DNA from: an uncultured Planctomycetia bacterium
GTDB taxonomy: Bacteria > Omnitrophota > Gorgyraeia > Tantalellales > Tantalellaceae
Assembly: GCA_964572255.1 (NCBI GenBank)
Contig: CAZNEE010000006.1
Span: 11,775 to 75,774, forward strand
Direction: 5' to 3'
DNA length: 64,000 bases
Shown: positions 1 through 64,000 of the stretch, piece after piece
How the letters are laid out: each line of letters opens with the position of its first letter
Numbering within the stretch: position 1 is the stretch's first letter
Made by a program: the position numbers and the translations under genes
The notes under the pieces: model-generated
Databases searched by the model: none
What the model saw: only the letters and a program-made list of their open reading frames with translations
Told to the model about the DNA's origin: nothing

Positions 1-330
1 CTCATAACGATCCATAACCATATAATAATACGTTTTGCCATCTACTTCGTAAAAACCCGCTGTTCTGATCTTGGCCACTCCGTCAATATTTTGCGCTTTT
101 TCAGAGATCAGATATTCGTGAATAAACCGCGCCTTTTCTTTTGCTTCATATCTCGCTACCTCTTCCGGATTATTCCAATCTACAATACTTGCTGCGCCTT
201 TACTGGGGCTTAATACTTTCATTACGACAGGTCTGGTTACAACGAGCTCTCCTTCAGTTTCAGGTATTACTGCCTCATCTGCCATAAGGATGAAGCCAAA
301 ACCGCCGGCATCGATCAGGCCGCCGTCTGC
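1..330 (-). other. Second kinase-like (possibly pseudokinase) N-lobe in paralog A, truncated by the window edge.
   Basis: Translation shows LIDAGGFGFILMADEAV (Gly-rich loop-like), RPVVMKVLSP (the conserved Lys, as in VAIK) and NIDGVAKIRTAGFYEVDGKTYYYMVMDRYE, a typical beta4-beta5/hinge pattern. Confidence 0.45.
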
Positions 331-3300
331 CGCCCATTTTGCTCCTTTTACACCTGATGTTTTCGGAGCTATATAATATCTTAATCCCTCCCCGGGCTTT
401 TCAATAATATCCGGAACAGGCACTTTTTCTTTTCTATCGTCAGGCCCGCGTATATGTTTTTCATCGCCGATATCGCCCCTCTCTACTGAAATTTTAGACG
501 CAAATCTATCGGTTGCTTCTATTCCGTTTACTATTGCTCTTGCTTCTTCTACTGAAAGATTGCTTATAGCATCATTTGAAAGAGCTATCATCTCTTCGGC
601 AGAAAGTTCTCCAGGCGGAGCGCGGGCGTCTAAAAATCTTCCAAGGGCCTTGCCTAATGGGGTTTTTCTGGGCTGGCCGTCAAATGTATCTATATCAAAA
701 AAGTCTCCACGGCCAAAAACTTCAGTAGTAATACCAATTATTTCATAATGACTCAGTTTCGCTCTTTCCAATGCCTCGTGTAAAATATACTCATCGAGTA
801 AAATATTCTTCTTATCTTCGAGAGCATCGAGACGCTTCTTCTCGATTTTGAGAAGAAGCTCCTTCTTGGCGGATAATTCAGCATATAATCGTGCTTCCTC
901 CTCAGTAAAACCTGCTTCCCCCTCCTCACTAAGATATTCTATTATGTTCAGGGCAAGGCCGCTTTCGTAGCCTAAGAGATAGCTTTCTCTTGCTAAAACT
1001 TCTGCTTCAAACAAGATGAAGCTGCCTTCCGGATCATTTAAAGCATCTTCAACAATTCCAACTATCTCTTCAACTTCAGAAGCATCATACCCGTGTCCCC
1101 GAAGCAGTTCCTCAAGAACGCTTATCTTTTCATCTAACAATCTCTTGCGCCTTTCCTTAACTGCATCTGTTTGGTTCTTGTTTTTACTATCTTCCCAGGC
1201 TCCCTCACTATTTTCTTCAATTCTGTCTTTTACTTCGGGGTGTAATTCCCCTCTTGCATCTACAAACTCGACTCCCTTTGCGATAGTGCCGCCAATATCA
1301 GTCGGGCCTTCAGCTTCCCCGGGAAACAAATCATCAAGCGCTTTCCCAACATCTGCGCCTCTGGGTATTGCTGCCTCATCTTCGGCTTCTTCGGGAAGCA
1401 ACTCATCAAGAACTTTTACAACATCTGCAGAAGGCACTAAGTCCTCCACGAGCAGATAGTCTAAAACATCCTGGATCTGGCCTGGGGTTGGCACAGATTG
1501 AGGCTCATCCCATTCCAAGCTAACAAAAGGCGATTCCTCTTCTGTCATAAAGGCAATAGGCTCGCCTGGTTCGACATCAGCTTCTATATTAGCAAAAGGA
1601 GATTCTTCATCCCTCAATGTAAAGACAGGTTTTTGAGTTAAAATCTGTTTCATGCGTGAAAATTTCGCCTGCACAATATCGAGATCCCGATAACTCATTA
1701 GACCCATGCGCCGCAGAACTTCCTCTGCTGTCCCAAAACCGTTCCCGTTCTCATTAAGAAGCAGGCCCGCGATAAGAATATCGAATCCATTATTACTTTT
1801 CAGTAACTCATCTATCAGTTTTGCCCTTTCCTGGAACCATCTTGGCAGCTCTCTGCTTTTTGGCGTTTTCATATAAGGAAGTCTGCCGTAAAATAATTCG
1901 TACATGATCGTCCCTGCTGCGTACAGATCTGTTCTGAAATCATATTGTTTTGTTCTCATGGTCTCTAAAGGCATGTGTGCAACGGTTCCGGCTATACCTC
2001 CTTCAACGTCCATGTAAACCCGCCCTTCAGGCGCATACAATGAAATCCCGAAATCACTGACCTTTAAGGTTATTTGTCCGGTTACCGGATCACGTTTAAC
2101 AAATATATTATCCGGCTTAAGATCGGCGTGAATTATCCCGTTTTCGTGTAGAGTGACTACAATATTGAGGATCTGTCTTTCGAGGTCCATAAGTTGGTCA
2201 AATGTCAATCCTGCTCTTTGTCTGTATATCAGGTCCTGCAGGGTCCCTCCGTCCATGAATTCCTGTACCATGAAATGAAATGTCTTTTCCCCTTCCTGGT
2301 AGGTTCCTGCATTAAAGGCGTTCACCACAGCGGGATCACCATCCATCTTTCTCATCATCAAATATTCCTGAAAGAACCTTATCTGTTCACTTGCGTTAAG
2401 TTCAGGGTTCAGTATCTTCACTACCACTTCCCTGCCGACATTCTCGCCTTCAGCTTCAACAGCCTTAAAAATAGCACCCATTCCCCCTGAATTAATAAAT
2501 TCCTTTATCTCGTACCTCTTGCCTGCAACAGTAATTTCCGAGGGAGCCGTTAAAGGGATCCTCCCGTCGATGTTTCCTTCCAGTTGTTTGTTGCTGTAAT
2601 CAAATTCAACATTACTGTCAGGGAAAAAGCGTTTCCACTGCCGGTTTTGAAGTTGTTTTTCGGGAGAAATAAGTTTATCGAAAATCCTGTAACTCAATAA
2701 GCGGTCCATCCTTCTTTCAAGTCTCCTTGCTGTCCAATCGCGTTCTTCCGCCTGTTCCGCTTCCAAAGCCTTTCTTTCGCCCAACTTATCGAACTGAGCA
2801 AGGTCTACCGCTTCCAACGCAACTTCACCTGACCTGTTAAACCTTTCGAATAAATTTTCCATCCTCTGGTTAAGCTCATCGGAAAGACCATAATATGCGC
2901 CTATCTCATGGACTATTACTTTGACCTGTTCCTGGAGGGATAAATCTGCACTGACATGAACGCCTCTATGGCTGGCATGCCCCCTAAAGCCTACGATTCC
3001 TTCGGCTGAAAATATATTTATCTCGCCACTTACTATCGCATCTGCTATTCCCTCATATCCCATTGCCCTAAAAAATTTGACTATATCGGACTCTGCATTA
3101 AAAGCTAAAAGAGTCCTAACTGCAGTGGCTAACTGCGTATCGATAATCGCTTCATGATCCTCGTATGTGAAGTTGTCGGTACTTGTGATCTTGACATCGG
3201 CTAAAGCATCACTTACGCCTCTTTCAAGAGAATATGTAACTGTGCCGTCTTCCATTGAAAACTTGATACCGGTAGTTGAGCCTTCAAGAGTTACAAAAGC

Positions 3301-5049
3301 GTCTTCGCCTTCAACCAGTTTCTTGGCGATCTCGACCATTATCTCCGCCTCGTTCACGGCCGCTTCACCGTCAGCAGCTAAACCGAGCCTGTTCCACATA
3401 CTTGCAACCTGCATGGTTGAGCGTGATACCGCTTCGGTCAGCAAAGTTCCAAGACCGCTCCTTTCCCCTGCCAGTATCTTAAAGTAAGGAGATTCGTACC
3501 CTTCTTCGCTCCTGAAAGTAGGAAGTATTGAAATGTGCGAGATGCCTTTTTTCTCCAGAAGCTCGCAGATATTTTCTGTATGGAAACCCCCGGTAATAAG
3601 AATAGCTATCTGCATACCGCCTCTGGGCTCTTTTGCTCCGACGCTTGCGAACCTGATATTATCCAGAAAGACATCATCGCGCTTGAAAGAATAATCGAAA
3701 AACTTCTCTATGCGTCCGCGGTAATAATCGAGTTCCCGTATGTTCCTGTCCGGCCTTGCAGTTATCTTATGGTAGGGAGCTTCTTTTTCGATGAAGGACG
3801 TGAAATTGCTGACATCGAAATCGGATCTATTCTTCTGATAATAAATATAATCGTCTTTAGAAAGCTTTAAATTGAATATATTTTTAGTGATCACCAGATC
3901 TTTTGAAAGCCTATCGAGCTCCTTCTGTTTCTCGTTCTGGAAGATGATCTCCTTGATATCGGCTTCCAATGCGTCAAGCTCGCTTATAACTTTTGTCTTA
4001 TCGACAGCTCCGTAGAGCGAAACATAAATGATATATTTTCTGAGTTCCGGGTAGTCTTCCAGGCTGATATTCACGATCTTTGCTTTCTTGACGAGTTCTT
4101 CATAATATTCACGCTGCGGGATCATTTTAGCTTCGAACTCTAAAGTTTTAGCGACAAGATCTTTTAGTTCTCTCTGTGAAAGCTTGTTTTTCAAAAGATC
4201 AACAAGTTCATCCCTTTCAATATTCGCTTTTTTGAAATTTATCTTGGTTTCCTCTTCGAGGGACTGCTTCAGCAGGTATATGTTCGTATATGATTTAACA
4301 TCGATGGCTTTTTCCTTTGCCTTGCTGATCATGTATGTGAGGTAATCCTTAAACTCTATCCTCTCAGCTTTATATTGGGTGTATACTTCGTCGATATCTC
4401 TTAGTTCGTCGCTGAATATACGTCTTTTCAAATTGTTTATGATATGAGTAAGCTCGTTTAAATACTTATCCACCTTTTCCTTATAGGTGAGAGATTCACG
4501 ATAGATTTTCAGGTTATCAAGATACAGCTTTTCATTTTCGACGCCCCAGAGCGACACATCATCAGAATTATTAAGGGCAAAATATTCGGCCGCGTTAACC
4601 AGTCCCTGCCCCACAAAGAAATCCCCGACCTTATCACGAAGAGTTTTATTTTCAATTTCGGTAAAAGGGGACAGGTCATAACTGCCTACACCTCCTTCAA
4701 GATTGATCATGCTAACGCCGTATTCTTTGTTTAAATGCTGGATAATATTTGAAATTTGTTTTTGAGCATCGTAATTGCAATGGGCATCCTGTATATGGAT
4801 CAACAGTTTATTCGGATCGCCCTTAAAAGAATGTCTGACGAGACCCATGTCATGAGGAAGATTGAATGTCTCCGGATCGATGGGAGAAAATCCTTCCCTG
4901 GAAGAGGCGGCCAGATCATAAGATATTCCCGGAACATCTACCGCGCCCCAGGCATTGCCGGAGACCATGCTTAAGGTAAAAAATACCGTTAAAAGGCAGC
5001 TGACTGTCTTTTTCGCCAGACCATGTCTCTCCCAAGTTAGATGTATCAT
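1..5049 (-). CDS. Giant secreted protein, paralog A. Signal peptide, then the conserved ~600 aa N-module shared with paralogs B and C, then a Ser/Thr kinase, acidic repeats and a second kinase-like domain. The 3' end lies beyond the window (more than 1683 codons).
   Basis: The ATG at 5049..5047 is preceded by AAGAGGTGGAAG. The manual translation starts MIHLTWERHGLAKKTVSCLLTVFFTLSMVSGNAWGA, then ...LLIHIQDAHCNYDAQKQISNIIQHLNKEYGVSMINLEGGVGSYDL... and ...ILITGGFHTENICELLEKKGI...EEGYESPYFKILAG...ASMWN. These match the N-termini of ORFs 5305..19329 and 19693..23454. No minus-strand stop codon is present in this frame down to base 1, consistent with no complete minus-strand ORF being listed in the track for this region. 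Confidence 0.8.
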   Translation of the reverse strand, partial: MIHLTWERHGLAKKTVSCLLTVFFTLSMVSGNAWGAVDVPGISYDLAASSREGFSPIDPETFNLPHDMGLVRHSFKGDPNKLLIHIQDAHCNYDAQKQISNIIQHLNKEYGVSMINLEGGVGSYDLSPFTEIENKTLRDKVGDFFVGQGLVNAAEYFALNNSDDVSLWGVENEKLYLDNLKIYRESLTYKEKVDKYLNELTHIINNLKRRIFSDELRDIDEVYTQYKAERIEFKDYLTYMISKAKEKAIDVKSYTNIYLLKQSLEEETKINFKKANIERDELVDLLKNKLSQRELKDLVAKTLEFEAKMIPQREYYEELVKKAKIVNISLEDYPELRKYIIYVSLYGAVDKTKVISELDALEADIKEIIFQNEKQKELDRLSKDLVITKNIFNLKLSKDDYIYYQKNRSDFDVSNFTSFIEKEAPYHKITARPDRNIRELDYYRGRIEKFFDYSFKRDDVFLDNIRFASVGAKEPRGGMQIAILITGGFHTENICELLEKKGISHISILPTFRSEEGYESPYFKILAGERSGLGTLLTEAVSRSTMQVASMWNRLGLAADGEAAVNEAEIMVEIAKKLVEGEDAFVTLEGSTTGIKFSMEDGTVTYSLERGVSDALADVKITSTDNFTYEDHEAIIDTQLATAVRTLLAFNAESDIVKFFRAMGYEGIADAIVSGEINIFSAEGIVGFRGHASHRGVHVSADLSLQEQVKVIVHEIGAYYGLSDELNQRMENLFERFNRSGEVALEAVDLAQFDKLGERKALEAEQAEERDWTARRLERRMDRLLSYRIFDKLISPEKQLQNRQWKRFFPDSNVEFDYSNKQLEGNIDGRIPLTAPSEITVAGKRYEIKEFINSGGMGAIFKAVEAEGENVGREVVVKILNPELNASEQIRFFQEYLMMRKMDGDPAVVNAFNAGTYQEGEKTFHFMVQEFMDGGTLQDLIYRQRAGLTFDQLMDLERQILNIVVTLHENGIIHADLKPDNIFVKRDPVTGQITLKVSDFGISLYAPEGRVYMDVEGGIAGTVAHMPLETMRTKQYDFRTDLYAAGTIMYELFYGRLPYMKTPKSRELPRWFQERAKLIDELLKSNNGFDILIAGLLLNENGNGFGTAEEVLRRMGLMSYRDLDIVQAKFSRMKQILTQKPVFTLRDEESPFANIEADVEPGEPIAFMTEEESPFVSLEWDEPQSVPTPGQIQDVLDYLLVEDLVPSADVVKVLDELLPEEAEDEAAIPRGADVGKALDDLFPGEAEGPTDIGGTIAKGVEFVDARGELHPEVKDRIEENSEGAWEDSKNKNQTDAVKERRKRLLDEKISVLEELLRGHGYDASEVEEIVGIVEDALNDPEGSFILFEAEVLARESYLLGYESGLALNIIEYLSEEGEAGFTEEEARLYAELSAKKELLLKIEKKRLDALEDKKNILLDEYILHEALERAKLSHYEIIGITTEVFGRGDFFDIDTFDGQPRKTPLGKALGRFLDARAPPGELSAEEMIALSNDAISNLSVEEARAIVNGIEATDRFASKISVERGDIGDEKHIRGPDDRKEKVPVPDIIEKPGEGLRYYIAPKTSGVKGAKWAADGGLIDAGGFGFILMADEAVIPETEGELVVTRPVVMKVLSPSKGAASIVDWNNPEEVARYEAKEKARFIHEYLISEKAQNIDGVAKIRTAGFYEVDGKTYYYMVMDRYE
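1300..1620 (-). repeat. Acidic tandem peptide repeats in paralog A: ~22 aa units ADVVKVLDELLPEEAEDE and ADVGKALDDLFPGEAEGP, plus EESPF-x-E-D motifs.
   Basis: Manual translation gives DEESPFANIEADVEPGE, EEESPFVSLEWDEPQ, ADVVKVLDELLPEEAEDEAAIPRG and ADVGKALDDLFPGEAEGP. Confidence 0.55.
1830..2515 (-). other. Hanks-type (eukaryotic-like) Ser/Thr protein kinase domain within paralog A. It is a non-RD kinase with catalytic loop HADLKPDN.
   Basis: Manual translation shows YEIKEFINSGGMGAIFKA (Gly loop), VVVKIL (the conserved Lys, as in VAIK), MVQEFMDGGTLQDLI (hinge), IIHADLKPDNIF (catalytic loop) and VSDFGIS (DFG). It also shows GTVAHMPLE (activation segment) and DLYAAGTIMYELFYGRLPY. Confidence 0.8.
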
Positions 5050-5202
5050 CTTCCACCTCTTACGGCACAAATATACTTTTAAAAACATTATAATAATTAG
5101 GCAAAAAAAAATACGCAGGACACACTTTATGCCCTGATAAATAGCCCCTCTTCTAATTATTATAACGTACGCGCTAATACCTTACTTTACTCTACTATAA
5201 TT

Positions 5203-5255
5203 ATTATACCCCACTTTTCCCTAATATGCCAAAAAATCAAGCTAAATTTTGTGTG
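5203..5255 (-). promoter_or_regulatory. Putative promoter of paralog A. Conserved box B (5233..5255) abuts a -35 TTGGCA (5232..5227), an 18 nt spacer and a -10 TATAAT (5208..5203).
   Basis: The gene-sense sequence is AAGTCACACAAAATTTAGCTTGATTTT-TTGGCA-N18-TATAAT. The same architecture lies at the same distance (~150-200 nt) upstream of paralogs B and C. A T9-GCC box A sits at ~5093-5110. Confidence 0.5.
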
Positions 5256-5304
5256 ACTTAATTTTTGTAAGTTTATTAATTTGAATAGCTTATAGAAACA
5301 AAAA

Positions 5305-8300
5305 TTAGAGGGATATAAGTACTGCTTCTCGGGCATCTTTCCAGTCCTCAATATCGGTAAAATCTATGGCCCGTATCCGCAAAGCTATACTTCCGGTTAG
5401 GATGCTATTTATCAGTTCGCGGGGATTCCCGGCATATTTGGCAAAATCTATAGACCCGGGCTCGACCAGGGTCTCAAGAAAATCAACTAAGTGCTTAAGC
5501 TCTTCACTTCCTTGTCTCGTTCCTTCACCGAACACACCTTTTTCAAACCTTTCATAATTAAGCAAGCCTTTTGAAAGGATAATATGCATTACATTGTCTA
5601 TCATTCCATTTTCCGGGATGTTTTCGACTGTAACTACGGTAATAAGATCTTTTATTTTTTCGTAATCTTCCAAAAGATCTGCTCTTTCGAATATATTTCT
5701 TAGATCCACGCCTTCCGGAAGCTCAAACAATATTCTCGGATCCTTGTCTTCACTCTTATAAAACGCCGGGAGGATCCTTTCCTTTATTAATCTTGCGAGA
5801 CTCGGCTCTAAATTCTTAAAATCATAGCCGTAAGGCAGTGTTTCCTGGCCGAAATCTTTTCGGAACTTTCTTGCGCTCTTTCTGTTTATATCTTCCTGGT
5901 ATGCCACATATATGTCTGATCCCGGCAGAATAATTATATCCATTTTATTCTGGCGTAGATCTGTTAGGGCATTTCTTCCGGTCCCAATTCGCTCATCAAC
6001 TATTTCTTTTTTCTCTTCAGCAGGCTCCTCAAGAGCTATAACAATTGTTTCCTCTGCTTCGGGAACAGCCGCCAATTCTTTACGTCTATCAAACTCCAAA
6101 GCTACAAGCCCCCCTTGGACATCATCACTGTCAGACAACCTCAAAAGCCTGTCAAAAAGCGGTTCAAGCTCGACATGGAGTGCTTTTACGTCCTCATGTG
6201 AAACGCTCATACCCTCTCTTTCGCGTTCTTCCAAAAGTTCATAGATTTTACTCTTGATCTCATCTACTGTATCTGCCGCCATAGTTATGTCCCGGACAGC
6301 TTTTTCCCTGTCTATTCTTCCTAAATGTCTTTCGGAAAATGCCTCCCTGAAGATCCTTTCCACCTCATCGACCCTTCTTTCGACTTTTCTTAAATGGTCT
6401 TTCGGCTCAAGTCCTGCAAATACTTCGGTTCCGTCTTCATAAACTTTTTTCCCTATAACAGTCCCCCTGGAATACATTATCGCGTTAGCGATTAATTGCC
6501 TGAGTTTCACTAAAAGATTATGCGCCAGTGGGGGACTACGCAGAATATTCATGCCGTAAAGAAGCACACCATGCCCCTGCACGGCTGTCTCAAAATCAAG
6601 CGTATCATTATCTTTTTGGGAAGGATCCTTCAACAGGTCCTCTATGCCGATCAGCCTCATATCACTCTTCTCTACACGCCTCCCTTTGAACCATTCTTCG
6701 GGATTTTTGATCGGAATGCCAAGAAAATGCCTCTTACTTTGCGGCACCGAACCTTTTAAAACTACGGCCAGATCCATATCAGACGGCTCAACAGCTTCTG
6801 CCCAACAATAACTGCCGTATGTAATAACCGCCAAAATGTCGTCTTTTTCTATTTCCAGCCCGGCTTCTTTTGCCTGGGCTACGGCAAAATCCTTGATCCT
6901 CTCGACGATATCTTCAGTGAATGAACCAAATGTTCTCTCCTCAAAAGCCTTTTTGTCGTCAGCGCTGTAAGAACGAAAGTACCAGTTGAACTCTTCCATC
7001 ATCTTTAAGATCTCATCCCTGTCCGTATTGATATCATAAACCTTCTCATCCTCCGGTGAAGCCACTCTGGTAGGTCTGAATTCATAAAGTTCGTAGGAAA
7101 GGTCTATCTGGATCTGCCTGAGTAATTCTTCGTCTGAAGCAACAGGCTCTTCCTTAACTTCTTCGCGGGTTACGACAGTTGTTTCCTCAACTTCTTCGCG
7201 GGTTACAATAGTTGTTTCATCTTCTTTGGCTTCCGCCAACCTCATCCGCTTGGCGATTTCGTCCCTGATAACCCCTCTTAAGATCTTATCAAACTGAGGT
7301 GTCTCGGCTATAGCAGAAAGAACTGAAGCTCCAAGCGCACTACCCACGATCCCTTCAAAAGCTTTCTGCATAAACAGCGTTGTTCTTATATTCGGCATGA
7401 GCTTTTCAATGATTTCAACCGGGTTAAGGCCCCGATCGAGCATTATCTGCATATCCTGCTCGGCAAGTAATGCCTCTTCTTTGCGTTTTGCTTCTTCTGC
7501 AGGCATTTCATCGTATAATTCCTTATATATGCCCGCTTCATGCATAAGCTCATGAGAAAACCCGATCAGATCCATCTCGATCGGAGCATCGGCGTCTATA
7601 TTCATGTACATATATCCAAAATATCCATCATCTTTACAATTACCATAAAGAGCGGGAGATTGTCTGAGAGCATCTACTATCAAATATTTTTTCTTAGAAA
7701 GAGTTTCTTTTAATTTCTCTTGATATTTTGGGCCTCTTATTTCTATACATCTGTCAATAAATCCTTGAAGTGTCATATTTTGTGCTTGGATGCGTTCAAA
7801 AACTTTTTTATGTATATAAATTTGAACTTTAACGCCATTTATCTCAACAGGCAAACTGTAAAAATTAGGTATAATTCTTTCTGTCTCAATTTGCCACGCC
7901 AGGGCCTCTATTCTTCCTTCGTCGCCGAATATTTCATCTTCACTGACATGTAATTCCCCGTCCGTGAATAGCCAGAAATTAGCAAGGGGCGGCATTTCAG
8001 CAGGTGGCTTCTCTTGTATTCTAGTATCAACAAAACTAACTTCCAGCACCTTTGCCTGTCCTCTCGCATCTTTAGTCACTACATTAATACTGTTTACGCT
8101 TTCTGTGCCTGAAGCAGTATATTTTGGCACAAGAACGCCGATCTGTCTTAATTCTCCTAAAGTTGTTTTTTCCCCGGTTTCAACAGTAATAACTTGCGCA
8201 TCATCAGGGAATACCTGTAGCCTCAATGTGCTTATTAATGCTATTAGCTTATGAGCTTCGAACTTATCTTTTTGTTTCTCGAGGGTATACACTATAATTT

Positions 8301-11300
8301 CTTCTTCTGTATCAAACTTTTCTTTACCTATCACCATTTCGTCAATTCTAGTTTCAATGTCATCTTTGTCTTTATATTGACCATTCATGGCCTCTTCCAT
8401 TACTCGCCTGATCTTTAATATGCTCTTTCTTCCATCAAGCATATTTCTTACAAACTTTGCAACCTCCGGCGAAAGTGCTTCACTCACATGACTATAGTTA
8501 ATAATTAAATTAAACAGTTCATCCAAGGTAACATTTTCGCCGATCTGTATATTTAAACTTTCAATAGAGTCTTCTTGCTTGAGAACATCCAGAGCAAATA
8601 ACTTTTCACCCGGTTTTGGAATACCTTTAAAAAGTTCTTCCGTCGGATAAATTCCTTCAAGCTCTAAAAGCCTGTTGAATTCTGCCAGCTTTCCGGGATC
8701 GCCGCTTATAGCTTCTCTTATGATCTCTACTTGATAGTACATGCCTGTCAGTTTTAGGTAATCAATTGACCATTGGGCTTCTTCTTCCCTTGCACGTCTT
8801 CCTAAGTCTTCCGGTATCATTCCTCCGGCTAGCGTCTCTGGCTTTACAACTGTAACTGGTCTTTTTACAATACCTTTACTAGTAAGAGTCTCAGATGTAC
8901 CTTGCGCGGTCCCTCTTACTATTCCTTCAGGTGTCATGTGTGTTGCGTTATACCGCCTTCTTCGAAGCTGCCCTCGGCCTATCATAATTACCATCACCGC
9001 AACAAACCATGGTACTAATATTGGAGTGCCGGCACTGCTTCCCCAGTTGGCTACCGCGCAACCGCTGGAAACTTTCCGCTCCTCCGGTGCCGTCCACACT
9101 TCTGTTTCCTTCCAATGCCTAATAAAATCTATCTGCTCGGCGGTTATATAATAACTCGCATCCTGCCAGATAAGCGCGCCGCTGCTTCCGTTTTCATATA
9201 CTATACCGATCACATTGGCAAAAGTCGGATCAGAAAAATATCCCGGGTCAAGCTCGCCATGAAAATAGCTGCTGCCGGTCGGGATCGCATCATCGGGGTA
9301 TTGCGGAGGCGACATGCCCGGATATACATGTAATTGTTCCGAATCTACTCCCGTATAACGATCGACATTATCCGCGCCATTTAGCCCGACGGTCACTGTC
9401 GAGCCGGGATCATTCGCGTGAACCATCTCTATTCCCTCTGAAACAAAAGTATCAACCTCTCCATCAGTTATGCTTGTTTTCTTTGCCACGTCGGAAGGCT
9501 CATTCATGAAATCCCATATTTCTATTTTCTCGGCATATCTACTGACAAATTGCCCCATCAGATCAAATAATGCGGACCTTTTAACAGGATCCGTTATAAG
9601 ATCCTGGTGCTCGCCTTCATATTGAGACACTACGCCATCGGCTAACGTTTTATCAAATAATACCGGTAAAATATTTATCCCGAGAGCGTGAGCTGCTTCT
9701 AAAAGCGTATCCATATCGTCATAAACCTGTGAATTAATATCCAGCGGTGTTCCGTCCACATCAAAAATAATACCTGACCTTAAATCACAGAAAATAAACA
9801 CCCTTACAGTGCAGCCTTTCCATGGCTCGAGTTTTTGATATAATTGATTTTTCTTCGTAGCCAAACCTTCATATGTCTCGCCATTTGCTCCTTGTCCAAA
9901 ATCATAACCATATCTTACCCATGCCAGATTCACACCCCTTATAAATTCCTGCCCGGGAGTCCATTCCTTGGTAGTCTCGTCGGGATATATACTTACGATC
10001 CCCCCGTCTGTTGTATATACTATTGTCTCTTCAAGGCTCCATGAAGCATCATAATCATACACAGTACGAGTACCATCCGCTTCATGTAACGTATTAATAT
10101 AGCTGTCTTCCCCGACTACGTTATATGTAGCTACATCACCGTTATCGTACGTCCTGACAACAAAATCCGGAGATATGATCTCTTCAATAAAATCAACGGC
10201 AGACACTTCGCTTATTGGAACAAAAAGTAGAAAAATAAAAGTTGAAACTGCAGCAGTAACCTTCGATCCCAAATTGATAACGGAATGGCTTAATATGGCC
10301 AGGGCCATAAATGCCCATGGATTAGACGTAACGGACATCAATATGACAAAATTGATCAAAGACACAACAAAAGGCGCAGCTTTTATTCCCTTATGATGAG
10401 AAACAAATAATACTGCTGCGGGAATCTGCAGAAAAAGCGCAATAAGTATCACTAAAGAAGGTCCCATAAAACTGCCCATAACCAGAGAGCCAATCAAGGA
10501 TGCAAACAACAGCGGCAGGCCCCTGTAAAGCGGTTCTTCCACTAAAGGCGCAATTACCAACCTCCTCACCCACTGCGGCATCCAGGGCATTCTCTTATCG
10601 AGCCATTTTTCAAGCCATTCCGTCGTGGCAAAACCGAAAGGTTCTTCAGGCTCAGTAGGAGGCTTCTTCTCAGATGACATAAGAAACAGCTTCTTTACCC
10701 AATCTTCCTCTTCCTCACGCAAGAAATCATATTCATCTGCATCTCCTCCTTCGGGAAGCTCTCCTTCAAGCATGGAGATGTACGGAATGTTTTTATCGCC
10801 CCTCTTTGCGGTAAGGTGTTCTGCCAGGGCGCTAAAGGCTCTTCTTCCAAGGCGCCTCATAAGCATGTCCCTTATCGCAGCCTTAATCGCTTCTCCTCTC
10901 GCATCTTCTGAAAGCAAGAAGATATCCTTATCAAAAAGGAGCCTGATTTCTTTATTTACGGCAGCAGTCGATAAGGGAAGTATCATCTTCAAAAGCTCGC
11001 CAAAGGTTTTGTAAAATTCATCACGATCTTCTGTTGTAAGCAGGGTATTTTTTATACGTAAAAACCTGTCTGTGTTATCAAAGTCAGCGAATTTGTCCGT
11101 AAAATCTTTCTCCGCTGCTTCATATTCTTTTCTTTTTGCTTCTATTTTCACTCTGCCGTCAAAATAGAATTCTTTAAGCGCGTTCCTCAAAGAAGCAAGG
11201 CTCACCTTATCCGAAACAGATAGGTCTTGTATCAGATAGATTATTTTTGATATCTCCTCCTGCGTCATGAAAGGATCAGAAAGAAGAAGATGTATGTAGT

Positions 11301-14300
11301 TGGTCGCCATGACCTCGGGATTAGCGTCATCCATTACATTCAGAAAGATATTCCACTGAAAAATATCGTTATACTTCAACCCGGCGATATAGCCATCGAG
11401 TTTCTGCTGGGACTGCTTGAGCATATTTATCTTTTCTTCGCTTGATATTCCCTCCCAGTAGTTAGGCACGGTCCAGCTCTTAAGGGCGGTAACATTAGAT
11501 TTGTAGTATAGCGGCAGATGATTTTCGTTATTTATCAAGGCTTTCATGAGCTCCAGTTTGAAAAAGCTGTTTTCGTTAGTGTTTTTAGTTTCTTTTAGCT
11601 CGTTGTAATCATCCAGCATGGAAGCTACAAAAAGTTCTGAAAGCATCTCAGAAAGCGTGAGCGTCTCTATCTTTCCTTTAGCATAAATTATATCCCCGCC
11701 TATAGTCAGCCGTATTACCGGCTTTCCGTCCACCTCTCGTTTCTCTATTTTTGACGTTTCTACTGCGGGATCCACTGTTATCCTTAAGGAAATATCAAAT
11801 ATCTGGGAAGAAAGCTTCACATTTTCAGCCACATCTTGCGGAAATTTAGCTACAACGCCGCTTATCCTCTCAGAAAGCATTTGAGCCTCCTCATCGGTCA
11901 ATCTTCCTTCGTGGGAAAGCTCGATAAAGTCATCCACAATGATCGGTTTTTCGGCTACGCGTTTTTCCTTCTCCTCCATGCTCTCACGAATTTCCGCCAG
12001 AGAAGTCTCTTCCAGGAAAAATCCCTCTTCAGGCAGATTTATTACATATACTTCCTCGTAACTATATTTAGGACTGACACTTAACTCTGTTTCCTCTGTT
12101 AATCTCCTTTTCTCCAATATGCCTTTATTGACCAACTCATCTATAAGCTTATTTACAATGGGATCATTTGAACGTATGCCTCTGTTTGCCGGGATCACGG
12201 GAATAACGTTCGCTTTCTTCGCTAATCTTGAAGCTGCTTCAATAATACTAAAAAAGGCTTTTTCCCTTTCCACCGGTATGCCCTTCTGGTAAAGATTGAT
12301 GCCCGTTAAAGCCATGACCCTGTAGCCTTTTTCTGAAGTTGGATTGTCTATTCCCTTAACGGGAGTTTTTAATATTTGTACCTGGCTTGTACCTAAAAGC
12401 TTTCCATCGCCTGTCTTTAAGGCAATAACTGAAAAATGAGGGCCTTCTTTTATCTGGTAAGCCCTGTTCCTCCACGTACATACACCTGTCATCATGAATT
12501 CCATAAGATGCAAAAGATCATCAAAAAGGCCTACATAATAAGCGTTCTCTAGCTGTGACGAAGTTACTTCAAATCCATCCAGAACGCCCCCAACCCTTCC
12601 GGAAAGTGCTTTCGCTTTTTTCTCTGCCAGGCTGATGATCGAAGGTAAAAGTAATCCTGACCTCCTTTCTGCATCAGAATAAGGCGGATTTACTCTAAGA
12701 TCCGCCAACGCTTCTTCGAAAGCTTTATCCATTACAGGGACCACCTCTTCAAGATCCATTCCCGTCTCTTTAGCGACTTTCCTGCAGAATTTGCCCTTTC
12801 CCCTCTGGAACCAATCCCTTAAAGCATCCTCATCTTCCAGGCTTGAAGAACTTATCCGGGAAAACCATTTCATGATAATAAGGTTTCTTAAAGCGCCCGT
12901 ATCGTTTTCTTTGACCGCTTTGTAAAAGTCAGAATCCGGGGTAAAGATCCTCTTTATGTCCTCAATCGGCATAAACCTTACCTTAACAAACCTTTCCACC
13001 AATTTTTCTGTGTCTTCACCGCTTAAGGAACTTATCTGCCCGATCAATATCTCCCTTATCTCCTCCTTTGTCTTATCAAGATACGAAACTTCATCTAAAT
13101 AAACAGCATTTAATACCTGGGCCCATCTGCGCAAATATTCTTCCTGTGAAGATAAGTTGTCAGGCAAAGTCCTGAAGCTGTCCGTATCACCGGCTTGCTC
13201 TATAAAAACCGAGAGAAAATATTCAAGGACATTATCTTCATCCGCTTCGCTTAAAGGTATTTCTTCTGCGAAAAACGGTTCCAATTCATCCAGTAATATC
13301 TGTTTTTCCTGAACTGCTCCGGACTCTTCAGAATATCTGGTCTGAGAGGCCCTGCCGTAATCAAACTTGTATACGCCTCTTAAAGCGGGATCTATTTCAT
13401 CAGAATAATCCGGTTTCTCTTCGAGCGCTTTTCTGACCTTTTCGTACATTTCCTGATAGTCACTTACAGTTAAGTTAAGTATTGGTATATATCTTGCGAT
13501 CAGAATTACTTCATCTAACGGAGTAAGGCCATATTTTCTCTTAAATTCCTCGCTTAACCCTTTAAATGAGCCCCACGCAGTTTTAAAAGGAGCCATCTCT
13601 TCCTGTATGTCTTTTCTTAGCGACTCGATCTTTTCGTCATCGTCTTTATGTTCCCTAAAGTATGAAAACAATGTAGCGCTGAAGACCTCTAATCCTTTAT
13701 CATAATAAAGGGCAATGTCGTTTCTAAAAGCTTCCCACTCTTCCTTGTCCCATTCTTCTATGATTCCCTCTTCTCTGTATTCTTCCAATATGCGCAAAAC
13801 TCCCTCTATCTCTACGGGAGCTCCTCTCCCTTTCTTTTGGGCTATCTCCAGGATAATATCGTATAAATAGTTAAAATTACCCGCTGATCTTAAAACCTCA
13901 ATGAGATCTGAATGCCCTCCGACAAAGCCGGATCTTTCTCCCAGCATCCTGATCACTCTCGTTAAAGCATTAGAATAAGGGAGGGCTGAGATCAGCTCTC
14001 TAACATCCTTTATTCTTAGCTTCAAGAGTTTAAGGCTGTCCAAGCACAAATTCATATTAATGCTGGTTCTTGCCAAAAGGATCATTATATCCTTGCACTC
14101 CTGCAGGAATTCATCTGTATTGTCAAATTTCATGCTGGATAGATAGAGCCTTACACTTTCCGAAAATTGGGTAAGATATCCTTTTTTCTGCAGATACTCC
14201 CGTCCCTCTTTTACTTCGGCTAAAAGCGGCTTAAGAAATCCCTGATAATAAATTATTATCGCGGGCAAAAGCTCTGCACGCGGAAGGACTCTTTCTCTCG

Positions 14301-17300
14301 AAACGTCTACTGTCATATTAATAATAGCTTCGTAGATAATATTCAAATAATCATAGTCTATTTCGTCAGGAATTTCTGATAAAAAATTCCGGATCTCGTC
14401 AATATTGTCCCCGGTGGATACCTCTGCTAAAGCTTTTAAAGCATGATAAGGAGCTTCCAGATCTCTTTGCAATAACCACTTCTCGGAAGCATATTTTGAA
14501 GCTAACGATGCCTTTATTGCCCTCTCAGTTGTTTTGCTTCCGATCACACTGAAAAGATCCTGAACCTTTTTCATATTATCTATGGTCACCATTCTTACTC
14601 TAACCATAGCTTCTAAAGCGGAATAAGCTGCTTCTGCCCCCACCCCTGCTTCCTCAAATATAGTAGAAAAAAGAAGAGACCAGATCTCTTCTATATTGTC
14701 CTTATTTACCAGGCCATTTTCTGCCATGATATCTAAAACGGAATACAATGCTAACCGCGTTTTAGGGTCTTTGGGAGTTTTTTTACCGGTTGTGACAGAG
14801 AAATCCCTGACCCAGTCGATGTTATCCTCGGTTACCACGCCACCTCTTGCTAACTTTTCCAACATAGAATAAGCGTTTACTGTGGCGTAACCTGCTCTCC
14901 GGGCAACTGTAACAAGAATATCTCTTGTCTTTTTTGGGCTGATCCCCGCTTCGGCCAAAGCTACGTAAGCAAGATAGGCAGCCCCGGCATGGATGCCTGT
15001 CCCCTTAGTTATGTCTATGAGGGCATCAAAATCAAGGCTGATGCCTTTGCCTTTAGCCCTTTCAAGCGCTAATACCAGATCTTTATAAGCAATTCTTATA
15101 GTATCTTCTTTTTTAGCTTGTTCAATAATATCTGGGTATTCTGTTTCCTCAAGCTCTCCTAGAAAACGTGCTTTTTCTATTTCCAGCTCATCCCTGCCTG
15201 TTGGCCTATCTGCCCTCTTACTGATGGCAGTAATAAAAGCTTTGATCTTTTTTATGTTTTCCTCAGTCACCCCTATCGTATTGTTTAATGCTATTAAGGC
15301 GGAACAGGCAGCGTCCGTATTTCTCTTTGCTGCTTTAACAATATCACTGATAAGTCTGGGGTCTGCCAGAAGAGGATTGCCTGTCTCCCCCAATCGTGCT
15401 AAAGCGGGATAAGCGTCACTCCAAAAACCTTTTGCATATGTTTTGCCAATACTAGGACTCGTAATTAAGTGTCTGACCTCAAGGTAAATAGAGTAAAAAA
15501 ATCCTCCAATTCTTTTAAATATATTTCCATAAAATTTTAAAGTGTCCCCCAGAATTGTTTTAATAATAACAGCAACAATCATGATAGCTATCATAGGATC
15601 GAGTACGAGTAGGCCGCCATGTGGTTGTTGGACTCCAAAAGGTACCATGGGCTGTACCATGGGCAGTTCAGGTTCAACCGGCTCTTCTAATGCTCCAAAC
15701 TCCCCAATTGGTTGTATCTCTGGAAAATTAAACGCTGCAATAAGCTCCGGCGCAATATTAATATTAGCGGGAACGATATTCTCATATCCAATGCCCAATC
15801 TTCTCCTTGCACCTAACATAAAATCTTCTCTTATTCTTATGCCCGCCTTTTGTCTTTCTACCAGTCCGGATATATTACCACTGCGATGGCTGGCTTCCAG
15901 CGGCCTATCCTCTCTTCTGCCTATTTTTGCAACATCTTGAACTATTTCCTCTTCATCTGTTGATCTCATGGTAAGAAGAGCTCTGAGGCGATCAATGTTA
16001 TCCTTTGTTATCTTTCCCGCTTTTGCCAGGTCTCTTAATGCAGTGAAGGCAGCTCCGGTATAAGCATCCGTATTATCAGCTATAACGATAAAAACATTCT
16101 TGATGTGAGTGATGTTGTCCTGTGTTATCGCCCCTGCTTCAGCCAAGGCTGTTAACGCCTCATAGGCAATTCCCTGAAATGCAGGAGTTATTCTCCCCGG
16201 TATAACAGCATTGACAGTATTAATTAGGGCTTTTACCTGCGGGATGTTAGCTTCTGTTATTACTCCCTTGTCAGCCAAAGCAAACAAGAAAGAAGAGATC
16301 CATATACGTTCTCTTAGCCTGTCCGTGACATTAATAATACCGTCAACCAAAGGCTCTAATCGATCTTCCTTACTTATAATGGGTTCTTTTCTGGGTTCCC
16401 CTATCGTGTATACGAAATCTCGTCTCTGAGACTCTAAAGCATCGGCAAAGCTTTTATATTTTTCTTTTTCTTGTTCTAAAGTTGCCTTATATACTTCATT
16501 TTTTTGTAATTCCTCAATAAGTGTGAATATTCTTTCAAGGATAAATGGATAGTTAGCATCTGCTACAACCATTTCATCAATTAAGCCTTCCATCCTGGAA
16601 GATCCAGAAAAGGCATACTTCAAGGTTATTCCGGATTGCGGAACTTCAGTAAAACCTAAGTCCCTTAAGATGCTTGCTGCTAAAAAGGAGCTTCTTCCGG
16701 GGATAACACGAGGAGGCCCCCGCACTAGGCGAATAAGTCCTCTAAAAGAGTCTCTTACCACATAATAAAGTGCGGAACCAAGAATGATAAAAGGCGCGAA
16801 AACATACTCAACAGAGTAAGCAAGAACTTCTTCCAGGACTCTTCCTCCCGGTCTTGCTCCCAAAATCGAATAAGTGCCCGTAATGCCTGTGTATCTCCTC
16901 AAGAAAATTCTATGCACAAGTTCATGTAAAAATACTACAGGTCCCATATTACGCCCGAACTTATCGATCGCATCTGCAAGCGTATCCTCAGGCGTCAGGA
17001 TCCTTGTTTCTTCATCGCCAGATTGCTCGCGCATCCTCCTATGTACTATAAGTGTCCGTAACATAGATGGTATTGCCCAGATGTATAAGAGATTTAAGAA
17101 AAAAGGTGATGCTAACGGAACTAGCAGGTTAGCACCGGCAACTATCATCCCTAATAATGCCAACAAGGTTATTCCACGCGCCAAAGGTTCAAATACTGCT
17201 TCAACTTCCATTCCTCGATATGGTTTAAATACCAAAAACACAAAGAAAAGTATAACTGCTTGAGCTATTGTTAAAGCTACTCCTGTAAAAAAAGTTAACG

Positions 17301-19329
17301 CGAGACCCATCAAGACAGGTATGCCCGCGATAAGCATAGCTCTAAGGCTTTCACCAAACCGAATAGCCGGACCTTCTTCAGACACTTCTTCAACCTTAGC
17401 AATAGCAGGAGCTTCCTCTGCCGGAGGAGCTGCTTCCGGTAAAGGCAATCCCGGCGCTATCTGCGTAACATTTGCTAAAGCAAATGTTCCTAAATCTTCT
17501 GGGGTTAATTTTTCTATATCTTCAGTTTGAATCCTTCTTCCTTCTGAATCTAAAATGCCCAGAGTCTCATCCCCAAGCTTCACGAGAAGTCCTTTTTGGC
17601 CTGATTCAACTGCAGCTTTCCACTTAACATGGAGATCAAAGATGGCCTTCTTTTTTGCGCCATCTGGAATATCTTCCCCCAATTCATTCAGCATACTTGC
17701 AATGGCCAACTGAAATCCCAGAACTTCAGCGAACCGTGCCTCTATCTGAACAGGTTTTCCGGCTAAAAGATCAAAATAAGGACATTCATATCCTTCTTCT
17801 ATTCTGAACTTTGGTATGATTGAGATGTGCGATATGCCCTCTTCTCTTAAAAGGCTGCATAAGTTTCCCGTATGGAATCCGCCGCTCATAAGAACTGCGA
17901 TCTGCATCTTGTGGTCCTTAGCTTGCGACCACTTAAGATTTTTCATAAAAACTTCATCTCTCATGAAAGAATATTCATAGAATTTTGAAATGTCTTCACG
18001 GTAGTCATCTAGTCTTTCTATGCCAGAGCTTGGCCTCGCCGCTATCCTGTACTTAGGAGCTTCTCTATCGATAAAACGCATATAGTTATCCATCTCAAAA
18101 GAAGCATCGTTTTTGAGGTAATACTCATAATCGGATTTGGTAAGTGAAATTGAAAAGATATTTTTCGCCAGCGCCAAGTTGCGTGAGAGAACATCAAGTT
18201 CCCTTTGCGTATCATTACGGAAGAGTTTCTCTCTTATTGCTTTTTCGATATTATCGATCTCTTCTGAAACTTTATCTTGATCAACCGATTCATAAGTGGA
18301 CACATATTCAAGATAATTTACTAGAGCTGAGAAGCGATTAACATCTAACCCTAATTCACGGGCATCCTTTAAGAGGTGCTCATAAAACTCTCTTCTTGAA
18401 CACATCCCAGTCTTAAAATCTATTGTCTTTTTGACGAGCCTGTTTATCTCAGACTTAGATAGGCCCTTTCTAAGTTCATCTATAAGCTGGCCCTTTTCAA
18501 TATCGGCTTTCTTAAAATCTACCTTATCTTCGATTTCTACTGTCCTGCATAATAGATGCAGGTTAGGAAACTCCTCTACCAGTATCTTTCTCTTCTCAGC
18601 CTGGTGAGTTAAAAACTCAAGATATTCCTTAAACTCGATATTCTCTTTCTTGTATGCGCTGTAAGCCGTGTCCACCCTAAGAAGCTCTTTTGTAAATATA
18701 TGTCTTTTAAGATTGTTCAGAATATGGGTGAGTTCCTTAAGATACTTATCGACTTCTTCTTTGTAAGAAAGAGAATCCTGATAAACTTTGAGATTTTTTA
18801 AGTAAAGTTCCCTATCCTCCACGCCCCAGATAGTAACCTTATCGGGATTGTTTACCGCAAAAAATTCTGCTCCGTTCAACTGCCCGTTTTTAACAAAGTA
18901 GCTTGATGTTTCTTTGCGCACACCTTCATCCAAAATAGAAGTAAAAACTTCAAGATCATAACTTCCCACGCCTCCCTCGAGGTTTACCATTTCTATTCCA
19001 TATTCTTCATTCAGGTAACCGATGATTTCGGCTATCTTTTGCTGAGCAAAACAATTGGCATGTGCGTCCTGTATGTGTATTATGAATTTATCGGAAGTGC
19101 CCCTGTAGGAACCTTTTATTTTTCCCAGATGTGCCGGCAGATTGAATGTCTCAACATCAAGAACTGCGTATCTCTTCGCCTCAGGGAAAGAAACATCCCG
19201 AGCATCAAGAACCGCCCATGCGTCATTGAACACATATGTGCACATAAAAACTACAGTCACTGCCAGACTGATAGCTTTTACTAAGATCCTGTGCCCCTTT
19301 ATCCACGTATTCATTTCACTTCCCACCAC
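5305..19329 (-). CDS. Giant multi-domain membrane protein, paralog B (4674 aa). It has a signal peptide, the conserved N-module, TM helices with an HExxH, HEAT-like repeats, a CPBP intramembrane protease domain, a GH-A glycosidase domain, a second HExxH and a minimal nucleotidyltransferase domain.
   Basis: A single uninterrupted 14,025 nt ORF. The N-terminus MVGSEMNTWIKGHRILVKAISLAVTVVFMCTYVFNDAWA looks like a signal peptide. The N-module motifs IIHIQDAHANCFAQQKIAEII, NLEGGVGSYDL, LMSGGFHTGNLC and PKFRIEEGYECPYFDLLAG are shared with the other two paralogs. Confidence 0.85.
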   Translation of the reverse strand: MVGSEMNTWIKGHRILVKAISLAVTVVFMCTYVFNDAWAVLDARDVSFPEAKRYAVLDVETFNLPAHLGKIKGSYRGTSDKFIIHIQDAHANCFAQQKIAEIIGYLNEEYGIEMVNLEGGVGSYDLEVFTSILDEGVRKETSSYFVKNGQLNGAEFFAVNNPDKVTIWGVEDRELYLKNLKVYQDSLSYKEEVDKYLKELTHILNNLKRHIFTKELLRVDTAYSAYKKENIEFKEYLEFLTHQAEKRKILVEEFPNLHLLCRTVEIEDKVDFKKADIEKGQLIDELRKGLSKSEINRLVKKTIDFKTGMCSRREFYEHLLKDARELGLDVNRFSALVNYLEYVSTYESVDQDKVSEEIDNIEKAIREKLFRNDTQRELDVLSRNLALAKNIFSISLTKSDYEYYLKNDASFEMDNYMRFIDREAPKYRIAARPSSGIERLDDYREDISKFYEYSFMRDEVFMKNLKWSQAKDHKMQIAVLMSGGFHTGNLCSLLREEGISHISIIPKFRIEEGYECPYFDLLAGKPVQIEARFAEVLGFQLAIASMLNELGEDIPDGAKKKAIFDLHVKWKAAVESGQKGLLVKLGDETLGILDSEGRRIQTEDIEKLTPEDLGTFALANVTQIAPGLPLPEAAPPAEEAPAIAKVEEVSEEGPAIRFGESLRAMLIAGIPVLMGLALTFFTGVALTIAQAVILFFVFLVFKPYRGMEVEAVFEPLARGITLLALLGMIVAGANLLVPLASPFFLNLLYIWAIPSMLRTLIVHRRMREQSGDEETRILTPEDTLADAIDKFGRNMGPVVFLHELVHRIFLRRYTGITGTYSILGARPGGRVLEEVLAYSVEYVFAPFIILGSALYYVVRDSFRGLIRLVRGPPRVIPGRSSFLAASILRDLGFTEVPQSGITLKYAFSGSSRMEGLIDEMVVADANYPFILERIFTLIEELQKNEVYKATLEQEKEKYKSFADALESQRRDFVYTIGEPRKEPIISKEDRLEPLVDGIINVTDRLRERIWISSFLFALADKGVITEANIPQVKALINTVNAVIPGRITPAFQGIAYEALTALAEAGAITQDNITHIKNVFIVIADNTDAYTGAAFTALRDLAKAGKITKDNIDRLRALLTMRSTDEEEIVQDVAKIGRREDRPLEASHRSGNISGLVERQKAGIRIREDFMLGARRRLGIGYENIVPANINIAPELIAAFNFPEIQPIGEFGALEEPVEPELPMVQPMVPFGVQQPHGGLLVLDPMIAIMIVAVIIKTILGDTLKFYGNIFKRIGGFFYSIYLEVRHLITSPSIGKTYAKGFWSDAYPALARLGETGNPLLADPRLISDIVKAAKRNTDAACSALIALNNTIGVTEENIKKIKAFITAISKRADRPTGRDELEIEKARFLGELEETEYPDIIEQAKKEDTIRIAYKDLVLALERAKGKGISLDFDALIDITKGTGIHAGAAYLAYVALAEAGISPKKTRDILVTVARRAGYATVNAYSMLEKLARGGVVTEDNIDWVRDFSVTTGKKTPKDPKTRLALYSVLDIMAENGLVNKDNIEEIWSLLFSTIFEEAGVGAEAAYSALEAMVRVRMVTIDNMKKVQDLFSVIGSKTTERAIKASLASKYASEKWLLQRDLEAPYHALKALAEVSTGDNIDEIRNFLSEIPDEIDYDYLNIIYEAIINMTVDVSRERVLPRAELLPAIIIYYQGFLKPLLAEVKEGREYLQKKGYLTQFSESVRLYLSSMKFDNTDEFLQECKDIMILLARTSINMNLCLDSLKLLKLRIKDVRELISALPYSNALTRVIRMLGERSGFVGGHSDLIEVLRSAGNFNYLYDIILEIAQKKGRGAPVEIEGVLRILEEYREEGIIEEWDKEEWEAFRNDIALYYDKGLEVFSATLFSYFREHKDDDEKIESLRKDIQEEMAPFKTAWGSFKGLSEEFKRKYGLTPLDEVILIARYIPILNLTVSDYQEMYEKVRKALEEKPDYSDEIDPALRGVYKFDYGRASQTRYSEESGAVQEKQILLDELEPFFAEEIPLSEADEDNVLEYFLSVFIEQAGDTDSFRTLPDNLSSQEEYLRRWAQVLNAVYLDEVSYLDKTKEEIREILIGQISSLSGEDTEKLVERFVKVRFMPIEDIKRIFTPDSDFYKAVKENDTGALRNLIIMKWFSRISSSSLEDEDALRDWFQRGKGKFCRKVAKETGMDLEEVVPVMDKAFEEALADLRVNPPYSDAERRSGLLLPSIISLAEKKAKALSGRVGGVLDGFEVTSSQLENAYYVGLFDDLLHLMEFMMTGVCTWRNRAYQIKEGPHFSVIALKTGDGKLLGTSQVQILKTPVKGIDNPTSEKGYRVMALTGINLYQKGIPVEREKAFFSIIEAASRLAKKANVIPVIPANRGIRSNDPIVNKLIDELVNKGILEKRRLTEETELSVSPKYSYEEVYVINLPEEGFFLEETSLAEIRESMEEKEKRVAEKPIIVDDFIELSHEGRLTDEEAQMLSERISGVVAKFPQDVAENVKLSSQIFDISLRITVDPAVETSKIEKREVDGKPVIRLTIGGDIIYAKGKIETLTLSEMLSELFVASMLDDYNELKETKNTNENSFFKLELMKALINNENHLPLYYKSNVTALKSWTVPNYWEGISSEEKINMLKQSQQKLDGYIAGLKYNDIFQWNIFLNVMDDANPEVMATNYIHLLLSDPFMTQEEISKIIYLIQDLSVSDKVSLASLRNALKEFYFDGRVKIEAKRKEYEAAEKDFTDKFADFDNTDRFLRIKNTLLTTEDRDEFYKTFGELLKMILPLSTAAVNKEIRLLFDKDIFLLSEDARGEAIKAAIRDMLMRRLGRRAFSALAEHLTAKRGDKNIPYISMLEGELPEGGDADEYDFLREEEEDWVKKLFLMSSEKKPPTEPEEPFGFATTEWLEKWLDKRMPWMPQWVRRLVIAPLVEEPLYRGLPLLFASLIGSLVMGSFMGPSLVILIALFLQIPAAVLFVSHHKGIKAAPFVVSLINFVILMSVTSNPWAFMALAILSHSVINLGSKVTAAVSTFIFLLFVPISEVSAVDFIEEIISPDFVVRTYDNGDVATYNVVGEDSYINTLHEADGTRTVYDYDASWSLEETIVYTTDGGIVSIYPDETTKEWTPGQEFIRGVNLAWVRYGYDFGQGANGETYEGLATKKNQLYQKLEPWKGCTVRVFIFCDLRSGIIFDVDGTPLDINSQVYDDMDTLLEAAHALGINILPVLFDKTLADGVVSQYEGEHQDLITDPVKRSALFDLMGQFVSRYAEKIEIWDFMNEPSDVAKKTSITDGEVDTFVSEGIEMVHANDPGSTVTVGLNGADNVDRYTGVDSEQLHVYPGMSPPQYPDDAIPTGSSYFHGELDPGYFSDPTFANVIGIVYENGSSGALIWQDASYYITAEQIDFIRHWKETEVWTAPEERKVSSGCAVANWGSSAGTPILVPWFVAVMVIMIGRGQLRRRRYNATHMTPEGIVRGTAQGTSETLTSKGIVKRPVTVVKPETLAGGMIPEDLGRRAREEEAQWSIDYLKLTGMYYQVEIIREAISGDPGKLAEFNRLLELEGIYPTEELFKGIPKPGEKLFALDVLKQEDSIESLNIQIGENVTLDELFNLIINYSHVSEALSPEVAKFVRNMLDGRKSILKIRRVMEEAMNGQYKDKDDIETRIDEMVIGKEKFDTEEEIIVYTLEKQKDKFEAHKLIALISTLRLQVFPDDAQVITVETGEKTTLGELRQIGVLVPKYTASGTESVNSINVVTKDARGQAKVLEVSFVDTRIQEKPPAEMPPLANFWLFTDGELHVSEDEIFGDEGRIEALAWQIETERIIPNFYSLPVEINGVKVQIYIHKKVFERIQAQNMTLQGFIDRCIEIRGPKYQEKLKETLSKKKYLIVDALRQSPALYGNCKDDGYFGYMYMNIDADAPIEMDLIGFSHELMHEAGIYKELYDEMPAEEAKRKEEALLAEQDMQIMLDRGLNPVEIIEKLMPNIRTTLFMQKAFEGIVGSALGASVLSAIAETPQFDKILRGVIRDEIAKRMRLAEAKEDETTIVTREEVEETTVVTREEVKEEPVASDEELLRQIQIDLSYELYEFRPTRVASPEDEKVYDINTDRDEILKMMEEFNWYFRSYSADDKKAFEERTFGSFTEDIVERIKDFAVAQAKEAGLEIEKDDILAVITYGSYCWAEAVEPSDMDLAVVLKGSVPQSKRHFLGIPIKNPEEWFKGRRVEKSDMRLIGIEDLLKDPSQKDNDTLDFETAVQGHGVLLYGMNILRSPPLAHNLLVKLRQLIANAIMYSRGTVIGKKVYEDGTEVFAGLEPKDHLRKVERRVDEVERIFREAFSERHLGRIDREKAVRDITMAADTVDEIKSKIYELLEEREREGMSVSHEDVKALHVELEPLFDRLLRLSDSDDVQGGLVALEFDRRKELAAVPEAEETIVIALEEPAEEKKEIVDERIGTGRNALTDLRQNKMDIIILPGSDIYVAYQEDINRKSARKFRKDFGQETLPYGYDFKNLEPSLARLIKERILPAFYKSEDKDPRILFELPEGVDLRNIFERADLLEDYEKIKDLITVVTVENIPENGMIDNVMHIILSKGLLNYERFEKGVFGEGTRQGSEELKHLVDFLETLVEPGSIDFAKYAGNPRELINSILTGSIALRIRAIDFTDIEDWKDAREAVLISL
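6700..6830 (-). other. Minimal nucleotidyltransferase (pol-beta-like NTase / MNT) motif near the C-terminus of paralog B.
   Basis: Translation shows DILAVITYGSYCWAEAVEPSDMDLAVVLKGS. This matches the hG[GS]-x9-13-D-h-D-h NTase signature, with GS followed by SDMDL. Confidence 0.5.
7158..7223 (-). repeat. Perfect-to-near-perfect 33 nt tandem direct repeat inside paralog B, encoding EETT(I/V)VTREEV twice.
   Basis: cttcttcgcgggttacgacagttgtttcctcaa is followed immediately by cttcttcgcgggttacaatagttgtttcatctt. Confidence 0.7.
7541..7555 (-). other. Second HExxH motif (IGFSHELMHEAG) in a soluble part of paralog B. It could be an ImmA/IrrE-like or other zincin.
   Basis: Translation shows MNIDADAPIEMDLIGFSHELMHEAGIYKE. 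Confidence 0.4.
9000..9950 (-). other. Clan GH-A (TIM-barrel, GH5/mannanase-like) glycoside hydrolase domain inside paralog B.
   Basis: Translation shows GVNLAWVRYGYDFG, HALGINILPVLFD, IEIWDFMNEP (the NEP acid/base motif) and VIGIVYENGSSG (a candidate nucleophile Glu). A TM segment ILVPWFVAVMVIMIGRGQLRRRRY follows at ~8940-9010. Confidence 0.55.
10200..10580 (-). other. CPBP (CAAX-protease/bacteriocin-processing, Abi-like) intramembrane metalloprotease domain inside paralog B.
   Basis: Manual translation shows all three CPBP motifs embedded in hydrophobic helices. Motif 1 is EExxxR (RRLVIAPLVEEPLYRGLPLL). Motif 2 is FxxxH (AAVLFVSHHKG). Motif 3 is HxxxN (LAILSHSVINLG). Confidence 0.6.
14470..16290 (-). 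repeat. HEAT-like helical repeats (~35 aa units) in paralog B, with consensus A[YF]xAL..LA.AG.IT.DNI..I..
   Basis: Recurring units include AYEALTALAEAGAITQDNITHIKNVF, AFTALRDLAKAGKITKDNIDRLRALL and AYLAYVALAEAGISPKKTRDILVTV. Others are AYSMLEKLARGGVVTEDNIDWVRDF, LYSVLDIMAENGLVNKDNIEEIWSLL and AYSALEAMVRVRMVTIDNMKKVQDLF. Confidence 0.6.
16912..16926 (-). other. HExxH zinc-metallopeptidase motif (VVFLHELVHRIF) immediately after a cluster of 3-4 TM helices in paralog B.
   Basis: Manual translation of the minus strand gives MGPVVFLHELVHRIFLRRY. The preceding ~100 aa are hydrophobic (AMLIAGIPVLMGLALTFFTGVALTIAQAVILFFVFLVF...LLALLGMIVAGANLLVPL...). Confidence 0.45.
17650..19329 (-). other. Conserved N-terminal module (~560-600 aa) of paralog B. 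It is shared by all three paralogs and I do not recognise the family.
   Basis: The three N-termini align by eye. Shared elements are the ETF-LP-HLG, IHIQDAHAN, NLEGGVG-YDL, NGAEFFA-NNP, LKVY-DSL-YK-EVDKYLKEL and NLKRHI blocks. Further shared elements are IEF-EYLEFL, DFKT, YVST-E-VD, FI-EAPK-RI-ARPS, SFMRDEVF-KN-K, GGFHT-NLC and PKF-EGYE-PYF-LLAG. Confidence 0.7.
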
Positions 19330-19486
19330 GAAATTAACCTTTATAAATTACTTTAATAAATGCGCAAAAAAAATTTACATTTTCGATGCTAATATATATT
19401 TACATAGCCCGCAAAAATATAGATATACTTCTACCTTCAAGTTAAAGGAAAAGTATAAGTTTAATGTAACTTTACTCTCATTTACA

Positions 19487-19540
19487 AGTATACATTGCAT
19501 ACATGGGGGTGACCAAAAAAATAAGCTAGATTTTGTGTGC
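19487..19540 (-). promoter_or_regulatory. Putative promoter of paralog B. Box B (19515..19540) abuts a -35 TTGGTC (19516..19511), an 18 nt spacer and a -10 TATACT (19492..19487).
   Basis: The gene-sense sequence is GCACACAAAATCTAGCTTATTTT-TTTGGTC-N18-TATACT. Box A (TTTTTTTTGCGC) sits at ~19355-19375. Confidence 0.5.
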
Positions 19541-19549
19541 TTTAACAGT

Positions 19550-19588
19550 CCGCCCCGAACCAGGGGAGAATCCCCCGATCCGGGGCGG
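19550..19588. promoter_or_regulatory. GC-rich nested stem-loop immediately upstream (gene-sense) of box B of paralog B. It is not followed by a T-tract on either strand.
   Basis: The outer stem is CCGCCCCG...CGGGGCGG, enclosing an inner hairpin AGGGGAGAATCCCC. Its GC richness contrasts with the AT-rich spacer around it. Confidence 0.4.
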
Positions 19589-19692
19589 CATGAGTGTTAG
19601 GAAATACTCGAGAACAGATCTAATTATAGATCACCTTCCAAGTTCCCATAGCTTTCCTCTTTAGTATATCCGTTCCAGATCTGGATATAACA

Positions 19693-22600
19693 TTATAATG
19701 CACGCAGTACTGCCAAGCGTGCTTTTCTGAATTCTCTAAGTTCTTCGTAATCTATCTTCTTTATCTTAAACACTTCTATCCCGGACATGAATCTTTTAAG
19801 ATCCTGCCAGCCCAGTTGTTCAAACTTCTCCATGTCCCCACTTAATAGTCCAAAATAATCCAAAGCCATCCTTACCAGCGATGGGACATCCCCCACCCTG
19901 TCCAATTCAGCCAATATTACACCGAGCTCCATCAAAAGGTCGTGTTCAAGCCACTGGCCCGGCTCGAGTTTTTCATGTCTTATGACAGCCGCTACATCAG
20001 GATCTTTAACATAGTTAGCAGCTTCCTCCGGGGTCATGGTCTCATCGTCAATAATTACAAGTCTCGGATTTAAATTGTTCTCTTGAGCTTCTCTGAATGC
20101 CTCCCAGTTCTTGGCTTCGGCTGAAGCTTCTGCCCTGCTTTCAGTATCGCCTTCCCTGAAAAAGAACACTTTTACATTAACGCCTATTTCCCGCATCAAA
20201 ATACCCGAAGCTTTAGTGGCAATTCCTTTGTGTGTAGATATCTCCAGATCATACTGATCGGCGGGAAGTCCCACTACCAGCGCTGTCGGCGGAAGGTTTC
20301 TTGGTACGTGATCTTTAAAATCGCGTTCCTGAGCGATCTCCAGTTTCTGCTGGACAAAATTATAGAACTTGTTGCCCGGATCCGAAACATGTTCCGGTTC
20401 CAGATTTTCCAGCTCGGGACCCGTCATAACAAGATCGCCAAAAAACCTGTTAAGTTCTGTCAGCGCATCATAATCGTTATCTATCATCTCAAGATGCTTC
20501 ACCATTGCGTGTTCCAGTCTAAAATTTTCGCTCGCCTCCAGCTGTTCAGCCCTTAAAGCATTTACAAGTATGATATCCTTCTCGAGATACCCTTCACTTA
20601 AAGGCCTTATGGGATTGTTATTAAGAAATACAACGAGCGTATCTTCTTCAACGAAACTCTGCGCTGTTGCCACATAACCCAGATCTACTTCATAGATCTT
20701 GACCTCCTTTATTTGATATTCGGGGTTTTGCAGCCTCTCGACCAGATCCCTGGCCATCGCCTCGTCTATCCCAACTTTTTGAAGCCTTTCGATGACTTCT
20801 GCGCTGGAATACTCAGGAAACCCCTCATTTAAAGCTACCTCAAGTTTTTGTCCCATTCTTACGATCAGCTCATTTGCCCTGTCAATCACTGCCTCTATTC
20901 TTTCCTCTTCTACATCAACAGGCTTGGCCACCCCGGTATCCCTCAAGTCTTTCAGCTGATCTCGGGTTAACCTCGTCGCGATATCGATGCCCGGGATTTT
21001 GTCGGCCACTGCTTCCTTAGAAAGACGCTCGGCGGTTTCGAGCTGATCCTCAAAACTCTTAAATAGATCTCTTCTTCCCGCCAGGGCTTCGCGTTCTTCG
21101 GGCGTGCTCTCCGCCAAAGATTTTTCCCGGAGCGGAGTCTCGCGCAATTTTTCGGCCAGCTGCACATATTCGTTAGATTCACCCATGGCTATATGTTCCA
21201 CCAGCCTGCTCAAAGCATCATCATATGTGAAGTTCCCCACAGCCCCATGAATGATATGCCGCACTATTCTTTCCTCGTTTATTGTCCCGTCCTTATTCAA
21301 GACAGTAGCTTTATTTATCTGTATGCCCTTACCTCCGGGATGTTCACCGAATAATATCGGCATCTCCCCTTCAGTGATCAGGAAAATTCCCTTGGTCACG
21401 CCTTCTTCCACCCAAACCCCATCGCGTAAATTTTCCAACATCCCTATCACTCTATCGAATTCCCCCGCTTGATCGCCGAGCTGATTTTGCAGATCCTGCA
21501 ATCTTGTTATTGCTACATTTATATGTACATCCCCGACATTTTCTCTGCCGGCGGCAGCTTCGATGCTTGCGTCTACCTGTTCCTGGTGCACGAATTCTAT
21601 CACATCTTCAGCCGTCAAAGTTATTGACGGATCATCTTTCTTCGGCATCAGACCAAAAGCTTCATTTATATCCACAAAGTATTCGCCTTCTGCATCGGCG
21701 TATTTAAGCCCTATATTATATCCGCGCGCGACAAGTTCCCTCATCATTACAGCCACTTTAAAAGCATCAGTACCTGTTCTTCCCCACACTTCTTCCGCCA
21801 GCCCCTTAGATAAGTGGCTCGCTACCTGCAGCATCGAAGCCTGCGCGATAACTGAACCTAAAATGCTCTGGAGCGAGGTTGTCTCCCCGGCCAACAGTTG
21901 AAAATAAGGACTTTCATATCCTTTAGCGCTTTTGAACTTAGGCATTACCGATACATATGAAACGCCTTTTTCTTCAAATAAGCGGCACAAGTTCTCAGTA
22001 TGAAATCCGCCCGTCATAAGGATCGCCGCTTCCATACCGCCCGGAATGCGGCTGTATTTCATGTTTTTGAGGAACACTTCATCCCTCATAAAGGAGAAAT
22101 CAAAAAACTTGGCAAGATCGTCCCTGTAAATATCCAGCCTGAAAATACTCTCGCTGGGCCTTGCCATTATCCTGTGTTTGGGAGCTTCTTTCTGTATAAA
22201 AGAGATAAAATTCTGTGCATCGAACGAACCTTTATTGTCCAGGTAATACTGATAATCCGTGCGGTTGAGTCTTATATCAAAAATGTTATTTAAAAGGATG
22301 AGGTTTTTCGACAAAAGACTCAGCGTGCGCTGTTCCTGGCTTGTGAAAACATCCTCTTTTATCACGCTTTCCAGATCATCCATCTCTTCTATCAGTTTGA
22401 AGCGGTCAACGGCTTCAAACGTGGAAACATAATCTATATAATTCCCCAGAGTCGGGAATTTTTTAATATCGATCCTGCTGCTTTCAGCCAGATCAAAAAG
22501 ATAATTATAAAACGCTTTTGAGGATATCTTTCTTGTCTTGAAATCAAGTGTTTTAGCGACAATATCTCTTATGGTCGCCCTTGAAGACTTTGCCTTAAGT

Positions 22601-23454
22601 TCATCTATGAGCATATTCCTTTCATCATTCGCTTTCTTGAAATCGACCAGCGCTTCCTTCTCCATCGACTGTTCAAGAAGATGAATATTCGGAAAATCCT
22701 CTATCTTTATACCGTGAGACCCCGCTGCTTCGATCAAAAACTCAAGGTATTCCCTGAACTCGATACTCTTGGTCTTATAAGCGCCGTAATTCATATCGAT
22801 CTTCAACAGCTCCGCATCATAAATGTGGCGTTTTAAATTATCGATAATATGGGAAAGTTCCTTCAGATATTTGTCTACCTCATCTTTATACTTCAGGGAA
22901 TCCCTGTACACTTTAAGGTTTGCCAAATAAAGGTTGCGGTCTTCAATCCCCCAAAGTTCGATCCTGCCGGGATTATTAGCGGCAAAGAACTCCGCCCCGT
23001 TGATCTCGCCCTTCTTAAGGAAATAATCAGCCACTTCCCGTCGTATCGCGCCGCCGGTGATGTTAGTGAATATAGAGAGATCATACTCGCCGACACCTCC
23101 CTCTAAATTGACCATTTTTACGCCGTATTCATTACTTAGATATTCGATGATACTCGCGATCTTGCTCTGAGCGTAATGGTTCGCGTGGGCATCCTGAATG
23201 TGGATAATAATACGACCGGGATCACCGGTAGATGAATATTTCACTTCACCCAGATGAGACGGCAATGTAAAAGTCTCGACACCGAGATTAGCAAAAGCCG
23301 GCAGTCCTTGATCAGCAATACCGACATCAAATTCTTCGGATTCGATCACTGCCTTGGAATCGGTCAGGATGAAAAATGAGAAAAAAGTAACCGTTAGAAT
23401 AGAACAGATCACTTTTTTCGTCCTTCTGTGTTTCAAAATATATTTGGCAAACAT
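19693..23454 (-). CDS. Giant-family paralog C (1253 aa). It has a signal peptide and the conserved N-module, followed by ~650 aa of unknown function.
   Basis: An uninterrupted ORF. The N-terminus MFAKYILKHRRTKKVICSILTVTFFSFFILTDSKA looks like a signal anchor. The N-module motifs IIIHIQDAHANHYAQSKIASIIEYL, NLEGGVGEYDL, LMTGGFHTENLC and PKFKSAKGYESPYFQLLAG are shared. The RBS is GGAGGT. Confidence 0.85.
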   Translation of the reverse strand: MFAKYILKHRRTKKVICSILTVTFFSFFILTDSKAVIESEEFDVGIADQGLPAFANLGVETFTLPSHLGEVKYSSTGDPGRIIIHIQDAHANHYAQSKIASIIEYLSNEYGVKMVNLEGGVGEYDLSIFTNITGGAIRREVADYFLKKGEINGAEFFAANNPGRIELWGIEDRNLYLANLKVYRDSLKYKDEVDKYLKELSHIIDNLKRHIYDAELLKIDMNYGAYKTKSIEFREYLEFLIEAAGSHGIKIEDFPNIHLLEQSMEKEALVDFKKANDERNMLIDELKAKSSRATIRDIVAKTLDFKTRKISSKAFYNYLFDLAESSRIDIKKFPTLGNYIDYVSTFEAVDRFKLIEEMDDLESVIKEDVFTSQEQRTLSLLSKNLILLNNIFDIRLNRTDYQYYLDNKGSFDAQNFISFIQKEAPKHRIMARPSESIFRLDIYRDDLAKFFDFSFMRDEVFLKNMKYSRIPGGMEAAILMTGGFHTENLCRLFEEKGVSYVSVMPKFKSAKGYESPYFQLLAGETTSLQSILGSVIAQASMLQVASHLSKGLAEEVWGRTGTDAFKVAVMMRELVARGYNIGLKYADAEGEYFVDINEAFGLMPKKDDPSITLTAEDVIEFVHQEQVDASIEAAAGRENVGDVHINVAITRLQDLQNQLGDQAGEFDRVIGMLENLRDGVWVEEGVTKGIFLITEGEMPILFGEHPGGKGIQINKATVLNKDGTINEERIVRHIIHGAVGNFTYDDALSRLVEHIAMGESNEYVQLAEKLRETPLREKSLAESTPEEREALAGRRDLFKSFEDQLETAERLSKEAVADKIPGIDIATRLTRDQLKDLRDTGVAKPVDVEEERIEAVIDRANELIVRMGQKLEVALNEGFPEYSSAEVIERLQKVGIDEAMARDLVERLQNPEYQIKEVKIYEVDLGYVATAQSFVEEDTLVVFLNNNPIRPLSEGYLEKDIILVNALRAEQLEASENFRLEHAMVKHLEMIDNDYDALTELNRFFGDLVMTGPELENLEPEHVSDPGNKFYNFVQQKLEIAQERDFKDHVPRNLPPTALVVGLPADQYDLEISTHKGIATKASGILMREIGVNVKVFFFREGDTESRAEASAEAKNWEAFREAQENNLNPRLVIIDDETMTPEEAANYVKDPDVAAVIRHEKLEPGQWLEHDLLMELGVILAELDRVGDVPSLVRMALDYFGLLSGDMEKFEQLGWQDLKRFMSGIEVFKIKKIDYEELREFRKARLAVLRAL

Positions 23455-23615
23455 GATATTACCTCCATTTTACAGTCTTTATAAAAGACCTAAATTATTA
23501 GGCAAAAAAAATTCTTTCTTCATCCTGCCATAGGACAAAGAAACATACACTCTTATCCACTATTCCTAATAAATAAGAATAATAAAATTATAACTTTACA
23601 TACATTTACAATTTT

Positions 23616-23668
23616 AGTATACCCTATATACAGAGAATAGACCATAAAATCAAGCTAAATTTTGTATG
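23616..23668 (-). promoter_or_regulatory. Putative promoter of paralog C. Box B (23647..23668) abuts a -35 ATGGTC (23645..23640), an 18 nt spacer and a -10 TATACT (23621..23616).
   Basis: The gene-sense sequence is GGCATACAAAATTTAGCTTGATTTT-ATGGTC-N18-TATACT. Box A (TTTTTTTTGCCTAAT) sits at ~23497-23515. Confidence 0.5.
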
Positions 23669-23803
23669 CCTTAACTATTGGTGCCTTATTTCCCGTCCAA
23701 ATCTATTTATATATATAGGAATCATAAAGATTTATGCCATAATGTAAAAAATAATTGCAATTTTTATTTTTTTTGAAATCTTTTTTGTAACTAGTGATAT
23801 TTA

Positions 23804-23833
23804 TTGACATTTTCACTATAAGTCGTGTATACT
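23804..23833 (+). promoter_or_regulatory. Sigma70-like promoter for the cold-shock gene.
   Basis: TTGACA is at 23804-23809, followed by an 18 nt spacer and TATACT at 23828-23833. This implies a ~150 nt 5' leader. Confidence 0.55.
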
Positions 23834-23914
23834 TACATAGTAACAACTGCTGAGGTTAGCAGTAGTAATATTAACACGTGGTAAATGGTAAATAAGGAGT
23901 AGGGATATCAAATC

Positions 23915-23949
23915 GCAAGGTTGAAAATCACTAACCTTGCTTTTTTTTT
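23915..23949 (+). promoter_or_regulatory. Intrinsic-terminator-like hairpin plus T9 inside the cold-shock gene leader. It is a candidate attenuator or a short leader RNA.
   Basis: The stem is GCAAGGTT / AACCTTGC (8 bp) with loop gaaaatcact, followed by ttttttttt. It sits ~40 nt upstream of the csp ATG. A second hairpin CTGCTgaggttAGCAG lies at ~23850-23866. Confidence 0.5.
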
Positions 23950-23990
23950 GATACTACACCATTTTCCACAGATCAAAGGAGGCAAGTGGT

Positions 23991-24188
23991 ATGCAAGGAG
24001 TAGTCAAATGGTTCAATAACTCAAAGGGTTACGGGTTTATTACTCCTGAATCAGGCAGCGATGTATTCGTACATTTCAGCGCGATCCAGGGTGAAGGCTA
24101 CAAATCCCTAAAAGAAGGAGACAAAGTCGAATTCGAAGTTAAAGATGGAGCCAAAGGTAAAGAAGCCATAAACGTAGTTAGAGTATAA
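23991..24188 (+). CDS. cspA: Cold-shock protein, CspA family (65 aa).
   Basis: [50 protein letters not shown] contains the RNP1 and RNP2 motifs (KGYGFI, VFVHF). The RBS is AAAGGAGG. Confidence 0.9.
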
Positions 24189-24210
24189 CCTACGTAAAAA
24201 TAAAGCTACA

Positions 24211-24243
24211 AAAAAGCCCGGTTGAAAAACCGGGCTTTTTTTA
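24211..24243. terminator. Bidirectional rho-independent terminator between csp and the toxin-antitoxin operon.
   Basis: aaaaaAGCCCGGTTgaaaAACCGGGCTttttttt has an A-tract on one side and a T-tract on the other. Confidence 0.8.
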
Positions 24244-24260
24244 TGCTGAACTTATTTCAA

Positions 24261-24518
24261 TTAATCTCTGTAAACTTCCCTTCGATGCATCACTTTTAAA
24301 ATAAAAATACAGATTTTCTTATTGTCTATTTCATAGACAATACGGTAGTTGCCAGCCCTAAAAGAATATAATCCCTTAAGTTGAGCTTTTAAGGCTTTGC
24401 CAATAAGAGGATTAGAGGCTATTTCCAGGATAGCGCTTCCTATTTTCTCTTTTATTTTTTGAGGAAGTCTATCAATTTGCTTTTTCGCTTTGGAAGTTAT
24501 TAAGATATGATAATTCAC
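24261..24518 (-). CDS. relE: RelE/ParE-family toxin (85 aa).
   Basis: It is small and basic. LKGLYSFRAGNYRIVYEIDNKKICIFILKVMHRREVY is typical of RelE/StbE. It overlaps the upstream antitoxin gene by 4 nt. Confidence 0.7.
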   Translation of the reverse strand: MNYHILITSKAKKQIDRLPQKIKEKIGSAILEIASNPLIGKALKAQLKGLYSFRAGNYRIVYEIDNKKICIFILKVMHRREVYRD

Positions 24519-24796
24519 TTTTTCTTTGCCCTTTTGGATGTCTTCTTAAAAACTTCCTCAAACGTATAAACTTTTCCCTCTTTCAGTTCTTTTCTGGCTT
24601 CTTCAATATCCTTTATGGCCGCCTTATCGGAAATTATTTCTAAAGTCTCAAGCCATCCTTCGTATTCATCGATGCTCATTATTATAGCTTTGGGCTTGCC
24701 GTTCTTAGATATAATGAAATGCTGCATGGATTCATCCGCTTTCCTGATTATTTCTAATAAATGAGCCTTCGCCTCAGTCACCGTCATGCTTACCAT
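24515..24796 (-). CDS. yefM: Phd/YefM-family antitoxin (93 aa).
   Basis: VTEAKAHLLEIIRKADESMQHFIISKNGKPKAIIMSIDEYEGWLETLEI is Phd/YefM-like. The RBS is AAGGAGG, and the gene is coupled to the toxin by an ATGA overlap. Confidence 0.7.
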   Translation of the reverse strand: MVSMTVTEAKAHLLEIIRKADESMQHFIISKNGKPKAIIMSIDEYEGWLETLEIISDKAAIKDIEEARKELKEGKVYTFEEVFKKTSKRAKKK

Positions 24797-24837
24797 AAGA
24801 AACCTCCTTTAAAATGGTCATTATTCTAACCACTTTA

Positions 24838-24866
24838 ATTATAGCATAAAACAATCCTATTTTCAA
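24838..24866 (-). promoter_or_regulatory. Sigma70-like promoter of the toxin-antitoxin operon.
   Basis: In gene-sense orientation, TTGAAA (24866..24861) is followed by a 17 nt spacer and TATAAT (24843..24838). Confidence 0.45.
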
Positions 24867-25079
24867 GGTTCTACATGATATTTGAACCCCTATTAATTTA
24901 AGAATCTACATACACATATATAGACATAAAAAGAATGAAAATTCTTTCAACTTATTTTATTTTTATAATATTTAATGTCGGGGGCAGGTCTGAGTTTAAG
25001 TTAGGGTATGCTTCTAGGATTGACTTAAGGGACAGTTTTAGTTTTAAAAACGTCCCTGAAAAAGAAAAACGGTTTTATT

Positions 25080-25487
25080 TTATTTAAGTTTGGTTTTTAC
25101 ATTTGGAAGATTTAAAAAAAATAAAAGAAATATCCCTACATACCAACCAATTGAAAGTGGCAATTCTATTCTAAAAAGTAAAAAATCCTTTATCCCCTTG
25201 AGAAAATTTTGAGAAATCACTGTAACCGCCCAAACCATTTCTGCGCAAGCATACAATAAAAGACCTTTTCTGCCTATCGTTTTGAGCCTGAATAATAATA
25301 CAGCTGATAAAAAACCAATAGAAGTTGCTATAAAAAGTAACAAGATTATTAAAAATTGTATAGGCTGTTCCTTTATGCCTTGCACGCCAGATTGAATGAA
25401 CATAGTTATTGAAATAAGAGGAAGTGCTATTCGCCAAAGAATAAAGAAAACCAAAATAAAAGCTATTGTTTTTATTGTTTTATCCAT
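25080..25487 (-). CDS. Small 4-TM membrane protein (135 aa) immediately downstream of the YD-repeat giant gene. It is a candidate cognate immunity or accessory protein.
   Basis: It has four hydrophobic helices. Its position directly 3' of the giant gene's C-terminal peptidase-like domain follows the toxin/immunity gene-order convention. Confidence 0.5.
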   Translation of the reverse strand: MDKTIKTIAFILVFFILWRIALPLISITMFIQSGVQGIKEQPIQFLIILLLFIATSIGFLSAVLLFRLKTIGRKGLLLYACAEMVWAVTVISQNFLKGIKDFLLFRIELPLSIGWYVGIFLLFFLNLPNVKTKLK

Positions 25488-25589
25488 ATTAAACCTCTTT
25501 AAGTACTAGTTTATCAAAAATTATACGCTTTTCAATAGTTGATAAGTTTTTCCAAACTTCTCGGTAATTAATAATTACTTGTCAAAATA

Positions 25590-26130
25590 TTATTCTTCAT
25601 AAGCGCCTATAAATATTAAATCAGCAGGTATATCTTGTACATCAATGCCCCACTCCAACATAGTTCCCTTAATGTTTCCCGGGGAAACACGCCAATTGTC
25701 AGTGGTGACACCTGACAAAGGATGGCCGCTTTCCTTGAAAGCGTCGTGCACAAGTTCACTGCAAATTTTTGTATCGTTGTCATTATTGTTTATTCCAAAC
25801 AATCCAGCATAATTGTAAAGTGCTGATTTTTTAAATCGATTTGTATCTGGATTATAGCCATAAGTCACTTTAATCCAGTTAACAGCAGCCCTACCAGCAT
25901 TTTTATCGGAAGTAACTCTTCCTACTTTTATTACAGCATATCCTTCCAAATCTTTCCCGGCCCAGTCTTCGAAAGTGCGCCTTTTTATTCCACCTGGATT
26001 TATATCAATAGCCCATTTGTTGTTCTCCTCATCAACATCAAGAATAGCAGCATGGTTAACTTTTGAAACACTGAATAATCTTATCCCAAAACCTACGGGA
26101 TCAGCTCCTGCAACCATGAGAATATCACCA
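25590..26130 (-). other. C-terminal permuted papain-like cysteine peptidase/amidase domain of the YD-repeat protein.
   Basis: The order is His (VNHAAIL, codon ~26052-26054) before Cys (KICSELV, codon 25761-25763), the circularly permuted arrangement; I recall similar motifs from YiiX/DUF830-like enzymes. Confidence 0.45.
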
Positions 26131-29100
26131 GTTTGTCCTTTTTTAATAATCAAATCAATTGCTTGCGCCTTTTCCCACTTAAGCTCTTCTTCTGTTTTAA
26201 AACCCAGAATTTGTCCCCAACTGGACACCCGCTCAAGTTTATCTTTAAAATGTGTTGAATGTTTAGCCTCTAAATAAAGGTCTTCCAGAGTTTTTCCGTT
26301 GAATAGACTTTTTATGGTTTTGCTTGACTGTTCAGCTATCTTCAGATACTGTTGATAATCAGATTCATGTTTCTCTTTAAAAGCTTTATGGATGGAATCT
26401 AATTTAGTAGATGTCTGATCATGTATAGTATTTTTGCGCTCATTTACATTAAAACCGAGCAGATCTGTGTCTTCTCGAAAATCCTCATTGTTAGTTATAT
26501 TATTGTATGTATCTACCGCCCAATTTTTTGCTGCAGTTACCTTATCTTCCCAGAAATCATAAGCATATTTAACGTCATCGTAAATGCCTGACCAGAAATT
26601 CGCGCCGATGCTTGTTGGGTCGTTGAAATCGGGCCTGATGAAGTCGTAAACTGCGCCGGAAGCGGCGGAGTTCAGTGCAGCTGTATCGACCACTGATGCG
26701 AGCATGGCTCCTGTTGAATAAGTGAGAGACATTTTTGCTATCATTGCCTTGGTTACACCGGGCCCGAAACCATAATATCCGCCAGTTTTAAGCCAGTAAT
26801 AGTTCACAAATTCATCTATTAATTGTCTCCCCACTTCGGGATGTTTCATCTCATATTCCATTATCATCTTTATCCTGTCAACCAGCCGTCCTTGTCCAAA
26901 ACGGGCTCTATATCTAGACATTTCCCACGCTGTATTAATTCTTTTTGCTGTTCGAGTAATATATCCTTCTGCTTTTGCAAGTCCGGAGATAAAGAAGTTT
27001 GCTTCTCTGTTAAGATAGGTATCGGTGACTTTTCCCGCAATTTCCGGAGCCTTTTCCGCCACAAACGATAATCCTTTAACACCGATCTTAACTGCGCCCC
27101 ACGCTTTAAAAATAGCTCCTTCAAAACCTTCGCCTCTTTGGAATATTCCTTTAATCTTCGATACAATTCGCTCTTTGATAAACTGTTCCACTCTTTCATT
27201 AAAGAGTCGAAGTTTGCCGCTAATGTATCCACCCGCTCTATTGTATGCTTGAATGATCCTGTTAACGCTTTTGGATAATCCGCCTGAAAAGAAGGCTTGA
27301 TCCGCTTTAAGCGCCATATTCCGTATTTTAGCTGTAATTTTTCGACCAAAAGACCCATATAATTTACCTCCTATCTTAGATAGAAACGGTTTAGCTTTTC
27401 TCCAACCAAGTTTAGCGAATTTGATCGCTCCTGTCCCTACATAAGCAGCCGCGATATACTCGCCTATCTTGCGCCCGAGGATCCTTATACCGTATACCGC
27501 GTTTCTGGCATTCTTTGAATCCCTGAAAGCCGCCCAGATGTCTTTGCATTCACTTACTAACGCTCTCCACGTGCCGCCTAAGACTTCCTTGAACAATGAC
27601 CGTTCATCCGCGCTAAGTGCAGTATGGACCGCTTTTGCCAATAACACAGGCAGAACCGCTACTGCCGCGGCTGATTCAACGCCGGCTATCATACAGCCTT
27701 CAGTCATGCTTATTCTAAGAACGGTCTGCATCAAGCCATCAAAGGTGCTTATATCATCTACTATGCCGCCGGTCGCATTGCTGAGCTGTTTAGTTAAGCC
27801 TGATAAAAATATGCTTCTTGAACTTAACTCATATCCTTTTATGATGGCGTCATAAATAGGATCTAATTTTTCAGATATTGTATCACGTATGAAGTTTTCT
27901 TGCTCTATTTTTTCCGGTGTTAAAAGGTCTTTGGAAGAAACATTTATCGCCTCACCTTCCCCAATATCGACCAAAGTGTCTCTATCAGAAAAAGCTCTGC
28001 TGTTATATATCTCGAAAATACCTTCTACGGGTATAAGGGATCCGGCTTCCGTGAGCATGCATGTATTGCGGTTTACCTGCACAAAGTCCGGCGCATAGGA
28101 ATCCCCTATTGCCGGTGTCCATATCAGATCGTCAACTGCCCTCATTGTCTTATTAAGAATATTTCCTTTTTCCATGTCCTTGGTAACCGCTTCATTCGCC
28201 ATCCCGTCCGATAGGTTTACAACCGGCAGGAAAAGAGCGCTTCCGGAGCTAACTATGATATGATCTCCTGCAACTCCTATTTCAGACCCATTGAACAGGA
28301 ACAATTGCCGCGTGCTTCCTTCTTCGCCACCGGTAAAAAGCATAGCGCCGAACTTATCAACACCATTTATGTTAAAGAATTTATTGTCATCCACGATAAA
28401 AGATTCCCCTTCGAGCCTGATCCCGATAGAAAATGCTTCATATGAAATAGATTCATTGTCTCCGATCGAAGTGGAGGTATTAAGACCGAACTTTAAGCCC
28501 ATTTCCGCGGCAGGAAGTTCGCCTTTGATCCGAATATCTCCGTCTATCGGAAGAACGCTAAACTGGACTATATTTTTGCCGATTGGATAATAAAAGGTTG
28601 CGCCTACAAATTCTGACAGATCTCCGAATTTTACGGAATCGGGGTCAGCAATAAAATAATTCAGCACCATTTTACCTTCACCCGTCCGGTGTAGCGCCTT
28701 TGTGTCTCCGTTTGCAAGTCTGGCATAAAATGTCTCTTTTCTTGTTACACCGCCCTCTCCTTCCACTGTCCAGAACAGAAAACGCTTCTCTTTCGGATAT
28801 GTGTACTCGATCTTTTTGATGAGGCTTCCTTCGTTATCGTATATCCCTTCGGATACCAACCTCCCTTTGGGATCTACCACCTTATCAATATTACCGATAC
28901 TTCTAATCACATTTTCGAATCTCCGGCATTTTAAGGATAGATCAAGTTTATAAGTTCCGGATGAAACATCCACGGTGAAATTTGTGAATTTTCTCCCCGA
29001 GAGCCTGCTATGAATTTTCGAGTCTTCTCCTATGCGCAGTTTCGCCATGAGATGGGGTAGGGCTGCCAATACCTCGGATCTGATCTTCACATTTATAGTA

Positions 29101-32100
29101 TATTCGCCGCGGTTATCGACGCTAAGCGTAACTTTTTCAAAGTTTCTTGGATCACCGTCTGCAAGTTTTACAAGGTTTTCAAGCTGCTGCCCAAGTTTTT
29201 GCTGTTTTATAGTGTTCTCTTTCAAGGTTTTAATAAGACCCTGGATGCTTCTTTTGTTCAAATTTAAAGAGATCCCGACGACTTCCACCTTGTTGTTCTT
29301 CGGGTCTATATCAAGAACAACATCAAAATGTTTGTTGCGCAGGTCTTTAAAATTTGTCTCTAAATACTCGTTTACCCTGCCGGAAAGTTCCGCATCCTTT
29401 ATGTATGAAGGATCTACGATGACCACTGCGTTGACAAGCTCGCTTTCATTGCCTCTTATCTTTACCATGATCCTTAGATCTTTTATTTTATTGATACTAT
29501 CGATACTTTTATCAAGTATTTGGCTTAAGTTTGATATGTCCTCTCTTTCCTGAAATCCCTTTTGCTTAAGAAAGGATGAAATATTTTTAACATCTATGCC
29601 CGCAAAAAGTGTGCCGGTTTCCAGGTTCATCTCAAAGTCAATCTTGTCTTTAAATCCCAAGCCTGCCCAATCCGCCCAGTTTTTTGCCTGGCCATTAAGT
29701 TTTAGTTCGCTATAATCCGCTTCACCTGTTAAGTATTTATCCCCGTCTCCGATGATCACGTACTCCAAGCTCCGGTTCTCATCCAAGATCATGTTTGCAC
29801 TTAAGGTGAACTTGGCAATCTCATTTGCGAAATATTGCATGAAAGGCCCTAGAGGCAGTTGGTTTTCCCTGTTTATCGGAAAAATATAGCCCAGCTCGTT
29901 ATTAGATCCGTACATTTGACCGTACCCGAGGTCAAATCCAAGTTCCATTACCTTTGAGATGAAATTATTGACCTCAAGCCGGGCCCCATTTGTCATTTCT
30001 TCTCTTTGGATCTGAGCTTCGGGGTCTGTTTTTTCCGGCTGTGTCGGTTTAAATAATTGCCCGACAAGTGTTTTGGAAACCGGGCCTAAGATCTGGGACC
30101 ATGCCGCAGAATTACTTGAAACTTGCGCATCTATTACTCCTATGGCTACGGCTTTTAATGCTGTTCCCGCAACAAGGCCCTCTATATTTTCAAACTGCAT
30201 CTTGCCCGTCATTCCGCCCCACGCATACCCCAAAGCTGTGGATGAAAATGTCGCCAACGATGAGGTTAGGAACATGTTCCAGTCGTTCTGCCTTCCTAAT
30301 TCATATATACCTTCGGAAACAAGCCCCTCTATCACATTTGTGGAAGCATCGAATAAGAATTTATCGAAACTGACCTGTTCGGTAAAAGTGCTTTCGACAT
30401 TCCCGAATATCTGCAGATCATCGAGCCCGAGCCCCTCAAAAATGCTCTCTAACGGAGAAGTTTCACCAAGCAAACCGCCGAATCCCTGCAGCGCATTTAC
30501 GCCTAACTGTACAAAAAGAGACAGCATATTAAACGTATCGTTAGCAATGGCAAGTGAGGTATTGAAAGCAAGTGATGCCGCCCACCCAACGAACGGTATA
30601 GCATTTAATACCGCACTGATTATTGTAGTAATCGCCCTGCCCAAGAAGCTAGACCAGAAGCTTTTCTTTACATCTATATGAAAATATTCATTTTTAACTT
30701 CTTCTGTCTTCTCGCCGTATTTATCGTTCCAGGTGGTTGTTTCGTTGTGCTGGGTATAAGTTACGGTGTTCTTGCCCTGCTTTTCCGACCATGACCTGTG
30801 GTAGTAATAGTGGTATTTTGTCTGGGAAATATTGCCGGCTTCGTCGTAATAGAAATAACTCTCGCTGTAGCTATTACCGTCGATCCTTGTATATTGTCTG
30901 GTAAGCTGGCCGAGTGTGTTGTATGTGGATGAATCGATCCGGGAGGATTCTCCGTCAACTATGGATGTATAGCTATATTCCTGGCCTGATTCGTTATAAA
31001 CTATATCTGTCTTCTCAACAGTCTGGGGATAATCTTCTTTGATGCTTCCGTCTTCAAGCTCTATGGTTACAGTGTCTTTACTGTAAATAACCTGATTAAT
31101 AGCGTTGTAGTTTGTTTCGATCCGTTCGGTGGTTTTTTGCTCCCAAACTCTTGGTTCGCCTATTCCGCGTCCAATAAGACCTTCTTCGACTGTTGTGAAA
31201 GCGATCATCCTGTCAAAATCGTCATAATAAATATCGGATGTAGTTTTTATTGTGAGAAGATCTGCGCCGTCCGGAGCATACATAGCAAGCTCATCGTACT
31301 CGGCATGCCCTACTTCCTGTGCCCAATGGGCTATATTTTTACCTGACCAGGCTCCCACACCGTCATAGTCATCTTCGTCTACGTTCGGGAACCAGGCCTG
31401 AAGATCGGTATCGATCTGCCATATATCTTTAAGCGCCTGAACAACTTCATCTTCCGCAGCCTGGGTTGTTATTTCATCCGTCCACCCTATAAGACGAGCC
31501 CATTCATCGTAGAGCATGTCGTCTCTAACTGTGGTTGTCGTCCTGTCTAGAATATTACCCTCATTATCTTCCCCAAACTCATGAGAGATCTCGGTAAAAC
31601 CGGATACTTTACCGTTCTGGTAAGTCATCTCCGAAACTTGGCGTTCAACGGTCAAGTCCGGGGCCGCGGTAGTCAGGAATGTTTCGCTATAGCCGACAAC
31701 TTTGCCGCTATCATACACTGCATCAGTCCGTGTTGTTGTTTCGGTAAGGTTTAATGTGCCTTCGGGATTTGTTTTATTAACAACCTGAGTAAAGGTATCC
31801 GCCCTGTCTACCGTATATGTCCCTTCCCAATCGGTGATCGTTATGAACTGCCCTGCATCAACAACACTCCCCTGACTAGTTATACTCCAATTATGATCAG
31901 TTACTGTTTCAGTGTATTTAGTTACATTGTTCTTAGAATCGTATTCTTCGGCATCAAAATTTGTAACTGTATGTCCCAGTTGAACAGGATTGAAATAATC
32001 ACTGCCTGGAGTTATCGCTGTTATTTCAAAAACGCGGAGCCAACCGGTTGTATTCCCCCACCCCTGACTGGCGCTTGTACTTCCCCATAAATGCGCCCGT

Positions 32101-35100
32101 ATAGCTGTTACATCCTGGAGATCGACCTCCATCAAAGAAACATCAGTTGTACCTCCGGCTGCACCGCCGCTGTATTCCCCAAAACTGCTTGATCTGCCGT
32201 CTCTTGTCCCGGGTATAACATGCCAGGCATCATCATAATATGCCTGAAGCTCCACATATGCCGAACAGGAGCCTCCATACCTTGTATGTTCTATCGTGGT
32301 AAAAGCATTTGCGTAAAAAGTGATATAGTCAATATCGTAGGCCTGATCAAATTCATGTGTCGAATATAATGTTTTTGAAACATTTACACCACTACAGCTG
32401 GTGCCATAATAAGTACTTCTATCACCGTCATGAACTTTTTCTCCGTCGGCGCCATCCGGTATATGCGTCGTATCCGGCCAGCTAAGAACGTTAGCTATTG
32501 AGGCATACTTAAAAGTAGATTTTTCTTTATCGGTCTGATCAATATTCCCATTATCATCATATGTGGAAGACCATATCTCATCGGTAATAAGAACATCATT
32601 ATTCCCGTAAATTATCTGATCAGCTACGGCAAGCGAGGAAAAATCTCCATTTTCGAAAAGATCAAAATGAGAGAAAAGTTCTTCGTTAGTATAATCTTCA
32701 AATGCGAAAGAAACGGATGCGCAGTTTATCGCCCGGGAATCGGCGAGTTTTTCATCATCGTTGTATTCGCCCGTCCATCTTTCAACATAACTTCTGGAAT
32801 CCTCATTTTTATAACGTGTAAGAACTTCAACTAAATGCTCTTCTTCATCAAACTTCTCTATCCTATCGACTTCAAGAAGCGAACCGTATACATAAAATTC
32901 CCTACGGACTGTTACACTTTCAACCTTGCCGTTATCCCCTTTTACATAAAGGTAAGTTTCCCGTTTTATTATATCTCCTTCTGCATCGGTTATTGCTATA
33001 TCGAGCTTTCTTCTGTCCTCATCATATACGCATGTCGCGCTTGTATCGTCCAGAACACTTTCCATTGTAACAGTGAGCTCTTCATCTTCATTAATCTCGT
33101 AATCGACTGTTGCTATAAGCGTATCTCCATCTCTTAACTCCACTAACTTATTGCCTGAGTAATTGTAGAGGTTGCCTTTGGCATCTGTGATCTTAGATAC
33201 TTCGCCTTCTTCTGTGTATTCAACCTGAGTTTGTCCGTCGGGGATGATCTCCTGATGAGCGGCGATCTTCACAAGTTCCATTAAAATATCTGCCACCGGG
33301 CTGGATGCCGCTTGAGATCCGCTTCTTGGACCGGCGCCTTCAGCTTCCTGGTCACTGATAAGCTCATTTCCCCTGTAAGGAGCCATGGCAGGCGTCCATT
33401 CAAAATAAATGGTCCTGCCGTCCTTATCTGTTATCGAGATGTAATCTCCGTTCGTAAGAACAGTTGTCTGGAGTTCCTTTCTGGAGCTGTATTTATAGTC
33501 GCGGACCGAATGATCGTCCCCGAAATAGATAATTTCGCCTTCTGTCCTTACCTTCTCCTGTATAACCAGATCTTTATCATAAATGATATCAAATATGTAA
33601 GAAGTGCGTTTTCTGCCGTCATTGTAGCCGGTTTGGGTATAAGCGACCATTCTGCCATAATCATCATAGACTATATCGCTTTTTCTTGAATAATCGCCTG
33701 TTCGCGTATATTCCTCATCCATCTCCCAGGCGGTTATTATGCCTGCTTTGCCGTCAGTATTATAATCTTCAAATATGTATTCACGATATTGTGTGTCTTC
33801 GCCCGGATTTATATATGTTTCTATATAGGAAAGGACGTTATCCTTATCATCGTATTGGAATTCATCCTGGATCGTCACCTCGCCGGTCGGGTTGTAAACA
33901 CCGTTCCCCTCATCCCATTCCAGAACGCTTCGCTCGACTTTTCCGTATCTGTCTTTTTCATCGAATTTAGAGAATTTGACATCAAGAGTCTTCGTGAGGA
34001 TATCGGAATTTTCGCTCTCCCATACCCACTCATCACCAGGGGTATATATTTCCTCTATATAGCCTGTATTTCTGCCCTCTTCATCATAAGTGAAATTCTC
34101 TCTTATATAGTAATCCCACTGGCGTATATCATCGAGCTGGTAACTGCAGGTCGTGCCTTCCATGTAATCTATGGTTTCTTCGCCTTTTGCGCCTGTGTAC
34201 CTGCACATGAAGTTCGGGTTAAGGCCATCGGTATCCTTAGAAGCTTCTTCCCCTCCGAAATAAGTATATGCTTTTTGAAGAGCGCCATTCGATGCGTACT
34301 CATATATTGTTGTGGAACTTACCTCCCTTACAGAATCATCCCCGGGTTTAAACTCATATTTCTGTGAAAAACTAACGTATTCTCTTCCTTTCGTCCCTTC
34401 ATAATAAGCGGCTGATTCGATATTAAGACCTTCGGGATTGCCGCTCGTGTCACCGCCTTCATAGGTTTTTGTGCAATACAGTACATCTTCCTTAAAGGCA
34501 TCTTGCGCTCTTACTATTTCATAAACGGCTTCATCATCAACAATTCCTGAGAAACTGTTGTAAAAATAGTAAACACTGTTTTTTACTTCACCCGCATCAG
34601 TGTAATTCAACGCAAAGTCTGTGATCTCATATCCCTGAAATCCTGCATAGTAAGTTTCAGACCGGGTAATAGTATCATCCGGATCTTTTGTCACGCTTCT
34701 TTCAAGAGCCCCGTTAGCTGCATATTCATAATGCGTATATGACTCTATGCTTCCGCCGGATCTGTAATTGGTGGTTAAACTGCTCTTTTCGCTGCCGCTT
34801 AATCCGTCATATGTGGTTTCGTAAATAAGCGTACCATCTACATCCTTTGTAATGCTTTTTGTAAGCGCCCCTTTGGAGTCATACTCATAAGTAGTGCTAC
34901 TGAGGATGCTGCCGTCAAGCGCATATGTTACGGTGCTTAAGGTTTTCTCTCTATTTTTTCTGCCTTCATAAACGGATTCTGAAAGTTTGTTCCCGTCTGT
35001 ATCATTTGTTTCTGTCTTATTCAGCGCACCGGTCATATCATCGTATATATAAAGGATGGTCTCAAGAACATTGCCGGCTTTATCAAAGTTATTGGCAAGC

Positions 35101-37820
35101 GCTATCTTTTCTTCATCTTTAAAACCTTCATATATTGTCACTGAAAGTTTAATGCCGTCGTAACTGTATGAAATTGCCTCTGCCAAGGCACCGCTTTCAT
35201 TGCAATTATAATCTGTTGTTGAGAGGATATTCCCTGCCTTGTCGTACCTGATCACATGAAGTGCCCTTTCCTGTCCTTTCAGTCCTTCATAATCAGTTTC
35301 GGATACCGTTTTATCCTCACTATCTTCAGTAACAACCCTATCTAGCGCACCGTTCTCATCATACTCATAATTAGTTTTATTAAGAATGTTCCCCTCGAGA
35401 TCAAAGCTTGTTGAAAGAACTGATCTCTCCTGTCCCTCAAGTCCCTCATAAACCATAGTGGATAGTACTATCCCGTTCCCATCGGTTGTTAATGTCATGC
35501 CTAATGAACCGTCATCTCCGTCATAACTATAAGTTGTCTCTGTTAAGGTATCCCCTGCATCATCGAATGTCCTGGCAAGATATCCTTTTTCATAATTTTC
35601 TATCCCCGTATAAAGTGTTTCGTACACTTTGAAGCCGTCGTGATTTATGCTTTCCGTACCGGTCAGGGCACCATTTGAAGCATACGCATAATCGGTGGTT
35701 TTTATGATCGTACCTGTAAGATCGTAATCATACGCAATGAAAGGCTTTTCATAATTTTCTATACCCGTATAAAGCGTTTCGGATACCTTTATATTATCCG
35801 CGTTATATGTAACGGTGCTTTCTAAAGCATCTGACAACTTGTATGCATATTGAACTGTCGTTAAAGTATTCCCCGACGCATCAAAATTATTTGTAGTACG
35901 TCTTTTTTCGTGATTTTTCGGTCCTCTATAAGTTGTTTCGGAGACCTTTTCGCCAGATCCGTTTAAAGTTTCAGTCCCTGAAAGTGTTCCGTTGGAGTTA
36001 TAATCATAATTCGTTGCACTCAGAATATTTTCGGCAATATCATACCTTGTAGAATCAACAATTTTCTCCTGGCCTTTTTCCCCGTCATAAGTAGTGAGTG
36101 ATACCCTATTCCCCTGTGAGGTATCATATCCGATATCGCTATCAAGCAATCTGAACGCTTCAACACTTCTTAATGCTTCATCTTCATAGTTATAATCGTT
36201 CCTTACAACAATATTTCCGCTTAAGGTGTCAAATTCGAATATATTTAGAATTTTCTCTTTGCCTTCATCCCCGTCATAATATGTCTCTGACCTTACTTCT
36301 GCCGCTGAAATATCATGGGGATCGTTCGTTCCCACATACCGTGTAACCTTATCAAGCGTATATTTATCACCATCACCACCGATTAGAGGAACATCTGCAT
36401 TCGGCTCGAGTTCATATTCGTAAATATTCACGCTGTTAAGGGTGGTCTCGTCCTCATTGTAGATATATGATCTAATAACATACTGATGACCTTTTAGCCC
36501 CGTAAATTCAGTGCAGCCTTTTAATATACGGGAACCCTTTTTTATACCGTAAGTTCCTATTTTGTCCAATCTGCCGTTCGAGTCATAAACATATTCCGCC
36601 TTCTCAGACGGCTTGTACGCTCCGTCATCATCAAGATAATATACTGAATGCACATAATCTATAAGCTCTTTCCCTTTATTTCCTTTATAATACGTTGTGC
36701 TCAATAAATGTTCGTCACAGGAAACGTCGCCAGCTCGGAAATCATCAAGCTGCGCCGTATAGTCAAGGCCTCTTATATTGTACGACCTTACGTCTTCAAT
36801 CGCGCCCTCGCCGCCGGCGTAGTCGTAACAGTCGAGTTTTCCGGGTTCGTCACTGCTGTCGTACTCGCTTAAGGAATAAACCAGTATCTCTTCACCTTCC
36901 GCTCCCTCATATATATTCTTCCTGATAAGATCGGCATTATTCTCGACTTCTTCCTTCCATAACGGATTTATAGCAGCAAATTCTTTATCGCTGAAATCGA
37001 TCCCAAGCGAAGTTATATCATATGTGTTAACTTCCCTGAGAGCGGTACCGTTCGGATATTCATATACAGATACTTCTCTGGGCTTTCCATCCCGGTAGTC
37101 TGAAAGAATATAATCTATCTTTTCTTCTCCCTGGATACCGTAATAAACGATCGTTTTTATGATAAGTTCATCAATAAGATCCCTGTAATCACCCTCTTGG
37201 AAAGCCGCCAGGACTTTCTCTTCCCCTTCTTCGGAGATCTCCTCGAGTTCATCATTTATCCACTTATTTATCTCCAAGTCGCGAATATCATAAGAAACTA
37301 TCTTATCAAGGGTTTTCCCGTCTTCTTTATACGAATAAACAGAGATCTGCTGAGGATCACCGTTTTCACTGAAATCCGTCAGCGTGTATTCGACCCTTTT
37401 CTCCCCGGAAGAAGCGCCGGATGAGCCGGTCCTTTTCTTGAGAAGAACTTTATCGGCCTGATCGTCTTCGTTTCTCCTGCCGTTCCTGTCGATAAGAAGC
37501 ATGGCTTCTTCCTCGATCATGTTCTTCATTCTTATCAGATCTTCATGCTTTTTCTGAAGAATACGTAAAAGCGCAGGCGACATACGATTCTGTCTATCCG
37601 CCTCCTGCCTATCGGTCAAAAGGCCTTTATAAACAGAATAGTGATATTTGTAATACATCCTGTCTGATGAAAAGGCTATCTGGTTGAATGTGAACGTGAA
37701 AATAATCAGACAGGAAAGGAACTTGAACAATTTCCTGCGCCTTCTTATTGAAGTTATCGCGAGGAAATCCTCGCTCCTTTCTTCACTGGTATTTTTTTCG
37801 TATATTTTTTCGTTATTCAT
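25590..37820 (-). CDS. Giant YD-repeat (Rhs-like) protein (4076 aa). It has a discoidin-like beta region, a hydrophobic segment, a long basic/helical region and a C-terminal permuted papain-fold (YiiX/DUF830- or NlpC-like, His-then-Cys) peptidase/amidase domain.
   Basis: An uninterrupted 12,231 nt ORF with dozens of YD repeats (e.g. YEYASNGAL, TYEYDSKGALTKSITKD, YxYDxxGxL). The C-terminus shows GDILMVAGADP...SKVNHAAILDVD...YAVIKV...KICSELVHDAFKESGHPL. The N-terminus carries RRRRK followed by a hydrophobic stretch. Confidence 0.85.
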   Translation of the reverse strand: MNNEKIYEKNTSEERSEDFLAITSIRRRRKLFKFLSCLIIFTFTFNQIAFSSDRMYYKYHYSVYKGLLTDRQEADRQNRMSPALLRILQKKHEDLIRMKNMIEEEAMLLIDRNGRRNEDDQADKVLLKKRTGSSGASSGEKRVEYTLTDFSENGDPQQISVYSYKEDGKTLDKIVSYDIRDLEINKWINDELEEISEEGEEKVLAAFQEGDYRDLIDELIIKTIVYYGIQGEEKIDYILSDYRDGKPREVSVYEYPNGTALREVNTYDITSLGIDFSDKEFAAINPLWKEEVENNADLIRKNIYEGAEGEEILVYSLSEYDSSDEPGKLDCYDYAGGEGAIEDVRSYNIRGLDYTAQLDDFRAGDVSCDEHLLSTTYYKGNKGKELIDYVHSVYYLDDDGAYKPSEKAEYVYDSNGRLDKIGTYGIKKGSRILKGCTEFTGLKGHQYVIRSYIYNEDETTLNSVNIYEYELEPNADVPLIGGDGDKYTLDKVTRYVGTNDPHDISAAEVRSETYYDGDEGKEKILNIFEFDTLSGNIVVRNDYNYEDEALRSVEAFRLLDSDIGYDTSQGNRVSLTTYDGEKGQEKIVDSTRYDIAENILSATNYDYNSNGTLSGTETLNGSGEKVSETTYRGPKNHEKRRTTNNFDASGNTLTTVQYAYKLSDALESTVTYNADNIKVSETLYTGIENYEKPFIAYDYDLTGTIIKTTDYAYASNGALTGTESINHDGFKVYETLYTGIENYEKGYLARTFDDAGDTLTETTYSYDGDDGSLGMTLTTDGNGIVLSTMVYEGLEGQERSVLSTSFDLEGNILNKTNYEYDENGALDRVVTEDSEDKTVSETDYEGLKGQERALHVIRYDKAGNILSTTDYNCNESGALAEAISYSYDGIKLSVTIYEGFKDEEKIALANNFDKAGNVLETILYIYDDMTGALNKTETNDTDGNKLSESVYEGRKNREKTLSTVTYALDGSILSSTTYEYDSKGALTKSITKDVDGTLIYETTYDGLSGSEKSSLTTNYRSGGSIESYTHYEYAANGALERSVTKDPDDTITRSETYYAGFQGYEITDFALNYTDAGEVKNSVYYFYNSFSGIVDDEAVYEIVRAQDAFKEDVLYCTKTYEGGDTSGNPEGLNIESAAYYEGTKGREYVSFSQKYEFKPGDDSVREVSSTTIYEYASNGALQKAYTYFGGEEASKDTDGLNPNFMCRYTGAKGEETIDYMEGTTCSYQLDDIRQWDYYIRENFTYDEEGRNTGYIEEIYTPGDEWVWESENSDILTKTLDVKFSKFDEKDRYGKVERSVLEWDEGNGVYNPTGEVTIQDEFQYDDKDNVLSYIETYINPGEDTQYREYIFEDYNTDGKAGIITAWEMDEEYTRTGDYSRKSDIVYDDYGRMVAYTQTGYNDGRKRTSYIFDIIYDKDLVIQEKVRTEGEIIYFGDDHSVRDYKYSSRKELQTTVLTNGDYISITDKDGRTIYFEWTPAMAPYRGNELISDQEAEGAGPRSGSQAASSPVADILMELVKIAAHQEIIPDGQTQVEYTEEGEVSKITDAKGNLYNYSGNKLVELRDGDTLIATVDYEINEDEELTVTMESVLDDTSATCVYDEDRRKLDIAITDAEGDIIKRETYLYVKGDNGKVESVTVRREFYVYGSLLEVDRIEKFDEEEHLVEVLTRYKNEDSRSYVERWTGEYNDDEKLADSRAINCASVSFAFEDYTNEELFSHFDLFENGDFSSLAVADQIIYGNNDVLITDEIWSSTYDDNGNIDQTDKEKSTFKYASIANVLSWPDTTHIPDGADGEKVHDGDRSTYYGTSCSGVNVSKTLYSTHEFDQAYDIDYITFYANAFTTIEHTRYGGSCSAYVELQAYYDDAWHVIPGTRDGRSSSFGEYSGGAAGGTTDVSLMEVDLQDVTAIRAHLWGSTSASQGWGNTTGWLRVFEITAITPGSDYFNPVQLGHTVTNFDAEEYDSKNNVTKYTETVTDHNWSITSQGSVVDAGQFITITDWEGTYTVDRADTFTQVVNKTNPEGTLNLTETTTRTDAVYDSGKVVGYSETFLTTAAPDLTVERQVSEMTYQNGKVSGFTEISHEFGEDNEGNILDRTTTTVRDDMLYDEWARLIGWTDEITTQAAEDEVVQALKDIWQIDTDLQAWFPNVDEDDYDGVGAWSGKNIAHWAQEVGHAEYDELAMYAPDGADLLTIKTTSDIYYDDFDRMIAFTTVEEGLIGRGIGEPRVWEQKTTERIETNYNAINQVIYSKDTVTIELEDGSIKEDYPQTVEKTDIVYNESGQEYSYTSIVDGESSRIDSSTYNTLGQLTRQYTRIDGNSYSESYFYYDEAGNISQTKYHYYYHRSWSEKQGKNTVTYTQHNETTTWNDKYGEKTEEVKNEYFHIDVKKSFWSSFLGRAITTIISAVLNAIPFVGWAASLAFNTSLAIANDTFNMLSLFVQLGVNALQGFGGLLGETSPLESIFEGLGLDDLQIFGNVESTFTEQVSFDKFLFDASTNVIEGLVSEGIYELGRQNDWNMFLTSSLATFSSTALGYAWGGMTGKMQFENIEGLVAGTALKAVAIGVIDAQVSSNSAAWSQILGPVSKTLVGQLFKPTQPEKTDPEAQIQREEMTNGARLEVNNFISKVMELGFDLGYGQMYGSNNELGYIFPINRENQLPLGPFMQYFANEIAKFTLSANMILDENRSLEYVIIGDGDKYLTGEADYSELKLNGQAKNWADWAGLGFKDKIDFEMNLETGTLFAGIDVKNISSFLKQKGFQEREDISNLSQILDKSIDSINKIKDLRIMVKIRGNESELVNAVVIVDPSYIKDAELSGRVNEYLETNFKDLRNKHFDVVLDIDPKNNKVEVVGISLNLNKRSIQGLIKTLKENTIKQQKLGQQLENLVKLADGDPRNFEKVTLSVDNRGEYTINVKIRSEVLAALPHLMAKLRIGEDSKIHSRLSGRKFTNFTVDVSSGTYKLDLSLKCRRFENVIRSIGNIDKVVDPKGRLVSEGIYDNEGSLIKKIEYTYPKEKRFLFWTVEGEGGVTRKETFYARLANGDTKALHRTGEGKMVLNYFIADPDSVKFGDLSEFVGATFYYPIGKNIVQFSVLPIDGDIRIKGELPAAEMGLKFGLNTSTSIGDNESISYEAFSIGIRLEGESFIVDDNKFFNINGVDKFGAMLFTGGEEGSTRQLFLFNGSEIGVAGDHIIVSSGSALFLPVVNLSDGMANEAVTKDMEKGNILNKTMRAVDDLIWTPAIGDSYAPDFVQVNRNTCMLTEAGSLIPVEGIFEIYNSRAFSDRDTLVDIGEGEAINVSSKDLLTPEKIEQENFIRDTISEKLDPIYDAIIKGYELSSRSIFLSGLTKQLSNATGGIVDDISTFDGLMQTVLRISMTEGCMIAGVESAAAVAVLPVLLAKAVHTALSADERSLFKEVLGGTWRALVSECKDIWAAFRDSKNARNAVYGIRILGRKIGEYIAAAYVGTGAIKFAKLGWRKAKPFLSKIGGKLYGSFGRKITAKIRNMALKADQAFFSGGLSKSVNRIIQAYNRAGGYISGKLRLFNERVEQFIKERIVSKIKGIFQRGEGFEGAIFKAWGAVKIGVKGLSFVAEKAPEIAGKVTDTYLNREANFFISGLAKAEGYITRTAKRINTAWEMSRYRARFGQGRLVDRIKMIMEYEMKHPEVGRQLIDEFVNYYWLKTGGYYGFGPGVTKAMIAKMSLTYSTGAMLASVVDTAALNSAASGAVYDFIRPDFNDPTSIGANFWSGIYDDVKYAYDFWEDKVTAAKNWAVDTYNNITNNEDFREDTDLLGFNVNERKNTIHDQTSTKLDSIHKAFKEKHESDYQQYLKIAEQSSKTIKSLFNGKTLEDLYLEAKHSTHFKDKLERVSSWGQILGFKTEEELKWEKAQAIDLIIKKGQTGDILMVAGADPVGFGIRLFSVSKVNHAAILDVDEENNKWAIDINPGGIKRRTFEDWAGKDLEGYAVIKVGRVTSDKNAGRAAVNWIKVTYGYNPDTNRFKKSALYNYAGLFGINNNDNDTKICSELVHDAFKESGHPLSGVTTDNWRVSPGNIKGTMLEWGIDVQDIPADLIFIGAYEE

Positions 37821-39264
37821 TTCCCGCCCTCCCTTTTAGAACTTCATCGTTCCTTAAGGATGCTTTTTTAACGTATATTTTCAGAATGGATTCTTTAATA
37901 AACCCATAAACTATTACAGAAAGAATGAATAACTTCACCAGAATATCGCCATTACGGGAATAAAAGGTTTCTTTTTTGATCCTATAAATATTTCCGGTTA
38001 AAAACGTCGCGGTATCCTGCGGAACGGATCTTATTGCCCTCCCGTATGGATTTATTATCTGCGTTACGCCTGTTTGGGCTGCCCTTGCAAGATACCTCAT
38101 GTTCTCTGCCGCTCTTGCTCTTGTAAAAAATGAAGCGTATTTTTTGAACCATGAGTAATCGAGGTCTGTGTTGCTTGAAAGAGAAATAAAATATTCCGCG
38201 CCGCTTTTCACGTAATCTCTGTATATTTTTTCGTTTATCTCTTCCCAGCATAAAGTGATCCCGGCTTGATCCAAATATAATTTTCCGTTATTTTTGCGAG
38301 GGGATATTCCTTCATTAAATATCGCCGGATCCTGCGAATAATACGTATCTTCGACTTTTCCTTGCTTGTCAAAGATGAGGGCTGTATTGTAAAGGATGTT
38401 TTTCTTCTCCTGATCTCTCAGCATTGAACCGATAATGTAGGTGGTTTTTGACCTCTTTATCTCGTCTATGACCGGCCGCATCTTCCCCGGAAATCTGTTC
38501 ACTATATCCACCGGAAAAGTGTACTCCGGCCAAACGACTACGTCTGTTCCTTTATTTGCCGCTTCCCTGCTGAGATCTATATATCTCTTGATCCTTTTAT
38601 CCAGGTTTTCAGTGAAACCGAATATGGTTTTTTCGGGGATATCTCCCTGGATCAGAGCGATCCTTTTCGGCTGTCCATGTATAGATAGATCTGCATTCTG
38701 CGTAAGAGAAAAGACCAAAGATCCCAAAAATGCGATGAAAAGTACGATACTCACAAACAGCGAGACTTTATCCCGCCTCGCCATGTGCCTGGCGATAGCG
38801 GAATTGAAAAGAATTATAAGCAATGTAATGCCGATACTGCCTGTATACCAGATGATCGGTACCGACGTCGGGAACAAAACTCCGATATCAAAAGCGCTGG
38901 CTAAAAGTGATCTGAAATTAAATAAATAAAGCAGTGCCGTCCAAAGAATAGCAGGAACGCATATTGATAATAAGGGATCCTCGAGTCGTTTTATTAATGA
39001 TTTACTTAAAAGCAGGAAACCAGATATGAAACAAGCCGTGATAAGAATACCCGCAAGGTAAATTTCGACCTTGTAGGTTACTATCGGAAGCAATATCACG
39101 GAACACAATACCAAAGGAAATAATACAAGATGAAGATTTTTTATGCGTACTCTCGCGTAGAAAAGAAATAAAAGCGGAATGAGAAAGAAAAAAATGAAAT
39201 AATTGTATATAAGATAAGGGCTGATGAGAAATATGCTTATTACTATAAGCTTTTTGGGGCTCAT
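37813..39264 (-). CDS. lnt: Apolipoprotein N-acyltransferase (Lnt): 8 TM helices plus a CN-hydrolase domain.
   Basis: The N-terminal part is multi-TM. Its motifs are VVVWPEYTFP (catalytic Glu), LIFDKQGK (Lys) and GITLCWEEIN (Cys). Its stop TAA (37815..37813) overlaps the start of the giant YD gene in ATGAATAA. Confidence 0.8.
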   Translation of the reverse strand: MSPKKLIVISIFLISPYLIYNYFIFFFLIPLLFLFYARVRIKNLHLVLFPLVLCSVILLPIVTYKVEIYLAGILITACFISGFLLLSKSLIKRLEDPLLSICVPAILWTALLYLFNFRSLLASAFDIGVLFPTSVPIIWYTGSIGITLLIILFNSAIARHMARRDKVSLFVSIVLFIAFLGSLVFSLTQNADLSIHGQPKRIALIQGDIPEKTIFGFTENLDKRIKRYIDLSREAANKGTDVVVWPEYTFPVDIVNRFPGKMRPVIDEIKRSKTTYIIGSMLRDQEKKNILYNTALIFDKQGKVEDTYYSQDPAIFNEGISPRKNNGKLYLDQAGITLCWEEINEKIYRDYVKSGAEYFISLSSNTDLDYSWFKKYASFFTRARAAENMRYLARAAQTGVTQIINPYGRAIRSVPQDTATFLTGNIYRIKKETFYSRNGDILVKLFILSVIVYGFIKESILKIYVKKASLRNDEVLKGRAGNE

Positions 39265-39342
39265 CCCTTACCTCCTGACGGTTTTTCTTTAAACGTTAAT
39301 CAAAAACCCATCTCTACCCCTGTGCCCCCGTTTTAATAAAAG

Positions 39343-39396
39343 TCTTAAATAAAAAGCCGGACTACCAAACATTAAATTTTATTTGGTAGCCCGGCT
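39343..39396 (-). terminator. Rho-independent terminator ~80 nt upstream of lnt on the minus strand, i.e. downstream of the fab operon.
   Basis: On the minus strand the sequence reads AGCCGGGCTACCAAAtaaaatttaatgTTTGGTAGTCCGGCTtttttatttaag, a ~15 bp stem followed by a T-tract. Confidence 0.65.
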
Positions 39397-39647
39397 ATGC
39401 AAAATGTTCCCTGACCAAGCTTCAGGGAACAAATCTTCATGCAGCATCCGCAGCTTTGTGTCCCTGCCTTACGGCAGGTTTACCTTTTTCAAACCCATAT
39501 TAAAGAACATATTCTTATTATTATTTTACTACTATTTAAATTATTCCACTACAATTAATCGCATTTTATTGTATTTTAGCAAAATTTGTGTGTAATGTCA
39601 ATAAAAAGTTATTTATTTGAAAATATAACAAAAATTTTTTGATTTTT

Positions 39648-40628
39648 TTACTGAATTAAGGTTCTTATATCTTCAATAGTGTGGAGTGTTGTTACGTTCA
39701 GGGAGCCATCGATCTTTTTGGCAAGGCCTTTAAGGACGCTCCCCGGCCCCACTTCGAGGTAATCTTTTATCCCCATCGAAGCGGCCTTTTTGACGGAAGC
39801 TTCCCATAAAGTTTTGTTATCCAGCTGGTTGGCGAGATTTTCTTTTATTTTGGCGGGATCACGTGTTATTTCCGCATCGATATTGCTTATAAAATCTATT
39901 GCCGGTTCTTTTACTTCTATTTCTTCAAGAACTTTTTGAAGTTTTTCTTTTGCCGGGAGCATGAGTTCCGAATGGAACGCACCGCTTACCTTCAACATGA
40001 TCGCGCGTTTCGCGCCTTGATTCTTAGCCAGGTCCGCGGCAAGTTCTATAACGCTTGCCGGGCCCGATATGACGACCTGGCCGGGACAATTTAGATTCGC
40101 GACCTGGCAGCCCAGCCCCGTACAAAGCTCCTCAACCTTATCAAGTTCAAGCCCTATGATGGATGCCATTTTACCTTCTGTCTTCCGTGATACTTCATCC
40201 ATGAACGCGCCGCGCTTTTGGACAAACTTAAGCCCGTCTTCAAAAGTCATAGCGCCTGAAGCAACAAGCGCTGTCGGTTCGCCGAGACTTAACCCCATCG
40301 CGACAGAACCGATATTCGCGATATCTTCAGATGAAAAGATCTCTTTTCCCTCTTCACCCACAGGCCCGCCTTTTAAGGTCTCCGCTAAAACGTTCAATGT
40401 AGCGATGCTTGTCGTAAAAATCGCCGGTTGACTGTTCGCCGTTGTCTGGAGCTCGTCTTCAGGCCCTTCAAAGCAAAGTTTTTTTATGTCGCGTTCTAAT
40501 ACTTCGTTCGCCTTATCAAACACCCATCTTGCGGCGGCTTGGGTCTCATAAAGCTCTTTGCCCATTCCTATTTCTTGTGAACCCTGACCGGGAAATAACA
40601 AGCCGTACTTTTTCACCTTTTCTCCCAT
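39648..40628 (-). CDS. fabD: Malonyl-CoA:ACP transacylase.
   Basis: LLFPGQGSQEIGMG, the GLSLGE active-site motif and a C-terminal GPGSVL. Confidence 0.9.
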   Translation of the reverse strand: MGEKVKKYGLLFPGQGSQEIGMGKELYETQAAARWVFDKANEVLERDIKKLCFEGPEDELQTTANSQPAIFTTSIATLNVLAETLKGGPVGEEGKEIFSSEDIANIGSVAMGLSLGEPTALVASGAMTFEDGLKFVQKRGAFMDEVSRKTEGKMASIIGLELDKVEELCTGLGCQVANLNCPGQVVISGPASVIELAADLAKNQGAKRAIMLKVSGAFHSELMLPAKEKLQKVLEEIEVKEPAIDFISNIDAEITRDPAKIKENLANQLDNKTLWEASVKKAASMGIKDYLEVGPGSVLKGLAKKIDGSLNVTTLHTIEDIRTLIQ

Positions 40629-40680
40629 TTTTTGTTGTGTTCTATGATGCTGGGGTGTCGCCGAATGGGGCGTCCCCGAG

Positions 40681-41670
40681 TTACCATTCTATGATGATGG
40701 CGCCCCAGGTAAGGCCTCCCCCAAAAGCGTCCATGAGAATTTTGTCGCCTTTTTTTACTCTGCCTTCCTGTATTGCTTCGGTAAGGGCTACCGCGCTTGA
40801 AGCGGCGGACATGTTGCCGTATTTTTCTATATTAAGATAAAGTTTTTTCTCCGGATCCACGCCCATCCTTTTTGCCAGAGCATAAAGGATGCGTATGTTC
40901 GCCTGATGCGGAATTATAATATCTATATCGTCGCCTTTAAATCCCAACGGCTCGGTTACAGCGAGCGCCGCGTCCGCCATGATCTTCACCGCATGTTTAA
41001 AAAGAACATTGCCTTCCATTTTTATTGTATGGAGTTTGTTCTCAACCGTTCTTATCGAAGCCGGCATGCGTGACCCGCCCGCAGGAAGCTGGAGCAGATC
41101 TCCTTTACTCCCATCCGCGCCGAGGCTAGCCCCGAGTATGCCGCCTTTCTCCACAGGCCCTAAAACCGCGGCTCCGGCACCGTCACCAAAGAGTACGCAA
41201 GTGGATCTGTCGGACCAGTCCGTGACTGCGGACAGTTTCTCGGCCGCGACAACTAACGCATGTTTATACATCCCTGTTTTAATGAATTGATCCGCTATCG
41301 TAAGGCCGTATACATAACCCGAACAAGCAACTGAGATATCAAAAGCCGGTATATTAGCTATGCCGAGCTTATGCTGCAGCTGACATGCTGTTGAAGGAAA
41401 AAACATGTCGGGAGTGATCGTCGCAACGATTATCAGATCAATATCCTCGGGGGTAAGATCTGCGTTCTTAAGCGCGTCTCTTGCCGCTTTTGCCGCCATG
41501 TCACTTGCGGCCTCGTTCTCTGAAGCGATGCGCCTTTCTTTGATACCCGTACGCGTGGTTATCCATTCGTCTGAAGTATCGACCATCTTTTCAAGATCCG
41601 CGTTTGTTAAAATATTCTCGGGCAGATATTTCCCGACTCCTATGATGCCTGTTCTTTTTACTTCTGTCAT
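40681..41670 (-). CDS. fabH: 3-oxoacyl-ACP synthase III.
   Basis: Length and the motifs ACSG, HQAN and GGGLTWG match FabH. Confidence 0.9.
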   Translation of the reverse strand: MTEVKRTGIIGVGKYLPENILTNADLEKMVDTSDEWITTRTGIKERRIASENEAASDMAAKAARDALKNADLTPEDIDLIIVATITPDMFFPSTACQLQHKLGIANIPAFDISVACSGYVYGLTIADQFIKTGMYKHALVVAAEKLSAVTDWSDRSTCVLFGDGAGAAVLGPVEKGGILGASLGADGSKGDLLQLPAGGSRMPASIRTVENKLHTIKMEGNVLFKHAVKIMADAALAVTEPLGFKGDDIDIIIPHQANIRILYALAKRMGVDPEKKLYLNIEKYGNMSAASSAVALTEAIQEGRVKKGDKILMDAFGGGLTWGAIIIEW

Positions 41671-41679
41671 TTTTAACCT

Positions 41680-42672
41680 CTAAAAACTTTGAAGCTCTTC
41701 AATAATATGAGCATTGACTTGATGATCAACATATTCACCGGCAACTCTTACGGCATTTTTTATGGCCTTGGCGTTTGATGAACCGTGCGAGATGATCACG
41801 CGGCCGTCAACTCCCATAAGCGGTGCCCCTCCGTATTCAGTCGCATCTATTTCCCTTTTGATCTTTTTGAACGCGGGAAGCGTCAGAAGCGCCCCGAATT
41901 TAGTTAAAATACTGCTCGCCTTGAGTTCTCTTTTTAAGAGTTCACTCGCAGCGTCAGCAAAACCTTCGGTGACTTTCAAAAATACGTTTCCCACGAAACC
42001 GTCACATATCACAATATCCGCGCTGCCCCTGTAAACATCTTTTGGTTCAACGTTGCCGATAAAATTGAGTTTACTTTCCCCGAGCATCATGTGCGTTTCT
42101 TTCAGAAAGCCCGTCCCCTTGGTAGATTCTTCCCCGATATTCAAAAGGCCCACAGTGGGACGCACTTTTTCGAGTATATGCCTGGAATAAGCGTCGCCCA
42201 TTATACCGTACTGAAGAAGATGCAGGGGTTTCGGATCAATATTCGCGCCTACATCGATAACAAGACATGGTTTTCTCAAGGTGGGGAACACTACCGCTAT
42301 TCCCGGCCTGTCAACACCCTGAAGAAGCCTTAAACTAAGAGTTGCGGCGCATACGACCGCACCCGTGTTGCCGGCCGATACAAACGCGTCCACTTCGTTC
42401 TTCTTTACCAGCTCTACCGCTTTCACTATGGAAGAGTCTCTTTTCTTCCTTACGGAAAGCGCGGCCGGCTCATCCATGCCTATAGCTTCGGAAGTGTTGA
42501 AGATCCTTATTCGCTCCTCAGGATAGCTATATTCGGACAAGAGTCCCTTTATAATATTTTCCTGTCCCACGAGAGTGATCTCATAGCCGTATTCATTAGC
42601 AGCCAGAACAGCACCTTCAACAGTACATGCAGGCGCTTTGTCTCCTCCCATTGCATCTAGAGCGATCCTCAT
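41680..42672 (-). CDS. plsX: Phosphate acyltransferase PlsX.
   Basis: MRIALDAMGGDKAP at the N-terminus, and the gene sits in the conserved rpmF-plsX-fabH-fabD order. Confidence 0.9.
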   Translation of the reverse strand: MRIALDAMGGDKAPACTVEGAVLAANEYGYEITLVGQENIIKGLLSEYSYPEERIRIFNTSEAIGMDEPAALSVRKKRDSSIVKAVELVKKNEVDAFVSAGNTGAVVCAATLSLRLLQGVDRPGIAVVFPTLRKPCLVIDVGANIDPKPLHLLQYGIMGDAYSRHILEKVRPTVGLLNIGEESTKGTGFLKETHMMLGESKLNFIGNVEPKDVYRGSADIVICDGFVGNVFLKVTEGFADAASELLKRELKASSILTKFGALLTLPAFKKIKREIDATEYGGAPLMGVDGRVIISHGSSNAKAIKNAVRVAGEYVDHQVNAHIIEELQSF

Positions 42673-42675
42673 AAA

Positions 42676-42909
42676 TTATCCTCTGCCTTTTGCTTGTTGT
42701 TTCTTTTCCCTTTTTTCTTTGCGTTCCTCAAGACTCTCGATACGCCTTACCTGCTTGCCCTTGTAATAACCGCAATACGGGCAAACGCGATGAGGTTCTT
42801 TTTCCTTGCCGCATTGCGTGCATTTTGTTAAGGCCGGCGCTTCGGCTTTATAATGCGTACGTCTCTTGCGGCCGCGTGCTTTAGAATGTCTATGTTTTAC
42901 TTTAGGCAT
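42676..42909 (-). CDS. rpmF: 50S ribosomal protein L32, with a basic C-terminal extension.
   Basis: MPKVKHRHSKARGRKRRTHYK...CTQCG...CPYCGYYKGKQV is the L32 zinc-ribbon pattern. Confidence 0.85.
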   Translation of the reverse strand: MPKVKHRHSKARGRKRRTHYKAEAPALTKCTQCGKEKEPHRVCPYCGYYKGKQVRRIESLEERKEKREKKQQAKGRG

Positions 42910-42924
42910 TTCTTCTCCTTTTTT

Positions 42925-44072
42925 CTATTTTCTGACTGTCTCTTTTGCGATTTCGTACGTGTCTTTCGCGATCAAAAGTTCTTCGTTCGTTCCTATGGTC
43001 AAAAATTCCGCGCTACCACCCAAAAGATGTTTAAGCTGGTCTCTTATCTCATTTTTAACACGCGGAACGTTCTCCCCTATACCCCCGGCAAAAACCACCG
43101 CGTCAACCCCGCCGAGGACCGCCGCGTAAGCGCCGATATATTTCGTTATGCGATATACAAAAATATCATATGCGAGTTTTGCGCGTTCATTACCTTCATC
43201 AATTGATTTGAGTATATCACGCATGTCATTGCTCACGCCGGATACGCCCAAAAGCCCGCTTTCTTTGTTTAAAATATCATTGACCCGGTCAACGTCGAGA
43301 TTTTCTCTCTGCATTATAAAAGTAACGACTGCCGGATCGAGGTCTCCCGAACGCGTACCCATAAGAAGACCTTCCAGCGGAGTGAATCCCATGGAAGTAT
43401 CTATGCTCCTGCCGCCTGCAACCGCCGCTATGCTGCATCCGTTGCCGAGATGAACAGTTATGATATTCAGCTCTTCGATCGGTTTTTCTAAAAGTTCCGC
43501 GGCTTTTGCCGAAACATATCTGTGGCTGGTCCCGTGAAAACCGTATTTTCTTATGCCGTATTTTTTGTAAAATTCATAAGGTATCCCGTAACAAAAAGCT
43601 TCTTCCGGCATGGTCTGATGAAAGGCTGTATCGAAAACGGCTATTTGCGGAACGCCCCCGAATATCTTCATGCAGCTTTGAATCCCTTCAAGGGACGGCG
43701 GGTTATGTAAAGGAGCGAGTTCGGAAAATTTTTCTATAGACTTCAGGACTCTGTCATCTATCAATATACTCGTATTAAACTCTTCGCCGCCATGCACCAC
43801 TCTGTGCCCTACGCCGCCGACTTCACCCACATCCGAAAGCACGCCGTGCTCTTTGTCGATCAAGATATCCCTTATGATCTCTATAGCCTTGTGATGATCG
43901 GAGCAGTCGACCTTTTTGGTGAACTCTTTTCCGTCTACTTCATGACAAAGCGAACTGGATGAAGTCCCGATACGTTCGACAATTCCCTTACAAATATGCT
44001 TCTCTTTTTCTACATCGAACAGTTCGTATTTTGCTGACGACGAACCGCAATTTACAACGAGTATCAACATTT
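42925..44072 (-). CDS. ackA: Acetate kinase.
   Basis: ILVVNCGSSSAKYELFD at the N-terminus. The track ORF extends to 44169, but the likely start is MLILVV at ~44072, giving a 12 nt gap to pta. Confidence 0.85.
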
Positions 44073-44084
44073 TCTTTATACTTT

Positions 44085-45086
44085 CTATTCCTTTTGTGCT
44101 CTTATGGCAATAACAGCCACAGCATCGACTATTTCTTCCAGGGTGCACCCGCGTGAAAGATCGCTGCATGGTTTATCAAGCCCCTGCAATATAGGCCCGA
44201 CAACTCTGGCTTTACCTAAACGCTGGGTGAGTTTATAAGAAATATTACCGGCATCCAGATTCGGAAATATAAGAACGTTCGCTCTTCCCTGCACTTTACT
44301 GTCAGGGCATTTTCTTTGCGCTACATCCGGAACGATCGCCGCGTCAAGTTGAAGTTCTCCGTCAACCATCAGCCCCGGCCTTTTCGCAATCACTCTTTCT
44401 AACGCGCTTCTTACGTTTTCGATAGAATCTCCCTTCGCGCTTCCTCTCGTAGAATAACTCAACAGTCCGACACGCGGCTCGATATCAAATAGTTTTTTGA
44501 ACATGTCGCTTGTTGCGATAGCTATTCCCGCAAGCTGTCTTGAATTCGGATAAGGTATTACGCCGCAATCACCGAACGCGAAAAGCCCTTCTTCACCAAA
44601 AGGACAATTATCCAGTTCCATCATGAAACAACTCGACATTGTGCCTATTTCTCTGTCGATCTTCAGGCACTGTATGCCGGCGCGCGCTACATTCGAAGTC
44701 GTGTGACACGCGCCTGCGACAAACCCGTCCGCTAAACCCCTTTCCGTCATCATGGCGCCGTAAAAAATAAGATCTTTCATCAATGTTTCTTTGGCTTCTT
44801 CCGGAGCAATTCCTTTATGTTTACGCTTTTCATAAAACGCGTTTATGAGCTCGTCTTTTTTGTCATGAGCAGCAGGATCGATCAAATCAATGCCATCAAG
44901 CGATACGCCTACTTCTTTGGCCAGTTTTTCGACACTCTCTTTTTTGCCGAGCAGGCAGACCTTCGCAAAATTCTCTTTAGTGACTATTGCCGCCGCTTCA
45001 ACGACCCTCTTGTCTTCGCCTTCGGGAAGAACTACACATTTTTTTTGTTTCTTCGCTTTATCCCTAAGCTTCTGGATCCTGTTCAT
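44085..45086 (-). CDS. pta: Phosphate acetyltransferase (short form).
   Basis: KKCVVLPEGEDKRVVEAAA, SRGCTLEEIVD and the adjacency to ackA. Confidence 0.85.
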   Translation of the reverse strand: MNRIQKLRDKAKKQKKCVVLPEGEDKRVVEAAAIVTKENFAKVCLLGKKESVEKLAKEVGVSLDGIDLIDPAAHDKKDELINAFYEKRKHKGIAPEEAKETLMKDLIFYGAMMTERGLADGFVAGACHTTSNVARAGIQCLKIDREIGTMSSCFMMELDNCPFGEEGLFAFGDCGVIPYPNSRQLAGIAIATSDMFKKLFDIEPRVGLLSYSTRGSAKGDSIENVRSALERVIAKRPGLMVDGELQLDAAIVPDVAQRKCPDSKVQGRANVLIFPNLDAGNISYKLTQRLGKARVVGPILQGLDKPCSDLSRGCTLEEIVDAVAVIAIRAQKE

Positions 45087-45565
45087 TTTCCCAACTTTTC
45101 TTTAAGTTTCTTTTCGACATTTTTAGGAACGAACTTTGATACGTCAGCCCCCATCATGGCGATTTCTTTTATCAGCTTGCTGGAAAGGTAAGAATATGAT
45201 TCATTCGGCATCATAAAAACCGTTTCAATATCCGGATTCAGCTTTCTATTAGTCAGGGCCATCTGAAATTCATATTCAAAATCAGATATCATGCGGAGCC
45301 CTCTAATGACAACTTTAGCCGATTTTGAGACGGCATAATCCACTGCCAGCCCGTCAAACCCTTCAATCTCAACGTTTTCAAGGTCAATTGCCGCTTCTCT
45401 AAGCATTTGAACGCGTTCTTCAATGGTGAAAATCGGACTTTTCTGTTCGCTCTCGGCCACGGCAATATACACTTTATCATATAGAGAAGCTATTCTCTTA
45501 ATGATATCTATATGCCCGTAAGTTACCGGATCAAACGTTCCCGGGTAAATCGCTATTCTCGCCAT
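45083..45565 (-). CDS. coaD: Phosphopantetheine adenylyltransferase.
   Basis: MARIAIYPGTFDPVTYGHIDII is canonical for CoaD. Confidence 0.9.
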   Translation of the reverse strand: MARIAIYPGTFDPVTYGHIDIIKRIASLYDKVYIAVAESEQKSPIFTIEERVQMLREAAIDLENVEIEGFDGLAVDYAVSKSAKVVIRGLRMISDFEYEFQMALTNRKLNPDIETVFMMPNESYSYLSSKLIKEIAMMGADVSKFVPKNVEKKLKEKLGK

Positions 45566-46112
45566 TTTTTATATAGATTGAAATATTTGTATCGCCGTAA
45601 GTCTTTTTCTTTAAAATAGTAACGTTTTTTCCTGTTTGAGGAAGGACTTCTTCCACATGATGCTCAATTATAAGCAAACCGAATTCGTTTAATATATCAT
45701 ACTGGTTTACCTTAATCAAGGTTTTTTTGGCTAAACCTGTGTTATACGGGGGGTCAGCAAATAATAGATCGAACTTTTCTTTTTTATTATATAACTGCTC
45801 AATAGTTTCAAATGCATCGGATATAATTACCTTTGAACGATACTTGACATTTAAGGTATTAATATTATTTTTAATTATAGACGCGCAATATTTACTGTTA
45901 TCAACAAATACCGCTCTTTTCGCTCCCCGTGAAAGCGCCTCAAGCCCGTATGCGCCGCTGCCGGCAAAAATATCAAGAATGTCCGAATCCGGAAGTCTTT
46001 CCGAGACGATGTTAAACACAGACTCTCTTATCCTGTCCTTTGTAGGGCGTGTAGCCTCAGCCTCAGGCCTTATTATCTTACGTCCTCTGTGTTCGCCGCC
46101 TATTATGCGCAT
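45531..46112 (-). CDS. rsmD: 16S rRNA (guanine966-N2)-methyltransferase.
   Basis: IIGGEHRGRKI, DIFAGSGAYGLEALSRGA and the DPPY motif. Its end overlaps the coaD start by 35 nt. Confidence 0.8.
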   Translation of the reverse strand: MRIIGGEHRGRKIIRPEAEATRPTKDRIRESVFNIVSERLPDSDILDIFAGSGAYGLEALSRGAKRAVFVDNSKYCASIIKNNINTLNVKYRSKVIISDAFETIEQLYNKKEKFDLLFADPPYNTGLAKKTLIKVNQYDILNEFGLLIIEHHVEEVLPQTGKNVTILKKKTYGDTNISIYIKNGENSDLPGNV

Positions 46113-46115
46113 GAG

Positions 46116-48182
46116 CTAAACCTGAACCCTCCCTCTAAACCGTTCAACAATGCTCTCTTTGATGCCGGCGTGTCTATCGTCTTCAAGACGGGGATCCTCT
46201 TTTACGATCCTGAAAGCTTCTTTCCTTGCCTCTTCCATTATCGCAAAGTCTCTTACAATATTGCCGAATTTCAGTTCGGGAAGGCCGCTCTGCCTTGTGC
46301 CCAAAAACTCTCCGGGGCCTCTGGTATCAAGATCTTTTTCCGCTATCATGAATCCATCGTCAGTCTCAGCCATTGTAGATAAACGTTCGCGGGATGCTTC
46401 CGTTTTGCCCTCACCGACCAGAACACAATAAGAGGCATGTTTGCCCCTTCCGATCCTTCCTCTCAATTGATGGAGCTGCGCCAACCCGTACCTCTCGGCA
46501 TGTTCCACCATGATAACCGTTACATTGGGAATATCCACACCTACCTCTATGACAGTTGTCGCGACAAGCACATCGTATTTGCCCTCGCGGAAATCGTTCA
46601 TCACTTTATCCTTGTCCTCGACCTTCATCCTCCCGTGAACAAGGGCTATGCGCAGATCCTTGAACACTTCGTTTTTAAGATGCTCGTACATGCCTTCAGC
46701 GGAAAGAAGATCCGACTTCTCCGTATTTTTTATTCTGGGATACACGATAAACGCCTGACGGCCTTCTTTTATTTCGCTTCTTAAAAACTTGTAAACCGCT
46801 TCTCTTTTGTCTTCGCCGATCCAGTAAGTAGTGACAGGCTGGCGCCCTGCCGGTTTTTCCCTGAGAAAAGAAATATCCATATCGCCGTAGACCGTTAAAG
46901 CCAGACTTCTTGGTATCGGGGTTGCCGTCATGACAAGCGTATCCGGCATTGAACCTTTCATCCTAAGCTCTTTTCTTTGGTCAACGCCGAATTTATGTTC
47001 CTCGTCTATGACAACGAGGCCGAGATTGCCGTATTCAATACCTTCCTGAAAAAGCGAATGTGTCCCTACCAGGATATCCGCGCTCCCGGAACGGAGTTCG
47101 TCCCTGATCCTTTTTTTGTCATCCTGATCGATCCCGCTAACTAATAAACGTACATTTATCCCCAAAGGCATGAGCGTCTTACTGAGCGTTATGTAATGCT
47201 GGCGCGCAAGAACCTCGGTCGGGGCCATAATAGCCGCCTGGAAACCGTTCTGGGCAGCGAGAAGCATCGCATACATGGCAACCACGGTCTTGCCGCTTCC
47301 CACGTCGCCCTGCAGCAGCCTGTACATGGGCTTCTCGGAAGCCATATCACCTTCTATTTGTTTTATGCATTTTTTCTGTTCATCCGTAAGTCCGAAGCTG
47401 AAAAGATCCTGGAAATCGCCGAGAAGGTTCTCCTGAACTTTATGCGAGATGCCTTTCTTGGTAAGTTTTTTTCTGCGCAGCGCCATTATGATCTGGAGGG
47501 TAAAAAATTCCTCGAATACAAGCCTTCTGTAAGCCTTTTTGAGGTTTTCAAAGGAATACGGAAAATGTATGTTCTGGACCGCGAATTTAAAATCTACCAG
47601 CTTCCTTCTGGCCCTTACATATGTCGGGAGAGGATCTTTCAGATGCGTAAGATGGGATCCCAGCGCCTGATGAACTATTTTTCGAAGATATCTTTGAGTA
47701 AGGTCTTCGGTTAAGGGATATATCGGCACGATCCTGCCCATATCCAGTGAATCCGAGACCTTTTCATCATCCAATATCACAAAAACAGGATGTGTTATCT
47801 GAAATTTGTTCTGGAGTTCGATCTTACCGTAGAGCATTACTTTCTTGCCCACCGTAAAATTTTTCTTTAGAAAGGGCTGATTATACCATACGGCAAAAAC
47901 CCTGTTTTTGTCGTCCCCTATCGCCACTTCCAGTATAACGGTGCCTGTTTTTGCCTTGAAAAGATTCACGCTCAAGACCTTCCCGATAGTAGCCTGAGTC
48001 TGGCCCGGCTTCAGATCGTTTATCGAGACAATATTGCTTCTATCTTCATATCTGCGCGGAAGATAATAGAAAAGATCGGATATATTCTCCACGCCGAGCC
48101 TCTTGAAAAGGTCCGATCTTTTGGGCCCGACACCCTTTATATATCGTACGGATATGGCAACAGGTGAGTTTTTCACTTGCAT
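46116..48182 (-). CDS. recG: ATP-dependent DNA helicase RecG.
   Basis: LLQGDVGSGKT (Walker A), the DEEHKFG box, and domain order and length typical of RecG. Confidence 0.9.
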   Translation of the reverse strand: MQVKNSPVAISVRYIKGVGPKRSDLFKRLGVENISDLFYYLPRRYEDRSNIVSINDLKPGQTQATIGKVLSVNLFKAKTGTVILEVAIGDDKNRVFAVWYNQPFLKKNFTVGKKVMLYGKIELQNKFQITHPVFVILDDEKVSDSLDMGRIVPIYPLTEDLTQRYLRKIVHQALGSHLTHLKDPLPTYVRARRKLVDFKFAVQNIHFPYSFENLKKAYRRLVFEEFFTLQIIMALRRKKLTKKGISHKVQENLLGDFQDLFSFGLTDEQKKCIKQIEGDMASEKPMYRLLQGDVGSGKTVVAMYAMLLAAQNGFQAAIMAPTEVLARQHYITLSKTLMPLGINVRLLVSGIDQDDKKRIRDELRSGSADILVGTHSLFQEGIEYGNLGLVVIDEEHKFGVDQRKELRMKGSMPDTLVMTATPIPRSLALTVYGDMDISFLREKPAGRQPVTTYWIGEDKREAVYKFLRSEIKEGRQAFIVYPRIKNTEKSDLLSAEGMYEHLKNEVFKDLRIALVHGRMKVEDKDKVMNDFREGKYDVLVATTVIEVGVDIPNVTVIMVEHAERYGLAQLHQLRGRIGRGKHASYCVLVGEGKTEASRERLSTMAETDDGFMIAEKDLDTRGPGEFLGTRQSGLPELKFGNIVRDFAIMEEARKEAFRIVKEDPRLEDDRHAGIKESIVERFRGRVQV

Positions 48183-48261
48183 AATATTTATTATTGTGCT
48201 AATATTTGCTCCTAATTCAAGGAATCTCGTGCGGATTTCATTATAAAAGAAAGGTATAACT

Positions 48262-48492
48262 ATGGCAAGAGAATGTTATATATGTGGGAAAAAAGCCTTA
48301 AGTGGAAAATCTATAAGCCGCCGCGGTATGGCAAAAAGTAAAGGCGGTGTCGGTCAAAGGATAACCGGGACAACCGCTCGCCGTTTTAACGTGAATTTGC
48401 AGACCGTAAATGCCATCATAGGCGGGAAAAGCAAAAAAATCAAAGCTTGCTCTAAATGCATTAAGGCGGGAAAAGTTAAAAAAGCGTCTTAA
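48262..48492 (+). CDS. rpmB: 50S ribosomal protein L28.
   Basis: MARECYICGKKALSGKSISRRG...RRFNVNLQ is the L28 signature. Confidence 0.85.
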   Translation: MARECYICGKKALSGKSISRRGMAKSKGGVGQRITGTTARRFNVNLQTVNAIIGGKSKKIKACSKCIKAGKVKKAS

Positions 48493-48504
48493 AGCTCTAT
48501 CGCC

Positions 48505-48612
48505 TCATGCCTTGATAACCATTCTAGCAAGATTAAATCTGGCAACCTTACTCCACTTGTGCATCATATCCAGTTTTTCTTTTTCATGAATTTTCTTCAT
48601 GTGTTCACGCAT
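48505..48612 (-). CDS. Unannotated small basic ORF (35 aa, MREHMKKIHEKEKLDMMHKWSKVARFNLARMVIKA) downstream of recJ.
   Basis: A strong SD GGGAGG lies 5 nt before the ATG (48612..48610). The ORF is below the 60 aa cutoff of the supplied track and was translated manually. Confidence 0.3.
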   Translation of the reverse strand: MREHMKKIHEKEKLDMMHKWSKVARFNLARMVIKA

Positions 48613-48737
48613 GATTTCCTCCCAGATAAAATTAGGGAAATTTTATCTTACTTTACTTACACTTAAAGTTTGCCATATTTTTGCCATTTAAGCAACTTTT
48701 GTAAAGTTAACATGCTAAATCTTTTGAGGTAAAAGCG

Positions 48738-50456
48738 TTAAGATTTGACGACTTGAAGGTCTTTGATATTGAGCTGAATGGTATCGATGCCTTGCCAGCT
48801 GTTTACTGAAGGGGTGTAGGCAAGGTCTATTACATTCCCCTGACTGGGTTTGGTGACTAAGTTTTTCTTGAAAGTTACCGCTTCACATGTAAGACTGCCG
48901 CAATTGGCAAGAAACTTAAACCCGCTCTTACCTATCTCGCGGGGATTGTTTTTCACCGTTAAAGCTCTTGAGGAAAATATCGGCGCGCTATTGCCGGGGC
49001 CGTACGGCATTAACAGGCGCAATTCATTCAACAGTTTCAATCCAACATGCCCGAACGGAAGATTGAGATCTATTCTAAGTTCCGGCAATATTTCTTCAAT
49101 ATTAGTAAAAAATCTTTTAGCGATCCCGTTAAAGTTCTTTTTGAATTTATCGATATTTTCTCTTTTTACCTTAACCCCGCAAGCGGCTTCATGCCCGCCG
49201 AAATCTATAAGATCATCTTTTGCCTCCATGATGGCTTCAAACAGGTTAAAACCGTCAATGCTCCTGCCGGATCCTTTAGCCACATCGCCTTCTATCGAAA
49301 AAAGTATTACCGGCACATTATATTCCTCGGTAAGGCGTGAAGCTACTATGCCGAGAACTCCGGGATGCCATGCTTCATCCGCAAGAACAATAGCCCTGTC
49401 TTTTTTAATGTCCAGTTCTTTCCCCGCCCTGCCGGAAGCCTGTTTTAATATATCCTTCTCTATTGATTGCCGGTTCCTGTTCTCTTTATCAAGCGTTCTT
49501 GCCAGTTCGCGCGCTTTCATCTTTTCTTTGCACAAAAGAAGTTCTAACGCAACATTGGCCGAACCCACTCTTCCCATGGCGTTTATTCTTGGGGCAAGCG
49601 CAAACCCTATATGACTGCATGCAAGCGTTTCAGGATTCACCCGCGCAACTTCCATCAGGGCTTTAAGCCCAGGCCTGGTCGTATCCTGCAGTTCTCTTAG
49701 GCCGGCTTTGGTAAGGATGCGATTCTCGCCTAACTGCGGCGCTACATCGGCAACCGTTCCCAGCGCAACAAGATCCAGAAGCTCATCAACCTTTTTTTCA
49801 TTGCTCTTCATCAAAGCGCGGGCTAATTTGTACGCTACACCCACCCCCGCGAGATGTTTAAAGGGATACTTGCAGTCTTTCTGGTGTGTATCGATGATCG
49901 CATAAGCGTTCGGCAGTTCCTCGCCTTCTTTTATTTCATGATGATCCGTAATAATAACATCTATACCGTAATCATTCGCACATTTCACTTCTTCTTTGGA
50001 GTTAATGCCGCAATCCACGGTGACAATAAGTTTTACACCGTCTTCCCTGGCGCGGGCTACCGCCCTTATGTTCATACCATACCCTTCCTCCAAACGGTTA
50101 GGTATGAATGTTTCATAATTTGCTTCCAGAAAATCGAAAATGGTAGAAAGGATCGCTACCGAAGTAACGCCGTCAACGTCATAATCGCCGTAAACGAGTA
50201 TTTTTTCCTTTTTCGCTACCGCTTTATGCACGCGATCCACGGCCTTAGCCATATCCTTCATGAGAAAAGGATCATGACATTCATCAAGAGTCCCGAAAAG
50301 GAACATCTTGGCCGCATCAGGCGTTCTTATCCCGCGATTTATCAGAAGCTGCGCAAAAACACCGGATATGCCAAGCGCTTCACACAGCACTTTCTGCAGC
50401 CTCGGGTTAGCTTCGTGTTCTTTCCAGATCATGTTCATGGGATTTGTTGCGGTCAA
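48738..50456 (-). CDS. recJ: Single-stranded-DNA-specific exonuclease RecJ.
   Basis: The DHH motifs YGDYDVDGVTS, TVDCG and ITDHH, plus a DHHA1 region GGHEAACG. Confidence 0.9.
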   Translation of the reverse strand: MTATNPMNMIWKEHEANPRLQKVLCEALGISGVFAQLLINRGIRTPDAAKMFLFGTLDECHDPFLMKDMAKAVDRVHKAVAKKEKILVYGDYDVDGVTSVAILSTIFDFLEANYETFIPNRLEEGYGMNIRAVARAREDGVKLIVTVDCGINSKEEVKCANDYGIDVIITDHHEIKEGEELPNAYAIIDTHQKDCKYPFKHLAGVGVAYKLARALMKSNEKKVDELLDLVALGTVADVAPQLGENRILTKAGLRELQDTTRPGLKALMEVARVNPETLACSHIGFALAPRINAMGRVGSANVALELLLCKEKMKARELARTLDKENRNRQSIEKDILKQASGRAGKELDIKKDRAIVLADEAWHPGVLGIVASRLTEEYNVPVILFSIEGDVAKGSGRSIDGFNLFEAIMEAKDDLIDFGGHEAACGVKVKRENIDKFKKNFNGIAKRFFTNIEEILPELRIDLNLPFGHVGLKLLNELRLLMPYGPGNSAPIFSSRALTVKNNPREIGKSGFKFLANCGSLTCEAVTFKKNLVTKPSQGNVIDLAYTPSVNSWQGIDTIQLNIKDLQVVKS

Positions 50457-51340
50457 TCTGTTTTTCCTCTCGGCTCAACGTGAACCACTACGTCTTTTAC
50501 GTTAGGCATAGCGCTAATTATGTTCTTTTTTATTTTAACGGTGGTTGCGTGCCCCTCTTCCACGGTCTCTTTTCCATCCACTCCTATTATAACTTCCAGG
50601 AAAAGATCTATCCCGCCCTTGCGGACCATTATGCGTTTTACTTCCTTGACCCCTTCGGAAGATCTTACTATGTTCTCTATTTTATTCCTTAGCTTTTTCG
50701 GCGGAGCCGCATCCATCAGTTCGTCATACGCGGCATGAAAAGCTTCAGCCCCTATTCTGATGATAAAACCCGCGACGATTATTCCCGCAAGCGGGTCCAA
50801 AAAAGTCCATCCTAACCTTGCCCCCGTGATCCCCACAAGAGCGGCAAACGACGATAAAACATCGCTTCTGTGATGATAGGCATCAGCCCTAAGAGATGCG
50901 CTGTTTATACGTTTGCTTGCACGGATGACGCGCCGGTAAACTATTTCTTTAACAATTATGGACAAAATAGCCGCGTAAAGAGCGATCGCGTGCGGCGCGG
51001 TCATTTTCCCCAAAACGAAGATCTTCGCCGAGTCTAGCGCTATCTTTACCCCTAAAAAGATAAGAATTAACGATACTATTTTTGCCGCTATCGACTCTGC
51101 CCGGCCGTGTCCGAAAGGATGTTCTTTATCAGCGGGTTTTTTGGCGATCTTAAAACCTACCAGAACGGTCATGCTTGTCAAAGCGTCGCTTGCCGTGTGA
51201 AACGCATCAGCGATCATCGCCTGGGATCTTCCGTAAATACCGGCAAATATCTTAACAATGAAAAGAAGCAGGTTGCTGATAATGCCTACCCAGGCGCTTT
51301 TTTCGCCTATCACATAATTTTGTTCATGGCTATAGGCCAT
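50453..51340 (-). CDS. Cation diffusion facilitator (CDF) family divalent-metal efflux transporter.
   Basis: Six TM helices with HxxxD-type motifs (ADAFHTASD, ADAYHHRSD) and a cytoplasmic C-terminal domain. Confidence 0.8.
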   Translation of the reverse strand: MAYSHEQNYVIGEKSAWVGIISNLLLFIVKIFAGIYGRSQAMIADAFHTASDALTSMTVLVGFKIAKKPADKEHPFGHGRAESIAAKIVSLILIFLGVKIALDSAKIFVLGKMTAPHAIALYAAILSIIVKEIVYRRVIRASKRINSASLRADAYHHRSDVLSSFAALVGITGARLGWTFLDPLAGIIVAGFIIRIGAEAFHAAYDELMDAAPPKKLRNKIENIVRSSEGVKEVKRIMVRKGGIDLFLEVIIGVDGKETVEEGHATTVKIKKNIISAMPNVKDVVVHVEPRGKTD

Positions 51341-51392
51341 ATTTATGAATTATGAGTTGTTTGTTCTTAGTGTGCAAATAACAAACTATTAA

Positions 51393-53618
51393 CTATCTTT
51401 TAACCTTCTTGCCCGGCCAATCGAGAAGCAATGGGCTGGCAATGAATATCGATGAATAAGTACCCACTATAACGCCTACAAGAAGCACAAATGAAAAGTC
51501 ATTGATCACCTTACCGCCGAAGAAAAAGAGTGACATGACAACAAGCAAGGTGGTCAAGGACGTAAGCGTAGTTCTTGAAAGCGTCTGATTTATGCTTGCG
51601 TTAATTATCTCGACCGGCGTAGCTTTACGCATGTATTTCCTGTCTTCCCTTATCCGGTCAAAAAGCACGATCGTATCGTTTATGGAATAACCGACGATCG
51701 TAAGAAGCGCCGCTATGACCGGCAGTGAGATCTCTCTGTGTGTTATCGCTATCATGCCGAGACTGACAAGGACGTCATGGGCAAGCGCGATTATCGCGGT
51801 TATAGCAAACCTGAATTCAAATCTGAAAGAAATGTAAATACATATACCTATCAAAGCGAATATCAAAGCTTTAATAGCCGCTCTTCTAAGATCCTCTCCG
51901 ACCGCGGGGCCTACCTCCTCCACTCTCATCACTTCGAATGAATTCGCCCCAAATTGATCCTGGAGACCTTTTATGATTTCATCTGTTTTTTCGCTAAAAG
52001 AACGTATAATTATACCCTTACCCTCGCCGAACTGCTGTATGGAAGATTCTCCGAGTCCGAGTTTCGCAAGCACGCCTCTGACCTCATTGACCGATACAAC
52101 TTCATTGAACTGGAATTGCTGCAACGTACCGCCGGTGAAATCAATACCGAAATTATTCAGGCCCCTTTTGATAAAAAGGCTCATGCCGCCGATTATTACA
52201 ACGAGCGATACAATGTACATGAGTTTACGTATCTTTACGAACGGGATGTTGGGCCTTCCGAAGAACTGAAACATCGGAAGCTTTTGCAGGTGAGTTTTGC
52301 CAAGTGTAAGCAAGTCCATTACAAGACGTGTTACCACGAGCGCCGTGAACATGCTGGCAATAATACCTATGCTCAAGGTCGTCGCAAAACCCCTGACCGG
52401 ACCGGTACCGAACTGAAAAAGTATTAATGCTGTTATCAGTGTTGTTACGTTAGCGTCAAGAATGGTCAAAAACGCTTTGTCGTAGCCCGCGCTTATAGCC
52501 GCCCTTAAAGCCTTTCCCAACTTTGATTCTTCTCTTATCCTTTCGAATATAAGAACATTGGCATCGACTGCCATACCGATGGTAAGAACCAGACCCGCGA
52601 TACCGGGCAGTGTAAGTGTTCCGCCGAAATACGCCAAAGCCCCGGTTATGATCAGAATATTCAGGACAAGAGCCAAGTCGGCAATAAGACCGGCAAGAAG
52701 ATAGTATAGCGCCATGAATGAAAGGACTAAAATGCCGCCTATAAGAATAGCGTGTATACCTTTTTGAACGGAATCTTTACCGAGAGAAGGCCCGACGCTC
52801 CTTTCTTCGATGATCTTAACGGGAGCCGGGAGAGAACCGGCGCGCAGTATGAGCGCGATATCTTTAGCTTCCTGAACGGAAAAGTTGCCCGTTATCTGGG
52901 CGCGCCCTGACGGTATTCTTTCCCTTATAACCGGAGCGGTATAAACCTCTCCGTCAAGAACTATAGCCAAACGCTTGCCGGTATTAGTGCCTGTAACCTC
53001 CGCGAAGATGTCTCCGCCTTTATCATTAAACTCGAGTGAAACATACGGCAGGCCGAATCCCTGCTGGCTGAATTCTGTTGTCGCGTTGACCAACATGTCT
53101 CCGGTCAGAACCGCGTCTTCTTTTATAAGCAGTTTTTCTTCCTTCTCATCCCTCGTCTTCATCGTCTTGACTTCATAGCCTTCGATTTTTTTGCCCTCCG
53201 CAGCGCTTTTCACAAGGTCGGGATCATCAGCTACTAACTTAAATTCCAGATGAGCGGTCTTACCGATGATAGATTTGGCGCGGTCCCTGTCAGTAATGCC
53301 GGGAAGCTGTATGAGTATCCTGTCATTTCCTTGCAGCTGGATCGTCGGTTCCATTACGCCAAACTGGTCGATTCTATTGCGTATGATCTCAAGCGCTCTC
53401 TGCGGCGCATCTTTTGCCGCGTCTTTAGTTAACTCCGAGGTATCCACCTGAAGTATAAGATGCATACCGCCTTGAAGATCAAGGCCAAGGTTGATCGTGC
53501 CCTCTTTGGCGACATTTCCCTCTTTATCGTGAACATCAAAGGGAGGATATGAAAACCATATCGCTAAGGCAGCGATTATAACTACCAAAACGCTTTTCCA
53601 TTTAAGTTTCTTCCACAT
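51393..53618 (-). CDS. secDF: Fused protein translocase subunits SecD/SecF (741 aa).
   Basis: Two RND-like 6-TM halves and a LGLDLQGG N-region. The length is consistent with a SecDF fusion. Confidence 0.85.
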   Translation of the reverse strand: MWKKLKWKSVLVVIIAALAIWFSYPPFDVHDKEGNVAKEGTINLGLDLQGGMHLILQVDTSELTKDAAKDAPQRALEIIRNRIDQFGVMEPTIQLQGNDRILIQLPGITDRDRAKSIIGKTAHLEFKLVADDPDLVKSAAEGKKIEGYEVKTMKTRDEKEEKLLIKEDAVLTGDMLVNATTEFSQQGFGLPYVSLEFNDKGGDIFAEVTGTNTGKRLAIVLDGEVYTAPVIRERIPSGRAQITGNFSVQEAKDIALILRAGSLPAPVKIIEERSVGPSLGKDSVQKGIHAILIGGILVLSFMALYYLLAGLIADLALVLNILIITGALAYFGGTLTLPGIAGLVLTIGMAVDANVLIFERIREESKLGKALRAAISAGYDKAFLTILDANVTTLITALILFQFGTGPVRGFATTLSIGIIASMFTALVVTRLVMDLLTLGKTHLQKLPMFQFFGRPNIPFVKIRKLMYIVSLVVIIGGMSLFIKRGLNNFGIDFTGGTLQQFQFNEVVSVNEVRGVLAKLGLGESSIQQFGEGKGIIIRSFSEKTDEIIKGLQDQFGANSFEVMRVEEVGPAVGEDLRRAAIKALIFALIGICIYISFRFEFRFAITAIIALAHDVLVSLGMIAITHREISLPVIAALLTIVGYSINDTIVLFDRIREDRKYMRKATPVEIINASINQTLSRTTLTSLTTLLVVMSLFFFGGKVINDFSFVLLVGVIVGTYSSIFIASPLLLDWPGKKVKR

Positions 53619-53678
53619 ATTACATTTTCCTTTCCATATAAATTTGCAACATGTATTTTTCTATTGTAAGTATGAGAC

Positions 53679-53993
53679 TTATTTCTTGAGTCTGGATATT
53701 GAACTTTTCTGAACTTTTATTCTTGTGTTATCATCCACCCGAAGAGTTATTACATCGTCCTGTATATTAACGATAGTACCGTATATGCCTCCCGAAGTTA
53801 CTACCTCGTCATTCTTTTTAAGCTCTCCGAGCATTTTTGCATGTTCCTGCTGACTCTTTTTCTGAGGCCTGATAAGCAAGAAATAAAATATGATGAAGAT
53901 CAGGGCTATAGGCAGAAGGCCCATCATGGGATTTTGCTGCGTCTGGGCCGGTTGTGCTCCGCCGGAAGCTTGCGCGAACGCTAAAGTAAGCAT
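53679..53993 (-). CDS. yajC: Preprotein translocase subunit YajC.
   Basis: A single TM followed by LIRPQKK...GGIYGTI, in the conserved yajC-secDF neighbourhood. Confidence 0.85.
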   Translation of the reverse strand: MLTLAFAQASGGAQPAQTQQNPMMGLLPIALIFIIFYFLLIRPQKKSQQEHAKMLGELKKNDEVVTSGGIYGTIVNIQDDVITLRVDDNTRIKVQKSSISRLKK

Positions 53994-54092
53994 GTTCTTT
54001 CCTTTCGGTTAACTAATTGTGGGATTAATATTAATTTTATATCGGTTTAATAATTATACATGGATTGAATGAGAAAAACAATAGCTGATTTT

Positions 54093-55564
<1,472 letters not shown>

Positions 55565-55585
55565 GTCTGGTCACCTCTTTGATTT

Positions 55586-57358
55586 TTATTGCTTATCTTT
55601 GCCCTTTCCTTTAAGTGTCTCTCCGTACATCTTCTTAACGCAATCAGGGCAAAGACCATGCGTTAAACTGGCCTTTGTCTCATCTGAAATATATTTCTCT
55701 ATCGAGACCCAAGATTTCGGGTCTTTAGGATCTTTTTGTTTTAAATGCATTTTTTTGCAGTTCACGCAAATAGGTATAAGTCCTTCTATGGTCTTGATGT
55801 GGCTTAATGCCGCTTCGAGTTCTTCGACCTTCCATTTCAATTCCTCATTTGTCTTATCTAAAAGAGCCTTCTGCTGCTGAAGTCTTTCTTCGGTCTTTTT
55901 TCTCTCGGTAGAATCCCTGAAAATACCGTGAATCAGTTTTGTCCCTCCTACATCGATAACTTTTGCGCTGATCTCAACCGGTATTTTTCTTCCGTCCCTG
56001 TGGCTTACGTAAACATCTTTTTCCTCGATCACCCCTCCCTTTCGCAAATGTTCCTTGAATATCGCTTTGTAGCGCTCGGCATCCTCCCTGGGATGGAGTT
56101 CGTATTGATGCATTCCGATGATCTTATCCGACGGCAAACCTATAAGCTCTTCGGCTTTTCTGTTCACGTAAACGATCTCTCCTGTATCTGCATCCGCGAC
56201 AAATATCGCGTCATTTGCCGCCTCCATAAGCATCCTGTATTTTTTCTCGGATTCACGCAAGGCTTCCTCGGCATTCTTGCGTTCCGTGATATCCCTCAAC
56301 ACCCCTAACATATATTTTCTGCCCGCTATGGCGACCGGCGAAGAGTTGACATCTGCCTGAAACACGCTTCCGTCCTTTCTCATCATAGGTATGTTTTTCG
56401 CCAAAGTGATCTGGCCCTTTGCCTGTTTTTCAAATTGCCTAAAAACATAAGGCAAAGCTTCCTCGGGGTGAATGTCTTTAACCTCAAGTCTTAAAAGTTC
56501 ATCCAAGGTATAGCCCAGCATCTCACACATCCTTTTATTGGCATCGAAAAACCTTGTATTGTCCATATCGGCGACCAGTATCCCGTCCATAGCTGAATTG
56601 AAAATAGCTCTTAATTTTTGCTCCGATTCTACCAGCGCCTGCTCAGACTCTCTCTGGCTTGTAACATCTTCGGCTACTTTAACAAAATGGGTGATCTCGC
56701 CGTCTTCGTTCTTTATGGGCGAGATAGCGGCTTTTTCCCAATAGATCTGGCCATTTTTCTTTTTATTCTTGAACAATCCCTGCCATTCATTGCCCTCATT
56801 TATCGTCTTCCACATTATATCCCGCTCTGCAGAAGTTTGTTCACCAATATCTCCGGCGGACCTCCCGATAATTTCCTCTTTTGAATAGCCTGTTACGTCA
56901 GTAAACCTCCGGTTCACGTATTCTATCTCGCCCTTAGTATCTGTAAGCATTATTATGCCGGGACTTTTATCTATTGCATAACTCAGCTTCCGCAGTTCAT
57001 CAGTTGCCGTCTTTTTTTCGGTCACATCCGAAGTGATCAAGACCACGTCTTCGATCTTTCCCTCCCGCTTGATTGGCCCTATGCGGGTTTCATACCATGA
57101 TATACTGCCATCCGGCCCGGTCCCCCTTATTTCATAAGTGCCGACTTCGCCTGTCTTGAAGACCTTTTCGGTGACTTCTCTTACCATGTCGTGATATTCG
57201 GGCATTATATAATCATAATGCTTACGTCCTACTGCTTCCTCAGGGGTGATCCCTGATACCGTGTGGTTGATGAACTTGATCTCACCTTTCCGATCCACTA
57301 TCATGATAATGCAGGGCGCGTTCTCAACAAGCGATTTCCATATTGCTTCAAAGACCAT
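55586..57358 (-). CDS. Multi-PAS sensor protein without a kinase domain. It ends in a coiled coil and a Cys4 (CxxC...CxxC) zinc-ribbon-like tail.
   Basis: Four PAS-like units (TDxxGxIxxVN patterns) are present. The C-terminus is LIPICVNCKKMHLKQKD...WVSIEKYISDETKASLTHGLCPDCVKK. No HisKA or HATPase motifs are seen. Confidence 0.7.
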   Translation of the reverse strand: MVFEAIWKSLVENAPCIIMIVDRKGEIKFINHTVSGITPEEAVGRKHYDYIMPEYHDMVREVTEKVFKTGEVGTYEIRGTGPDGSISWYETRIGPIKREGKIEDVVLITSDVTEKKTATDELRKLSYAIDKSPGIIMLTDTKGEIEYVNRRFTDVTGYSKEEIIGRSAGDIGEQTSAERDIMWKTINEGNEWQGLFKNKKKNGQIYWEKAAISPIKNEDGEITHFVKVAEDVTSQRESEQALVESEQKLRAIFNSAMDGILVADMDNTRFFDANKRMCEMLGYTLDELLRLEVKDIHPEEALPYVFRQFEKQAKGQITLAKNIPMMRKDGSVFQADVNSSPVAIAGRKYMLGVLRDITERKNAEEALRESEKKYRMLMEAANDAIFVADADTGEIVYVNRKAEELIGLPSDKIIGMHQYELHPREDAERYKAIFKEHLRKGGVIEEKDVYVSHRDGRKIPVEISAKVIDVGGTKLIHGIFRDSTERKKTEERLQQQKALLDKTNEELKWKVEELEAALSHIKTIEGLIPICVNCKKMHLKQKDPKDPKSWVSIEKYISDETKASLTHGLCPDCVKKMYGETLKGKGKDKQ

Positions 57359-57394
57359 ATTAACCTCTTCTATTTTAAACTTTTACCTTTGTTT

Positions 57395-57847
57395 TTATTT
57401 GTCCGACCGAACCACTTCGCCATGTTCAAGATAAAATTTACCGTTCGCCGCACAGCAATAATCATAAAATGTCTCCCCGATTATGATCATTTCTGTTTCG
57501 CCCACGTTAACATCGTTAACAGCCGTAAATATTTTCTGGCCTTTTTTACCGAGAGAGACCATAAAGCCTGAAAGACCCGCGCTCTTGACCATGTTCGTTA
57601 TATCATAGGTAGCGCCTTCTTCGTTCTTTCCTTCACGATTATTGACCATGACCTTCTCCAGCCGGATAAGGCCTGCGTCTTCGTCAATAACATATCTCGC
57701 CTCGAAACCGCTGTCATCCGGTTTAAATTCCCCGTTTTCGTAAAATCCGGCAGATGTTGATCTTGTTGTAACAGTAAGAGCAAAAACACCTGAATTAAAA
57801 CAAGAACAAAAACAAATTGTTAATATTAGAATCGTTATTTTTTTCAT
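57395..57847 (-). CDS. Secreted hypothetical protein (150 aa) with a signal peptide.
   Basis: The N-terminus MKKITILILTICFCSCFNSGVFA looks like a signal peptide. No recognisable domain follows. Confidence 0.5.
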   Translation of the reverse strand: MKKITILILTICFCSCFNSGVFALTVTTRSTSAGFYENGEFKPDDSGFEARYVIDEDAGLIRLEKVMVNNREGKNEEGATYDITNMVKSAGLSGFMVSLGKKGQKIFTAVNDVNVGETEMIIIGETFYDYCCAANGKFYLEHGEVVRSDK

Positions 57848-57890
57848 CTCTCTCCTGTTTACCCGTAATACATCACTTGCAGCAGGCAGC

Positions 57891-58928
57891 TTATATGATC
57901 AGCATTGCATCTCCATACGAAAAAAACCTGAATTTCTTATCGATCGCTTCCCTGTATGCTTTAAAAATAAGGTCTTTGCCCGCGAAAGCGCTTACCAGCA
58001 TGATAAGCGTCGATCCCGGCAGGTGGAAATTGGTTATCAAACCATCAACTATTTTAAACCTATAGCCTGGATAAATAAAGAGATTTGTCATCCCGCTGGA
58101 AGGCCTAGTTAAACTTTCCTCACCGGCCGCTGTTTCAAGAACACGCGTGGAAGTTGTGCCCACCGCGAATACCTTCCCGCCGGATTTTTTAGTCCTATTG
58201 ACCGCATCCGCAGAGGATTTATCCATTTCATAATATTCAAAATGCATATGGTGGTCCTCTATATCCTCAACTTTTACAGGAGCAAATGTACCGTAACTGG
58301 TATGCAGCGTAACAAAAACTACCTTCACTCCTTTTGCCCTTATTCTTTCCAAAAGAACTTCATTAAAATGTAATCCCGCTGTAGGAGAAGCTGTGGCCCC
58401 GTTTTTCATCGCAAATACTGTCTGATAATCACCCTCATCGTCGGGAGTATCTTCGCGGTCTATATACGGCGGGAGCGGTATGTGCCCTCCCTCCAGCACT
58501 TTTTCCAGGGCCGCGTTAAATCGAACGTAACGGCCAGCATCGGCAGAGCCAAGGACCGTAGCGATAATACCGTTCTCGAGTTCTATTTTCTCGCCCTCTT
58601 TGATCTTCTTTGAAGGCCTGATAAGAGCGCGCGGCTTTTCCGTATCCGCGTCAAGAAGGAATATCTCCACCTTGCCGCCGGTCGCACGCTTACCGTAGAG
58701 CCTCGCCGGGATAACGCGCGTATCGTTCAGGACCAGGTAATCTCCTTCTTTGAAATATTCCGTTATATCGCTGAAAACTCTCTCTGTAATTTCGCCCAAA
58801 GAACGGTCCACCACCATTAATCTGGCTTGATCTCTTTCCTTCAGGGGCTTTTGAGCGACCAGTTCTTTCGGAAGTTCATAAAAAAATTCTTTTAATTTCA
58901 TGCCGCCTGTCCGCACCATACCGTTCAT
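57891..58928 (-). CDS. queA: S-adenosylmethionine:tRNA ribosyltransferase-isomerase.
   Basis: YELPKELVAQ, LVLNDTRVIPARL and GTTSTRVLE. Confidence 0.9.
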   Translation of the reverse strand: MNGMVRTGGMKLKEFFYELPKELVAQKPLKERDQARLMVVDRSLGEITERVFSDITEYFKEGDYLVLNDTRVIPARLYGKRATGGKVEIFLLDADTEKPRALIRPSKKIKEGEKIELENGIIATVLGSADAGRYVRFNAALEKVLEGGHIPLPPYIDREDTPDDEGDYQTVFAMKNGATASPTAGLHFNEVLLERIRAKGVKVVFVTLHTSYGTFAPVKVEDIEDHHMHFEYYEMDKSSADAVNRTKKSGGKVFAVGTTSTRVLETAAGEESLTRPSSGMTNLFIYPGYRFKIVDGLITNFHLPGSTLIMLVSAFAGKDLIFKAYREAIDKKFRFFSYGDAMLII

Positions 58929-60121
58929 ATTAATATCTCACGCAACCGGACAATATTCGCTTCCGGATAATAATACTTTAATATTCTCTCCGTGCTTCGC
59001 CCTCTTAATGCCAGGCCAAAAGCGCCCCATTGACACATCCCGACCCCGTGCCCCCAGCCGTATCCCGAAAAAAGATAAAACCTGGGATATTTCTTTACAT
59101 GAAAATTGGAACTTTTCAGGTATTTACGTCCTATAGCAGAACGAAAATCTTCCGTATCTATCTCGAACCATTTATTCCCTGACTTGATGCTTATATACTC
59201 AAGCCTTTTTGATGGATCCCGGGGACCCGCCTTGATATTGTCTATCCGCTTAATGTTATATCTTTTTTCATTAAGTTTATCGAGCAGCTCTTTAGTATAC
59301 ACGCGGTTCTGCCACCTGAAGCGCGGCGACCATCGGCACCACCGGCACCTCACCCCTTTAAGCGGAGCTGAATCTCCTTTCCAGACCAGGCCTATATCTT
59401 CTGTATGCCCTCCGCAGCATGAGTGAAAATACCCCGGGAAAACCTTCCCTTTATATTCCAGCACTTTACCCCGTGTCGCGTCTGTGGCCCTGTTCGTTCT
59501 CCACCTTTGGGCGTTTTTGCCTTTATAAACCTGGGAATAAGTATCGTCTGTCAGATCGTACTCTTTGTTCTTTCGGCGCAATGCCTGATCCACGGCAAAA
59601 CTTCTTGAAGCTATAGCTTGTGCCTTAAGCGCTGAAAACGGCCAAAGATGGTTCATCTCGCACGGAAGCACTCCCTTAAGATAATTTTCAAGCTCCACCC
59701 TATTTATCGCTTCGAGAGTATTTCCTTTTTTGACGATATCGACTTCGCCCTGATAAAATGTTCCTCCAAGTTCAAACTCATCAGTGACCGGAGAAATACG
59801 TATCCTTTGAGCATCAAATATCGTATCAGCTGCTTTTATGCCTCCATCGACGCAGGAAACCTTTGAAGGATAAGGAAATGAAATGCCCTCCGCCAACACT
59901 CTTCCTGTCTTTGCGTCACTGACATCGCACTTTTTTTCACTTCCAAAATCAAGGGTATTAGCCTCTTGCGCGATCCTGACCCTGATAATAAATGAAGAAC
60001 TTTCCCGGGGCTTAAACTTTAAGGGAAGAAAGAAAAAAACCGTTAACGCTATTATCAGAATAATAGCGATCCCGAACTTAACTTTGTTCTCTCTGGAAAG
60101 ACTGTCTATCGAATATTTCAT
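58925..60121 (-). CDS. SpoIID/LytB-domain protein (a lytic transglycosylase-like, peptidoglycan-remodelling protein).
   Basis: GYGWGHGVGMCQWGA and HSCCGGHTE are the SpoIID/LytB signatures. The N-terminus is a signal anchor. Confidence 0.75.
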   Translation of the reverse strand: MKYSIDSLSRENKVKFGIAIILIIALTVFFFLPLKFKPRESSSFIIRVRIAQEANTLDFGSEKKCDVSDAKTGRVLAEGISFPYPSKVSCVDGGIKAADTIFDAQRIRISPVTDEFELGGTFYQGEVDIVKKGNTLEAINRVELENYLKGVLPCEMNHLWPFSALKAQAIASRSFAVDQALRRKNKEYDLTDDTYSQVYKGKNAQRWRTNRATDATRGKVLEYKGKVFPGYFHSCCGGHTEDIGLVWKGDSAPLKGVRCRWCRWSPRFRWQNRVYTKELLDKLNEKRYNIKRIDNIKAGPRDPSKRLEYISIKSGNKWFEIDTEDFRSAIGRKYLKSSNFHVKKYPRFYLFSGYGWGHGVGMCQWGAFGLALRGRSTERILKYYYPEANIVRLREILI

Positions 60122-60340
60122 TTACCTTCTAAAAATCAGAAAAAAGATCAATGATAAAATCATGCTGGCAAGAATACAGGTCGTGATAGGAAAATAAAAC
60201 GTAAAATTCTCTTTTTTTATAAGAATGTCTCCGGGCAGCTTGCCGATCCACGGCAATTTCCCGGCTAAAAGAAACACCCCGCCAACTACGATCAAAATTA
60301 AACCAAAAAGGGCTAAATATCTTCCAACGATCTGGACCAT
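60122..60340 (-). CDS. DUF2905-family small membrane protein (72 aa).
   Basis: GKLPGDILIKKENFTFYFPITTCILASMILSLI is the DUF2905 pattern. Confidence 0.65.
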   Translation of the reverse strand: MVQIVGRYLALFGLILIVVGGVFLLAGKLPWIGKLPGDILIKKENFTFYFPITTCILASMILSLIFFLIFRR

Positions 60341-60343
60341 ATC

Positions 60344-61393
60344 CTAGAACAATTCCTTTTGCCGCGCGGGATTTGTCTTGCCGAGATAATCATAGGCTTT
60401 TTCGGTGAGTTCTCTTCCCCGGGGCGTTCTTCTAATAAAGCCGATGCTTAAAAGATACGGCTCCACTACATCTTCTATCGTATCGGTTTCTTCATTGAGC
60501 GATGAAGCTATAGCCTCGATGCCGACCGGCCCGCCCTTATAAGATTCATATATAACATCCAAAAGTTTTCTGTCTATCCTGTCAAGCCCGGCTTCGTCAA
60601 TACCGTGTTTGGCCAAAGCTTCTATCGTTGAATTTTTATTTATGTTACCGTCAGACTTAACTTCCACCCAATCTCTTACCCTTCTCAATAGACGGTTAGC
60701 TATACGGGGGGTCCCTCTTGAACGTTTGGCTATTTCAGACGCGCCTTTATCATCAATATGGATCCCCAAAAGATCCGCCGAACGTTTAATTATTGTTTCC
60801 AGCTCTTCGGAGGTGTAGAAATCCAGATGAAAAGACATGCCGAACCTGTCTCTTAAAGGCGCGCTCAAAAGCCCTGAACGTGTAGTAGCCCCTATAAGGG
60901 TGAAACGTTTGAGATTGAATTTTATCGCTTTGGCGTAAGGGCCTTTGTCGACAAGAAAATCTATCTGGAAATTTTCCATGGCGGGATAAACAAATTCTTC
61001 GACAACTTTTGAAAGCCGGTGGATCTCATCAATGAACAGGATATCGCCTTCCGAAAGATTGGTGAGTATCCCTATGAGGTCTCCCGCTCTCTCGATCGCC
61101 GGGCCGCTCGTCGCCGTTATCTTCGTTCCTCTTTCATTCGCGATTATATGGGCGAGCGAAGTCTTGCCGAGTCCGGGAGGACCTGAAAAAAGAAGGTGTT
61201 CCATGGGTTCGTTCCTCTTCATGGAAGCTTTTAAAGCTATATTTAACGACTCCGCCACTTCTTCCTGCCCGACAAAATCCTTAAGCGTCTTCGGGCGGAG
61301 TGAAAGGTTCATTATCACATCATCTTCCGATTCGCCTTCCCTTATTATCTCTTCATGTTTATCGACGAATTTTTCGCGTTTATTATCGGTCAT
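60344..61393 (-). CDS. ruvB: Holliday junction branch-migration helicase RuvB.
   Basis: LLFSGPPGLGKTSLA (Walker A), ILFIDEIHRL, and the ruvABC context. Confidence 0.9.
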   Translation of the reverse strand: MTDNKREKFVDKHEEIIREGESEDDVIMNLSLRPKTLKDFVGQEEVAESLNIALKASMKRNEPMEHLLFSGPPGLGKTSLAHIIANERGTKITATSGPAIERAGDLIGILTNLSEGDILFIDEIHRLSKVVEEFVYPAMENFQIDFLVDKGPYAKAIKFNLKRFTLIGATTRSGLLSAPLRDRFGMSFHLDFYTSEELETIIKRSADLLGIHIDDKGASEIAKRSRGTPRIANRLLRRVRDWVEVKSDGNINKNSTIEALAKHGIDEAGLDRIDRKLLDVIYESYKGGPVGIEAIASSLNEETDTIEDVVEPYLLSIGFIRRTPRGRELTEKAYDYLGKTNPARQKELF

Positions 61394-61409
61394 GTATTAT
61401 CACCTCAAG

Positions 61410-62033
61410 TTATGATGCTTTTTTCTCCCTGTAAACCTCATTAAGAAGTTCTTCGCTGGTCTTCAATCCCGGTTGTCTTTGGAAAGCTTTTTGGATCATA
61501 TCTTCAGCTTCGTTCTTTTTATATTGAAGTTGAAGAAGGATGCTGAGAGCTTCACTTTTTATATCTTCATGCTCTTTGATCCGGCTTATATGCCCGTCTT
61601 TTATAAGACCGTATTTTCCGACCTTACCCTGGAGTTTGGCAACTATCTGGCGGGCTCTTTGTTCCCCTATGCCGGGTAATTTCTTTAAAAAAGATACGTC
61701 TCCGGTATCTATCGCGCCGGCTATTGTGGAAAACGGTTCTGCAAGAGCGCGACAGGCGGCTTTCGGACCTACACCCGAGACAGAAATAAATTTTTCAAAA
61801 AACTCTTTTTCCACCTCATTCTGAAAACCGATAAGCACGGGAACGCTGCGGGAAGGTTCTACCTGGTAATAATGATATGTCACTAAAGTCAATTTTTTTT
61901 CTTCGGTTATCTCTTTTTCGAGGGCTTTCATGACCGCCTGAGGGATAAGCACTTCATAACAAAGATTGCCGTTATCAAGGAGGATCGCCCCGTTCTTTTT
62001 CTCTGCCACTGTGCCTGATATGCGTGAGATCAT
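61410..62033 (-). CDS. ruvA: Holliday junction DNA helicase RuvA.
   Basis: MISRISG-V at the N-terminus, the HhH motifs LKKLPGIGEQRARQIV, and its position between ruvB and ruvC. Confidence 0.85.
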   Translation of the reverse strand: MISRISGTVAEKKNGAILLDNGNLCYEVLIPQAVMKALEKEITEEKKLTLVTYHYYQVEPSRSVPVLIGFQNEVEKEFFEKFISVSGVGPKAACRALAEPFSTIAGAIDTGDVSFLKKLPGIGEQRARQIVAKLQGKVGKYGLIKDGHISRIKEHEDIKSEALSILLQLQYKKNEAEDMIQKAFQRQPGLKTSEELLNEVYREKKAS

Positions 62034-62563
62034 TTTTTTATCATCTCTTTTTTTGGTTTTGACCTTTTCCTGCCGGATTTCTTGTCCATATCTTCTATGT
62101 AAACAAAACTGATCGCCATGGCGATCGCGTCGCTTATATCGGGAGGCTCCGGGAGCTTGTTCAGGTTTAAAAGCGATCTGACCATTCTTTGCACCTGATG
62201 TTTCCCCGCCCTGCCGTTACCGGTAACTACTTTTTTTATGCGCGTGGCCGGCAAGCTTACCAGCTGGACGCCATTAAGACCGCACGCTAAACATACCACG
62301 CCTCTGGCATGCCCCATGAGTATAGAAGTCGCGGGATGTTTATAATGCGAATAAAGTTTTTCAAGAACAAGCACATCGGGCTTAAACTCTGAAATTATGT
62401 CCGAAAGGTTATTATAGATATCCTCAACACGCTTACTTATGCCCTCTTCCGGAGATGTTCTTATAACTCCCGCTTCTATCAGCTTGATATGGTCCGGATC
62501 GTGCGCTTCAATGATGCCGTATCCGGTACGAAGGAGTCCTGGGTCAACGCCTAATATGCGCAT
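62030..62563 (-). CDS. ruvC: Crossover junction endodeoxyribonuclease RuvC.
   Basis: MRILGVDPGLLRTGYGII (catalytic Asp) and its context. Confidence 0.9.
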   Translation of the reverse strand: MRILGVDPGLLRTGYGIIEAHDPDHIKLIEAGVIRTSPEEGISKRVEDIYNNLSDIISEFKPDVLVLEKLYSHYKHPATSILMGHARGVVCLACGLNGVQLVSLPATRIKKVVTGNGRAGKHQVQRMVRSLLNLNKLPEPPDISDAIAMAISFVYIEDMDKKSGRKRSKPKKEMIKK

Positions 62564-62590
62564 AAAAACAGAAAATTCGAAGTGCGAATC

Positions 62591-63352
62591 CTAATTTTGT
62601 TCGTTCTCGATTCTTTTTAATATTTCGTCCGGTATGTCAAAATTGCTATAGACATTCTGAACGTCATCGTTATCTTCAAGATCCTCGACCAGCGCCAGGA
62701 TCTTACGTGCCGTTTCGGGATCTTCGACTTTGACGATATTTTTCGGCGTCATGCTGAGTTCGCCGGACTCAACTTTTACGTTTTTTCCTTTAAGGCCGGT
62801 ACGGACTTTATCAAAATCCTGAGGAGCGCAGATTATCTGGAAAAAATCCTCATCGGAAGTAAGGTCTTCGGCTCCGGCTTCAAGAGCTATATCCAAAAGC
62901 TCATCTTCCTTTGCATCTTCTCTTTTAACAAGAAAAACGCCTTTTTTTTCGAATTGGAAAGCGACCGATCCGGCACCCGCCATATTACCCCCGCGCTTGG
63001 TAAATATGCTGCGAACATCGCTTGTCGTGCGGTTCTTATTATCGGTAAGCCCTTCAACTATTACCGCAACGCCTCCGGGAGCATAGCCCTCGAAAGAGAC
63101 ATTCTCATAAGATACACCTTCTAATTCCCCGGTCCCTTTTTTTATGCCGCGGTCAATGTTGTCAGCGGGCATATTGGCTTCTTTTGCTTTTTGAATAGCC
63201 AATCTTAATCTCGGGTTCGCATCGGAATTTCCCCCGCCTTCTCTGGCCGCTACCGTTATCTCGCGTATAAGCTTTGTAAATAATTTACCGCGCTTGGCGT
63301 CCGCAGCGCCCTTTTTATGCTTGATACTTGCCCATTTGGAATGACCGGACAT
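62591..63352 (-). CDS. yebC: YebC/PmpR-family transcriptional regulator.
   Basis: MSGHSKWASIKHKKGAADAKRGKLFTKLIREI is canonical for YebC. Confidence 0.9.
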   Translation of the reverse strand: MSGHSKWASIKHKKGAADAKRGKLFTKLIREITVAAREGGGNSDANPRLRLAIQKAKEANMPADNIDRGIKKGTGELEGVSYENVSFEGYAPGGVAVIVEGLTDNKNRTTSDVRSIFTKRGGNMAGAGSVAFQFEKKGVFLVKREDAKEDELLDIALEAGAEDLTSDEDFFQIICAPQDFDKVRTGLKGKNVKVESGELSMTPKNIVKVEDPETARKILALVEDLEDNDDVQNVYSNFDIPDEILKRIENEQN

Positions 63353-63355
63353 CTA

Positions 63356-64000
63356 TTATTCCTCTTCCTTTTTCTCTTTTTTATTCTCGGCTATGATCTT
63401 CTGGGCAACGTTCGGCGGAACCGGTTCGTAATGCGAAAAGGTCATAGTATAAGTGGCTCTGCCGCCGGTTAAAGATTTAAGTTCATTCGCGTATTTATAC
63501 ATCTCTTCCAAAGGAAGTTGCGCCTTGACAACCTGCATACCTCCTTCAGAACCCATGCCTTGCACGCGGCCTCTGCGGGAACTTAAAGAACCTGTTATAT
63601 CTCCCATGTTCTCTTCAGGAACAGTCAGCTCAACGTTCATGATCGGCTCAAGAAGAACCGGTTTTGCTTTTTCGCATGACTGCCTGAAAGCATGCGCCGC
63701 CGCTATCTGGAACGCGATATCCTTGGAATCTACAGGATGGGTCTTTCCGTCATAAACGATCACTTGTATATCAACAACAGGGAAACCTGCCAATATGCCG
63801 TCGTCCAGAGAATTCTTTACGCCCTTTTCACAGCTGCCGACAAACTGCTTGGGTATCGCTCCGCCGACCACTTCATCAACAAACTCAAACCCTTTCCCTC
63901 TTTCGAGCGGGACTACCTTCATCCATACTTCCGCAAACTGCCCGGCGCCGCCGGACTGTTTTTTATGGCGGTACTGGGCGTCTCCATTGGCGGTAATAGT
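63356..64000 (-). CDS. fusA: Elongation factor G, C-terminal portion (domains IV-V). The 5' part lies beyond the window.
   Basis: RC translation to the window edge reads ...QYRHKKQSGGAGQ... and continues into MKVVPLERGKGFEFVDEVVGGAIPKQF...HPVDS. The reading frame is open through base 64000. Confidence 0.8.
   Translation of the reverse strand, partial: TITANGDAQYRHKKQSGGAGQFAEVWMKVVPLERGKGFEFVDEVVGGAIPKQFVGSCEKGVKNSLDDGILAGFPVVDIQVIVYDGKTHPVDSKDIAFQIAAAHAFRQSCEKAKPVLLEPIMNVELTVPEENMGDITGSLSSRRGRVQGMGSEGGMQVVKAQLPLEEMYKYANELKSLTGGRATYTMTFSHYEPVPPNVAQKIIAENKKEKKEEE

Follow-up and report, generated by a model that had tools for sequence, protein, structure and literature searches.

A 4,669-residue Omnitrophota protein with enzyme-like cassettes inserted between two conserved terminal modules

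The locus and the build of the protein

On the minus strand of the window, the 64,000-nucleotide stretch of DNA analysed here, one open reading frame runs without interruption through 5305..19329 (4674 codons from GTG). The ATG at 19314, with GGTGGGAAG before it, is the likely start codon as judged from the sequence. The same 4,669-aa product is present, identical, in public gene calls on nine contigs from independent assemblies (ENA, JGI and Logan). Because these contigs were assembled independently, an assembly chimera and splitting frameshifts, which a preliminary description of this DNA had proposed to check for, are effectively excluded. The locus is one real gene on an Omnitrophota chromosome, and the claim of that description that one uninterrupted frame joins modules usually found in separate proteins holds for a single gene. 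The motifs from which it started (two HExxH motifs, three CPBP-type motifs, NEP and GS...SDMDL) were all located in the translation where it had placed them.

The protein consists of a conserved scaffold of ~890 aa with ~3,800 aa of cassettes inserted at the inter-domain linker. The insert contains, in order, a transmembrane (TM)-flanked HExVH...E module, two 39-aa repeat arrays with a TM helix between them, a homologue-free stretch of ~1,230 aa, a CPBP-like five-helix segment, a TM-bracketed GH5 domain, a further ~625 aa of homologue-free sequence with the second HExxH, and a probable nucleotidyltransferase (Table 1). About half of the protein has no detectable homologue or recognisable domain. 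When the single sequence was scanned against Pfam and NCBIfam, whole and as ten 567-aa windows, no family scored above its curated cut-off, and CPBP, zincin families and HEAT gave zero matches. The motifs thus stayed below every curated cut-off for the single sequence, while GH5 was confirmed once homologues were added.

Three paralogues of one family lie in tandem at the locus (1.25, 4.7 and 3.4 kaa). A 4,076-aa repeat protein is adjacent, for which a YD/RHS label could not be supported as it has no Pfam match, and a toxin-antitoxin pair, PhdYeFM/ParE, is found nearby.

Table 1. Positions of the gene, its predicted modules and its tandem paralogues in the window
Feature	Residues (aa)	Position (nt)	Strand	Basis or remark
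Gene, 4,669-aa protein		5305..19314 (incl. stop codon)	minus	maximal ORF reaches GTG at 19329
Predicted Sec-type signal peptide, MNTWIKGHRILVK-AISLAVTVVFMCTYVF-NDAWA/V		19213..19314	minus	sequence features and family consensus
N-module, Omnitrophota-specific, TIKI/TraB/ChaN/erythromycin-esterase-like alpha/beta core with large helical insert	~40-560	17650..19212	minus	
Hydrophobic cluster (two ~40-aa blocks), then HExxH-1 module, then hydrophobic segment	664-762 (cluster); 835-858 (last segment)	16720..17340	minus	sequence and homologous modules
Helical ~39-aa repeats, array 1	1015-1122	15964..16287	minus	consensus AA(Y/F).AL..LA.AG.(I/V)T.DNI..I
TM segment, K-rich flank after	1238-1257	15559..15618	minus	hydropathy and charge
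Helical ~39-aa repeats, array 2	1332-1653	14371..15336	minus	repeat scoring
~1,230 aa with no detectable homologue or domain	1701-2927	10549..14229	minus	profile and homologue searches
CPBP-like five-helix segment	2928-3042	10204..10548	minus	EEPLYR, FVSHH, HSVIN
Short beta-rich linker and GH5 (clan GH-A) catalytic domain	3043-3124 (linker); ~3125-3410 (GH5)	9034..10203	minus	profile homology and catalytic residues
TM segment, then GQLRRRRY	3433-3452	8974..9033	minus	hydropathy and charge
HExxH-2 (HELMH)	3926-3930	7540..7554	minus	inside 625-aa homologue-free stretch, aa 3456-4080
Probable pol-beta-type nucleotidyltransferase module	~4085-4290	6460..7077	minus	YGSY-x10-PSDMDL and downstream Asp
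C-module, conserved alpha/beta domain, tail ..LRIRAIDFTDIEDWKDAREAVLISL	~4407-4674	5308..6111	minus	similarity to C-termini of minimal members
Upstream tandem paralogue of 1,253 aa, with signal peptide, N-module, a middle unique to it and a C-terminal tail of weak similarity (35 aa, E=0.24)		19693..23454	minus	
Downstream tandem paralogue: signal peptide, N-module, Ser/Thr protein kinase domain		1..5049	minus	extends beyond window edge; 3,381 aa in public contigs

The conserved ends and their family

The family to which the protein belongs combines a signal peptide, an N-module of ~550 aa with a conserved His/Glu cluster and a C-module of ~250 aa with a conserved extreme C-terminus. It is Omnitrophota-specific, multi-copy and often tandemly arrayed, and the 4,669-aa protein is a long member. 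The "shared N-module" of the preliminary description is thus real, a TIKI-like domain that defines a large family, with at least 565 tblastn-confirmed matches in GTDB species representatives and several copies per genome. A predicted signal peptide is found in all family members, with its (D/N)xWA c-region kept across the family. The shortest members (~890 aa) contain only the signal peptide, the N-module and the C-module, the latter two joined by a disordered linker, and the homology breaks of the long protein fall on this linker (~residues 600-650 of the minimal member P0005). Family ORFs range from ~820 to >3,900 aa; in a word-indexed search all N-module matches were <1,000 aa, so that this index may under-represent long proteins. 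In other members the cargo includes kinases, PPDK_N, methyltransferases, HATPase, cNMP-binding domains and an intein.

The N-module has the parallel beta-sheet alpha/beta core, with helices on its flanks, of the TIKI/TraB/PrgY/ChaN/erythromycin-esterase (Ere) superfamily. Its (nearly) invariant motifs are HIQDAH.N, NLEGG, G.ED, RD and GGFHT, and the first and last of these contrast with the GxxH signature motifs of the TIKI superfamily. Tiki, ChaN and PrgY are located extracytoplasmically, as is predicted for the N-module. In P0005 numbering, H83, H88, E116, E153, E169 and H483 are invariant or nearly so; E153 is in helix 151-158, and the other five sit within core strands or immediately behind them (79-86, 112-115, 164-168 and 473-480). 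The His and Glu residues directly after the strands resemble the 2His/2Glu catalytic motif described for the superfamily (PMC6254334). Unlike that superfamily, the N-module has a helical insertion of ~290 residues and no sequence-profile membership in PF01963, PF04187 or PF05139; the sole PF04187 match was that of a distant member, P0096 (E=0.027), and the family profile found no member in the PDB.

The C-module, ending in ...EVLRSL, shares 44-48% identity with the C-terminal ends of P0005 and P0001, two minimal members (887/888 aa). It stands at the end of many N-module ORFs, and the C-terminal tail is kept in ~45 of the 52 complete family ORFs. These last ~250 aa, absent from the preliminary description, are as conserved as the N-module.

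The inserted cassettes

The GH5 glycoside hydrolase homology is genuine and is strongly confirmed by sequence comparison. The single sequence already matches the GH5 mannanases 5y6t and 4oou in the PDB (E=1e-7) and reaches PF00150 (Cellulase) at E=8.6e-4, with 19.3-20.6 bits under a 23.5-bit cut-off. A family profile (A1) built with 41 relatives matches 2c0h at E=1e-42 over ~280 positions, and PF00150 is matched by 21 of these relatives (best E=4e-11); in the representative library, 642 relatives were found. The NEP acid/base (N3276/E3277), the H-x-Y pair (H3334/Y3336), the nucleophile Glu (E3359) and the beta8 Trp (W3388) of GH5 beta-1,4-mannanases are all present, and the corresponding columns of A1 are nearly invariant, all but Y3336. 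The TIM-barrel glycosidase with NEP and a following TM segment, as proposed earlier, is therefore borne out as GH5 at the level of sequence. The homology extends across the barrel to 2c0h, 3vup, 4oou and 5y6t, which we take to be subfamily-10-type animal mannanases, and to the fungal 1qno. Unlike these enzymes, the domain lies TM-bracketed inside a giant protein and is only ~13-30% identical to them. The TM segment 3433-3452 is kept together with the GH5 cassette in another protein (P0102), and other Omnitrophota proteins, of 1.1-6.4 kaa and without the N-module, also carry GH5 with its flanking TM segments.

The module near the C-terminus is probably a nucleotidyltransferase (NTase), as suggested by its motif and by concordant weak matches. 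The pattern hG[GS]-x9-13-Dh[DE]h is present as YGSY-x10-PSDMDLAVV (GS...PSDMDL at ~aa 4172-4189), and the third carboxylate is provided by the D in DMRLI; both are kept in the homologous module of another protein, L060 (E=5e-21). Five profile matches agree on the same residues: Pfam Polbeta PF18765 (E=1.4e-4, 22.4 bits, cut-off 26.9), NTP_transf_2 PF01909 (E=4.4e-3, 17.8 bits, cut-off 21), NCBIfam MntA (E=8e-3, 16 bits, cut-off 60), PADLOC PDC-S09 (E=5e-6, 49 residues of the NTase core) and, for a two-sequence profile against the PDB, the NTase 9xbd as best match (E=0.07). All of these are below curated cut-offs; the pol-beta-type motif stands, and the profile-level assignment is suggested by their concordance.

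A CPBP-like identity of the five-helix segment is plausible on the basis of three conserved motifs and a transitive link to PF02517. The EExxxR, FxxxH and HxxxN motifs of CPBP/Rce1-like (Abi) proteases are present as EEPLYR (aa 2931), FVSHH (~aa 2974) and HSVIN (~aa 3015); in an AF2 model they are borne by five helices, which are hydrophobic and consecutive, and they are predicted to lie on one membrane face, as in CPBP/Rce1-like proteases. The closest homologues, P0004 and P0023, keep all three motifs, and P0074 lacks motif 3. In contrast to PF02517 members, the segment itself has no match to that family even at E<=10, its profile found nothing among PDB sequences, and a word-indexed search returned nothing. 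Among its homologues, P0074 passes the PF02517 cut-off (26.6 bits, cut-off 22.4), L063 reaches 21.7 bits, and P0004 and P0023 reach only E=0.6-0.8, aligned to model positions 6-91 of 93. Of the earlier claim of a CPBP/Abi-type protease, the three motifs and their conservation are thus upheld; direct profile recognition is lacking.

The HExxH motifs, at aa 802 (nt 16912-16926) and aa 3926, exceed chance, as shuffled proteins contain a mean of 0.065 each (P(>=2)=0.0016). The first, HELVH, is followed by an invariant E at aa 834, and homologous modules are found in L016 (two copies) and L010, with FG, HExVH, E, AY, Y and P invariant. In the four modules together, H103, E104, H107 and E135 (module numbering) are invariant, which corresponds to HExxH with a third-ligand Glu. 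No described peptidase family in Pfam, NCBIfam or the PDB includes this module, the nearest match being DUF3267 "putative zincin" (E=5.2), and its profile found nothing among PDB sequences. This motif had been described as membrane-embedded but is juxtamembrane, in aa 763-834 between hydrophobic segments. The region around the second motif has no homologue in any collection searched (aa 3456-4080), returned nothing in a word-indexed search (aa 3457-4430) and has no relative in a metagenome scan (aa 3700-4430). Self-BLAST shows no internal duplication, so that no paralogy between the two HExxH regions can be detected.

The repeats comprise about nine 39-aa units in all, eight of which score >5 bits (none in 20 shuffles). 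Thus the repeats of the earlier "HEAT-like" label are real, but HEAT/ARM families in Pfam do not match them even at E<=10. Searches of aa 860-2900 and aa 3737-4674 against PDB sequences were empty. At least four of the cassettes (GH5, HExxH-1, CPBP-like and NTase) are found again in other long proteins of Omnitrophota and therefore behave as shuffled modules.

Topology, related giants and possible roles

The reading that we modestly favour from the sequence is that of a member of this two-ended family with cassettes in its linker, a Sec-targeted and membrane-tethered multi-enzyme. Topology was predicted from hydropathy and charge bias, by which the parity of the segments at aa 664-858 is ambiguous. 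The hydrophobic segments are strong, with KD values of 2.0-2.6 and a negative apparent free energy of insertion; the flanks that precede the CPBP segment and follow TM 1238 are rich in K/R, the flank after the last CPBP helix is acidic, and RRRR follows TM 3433-3452. The charge bias places the TM-flanked GH5 outside the cytoplasmic membrane and the NTase region inside. The protein would be targeted by Sec and would cross the cytoplasmic membrane ~11-13 times, with the N-module and GH5 domain on the periplasm or cell-surface side and the C-terminal ~1,200 aa with the NTase, and probably aa 1258-2927, in the cytoplasm. The GH5 domain may cut a polymer that resembles beta-1,4-mannan or glucan, either in the envelope or on the surface of a host or prey, a substrate guess extrapolated from distant (~13-30% identical) animal and fungal mannanases, and the TIKI-like, HExxH and CPBP-like modules may act as membrane-proximal hydrolases. 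Such a mechanism agrees with the host-dependent lifestyle that has been proposed in connection with the giant proteins of Omnitrophota, and the envelope role suggested earlier is reasonable for an Omnitrophota protein, as is host interaction. The N- and C-modules should share one side, since they are contiguous behind the signal peptide in minimal members; this counts against the model, in which the C-module is cytoplasmic.

Omnitrophota are ultra-small, proposed host-dependent bacteria with some of the largest predicted proteins. TM-rich multi-enzyme long proteins have been described in this phylum as "Archaeovorin"-type giants (West-Roberts et al. 2023, bioRxiv 10.1101/2023.11.21.568195) and as class 1 "multi-enzyme" long proteins (Nielsen & Lui 2026, bioRxiv 10.64898/2026.06.07.730766), so that the combination, earlier called unusual, is not unique in kind. 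Like these giants, the 4,669-aa protein has a signal peptide, many TM helices on one polypeptide, glycoside hydrolase, peptidase-like and other enzymes with helical repeat scaffolds, and highly divergent domains that mostly fall under standard profile thresholds. It is smaller than their size classes (>30 kaa for the "Archaeovorin" type and, in the 2026 catalogue, >=10 kaa), gives no match (Pfam/NCBIfam) for SecA-DEAD, C39/S8, dockerin or TSP3, and is defined by its conserved TIKI-like N-module and conserved C-module. By term search, neither paper mentions TraB, CPBP/CAAX or nucleotidyltransferase, and neither describes a conserved N-terminal module. The protein is a mid-sized example of the Omnitrophota multi-enzyme long proteins already reported.

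The insertion at one linker, together with cassettes common to otherwise unrelated long proteins, suggests growth by cassette insertion and not by end fusion. The locus is a tractable intermediate for how giant Omnitrophota proteins arise and act, with the GH5 domain, the TIKI-like head, the orphan HExVH...E module and the NTase as clonable, testable units. A more speculative proposal, to which we give low confidence, is that the N- and C-module pair, as a TIKI-like hydrolase head and a conserved tail with a fixed C-terminal motif, is an undescribed Omnitrophota-wide "bookend" scaffold whose linker takes arbitrary enzyme and membrane cassettes and which exports, displays or delivers, and possibly self-processes, cargo to a host or prey. 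The cassettes named for it are GH5, CPBP-like, gluzincin-like, NTase, kinases, PPDK-like, methyltransferases and an intein. If true, it would be a MARTX-like modular effector platform and a route by which the proteins of this phylum grow toward giant size.

A secreted, self-processing effector carrier is a related alternative that we consider rather unlikely, though it draws on several observations. By analogy with MARTX, the N- and C-modules would export, dock or translocate, the TIKI-like, HExxH and CPBP-like proteases would cut the central cargo free to act in or on a host or prey, and the hydrophobic segments would enter the target membrane. The analogy is one of architecture only: a variable enzymatic array between conserved terminal regions, on a very large exported polypeptide that also contains protease-like modules. 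The conserved ends with a hypervariable centre, the presence of a signal peptide throughout the family, a single protein with as many as four hydrolase-like modules, and the conflict-type neighbourhood suggested by the adjacent repeat protein and toxin-antitoxin pair are in line with this, as is the proposal that Omnitrophota are host-dependent or predatory, with giant proteins possibly cut by their own peptidases. The TIKI fold is used by the delivered effectors HopBA1 and RRSP (PMC6254334). In addition, internal hydrophobic segments are absent from 29 of the 52 complete family ORFs, and some members have cargo that needs ATP or SAM, such as kinase, PPDK_N, methyltransferase, HATPase and cNMP-binding domains. 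This is hard to reconcile with simple residence in the periplasm and is a hint of delivery into another cell; a Sec signal peptide set against ATP-dependent cargo makes the site of action of the family proteins a sharp question. However, no cleavage sites or processing products and no secretion-system genes were found in the window, and the protein has no RTX-type repeats, cysteine protease domain or known translocation domain (Pfam/NCBIfam) and no type I secretion signal. Unlike MARTX toxins it also has strong TM segments; such segments normally halt Sec translocation and stay in the membrane of the producer, and the charges flanking the GH5 cassette are biased as expected for a polytopic protein that stays resident, as in the membrane-tethered reading.

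A fused defence or immunity system, in which the CPBP (Abi-like) segment and an MNT-type NTase would be abortive-infection or toxin-antitoxin modules and the rest a sensor or scaffold, is very improbable. The NTase core weakly matches MntA-type and PADLOC PDC-S09 models, the CPBP-like motifs are present, a free-standing MNT and HEPN-like pair adjoins the minimal member P0005, and PhdYeFM/ParE is near the gene. However, the PADLOC match is confined to 49 residues in the NTase core, and the CPBP-like segment is weakly assigned, as it fails direct profile searches. Profiles found no HEPN, NTase_sub_bind or other toxin partner within the protein, and public gene calls show no adjacent MNT-HEPN type VII partner. 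The same family carries unrelated cargo elsewhere, so there is no fixed CPBP and NTase pairing, and the locus is a conserved, housekeeping-flanked position and not a defence island. The immunity link drawn in the preliminary description is accordingly not sustained.

An artefact or decaying gene (a chimera, a frame run on over several genes, or a remnant with chance motifs) would fit the failure of the single sequence at every curated profile threshold and the half of the protein without homologues, but can be set aside given the identical product on the nine contigs, 14 kb without stops, the excess of the two HExxH motifs over shuffled sequence, intact GH5 catalytic residues, a GC skew that is strand-consistent along the whole gene, and N- and C-modules that are 44-55% identical to intact relatives with every invariant residue kept.

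The giant protein and its family

The open reading frame for the giant protein runs without interruption from 19329 to 5305 on the minus strand and contains 4674 codons when counted from a GTG; the start is probably the ATG at 19314 (MNTWIKGHR...), with GGTGGGAAG before it. In public gene calls, the identical product is found on 9 contigs that were assembled independently (ENA ERZ27256778, JGI, Logan), and its upstream neighbor is present on 10 contigs. The single giant reading frame of the preliminary description is borne out, and its alternative of an assembly chimera or frameshifts is therefore very unlikely.

The first ~550 aa (N-module) share 52% and 47% identity with the N-termini of two flanking genes, those for the 1,253-aa and the 3,381-aa paralog, respectively. 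In the protein index, 101 N-module homologs are found, nearly all from Omnitrophota and none with a Pfam annotation over the module. With one genome per GTDB species, at least 565 matches are confirmed, with multiple matches per genome and frequent tandem arrangement. ORFs starting with this module span about 820 to >3,900 aa; the upper value is bounded by the fetched flank. The last ~250 aa (C-module) match the C-termini of two minimal family members of 887/888 aa, P0001 and P0005, at 44-48% identity, and this C-module also ends many long N-module ORFs. The tail ...(L/I)(R/K)I..(I/V)D(Y/F/W).(E/D)I.(D/E)W..(A/S)Q.(E/A)V(L/A).(S/A)L-stop is shared by about 45 of the 52 complete ORFs. Homology between the giant protein and P0005 stops near P0005 residues 600-650, where the AF2 model contains a disordered linker (633-658). 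Because the break falls at this inter-domain linker, the giant protein is a scaffold of the P0005 type into which ~3,800 aa have been inserted there.

Different inserts are present in other members: a Pkinase domain (3 of 18 members scanned), PPDK_N with PEP-utilizers, methyltransferases, HATPase, cNMP-binding, GlnD_UR_UTase and an intein. The 3,381-aa paralog combines a signal peptide and the N-module with a Ser/Thr protein kinase domain at aa 846-1067 (E=7e-33); no hydrophobic segment lies between N-module and kinase, and the protein is apparently an exported kinase. On contig JBDRBY010000006.1, a free-standing MNT nucleotidyltransferase gene and an NTase_sub_bind (HEPN-like) gene lie directly after P0005. 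This locus and the window have FabD and CSD neighbors in common, which suggests that the family occupies a conserved chromosomal position.

With moderate confidence, the N-module fold can be described as a divergent TIKI-like domain with a ~290-aa helical insertion. Its ranked matches (score in brackets) are ChaN (2g5g, first, 8.4), the Bcr135/136-type proteins 2rad (second, 8.1) and 2qgm (third, 8.0), HopBA1 (5t09, fourth, 8.0), EreC (6xcq, fifth, 7.5), a TraB family protein (seventh, 7.2), RRSP (25th, 6.1) and PMT (41st, 5.8). ChaN, Bcr135, HopBA1, RRSP and PMT are among the proteins assigned to the TIKI superfamily, whose active members have a cluster of the 2His/2Glu type where a parallel beta-sheet has its edge (PMC6254334). 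Across the family alignments, H83, D86, H88, E116, E153, E169, R455/D456 and G480-G481-F482-H483 are (nearly) invariant and mostly located within or immediately after core strands. In addition, one distant member matches PF04187 (ChaN, TIKI superfamily) at E=0.027. The module would thus act as a TIKI-like hydrolase; a link between Omnitrophota and TIKI/TraB was found in no indexed paper.

Coordinates of features in the window (nt) and in the giant protein (aa)
Feature	Position	Strand	Length or remark
Third tandem N-module paralog	1-5049	-	3,381 aa on public contigs
Terminator-like hairpin	5116-5136
Sigma-70-like promoter	5203-5232	-	TTGGCA-18-TATAAT
Giant protein gene	5305-19314	-	4,669 aa
GC-rich extended hairpin	~19560-19600	-	GCCGCCCCGGATCGGGGGATTCTCCCCTGGTTCGGGGCGGA
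Flanking paralog	19693-23454		1,253 aa
PhdYeFM/ParE pair, cold-shock-domain gene, 135-aa ORF	~23991-25487
Second very long ORF	25590-37820	-	4,076 aa
Lnt-like CN_hydrolase gene	37813-39264
c-di-GMP-I-GGC riboswitch	39381-39493	-	RF03167
First HExxH module	aa 720-850		HELVH at aa 802
Helical repeat arrays	aa 1015-1122, 1332-1653		~39-aa units
TM segment between arrays	aa 1238-1257
CPBP-like segment	aa 2896-3020
GH5 domain	aa ~3045-3410		span of matches
TM segment after GH5	aa 3433-3452
Second HExxH	aa 3926		HELMH

Modules of the insertion

Every motif listed in the preliminary description is present, at most one base from where it had been placed. The entire protein and ten overlapping 567-aa windows were scanned against the curated Pfam and NCBIfam thresholds, which were reached nowhere. 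The GH5 Cellulase (E=8.6e-4, 19.3 bits, cut-off 23.5) and Polbeta (E=1.4e-4, 22.4 bits, cut-off 26.9) matches fall below threshold, those to NTP_transf_2 and MntA are weaker than Polbeta, and CPBP, zincin families and HEAT give no match in these scans. As a single sequence, the protein thus partly fails profile searches, and the modules were then retested with homologs.

The glycoside hydrolase is confirmed as GH5. With aa 2880-3480 as the query in an exhaustive HMMER search, 642 relatives are obtained at E<=1e-3 and 68 at E<=1e-30, many inside proteins of 1.1-7.9 kaa. A profile of 41 relatives, 21 of which match PF00150, retrieves the solved beta-1,4-mannanases 2c0h (E=1e-42), 5y6t, 3vup and 4oou (1e-40 to 1e-36), which are presumably of GH5 subfamily 10, followed by fungal GH5 mannanases and endoglucanases; the giant sequence alone reaches E=1e-7 against the mannanases. 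The catalytic signature is complete (N3276-E3277-P, H3334-x-Y3336, E3359, W3388) and nearly invariant among relatives, except for Y3336. The domain is preceded by a ~80-aa beta-rich linker and has hydrophobic helices on both sides. Its closest relatives, Omnitrophota proteins of 1.1-6.4 kaa, have the whole linker-domain unit and both helices in common with the giant protein and are otherwise unrelated, which argues that the unit is a mobile, TM-flanked cassette.

The nucleotidyltransferase module is graded probable from its sequence. Weak matches from five independent libraries, including Pfam Polbeta and NTP_transf_2, NCBIfam MntA and PADLOC PDC-S09 (E=5e-6), coincide on ~35-60 residues. The sole detectable homolog is a ~200-aa module (E=5e-21) in the 2,594-aa N-module protein at L060:10046-17827, which keeps YGSY-x10-PSD(M/L)D and a downstream Asp. 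The profile of these two sequences matches 9xbd, a solved NTase-domain protein, at E=0.07. No HEPN partner was found for the giant protein's NTase. The L060 protein also contains an intein splicing domain (PF14890, E=3e-22, aa 960-1234).

For the proposed CPBP/Abi protease, a CPBP-like identity is plausible. The segment is homologous to segments directly after the N-module in the family members P0004 and P0023 (E about 1e-19), which keep EExxxR, FxxxH and HxxxN and align with positions 6-91 of the 93 of PF02517, at E=0.6-0.8 only. It also matches segments at two other loci, L063 and L075, and weakly P0074. P0074 passes PF02517 (26.6 bits, cut-off 22.4) and L063 is just below (21.7 bits), although the giant protein's segment itself has no Pfam or PDB match.

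The two HExxH motifs exceed compositional expectation in this His-poor protein (shuffle mean 0.065, P(>=2)=0.0016). The first had been described as membrane-embedded; it is part of a loop of ~70 aa with hydrophobic segments on either side and is therefore juxtamembrane. Its module is homologous to two modules from locus L016 and one from L010; both loci encode N-module proteins. All four modules keep FG, HExVH, a Glu 20-28 residues further on, AY, Y and P unchanged, a putative gluzincin-like signature in a recurrent module for which no matching Pfam or PDB family was found. At least two copies of the TM-flanked HExVH...E module (aa 666-778 and 1853-1977) are present in the L016 ORF (contig CAZMEZ010000013.1, >3,900 aa), which shows that duplication of this orphan module within family members is possible. 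The second HExxH lies within 625 aa that have no homolog in any collection searched.

Of the supposed HEAT-like repeats, the repetition is real: about nine ~39-aa helical units (consensus AA(Y/F).AL..LA.AG.(I/V)T.DNI..I) form two arrays flanking a TM segment, with 8 units above 5 bits against none in 20 shuffles, but no HEAT or ARM profile matches. No relative or domain was detected for aa 1701-2927 and 3456-4080, and roughly half of the protein is without a recognizable relative or domain.

Topology and comparison with known long proteins

Sec signal peptide features are recognizable at the N-terminus (K/R n-region, 16-aa h-region, A-W-A c-region), the c-region being kept as (D/N)xWA across the family. 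The charge bias downstream is coherent, with K/R-rich flanks before the CPBP segment and after TM 1238. All three CPBP motifs share a face with the K/R-rich region before them, the fifth CPBP helix leads out to an acidic flank and then comes the GH5 domain, whose C-terminal TM segment is followed by RRRR. This bias would place GH5 outside and aa 3453-4674, with the second HExxH, the NTase and the C-module, inside; the parity of the hydrophobic segments at 664-858 is ambiguous by charge analysis. In minimal members, the signal peptide is followed by adjoining N- and C-modules, which must be in one compartment; this conflicts with the separate compartments predicted for the giant protein. An internal hydrophobic segment is absent in 29 of the 52 complete members, none is present within the first 1,683 aa of the kinase paralog, and ATP- or SAM-dependent cargo occurs in the family. 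In view of these observations, delivery or an effector function is still a viable model.

Omnitrophota have already been described as encoding long multi-enzyme proteins that are rich in TM segments and combine glycoside hydrolase, peptidase and other domains (bioRxiv 10.1101/2023.11.21.568195; 10.64898/2026.06.07.730766); roles in host/prey interaction and possibly self-cleavage have been proposed for them. The giant protein is of the same general kind but smaller, has no SecA-DEAD, C39, dockerin or TSP3 domain and, unlike them, is a member of a family whose defining features are the conserved N- and C-modules. In both papers, searched by term, neither TraB, CPBP/CAAX and nucleotidyltransferase nor a description of such a conserved module turned up. 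An auto-processed polyprotein is a possible rival reading. The suggested defense or toxin-antitoxin role is not supported (PADLOC).

Chromosomal surroundings

The remaining window is an ordinary bacterial chromosome (PlsX, FabH, FabD, Ack, Pta, RecG, RecJ, a CDF transporter, SecDF and an Lnt-like gene), and all named homologs are from Candidatus Omnitrophota. The second very long protein is unrelated to the N-module family and has no Pfam match at E<=1e-3; by eye, YD-like beta-hairpin repeats are abundant in it, along with stretches of hydrophobic residues and a C-terminal region that contains Cys and His. Its start overlaps the end of the Lnt-like gene, directly upstream of which lies the riboswitch (62.7 bits, gathering score 59), an arrangement suggesting that c-di-GMP controls this second giant gene. 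Between it and the first N-module gene, public gene calls place the PhdYeFM antitoxin and ParE toxin pair, the cold-shock-domain gene and the 135-aa ORF.

The GC-rich hairpin, with no adjacent T-run and no Rfam match, lies in the 360 bp that separate the giant gene from the 1,253-aa gene. Between the stop codon of the giant gene and the next paralog, a near-consensus promoter (11/12) is followed by the terminator-like hairpin. The three tandem paralogs may be transcribed separately.

Follow-up and report, generated by a model that had tools for sequence, protein, structure and literature searches.

A c-di-GMP-I-type leader, lnt and a giant gene in Omnitrophota: a candidate operon for a Sec-exported, polymorphic-toxin-like effector

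The window analysed was a 64-kb stretch (64,000 nucleotides) of DNA from an uncultured bacterium, and all genome matches were Omnitrophota MAGs or MAGs labelled Planctomycetia. Three genes on the (−) strand were of concern: lnt, encoding a 483-aa apolipoprotein N-acyltransferase homologue (37813..39264), the gene of a giant secreted protein of 4076 aa, with its open reading frame and translation confirmed (25590..37820), and an orphan ORF of 135 aa (25080..25487), which has a Shine-Dalgarno sequence of its own and whose product has four hydrophobic segments. As stated in the earlier note, the lnt stop and the giant start overlapped; the overlap was 8 nt, ATGAATAA at 37820-37813, with the giant ATG 8 nt ahead of the lnt end. 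Overlapping starts and stops were found at about 6 of the 23 same-strand junctions in the window, and since such overlaps are common there, this one indicates operon membership and no special link. The small ORF, which had been noticed before as a 4-TM gene, started 102 nt past the giant stop and had a GC of 0.30-0.31. The toxin-antitoxin pair reported downstream was recovered at 24261-24796 and is of the Phd/YefM and ParE/RelE types. No secretion genes were found within the 64-kb window, and no T6SS genes were found nearby.

The region just 5' of lnt contained a riboswitch and a terminator, both absent from the earlier note. A sigma-70-like promoter for the leader transcript was predicted at 39573..39601 (−), with TTGACA, a 17-nt spacer and TAAAAT with a TG, matching 11 of 12 consensus positions in the consensus scan. 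The aptamer at 39381..39493 (−) matched the c-di-GMP-I-GGC (GEMM-I variant) family, Rfam RF03167, with 62.7 bits (gathering 59) and E 1.9e-12, and a terminator scan gave an intrinsic terminator with a 17-bp stem and a U-run at 39346..39396 (−). Terminator and aptamer share AGCCGGGCU, which serves as the 5' arm of the former and as the 3' strand of the latter, and this arrangement forms the expression platform. In the minimum-free-energy fold of the leader (z-score −6.9) the terminator formed and the aptamer helix P2 was broken. Furthermore, the terminator stem was kept with compensatory changes across four loci. In the related Omnitrophota loci L004, L005 and L006, a homologous aptamer and terminator lay directly 5' of the giant gene; there, RF03167 gave 67.5, 61.2 and 61.5 bits, all above the gathering value of 59, and a custom covariance model gave 87-99 bits. 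With the custom model, a fourth related locus, L010, also gave a decayed aptamer copy 5' of its lnt gene, at 21.9 bits and E about 1e-3; in L007, which has both lnt and the giant, the riboswitch was not found.

From its sequence, the leader element of the window appears to be a c-di-GMP-I riboswitch of the GGC variant, for which ligand binding and switching are predicted. We know of no experimentally established ligand for the GGC variant class. The structure of the leader suggests an ON switch for the lnt-giant operon. The promoter would give a leader of about 300 nt carrying the aptamer; when the ligand is absent, the aptamer 3' strand would pair downstream and the intrinsic terminator would form, and when c-di-GMP or a close relative is bound, this strand would be held in the aptamer and transcription would proceed into lnt and the giant gene. 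Because the riboswitch or its relic stands 5' of lnt, and not between lnt and the giant gene, lnt falls inside the regulated unit. Like the c-di-GMP-I (GEMM-I) riboswitches that control genes for surface, adhesion and virulence functions, the window aptamer passes the Rfam threshold, lies in a 5' leader, uses a terminator platform and precedes a gene for a large exported protein. It differs from them in its variant class, in its occurrence in the phylum Omnitrophota and in that it would gate lnt as well as the giant. No link between a c-di-GMP riboswitch and Rhs-like proteins was found in the literature searched.

Gene calling on 9 metagenome contigs gave the same giant gene, and its family is rare, with only 35 matches among 1.84 billion representative proteins. 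The homologues were collinear over aa 27-3400, with about 40-48% identity. In the hydropathy scan, a Sec-type signal or anchor was found at aa 27-52 (37665..37742, −), consisting of RRRRK, a hydrophobic core and AFS/SD, with the putative cleavage site at the stroke. This segment, which was conserved in P0002, P0003, P0010 and L006 except for its Cys, looks like an ordinary Sec signal. Since Cys37 is not conserved (it is Trp in three homologues), the giant has no conserved lipobox, and nothing supports the earlier suggestion of a role for its lipidation.

A Tyr/Asp/Thr/Gly-rich beta region with YD-like hairpins followed at aa ~140-2380 (30681..37403, −; composition profile), and 11 of the 12 YDxxG motifs of the giant fell within it. 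It included a regular array of 53-aa repeats at aa 515-1190 (34251..36278, −), with nine strong and three partial units. The model of the repeat was all-beta at high confidence, with four 8-residue strands predicted per unit, and its top 34 Foldseek matches were Rhs, Tc-toxin BC, teneurin and other YD-repeat shell proteins, with E down to 1e-25. Profile searches gave little: Pfam found no family on the whole giant at E ≤ 0.01, and NCBIfam found no YD (TIGR01643) or Rhs match at E ≤ 1. A fragment of the giant matched RHS_repeat (PF05593) in a single stretch at aa ~2300-2335, with E 0.076 and 13.9 bits, below the cutoff of 22. Moreover, the Rhs core TIGR03696 had no match in the giant, the sole match of a DPxG[LWFIM] scan was DPVGF at aa 3907, inside the enzyme domain, and no adhesin-type domain was detected. 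The modelled repeat would make the beta region similar to YD/Rhs shells only locally. The earlier estimate of more than 2000 aa of YD repeats is only partly upheld: a regular repeat is demonstrable for the 53-aa array, the flanks bear YDxxG motifs, and the RHS and YD profiles were not significant. Its remark that no Rhs-core DPxGL motif could be spotted by eye agrees with these searches.

The beta region was trailed by about 1700 aa, of which the enzyme makes up the last ~200 aa only. A Gly/Ala-rich hydrophobic segment at aa 2385-2600 (30021..30668, −), in which hydropathy was highest at aa 2393-2425 and 2545-2567, was conserved in homologues. The conserved middle modules at aa 2640-3330 (27831..29903, −) gave no Pfam or PDB match and include a domain of about 330 aa that was also found as stand-alone secreted proteins (P0024, P0031, P0035, P0016 and others). 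Next came a hydrophobic helix, which the hydropathy scan placed at aa 3372-3402; from there to aa ~3720 the sequence is basic and G/K-rich (26661..27713, −, with the helix), and aa 3401-3600 carried a net charge of +22; homologous stretches occurred in P0002, P0003, P0004 and P0009. The hydrophobic stretches and the basic segment described earlier for this part were recovered; the discoidin-like region was not, having no Pfam or PDB sequence match. The hydrophobic segments could be real membrane spans that hold the giant in the producer's own envelope.

The junction motif PDFNDPTSIGANFWSGIYDD was located at aa 3730-3749 (26574..26633, −), and family members diverge beyond it. P0002, P0003 and P0022 all keep the motif and then continue into different tails, and the homology of the window giant to P0002 and P0003 stopped at aa ~3783-3795. 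Past the junction, the window giant carries a C92 domain, P0002 a tail with GHSFG and P0022 a tail with HETGH; L006 has yet another tail, and that of L007 is non-papain. At the junction, from about 26500 downward, the GC fell from 0.40-0.46 to 0.35-0.385. The giant family shows a general feature of polymorphic toxin systems, a conserved body with divergent C-terminal domains past a junction motif, and the C-terminus, proposed before as an effector, behaves like an exchangeable module. In layout, the giant is a YD-like beta-hairpin sheet of about 2300 aa, followed by about 1350 aa of family-specific hydrophobic, unassigned and basic modules, the junction and the exchangeable tail.

The tail of the window giant ended in a permuted NlpC/P60 domain (YaeF/YiiX, C92) at aa 3880-4076 (25593..26183, −), with putative catalytic His3923 (codon 26052-26054), Asp3939 and Cys4020 (codon 25761-25763). 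His3923, Tyr4002, Cys4020 and Pro4047 were invariant in 15 sequences, and position 3939 was Asp, Glu or Gln in 15/15. The domain matched NF008552 with E 1e-7 and 31.3 bits, below the equivalog cutoff of 279, and PF05708 with E 0.03 and 14.8 bits, below the cutoff of 27. Its homologues P0019 and P0025 passed PF05708, with 37.6 bits (E 3e-9) and 32 bits (E 1.5e-7), respectively. Because the window domain is under the cutoffs and these intermediates are above, membership in YaeF/YiiX is assigned through them, at the superfamily or clade level. The AlphaFold2 model (pLDDT 84.3) matched the solved structures 3kw0 (E 1.6e-6, TM 0.62) and 2if6 (E 2.4e-5) in the PDB by Foldseek, both with probability 1.00 and at 18-20% identity. 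The His-before-Cys permuted papain-type domain recognised earlier is therefore confirmed by the two invariant residues, the profile and the fold. A C92-type domain also terminates P0006, a bona fide protein with RHS repeats and C39.

Compared with the YaeF/YiiX proteins (MEROPS C92; 2if6, 3kw0; PMC3142127), the window domain has the same fold and the same His...Cys order; however, those are small stand-alone proteins, whereas the window domain is a fused terminal module with conflict-type neighbours. Permuted NlpC/P60 families have lipid-binding pockets (PMC3142127). In addition, Tox-Act1 of Salmonella is a permuted NlpC/P60 phospholipase delivered by T6SS, with the two-helix membrane immunity protein Imm-Act1 (PMC12994826). 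Both systems have a permuted NlpC/P60 core with His and Cys and a small membrane protein encoded downstream. Tox-Act1 is an antibacterial effector with essential His and Cys and lipid-targeting chemistry, and the window enzyme is known from sequence and model. The two further differ in that Tox-Act1 forms a clade separate from YiiX (PMC12994826), whereas the window domain best matches YiiX/BcPPNE; in that Tox-Act1 is T6SS cargo, whereas the window domain is the tail of a 4076-aa protein predicted to be Sec-exported; and in that the closest relatives of the window domain have a PD40 beta-propeller, and not a membrane protein, as their conserved partner. Judged from Tox-Act1, LRAT/HRASLS and YiiX/BcPPNE, the C-terminal enzyme most likely acts on the fatty-acyl chains of membrane lipids in the envelope of a target cell, either cleaving or transferring them.

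The downstream 135-aa ORF had no family match in Pfam, NCBIfam, PHROGs or PADLOC and no detectable homologue in the searches, related loci included. Among seven other contexts of C92-domain homologues, five or six were directly followed by mutually homologous signal-peptide PD40/Tricorn_N beta-propeller proteins and none by a 4-TM homologue; no PD40 gene was found within the window. The genes downstream of the giant vary with the tail, being the 4-TM ORF in the window, a pair of 4-TM ORFs in L006 and a TM plus HEAT protein in L007. The earlier assignment of the ORF as an immunity gene is weakened because the domain homologues are followed by PD40 proteins and never by a 4-TM protein; at best, it is a non-canonical protection factor.

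The lnt product had the architecture expected of Lnt, a multi-pass N-terminal membrane domain of 7-8 hydrophobic helices plus a CN_hydrolase domain (E 1.9e-20). It scored 125.1 bits with TIGR00546 'lnt', just under the equivalog cutoff of 132.9, and its best PDB matches were all solved Lnt structures, at E 2e-12. The WPE motif aligned, and an LCWE motif was spotted by eye. On these grounds, the earlier naming of the gene is probably right. Adjacency of lnt and the giant was found in three of six lineages, the window, L007/L009 (10-nt gap) and L010 (ATGA overlap), so that it is not unique to this genome; in L004, L005 and L006 the giant occurs without lnt. The adjacency is probably ancestral, which would make Lnt an old operon partner of the giant. 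As lnt-linked giants have different tails, lnt does not track the papain domain.

Taken together, the explanation that we adopt, with modest confidence, is a riboswitch-gated Omnitrophota operon for Lnt and for a polymorphic-toxin-like effector of giant size that is exported by Sec. The long beta region with the hydrophobic and basic modules would serve as scaffold and delivery apparatus, and the tail enzyme, judged by its relatives, would attack lipid acyl chains in the envelope of the target cell. The locus looks like a previously unseen variant of bacterial polymorphic toxin weaponry. A canonical Rhs/YD toxin, with a closed YD shell, core autoproteolysis, an encapsulated short toxin and T6SS-like delivery, is very improbable. 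The giant shares with T6SS Rhs proteins, Tc-toxin BC and teneurins a long antiparallel beta-hairpin array with YDxxG-like turns and a variable C-terminal enzymatic domain past a conserved junction; these proteins supply the best local structural matches of its repeat model, and the C92-type terminal domain is also carried by the true RHS-repeat protein P0006. However, the repeats are missed by the RHS/YD profiles and have a 53-aa, four-stranded unit, the Rhs core and the aspartyl autoprotease are lacking, a Sec signal stands in place of a PAAR or VgrG-type N-terminus, and T6SS genes are missing nearby. Other modules, about 1350 aa in all, lie between the repeats and the toxin junction, and the ~1700 aa from the repeats to the C-terminus are far above shell capacity. 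A canonical Rhs toxin is contradicted on the defining features of that family, namely the repeat profiles, the Rhs core and a short toxin after the repeats, and the earlier view that the giant departs from such toxins holds. A different reading, unlikely yet deserving more weight, takes the giant for a fibre on the cell surface or an attachment organelle that serves a host-dependent or predatory Omnitrophota life; it would be anchored to the producer by its signal anchor or hydrophobic helices and made when a cyclic dinucleotide signals attachment. The terminal enzyme would then remodel the prey or host envelope, an immunity gene would be unneeded, and the 4-TM ORF and the toxin-antitoxin pair would be unrelated neighbours. 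The taxon itself, the internal hydrophobic segments, the missing canonical PD40 partner and the classical control of surface and adhesion genes by c-di-GMP riboswitches (PMC7266159) speak for it. Published Omnitrophota giants also do so, having RHS-like beta helices, many transmembrane segments, a c-di-GMP link via pilZ and GGDEF and a proposed role in predation (bioRxiv 10.1101/2023.11.21.568195). Like these Archaeovorin and Dockerin types, the window giant comes from the same phylum, has RHS-like antiparallel beta structure and internal hydrophobic segments, and would be linked to c-di-GMP, here through a riboswitch. It is, however, about ten times shorter, lacks glycosyl-hydrolase, dockerin and SecA-like domains, has an all-beta repeat without regularly spaced external helices, and has exchangeable C-terminal tails, which are undescribed in that study. 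An exchangeable enzymatic tail and a conserved partner gene beside homologous domains are traits of a conflict effector and not of an adhesin, no adhesin-type domain was detected, and the fibre reading overlaps the effector explanation more than it excludes it.

As regards lnt alone, the evidence is evenly divided on whether its linkage to the giant is inherited synteny without function, the giant being merely downstream of the rpmF-plsX-fabH-fabD neighbourhood in compact genomes that overlap their genes. The plsX-fabH-fabD block adjoining lnt is syntenic in L004, L005 and L007, a TPR protein takes the lnt position in L004 and L005, about a quarter of the same-strand junctions in the window overlap, and lnt does not co-vary with tail type. 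Against this, the linkage persists between giants of only ~40-46% identity, all three lineages with a linked lnt retain the tight spacing, and the riboswitch or its relic places lnt within the regulated unit. The linkage would be functional in a lipoprotein or lipid acylation module, in which the papain tail and the small membrane protein would act like LnsA/LnsB of S. aureus and cooperate with or counteract Lnt in adding acyl groups to lipoproteins or phospholipids or in removing them; Lnt might, for instance, mend what the effector damages. The YiiX-like permuted NlpC/P60 enzyme LnsA depends on the multi-pass membrane protein LnsB for lipoprotein N-acylation, the reaction of Lnt (PMC7387801). 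The adjacency in three deep lineages, with start/stop overlap in two, and the intact riboswitch (window) or relic (L010) 5' of lnt also fit. However, the lnt-linked giants differ in their tails, that of L007 being non-papain, so the tail is exchangeable and lnt is not; L004-L006 are without lnt; the 4-TM ORF has no sequence similarity to LnsB and resembles neither the LnsB/CPBP families nor anything else; the giant has no conserved lipobox; and plsX-fabH-fabD beside lnt is a plausible housekeeping neighbourhood. The resemblance to LnsA/LnsB is purely circumstantial, and such a module is quite doubtful.

Beyond the adopted effector explanation, a broader and rather improbable proposal would unite riboswitch, lnt, giant and small membrane ORF in one functional unit around acyl-chain chemistry, in which a cyclic-dinucleotide signal would induce the secreted giant together with the producer's own Lnt. 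On this proposal, the giant would bring a YiiX-type acyl-hydrolase or acyl-transferase to lipids or lipoproteins in the envelope of a different cell, and Lnt would protect or prepare the producer envelope, for example by re-acylating lipoproteins as an enzymatic immunity. If this proposal is true, a defined regulon could be assigned to the GGC variant of the c-di-GMP-I riboswitch, so far an orphan, in a phylum whose members are uncultured and host-dependent.

All ORFs named in the earlier note were present on the minus strand. The lnt gene (37813-39264, -) was followed by the giant gene (25590-37820, -; 4076 codons), an ORF of 135 codons with four hydrophobic segments (the 4-TM ORF; 25080-25487, -), and a Phd/YefM-ParE pair (24515-24796 and 24261-24518, -). 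The giant ATG (37820-37818) was located inside ATGAATAA, the TAA of which was the lnt stop. According to the ORF list, approximately 6 of the 23 same-strand junctions in the window showed start/stop overlaps. Since such overlaps were frequent, the lnt/giant overlap argues for one transcription unit, as proposed in the earlier note, but not for a special relationship with lnt. The neighbouring genes of this contig, which came from a metagenome assembly, were housekeeping ones (ruvB, queA, tgt, secDF, recJ, recG, coaD, pta-ackA, and rpmF-plsX-fabH-fabD). The Phd/YefM-ParE pair (24261-24796, -) had its own promoter-like site (24866-24838), was situated in an AT-rich stretch (GC 0.30-0.36), and had a cold-shock-domain gene as its neighbour in the opposite orientation (23991-24188, +). 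Directly downstream were two further very large ORFs, 5305-19329 (-, 4674 aa) and 19693-23454 (-, 1253 aa), sharing an N-terminal domain of ~540 aa with 51.6% identity. Both proteins were unrelated to the 4076-aa giant, and no Pfam family was found in them except for a weak Polbeta nucleotidyltransferase match.

The N-terminus of the giant began with a 26-residue extension. A basic stretch came next, then a hydrophobic core, and then a small-residue site ahead of a conserved Asp-Arg; this arrangement was conserved in homologues. Judged by sequence, it looks like a signal for Sec export without lipidation. The lipidation hinted at earlier found no support in the homologues, three of which had Trp in place of the Cys that might be taken for a lipobox; as this Cys was not conserved, the giant was rejected as a lipoprotein substrate of Lnt. 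Residues ~140-2380 were rich in Tyr, Asp, Glu, Thr, and Gly. Within them, a 53-residue unit (consensus YxGxxGxEK...FDxxGNxL..TxYxYDxxGAL...SET) occurred nine times as a strong copy and three times as a partial one over residues 515-1190. An AlphaFold2 model of residues 480-1480, run with five aligned homologues, was all-beta with four 8-residue strands per unit; its pLDDT was 85-90 over residues ~580-1220, yet its pTM was 0.43. The first 34 Foldseek matches of this model were all YD shells (E down to 1e-25), from T6SS Rhs effectors, Tc-toxin BC components, teneurins, and SGS1, with TM-scores of only 0.09-0.24. Neither Pfam nor NCBIfam recognised RHS/YD repeats in the giant, and there was no Rhs core and no DPxGL autoprotease motif, the latter in line with the earlier inspection by eye. 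By the features that define the Rhs family, the giant did not qualify, and a canonical Rhs toxin was rejected. We conclude that residues ~140-2380 are YD-like at the level of the hairpin, whereas an Rhs shell is not demonstrable and the protein lies outside the Rhs family; the YD repeats described previously were borne out only in part, as YD-like hairpins with an array of 53-aa beta units and not as profile-defined repeats.

Residues 2385-3720 comprised Gly/Ala-rich hydrophobic segments, a domain of ~330 residues, another hydrophobic helix, and a basic G/K-rich stretch with a net charge of +22. The ~330-residue domain (aa 2640-2990; window 28851-29903) was also found on its own, in small proteins that had signal peptides (P0024, P0031, P0035, P0016, P0021, and P0026), and ended with the conserved motif F-x-V-D-V-x-S-G-x-Y-x-x-D-x-S-L-K. 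It matched no Pfam family and had no PDB relative, also when a domain profile was used, and a PDB sequence search with aa 2601-3330 gave no match. The 'discoidin-like' stretch reported before had no match in Pfam or in a PDB sequence search and fell where the family alignment was poorly conserved.

The tail, namely the C-terminal domain beyond the junction motif PDFxDPxSxGANFW[ST]G[VI][YF][ED]D (aa 3730-3749; window 26574-26633), was the exchangeable part of the protein. The motif was also present in the homologues P0002, P0003, and P0022, and homology with other giants stopped shortly beyond it, after which the tails diverged. The window giant carried a permuted papain domain; P0002 had a GxSxG-like motif (GHSFG), P0022 had an HExxH motif (HETGH), and the giant of locus L006 had yet another tail. 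No Pfam family was found in the tails of P0002, P0004, P0005, P0008, P0009, P0013, P0022, P0032, and L006, so GHSFG and HETGH are only motif-level hints. An exchangeable-tail architecture is assigned with high confidence. At the junction, GC dropped from 0.40-0.46 to 0.35-0.385, with 0.30-0.31 in the 4-TM ORF; this drop fits the acquisition of the tail and the downstream DNA as a cassette. The window tail matched the YaeF/YiiX family (NF008552, E 1e-7), and His3923, Tyr4002, Cys4020, and Pro4047 were invariant in 15/15 homologues, position 3939 being acidic or polar in the 15 homologues. Its structural model (pLDDT 84) was closest to BcPPNE (3kw0) and YiiX (2if6) among solved structures. The assignment to permuted NlpC/P60 is of high confidence, and the permuted papain fold with His before Cys, recognised in the earlier note, was borne out. 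A search of the word-indexed protein database with the C-terminal domain alone returned one match. The same domain type terminated a protein of 2734 residues that carried true RHS repeats together with a C39 peptidase.

Lipid-directed chemistry has been assigned to permuted NlpC/P60 families (PMC3142127). Moreover, the T6SS effector Tox-Act1, of the permuted NlpC/P60 type, is a phospholipase acting in the periplasm, and its immunity protein is a two-helix membrane protein (PMC12994826). A lipid-targeting effector role of the tail is held with moderate confidence. Seven other occurrences of the tail domain were surveyed for their neighbours, and in five (P0006, P0036, P0014, P0011, and P0027) the domain was directly followed by a PD40/Tricorn_N beta-propeller protein with a signal peptide; a sixth is probably partnered in the same way. 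The partner genes (L012 12214-13188, L016 1195-2154, L011 1290-1805, L015 4473-4826, and L017 3783-4295) encoded mutually homologous proteins (E 1e-10 to 1e-92). This conserved pairing is strong evidence for a conflict-type effector domain and makes clear that small membrane proteins are not its usual partners. No PD40 homologue was found in the window. The 4-TM ORF, formerly proposed as the immunity gene, had no homologues, and a search of the word-indexed protein database returned only itself; together with the usual PD40 partner, this leaves little confidence in an immunity role. It may instead give protection in an alternative way, as in L006 small 4-TM ORFs also followed the different tail of the giant. 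A relationship between these two ORFs and that of the window was rejected, the matches being only composition-driven. PHROGs and PADLOC gave nothing useful.

In the 64 kb, Rfam detected a single RNA family, which had been missed in the earlier reading. This was a c-di-GMP-I-GGC aptamer (39381-39493, -) with 62.7 bits against a gathering score of 59 (E 1.9e-12). This riboswitch assignment is of high confidence. The aptamer was preceded by a strong promoter-like site (39601-39573) and followed by lnt. The 5' arm of a 17-bp terminator with a U-run (39396-39346) was AGCCGGGCUACC, which was also the aptamer's last helix strand. In the minimum-free-energy fold of the leader, the terminator was formed and the aptamer helix was not (z = -6.9). 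The riboswitch would act as an ON switch by ligand-dependent antitermination. Four intact riboswitches (window, L004, L005, and L006) had a common aptamer core and an overlapping terminator, the stem of which carried compensatory changes. Rfam found no riboswitch in L007 and, at its thresholds, none in L010. Only a custom covariance model built from the four intact copies detected, in L010 (565-651, ~70 nt 5' of lnt), a full-length but damaged copy with 21.9 bits, E about 1e-3, six broken pairs, and no U-run terminator. The window also encoded a PAS-only protein (55586-57358, -) with a diguanylate-cyclase-sensor-like match, and in L006 an HD-domain protein was encoded together with a PAS histidine kinase (14521-19937) downstream of the giant, at a distance of a few kb.

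The family was small. When 1.84 billion representative proteins were scanned in full with HMMER, only 35 matched the last 1200 residues of the giant; four of these were giants collinear with it from residue 27 to about 3400 (~39-48% identity). Genome and metagenome scans located the family in Omnitrophota MAGs, two of them labelled Planctomycetia. The gene order was plsX-fabH-fabD, TPR protein, riboswitch, and giant in L004 and L005; TPR protein, riboswitch, giant, and the two small 4-TM ORFs in L006; plsX-fabH-fabD, lnt, a 10-nt gap, and giant in L007 (identical to L009); and lnt, an ATGA overlap, and giant in L010. The L010 homologue (2121-19745) ran off the contig at a length of at least 5875 aa. 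Its extra length was an expanded 53-aa repeat region, as several overlapping tblastn segments fell on the same query repeats. In L008, a complete Omnitrophota chromosome, the giant start was lost in a 100-N assembly gap, and the upstream side was uninformative. A distance tree was built from a 1000-residue block; in it, L010 was the outgroup, L007 was the sister of the riboswitch-only clade, and the window and L008 grouped together. On the simplest reading, riboswitch-lnt-giant is the old arrangement, from which lnt was dropped in one clade, while L007 lost the riboswitch and L010 kept it in decayed form.

The product of lnt had 7-8 hydrophobic helices and a CN_hydrolase domain; it fell just below the TIGR00546 cutoff, and its best solved relatives were all Lnt. 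Its adjacency to the giant, a point for checking in related genomes, recurred outside the window in L007 (= L009) and L010. The linkage might be inherited synteny without function, and the chances of this are about equal either way. Such synteny would agree with a tail type that does not track lnt, with a clade in which lnt is absent, and with a giant that is not a lipoprotein; in addition, lnt lies within a lipid-gene neighbourhood and could be housekeeping there. However, the linkage was present in three deep lineages, the tight spacing was kept in 3/3 of them, and a riboswitch or its relic was situated 5' of lnt, which places lnt inside the regulated unit. Confidence in a functional lnt link is nevertheless low. 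LnsA/LnsB, a YiiX-like enzyme and a membrane protein, carry out an Lnt-type reaction (PMC7387801), and by analogy an acyl-chemistry connection of lnt and giant is conceivable.

Like polymorphic toxins, the window system had a conserved delivery body, a junction motif, and an exchangeable enzymatic tail, and its domain family had a conserved partner. The published Omnitrophota giants (Archaeovorin and Dockerin types; bioRxiv 10.1101/2023.11.21.568195) resembled the window giant in phylum, beta-helix flavour, and c-di-GMP connection, but were far larger, and none of their annotated domains was found in it. The two papers on Omnitrophota giant proteins mentioned neither riboswitches nor c-di-GMP by that name, and no paper linking a c-di-GMP riboswitch to Rhs-like proteins was found in the literature searched. 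A variant c-di-GMP-I riboswitch class is now tied to a specific, conserved gene family, and such genetic context is needed for working out its ligand. The domain with its PD40 propeller is a candidate toxin-immunity pair, undescribed as far as the searched literature shows. Furthermore, scaffolds of YD-like beta hairpins that carry exchangeable toxin tails are found beyond the canonical Rhs architecture, with no Rhs core, with Sec export, and with a long intervening set of modules.

Omnitrophota are abundant, uncultured, and probably predatory or host-dependent bacteria. For the way in which they attack or attach to other cells, the locus offers a testable model: within a compact 12 kb it defines by sequence a candidate weapon, the enzymatic warhead of which can be recognised and the regulatory input of which can be identified.
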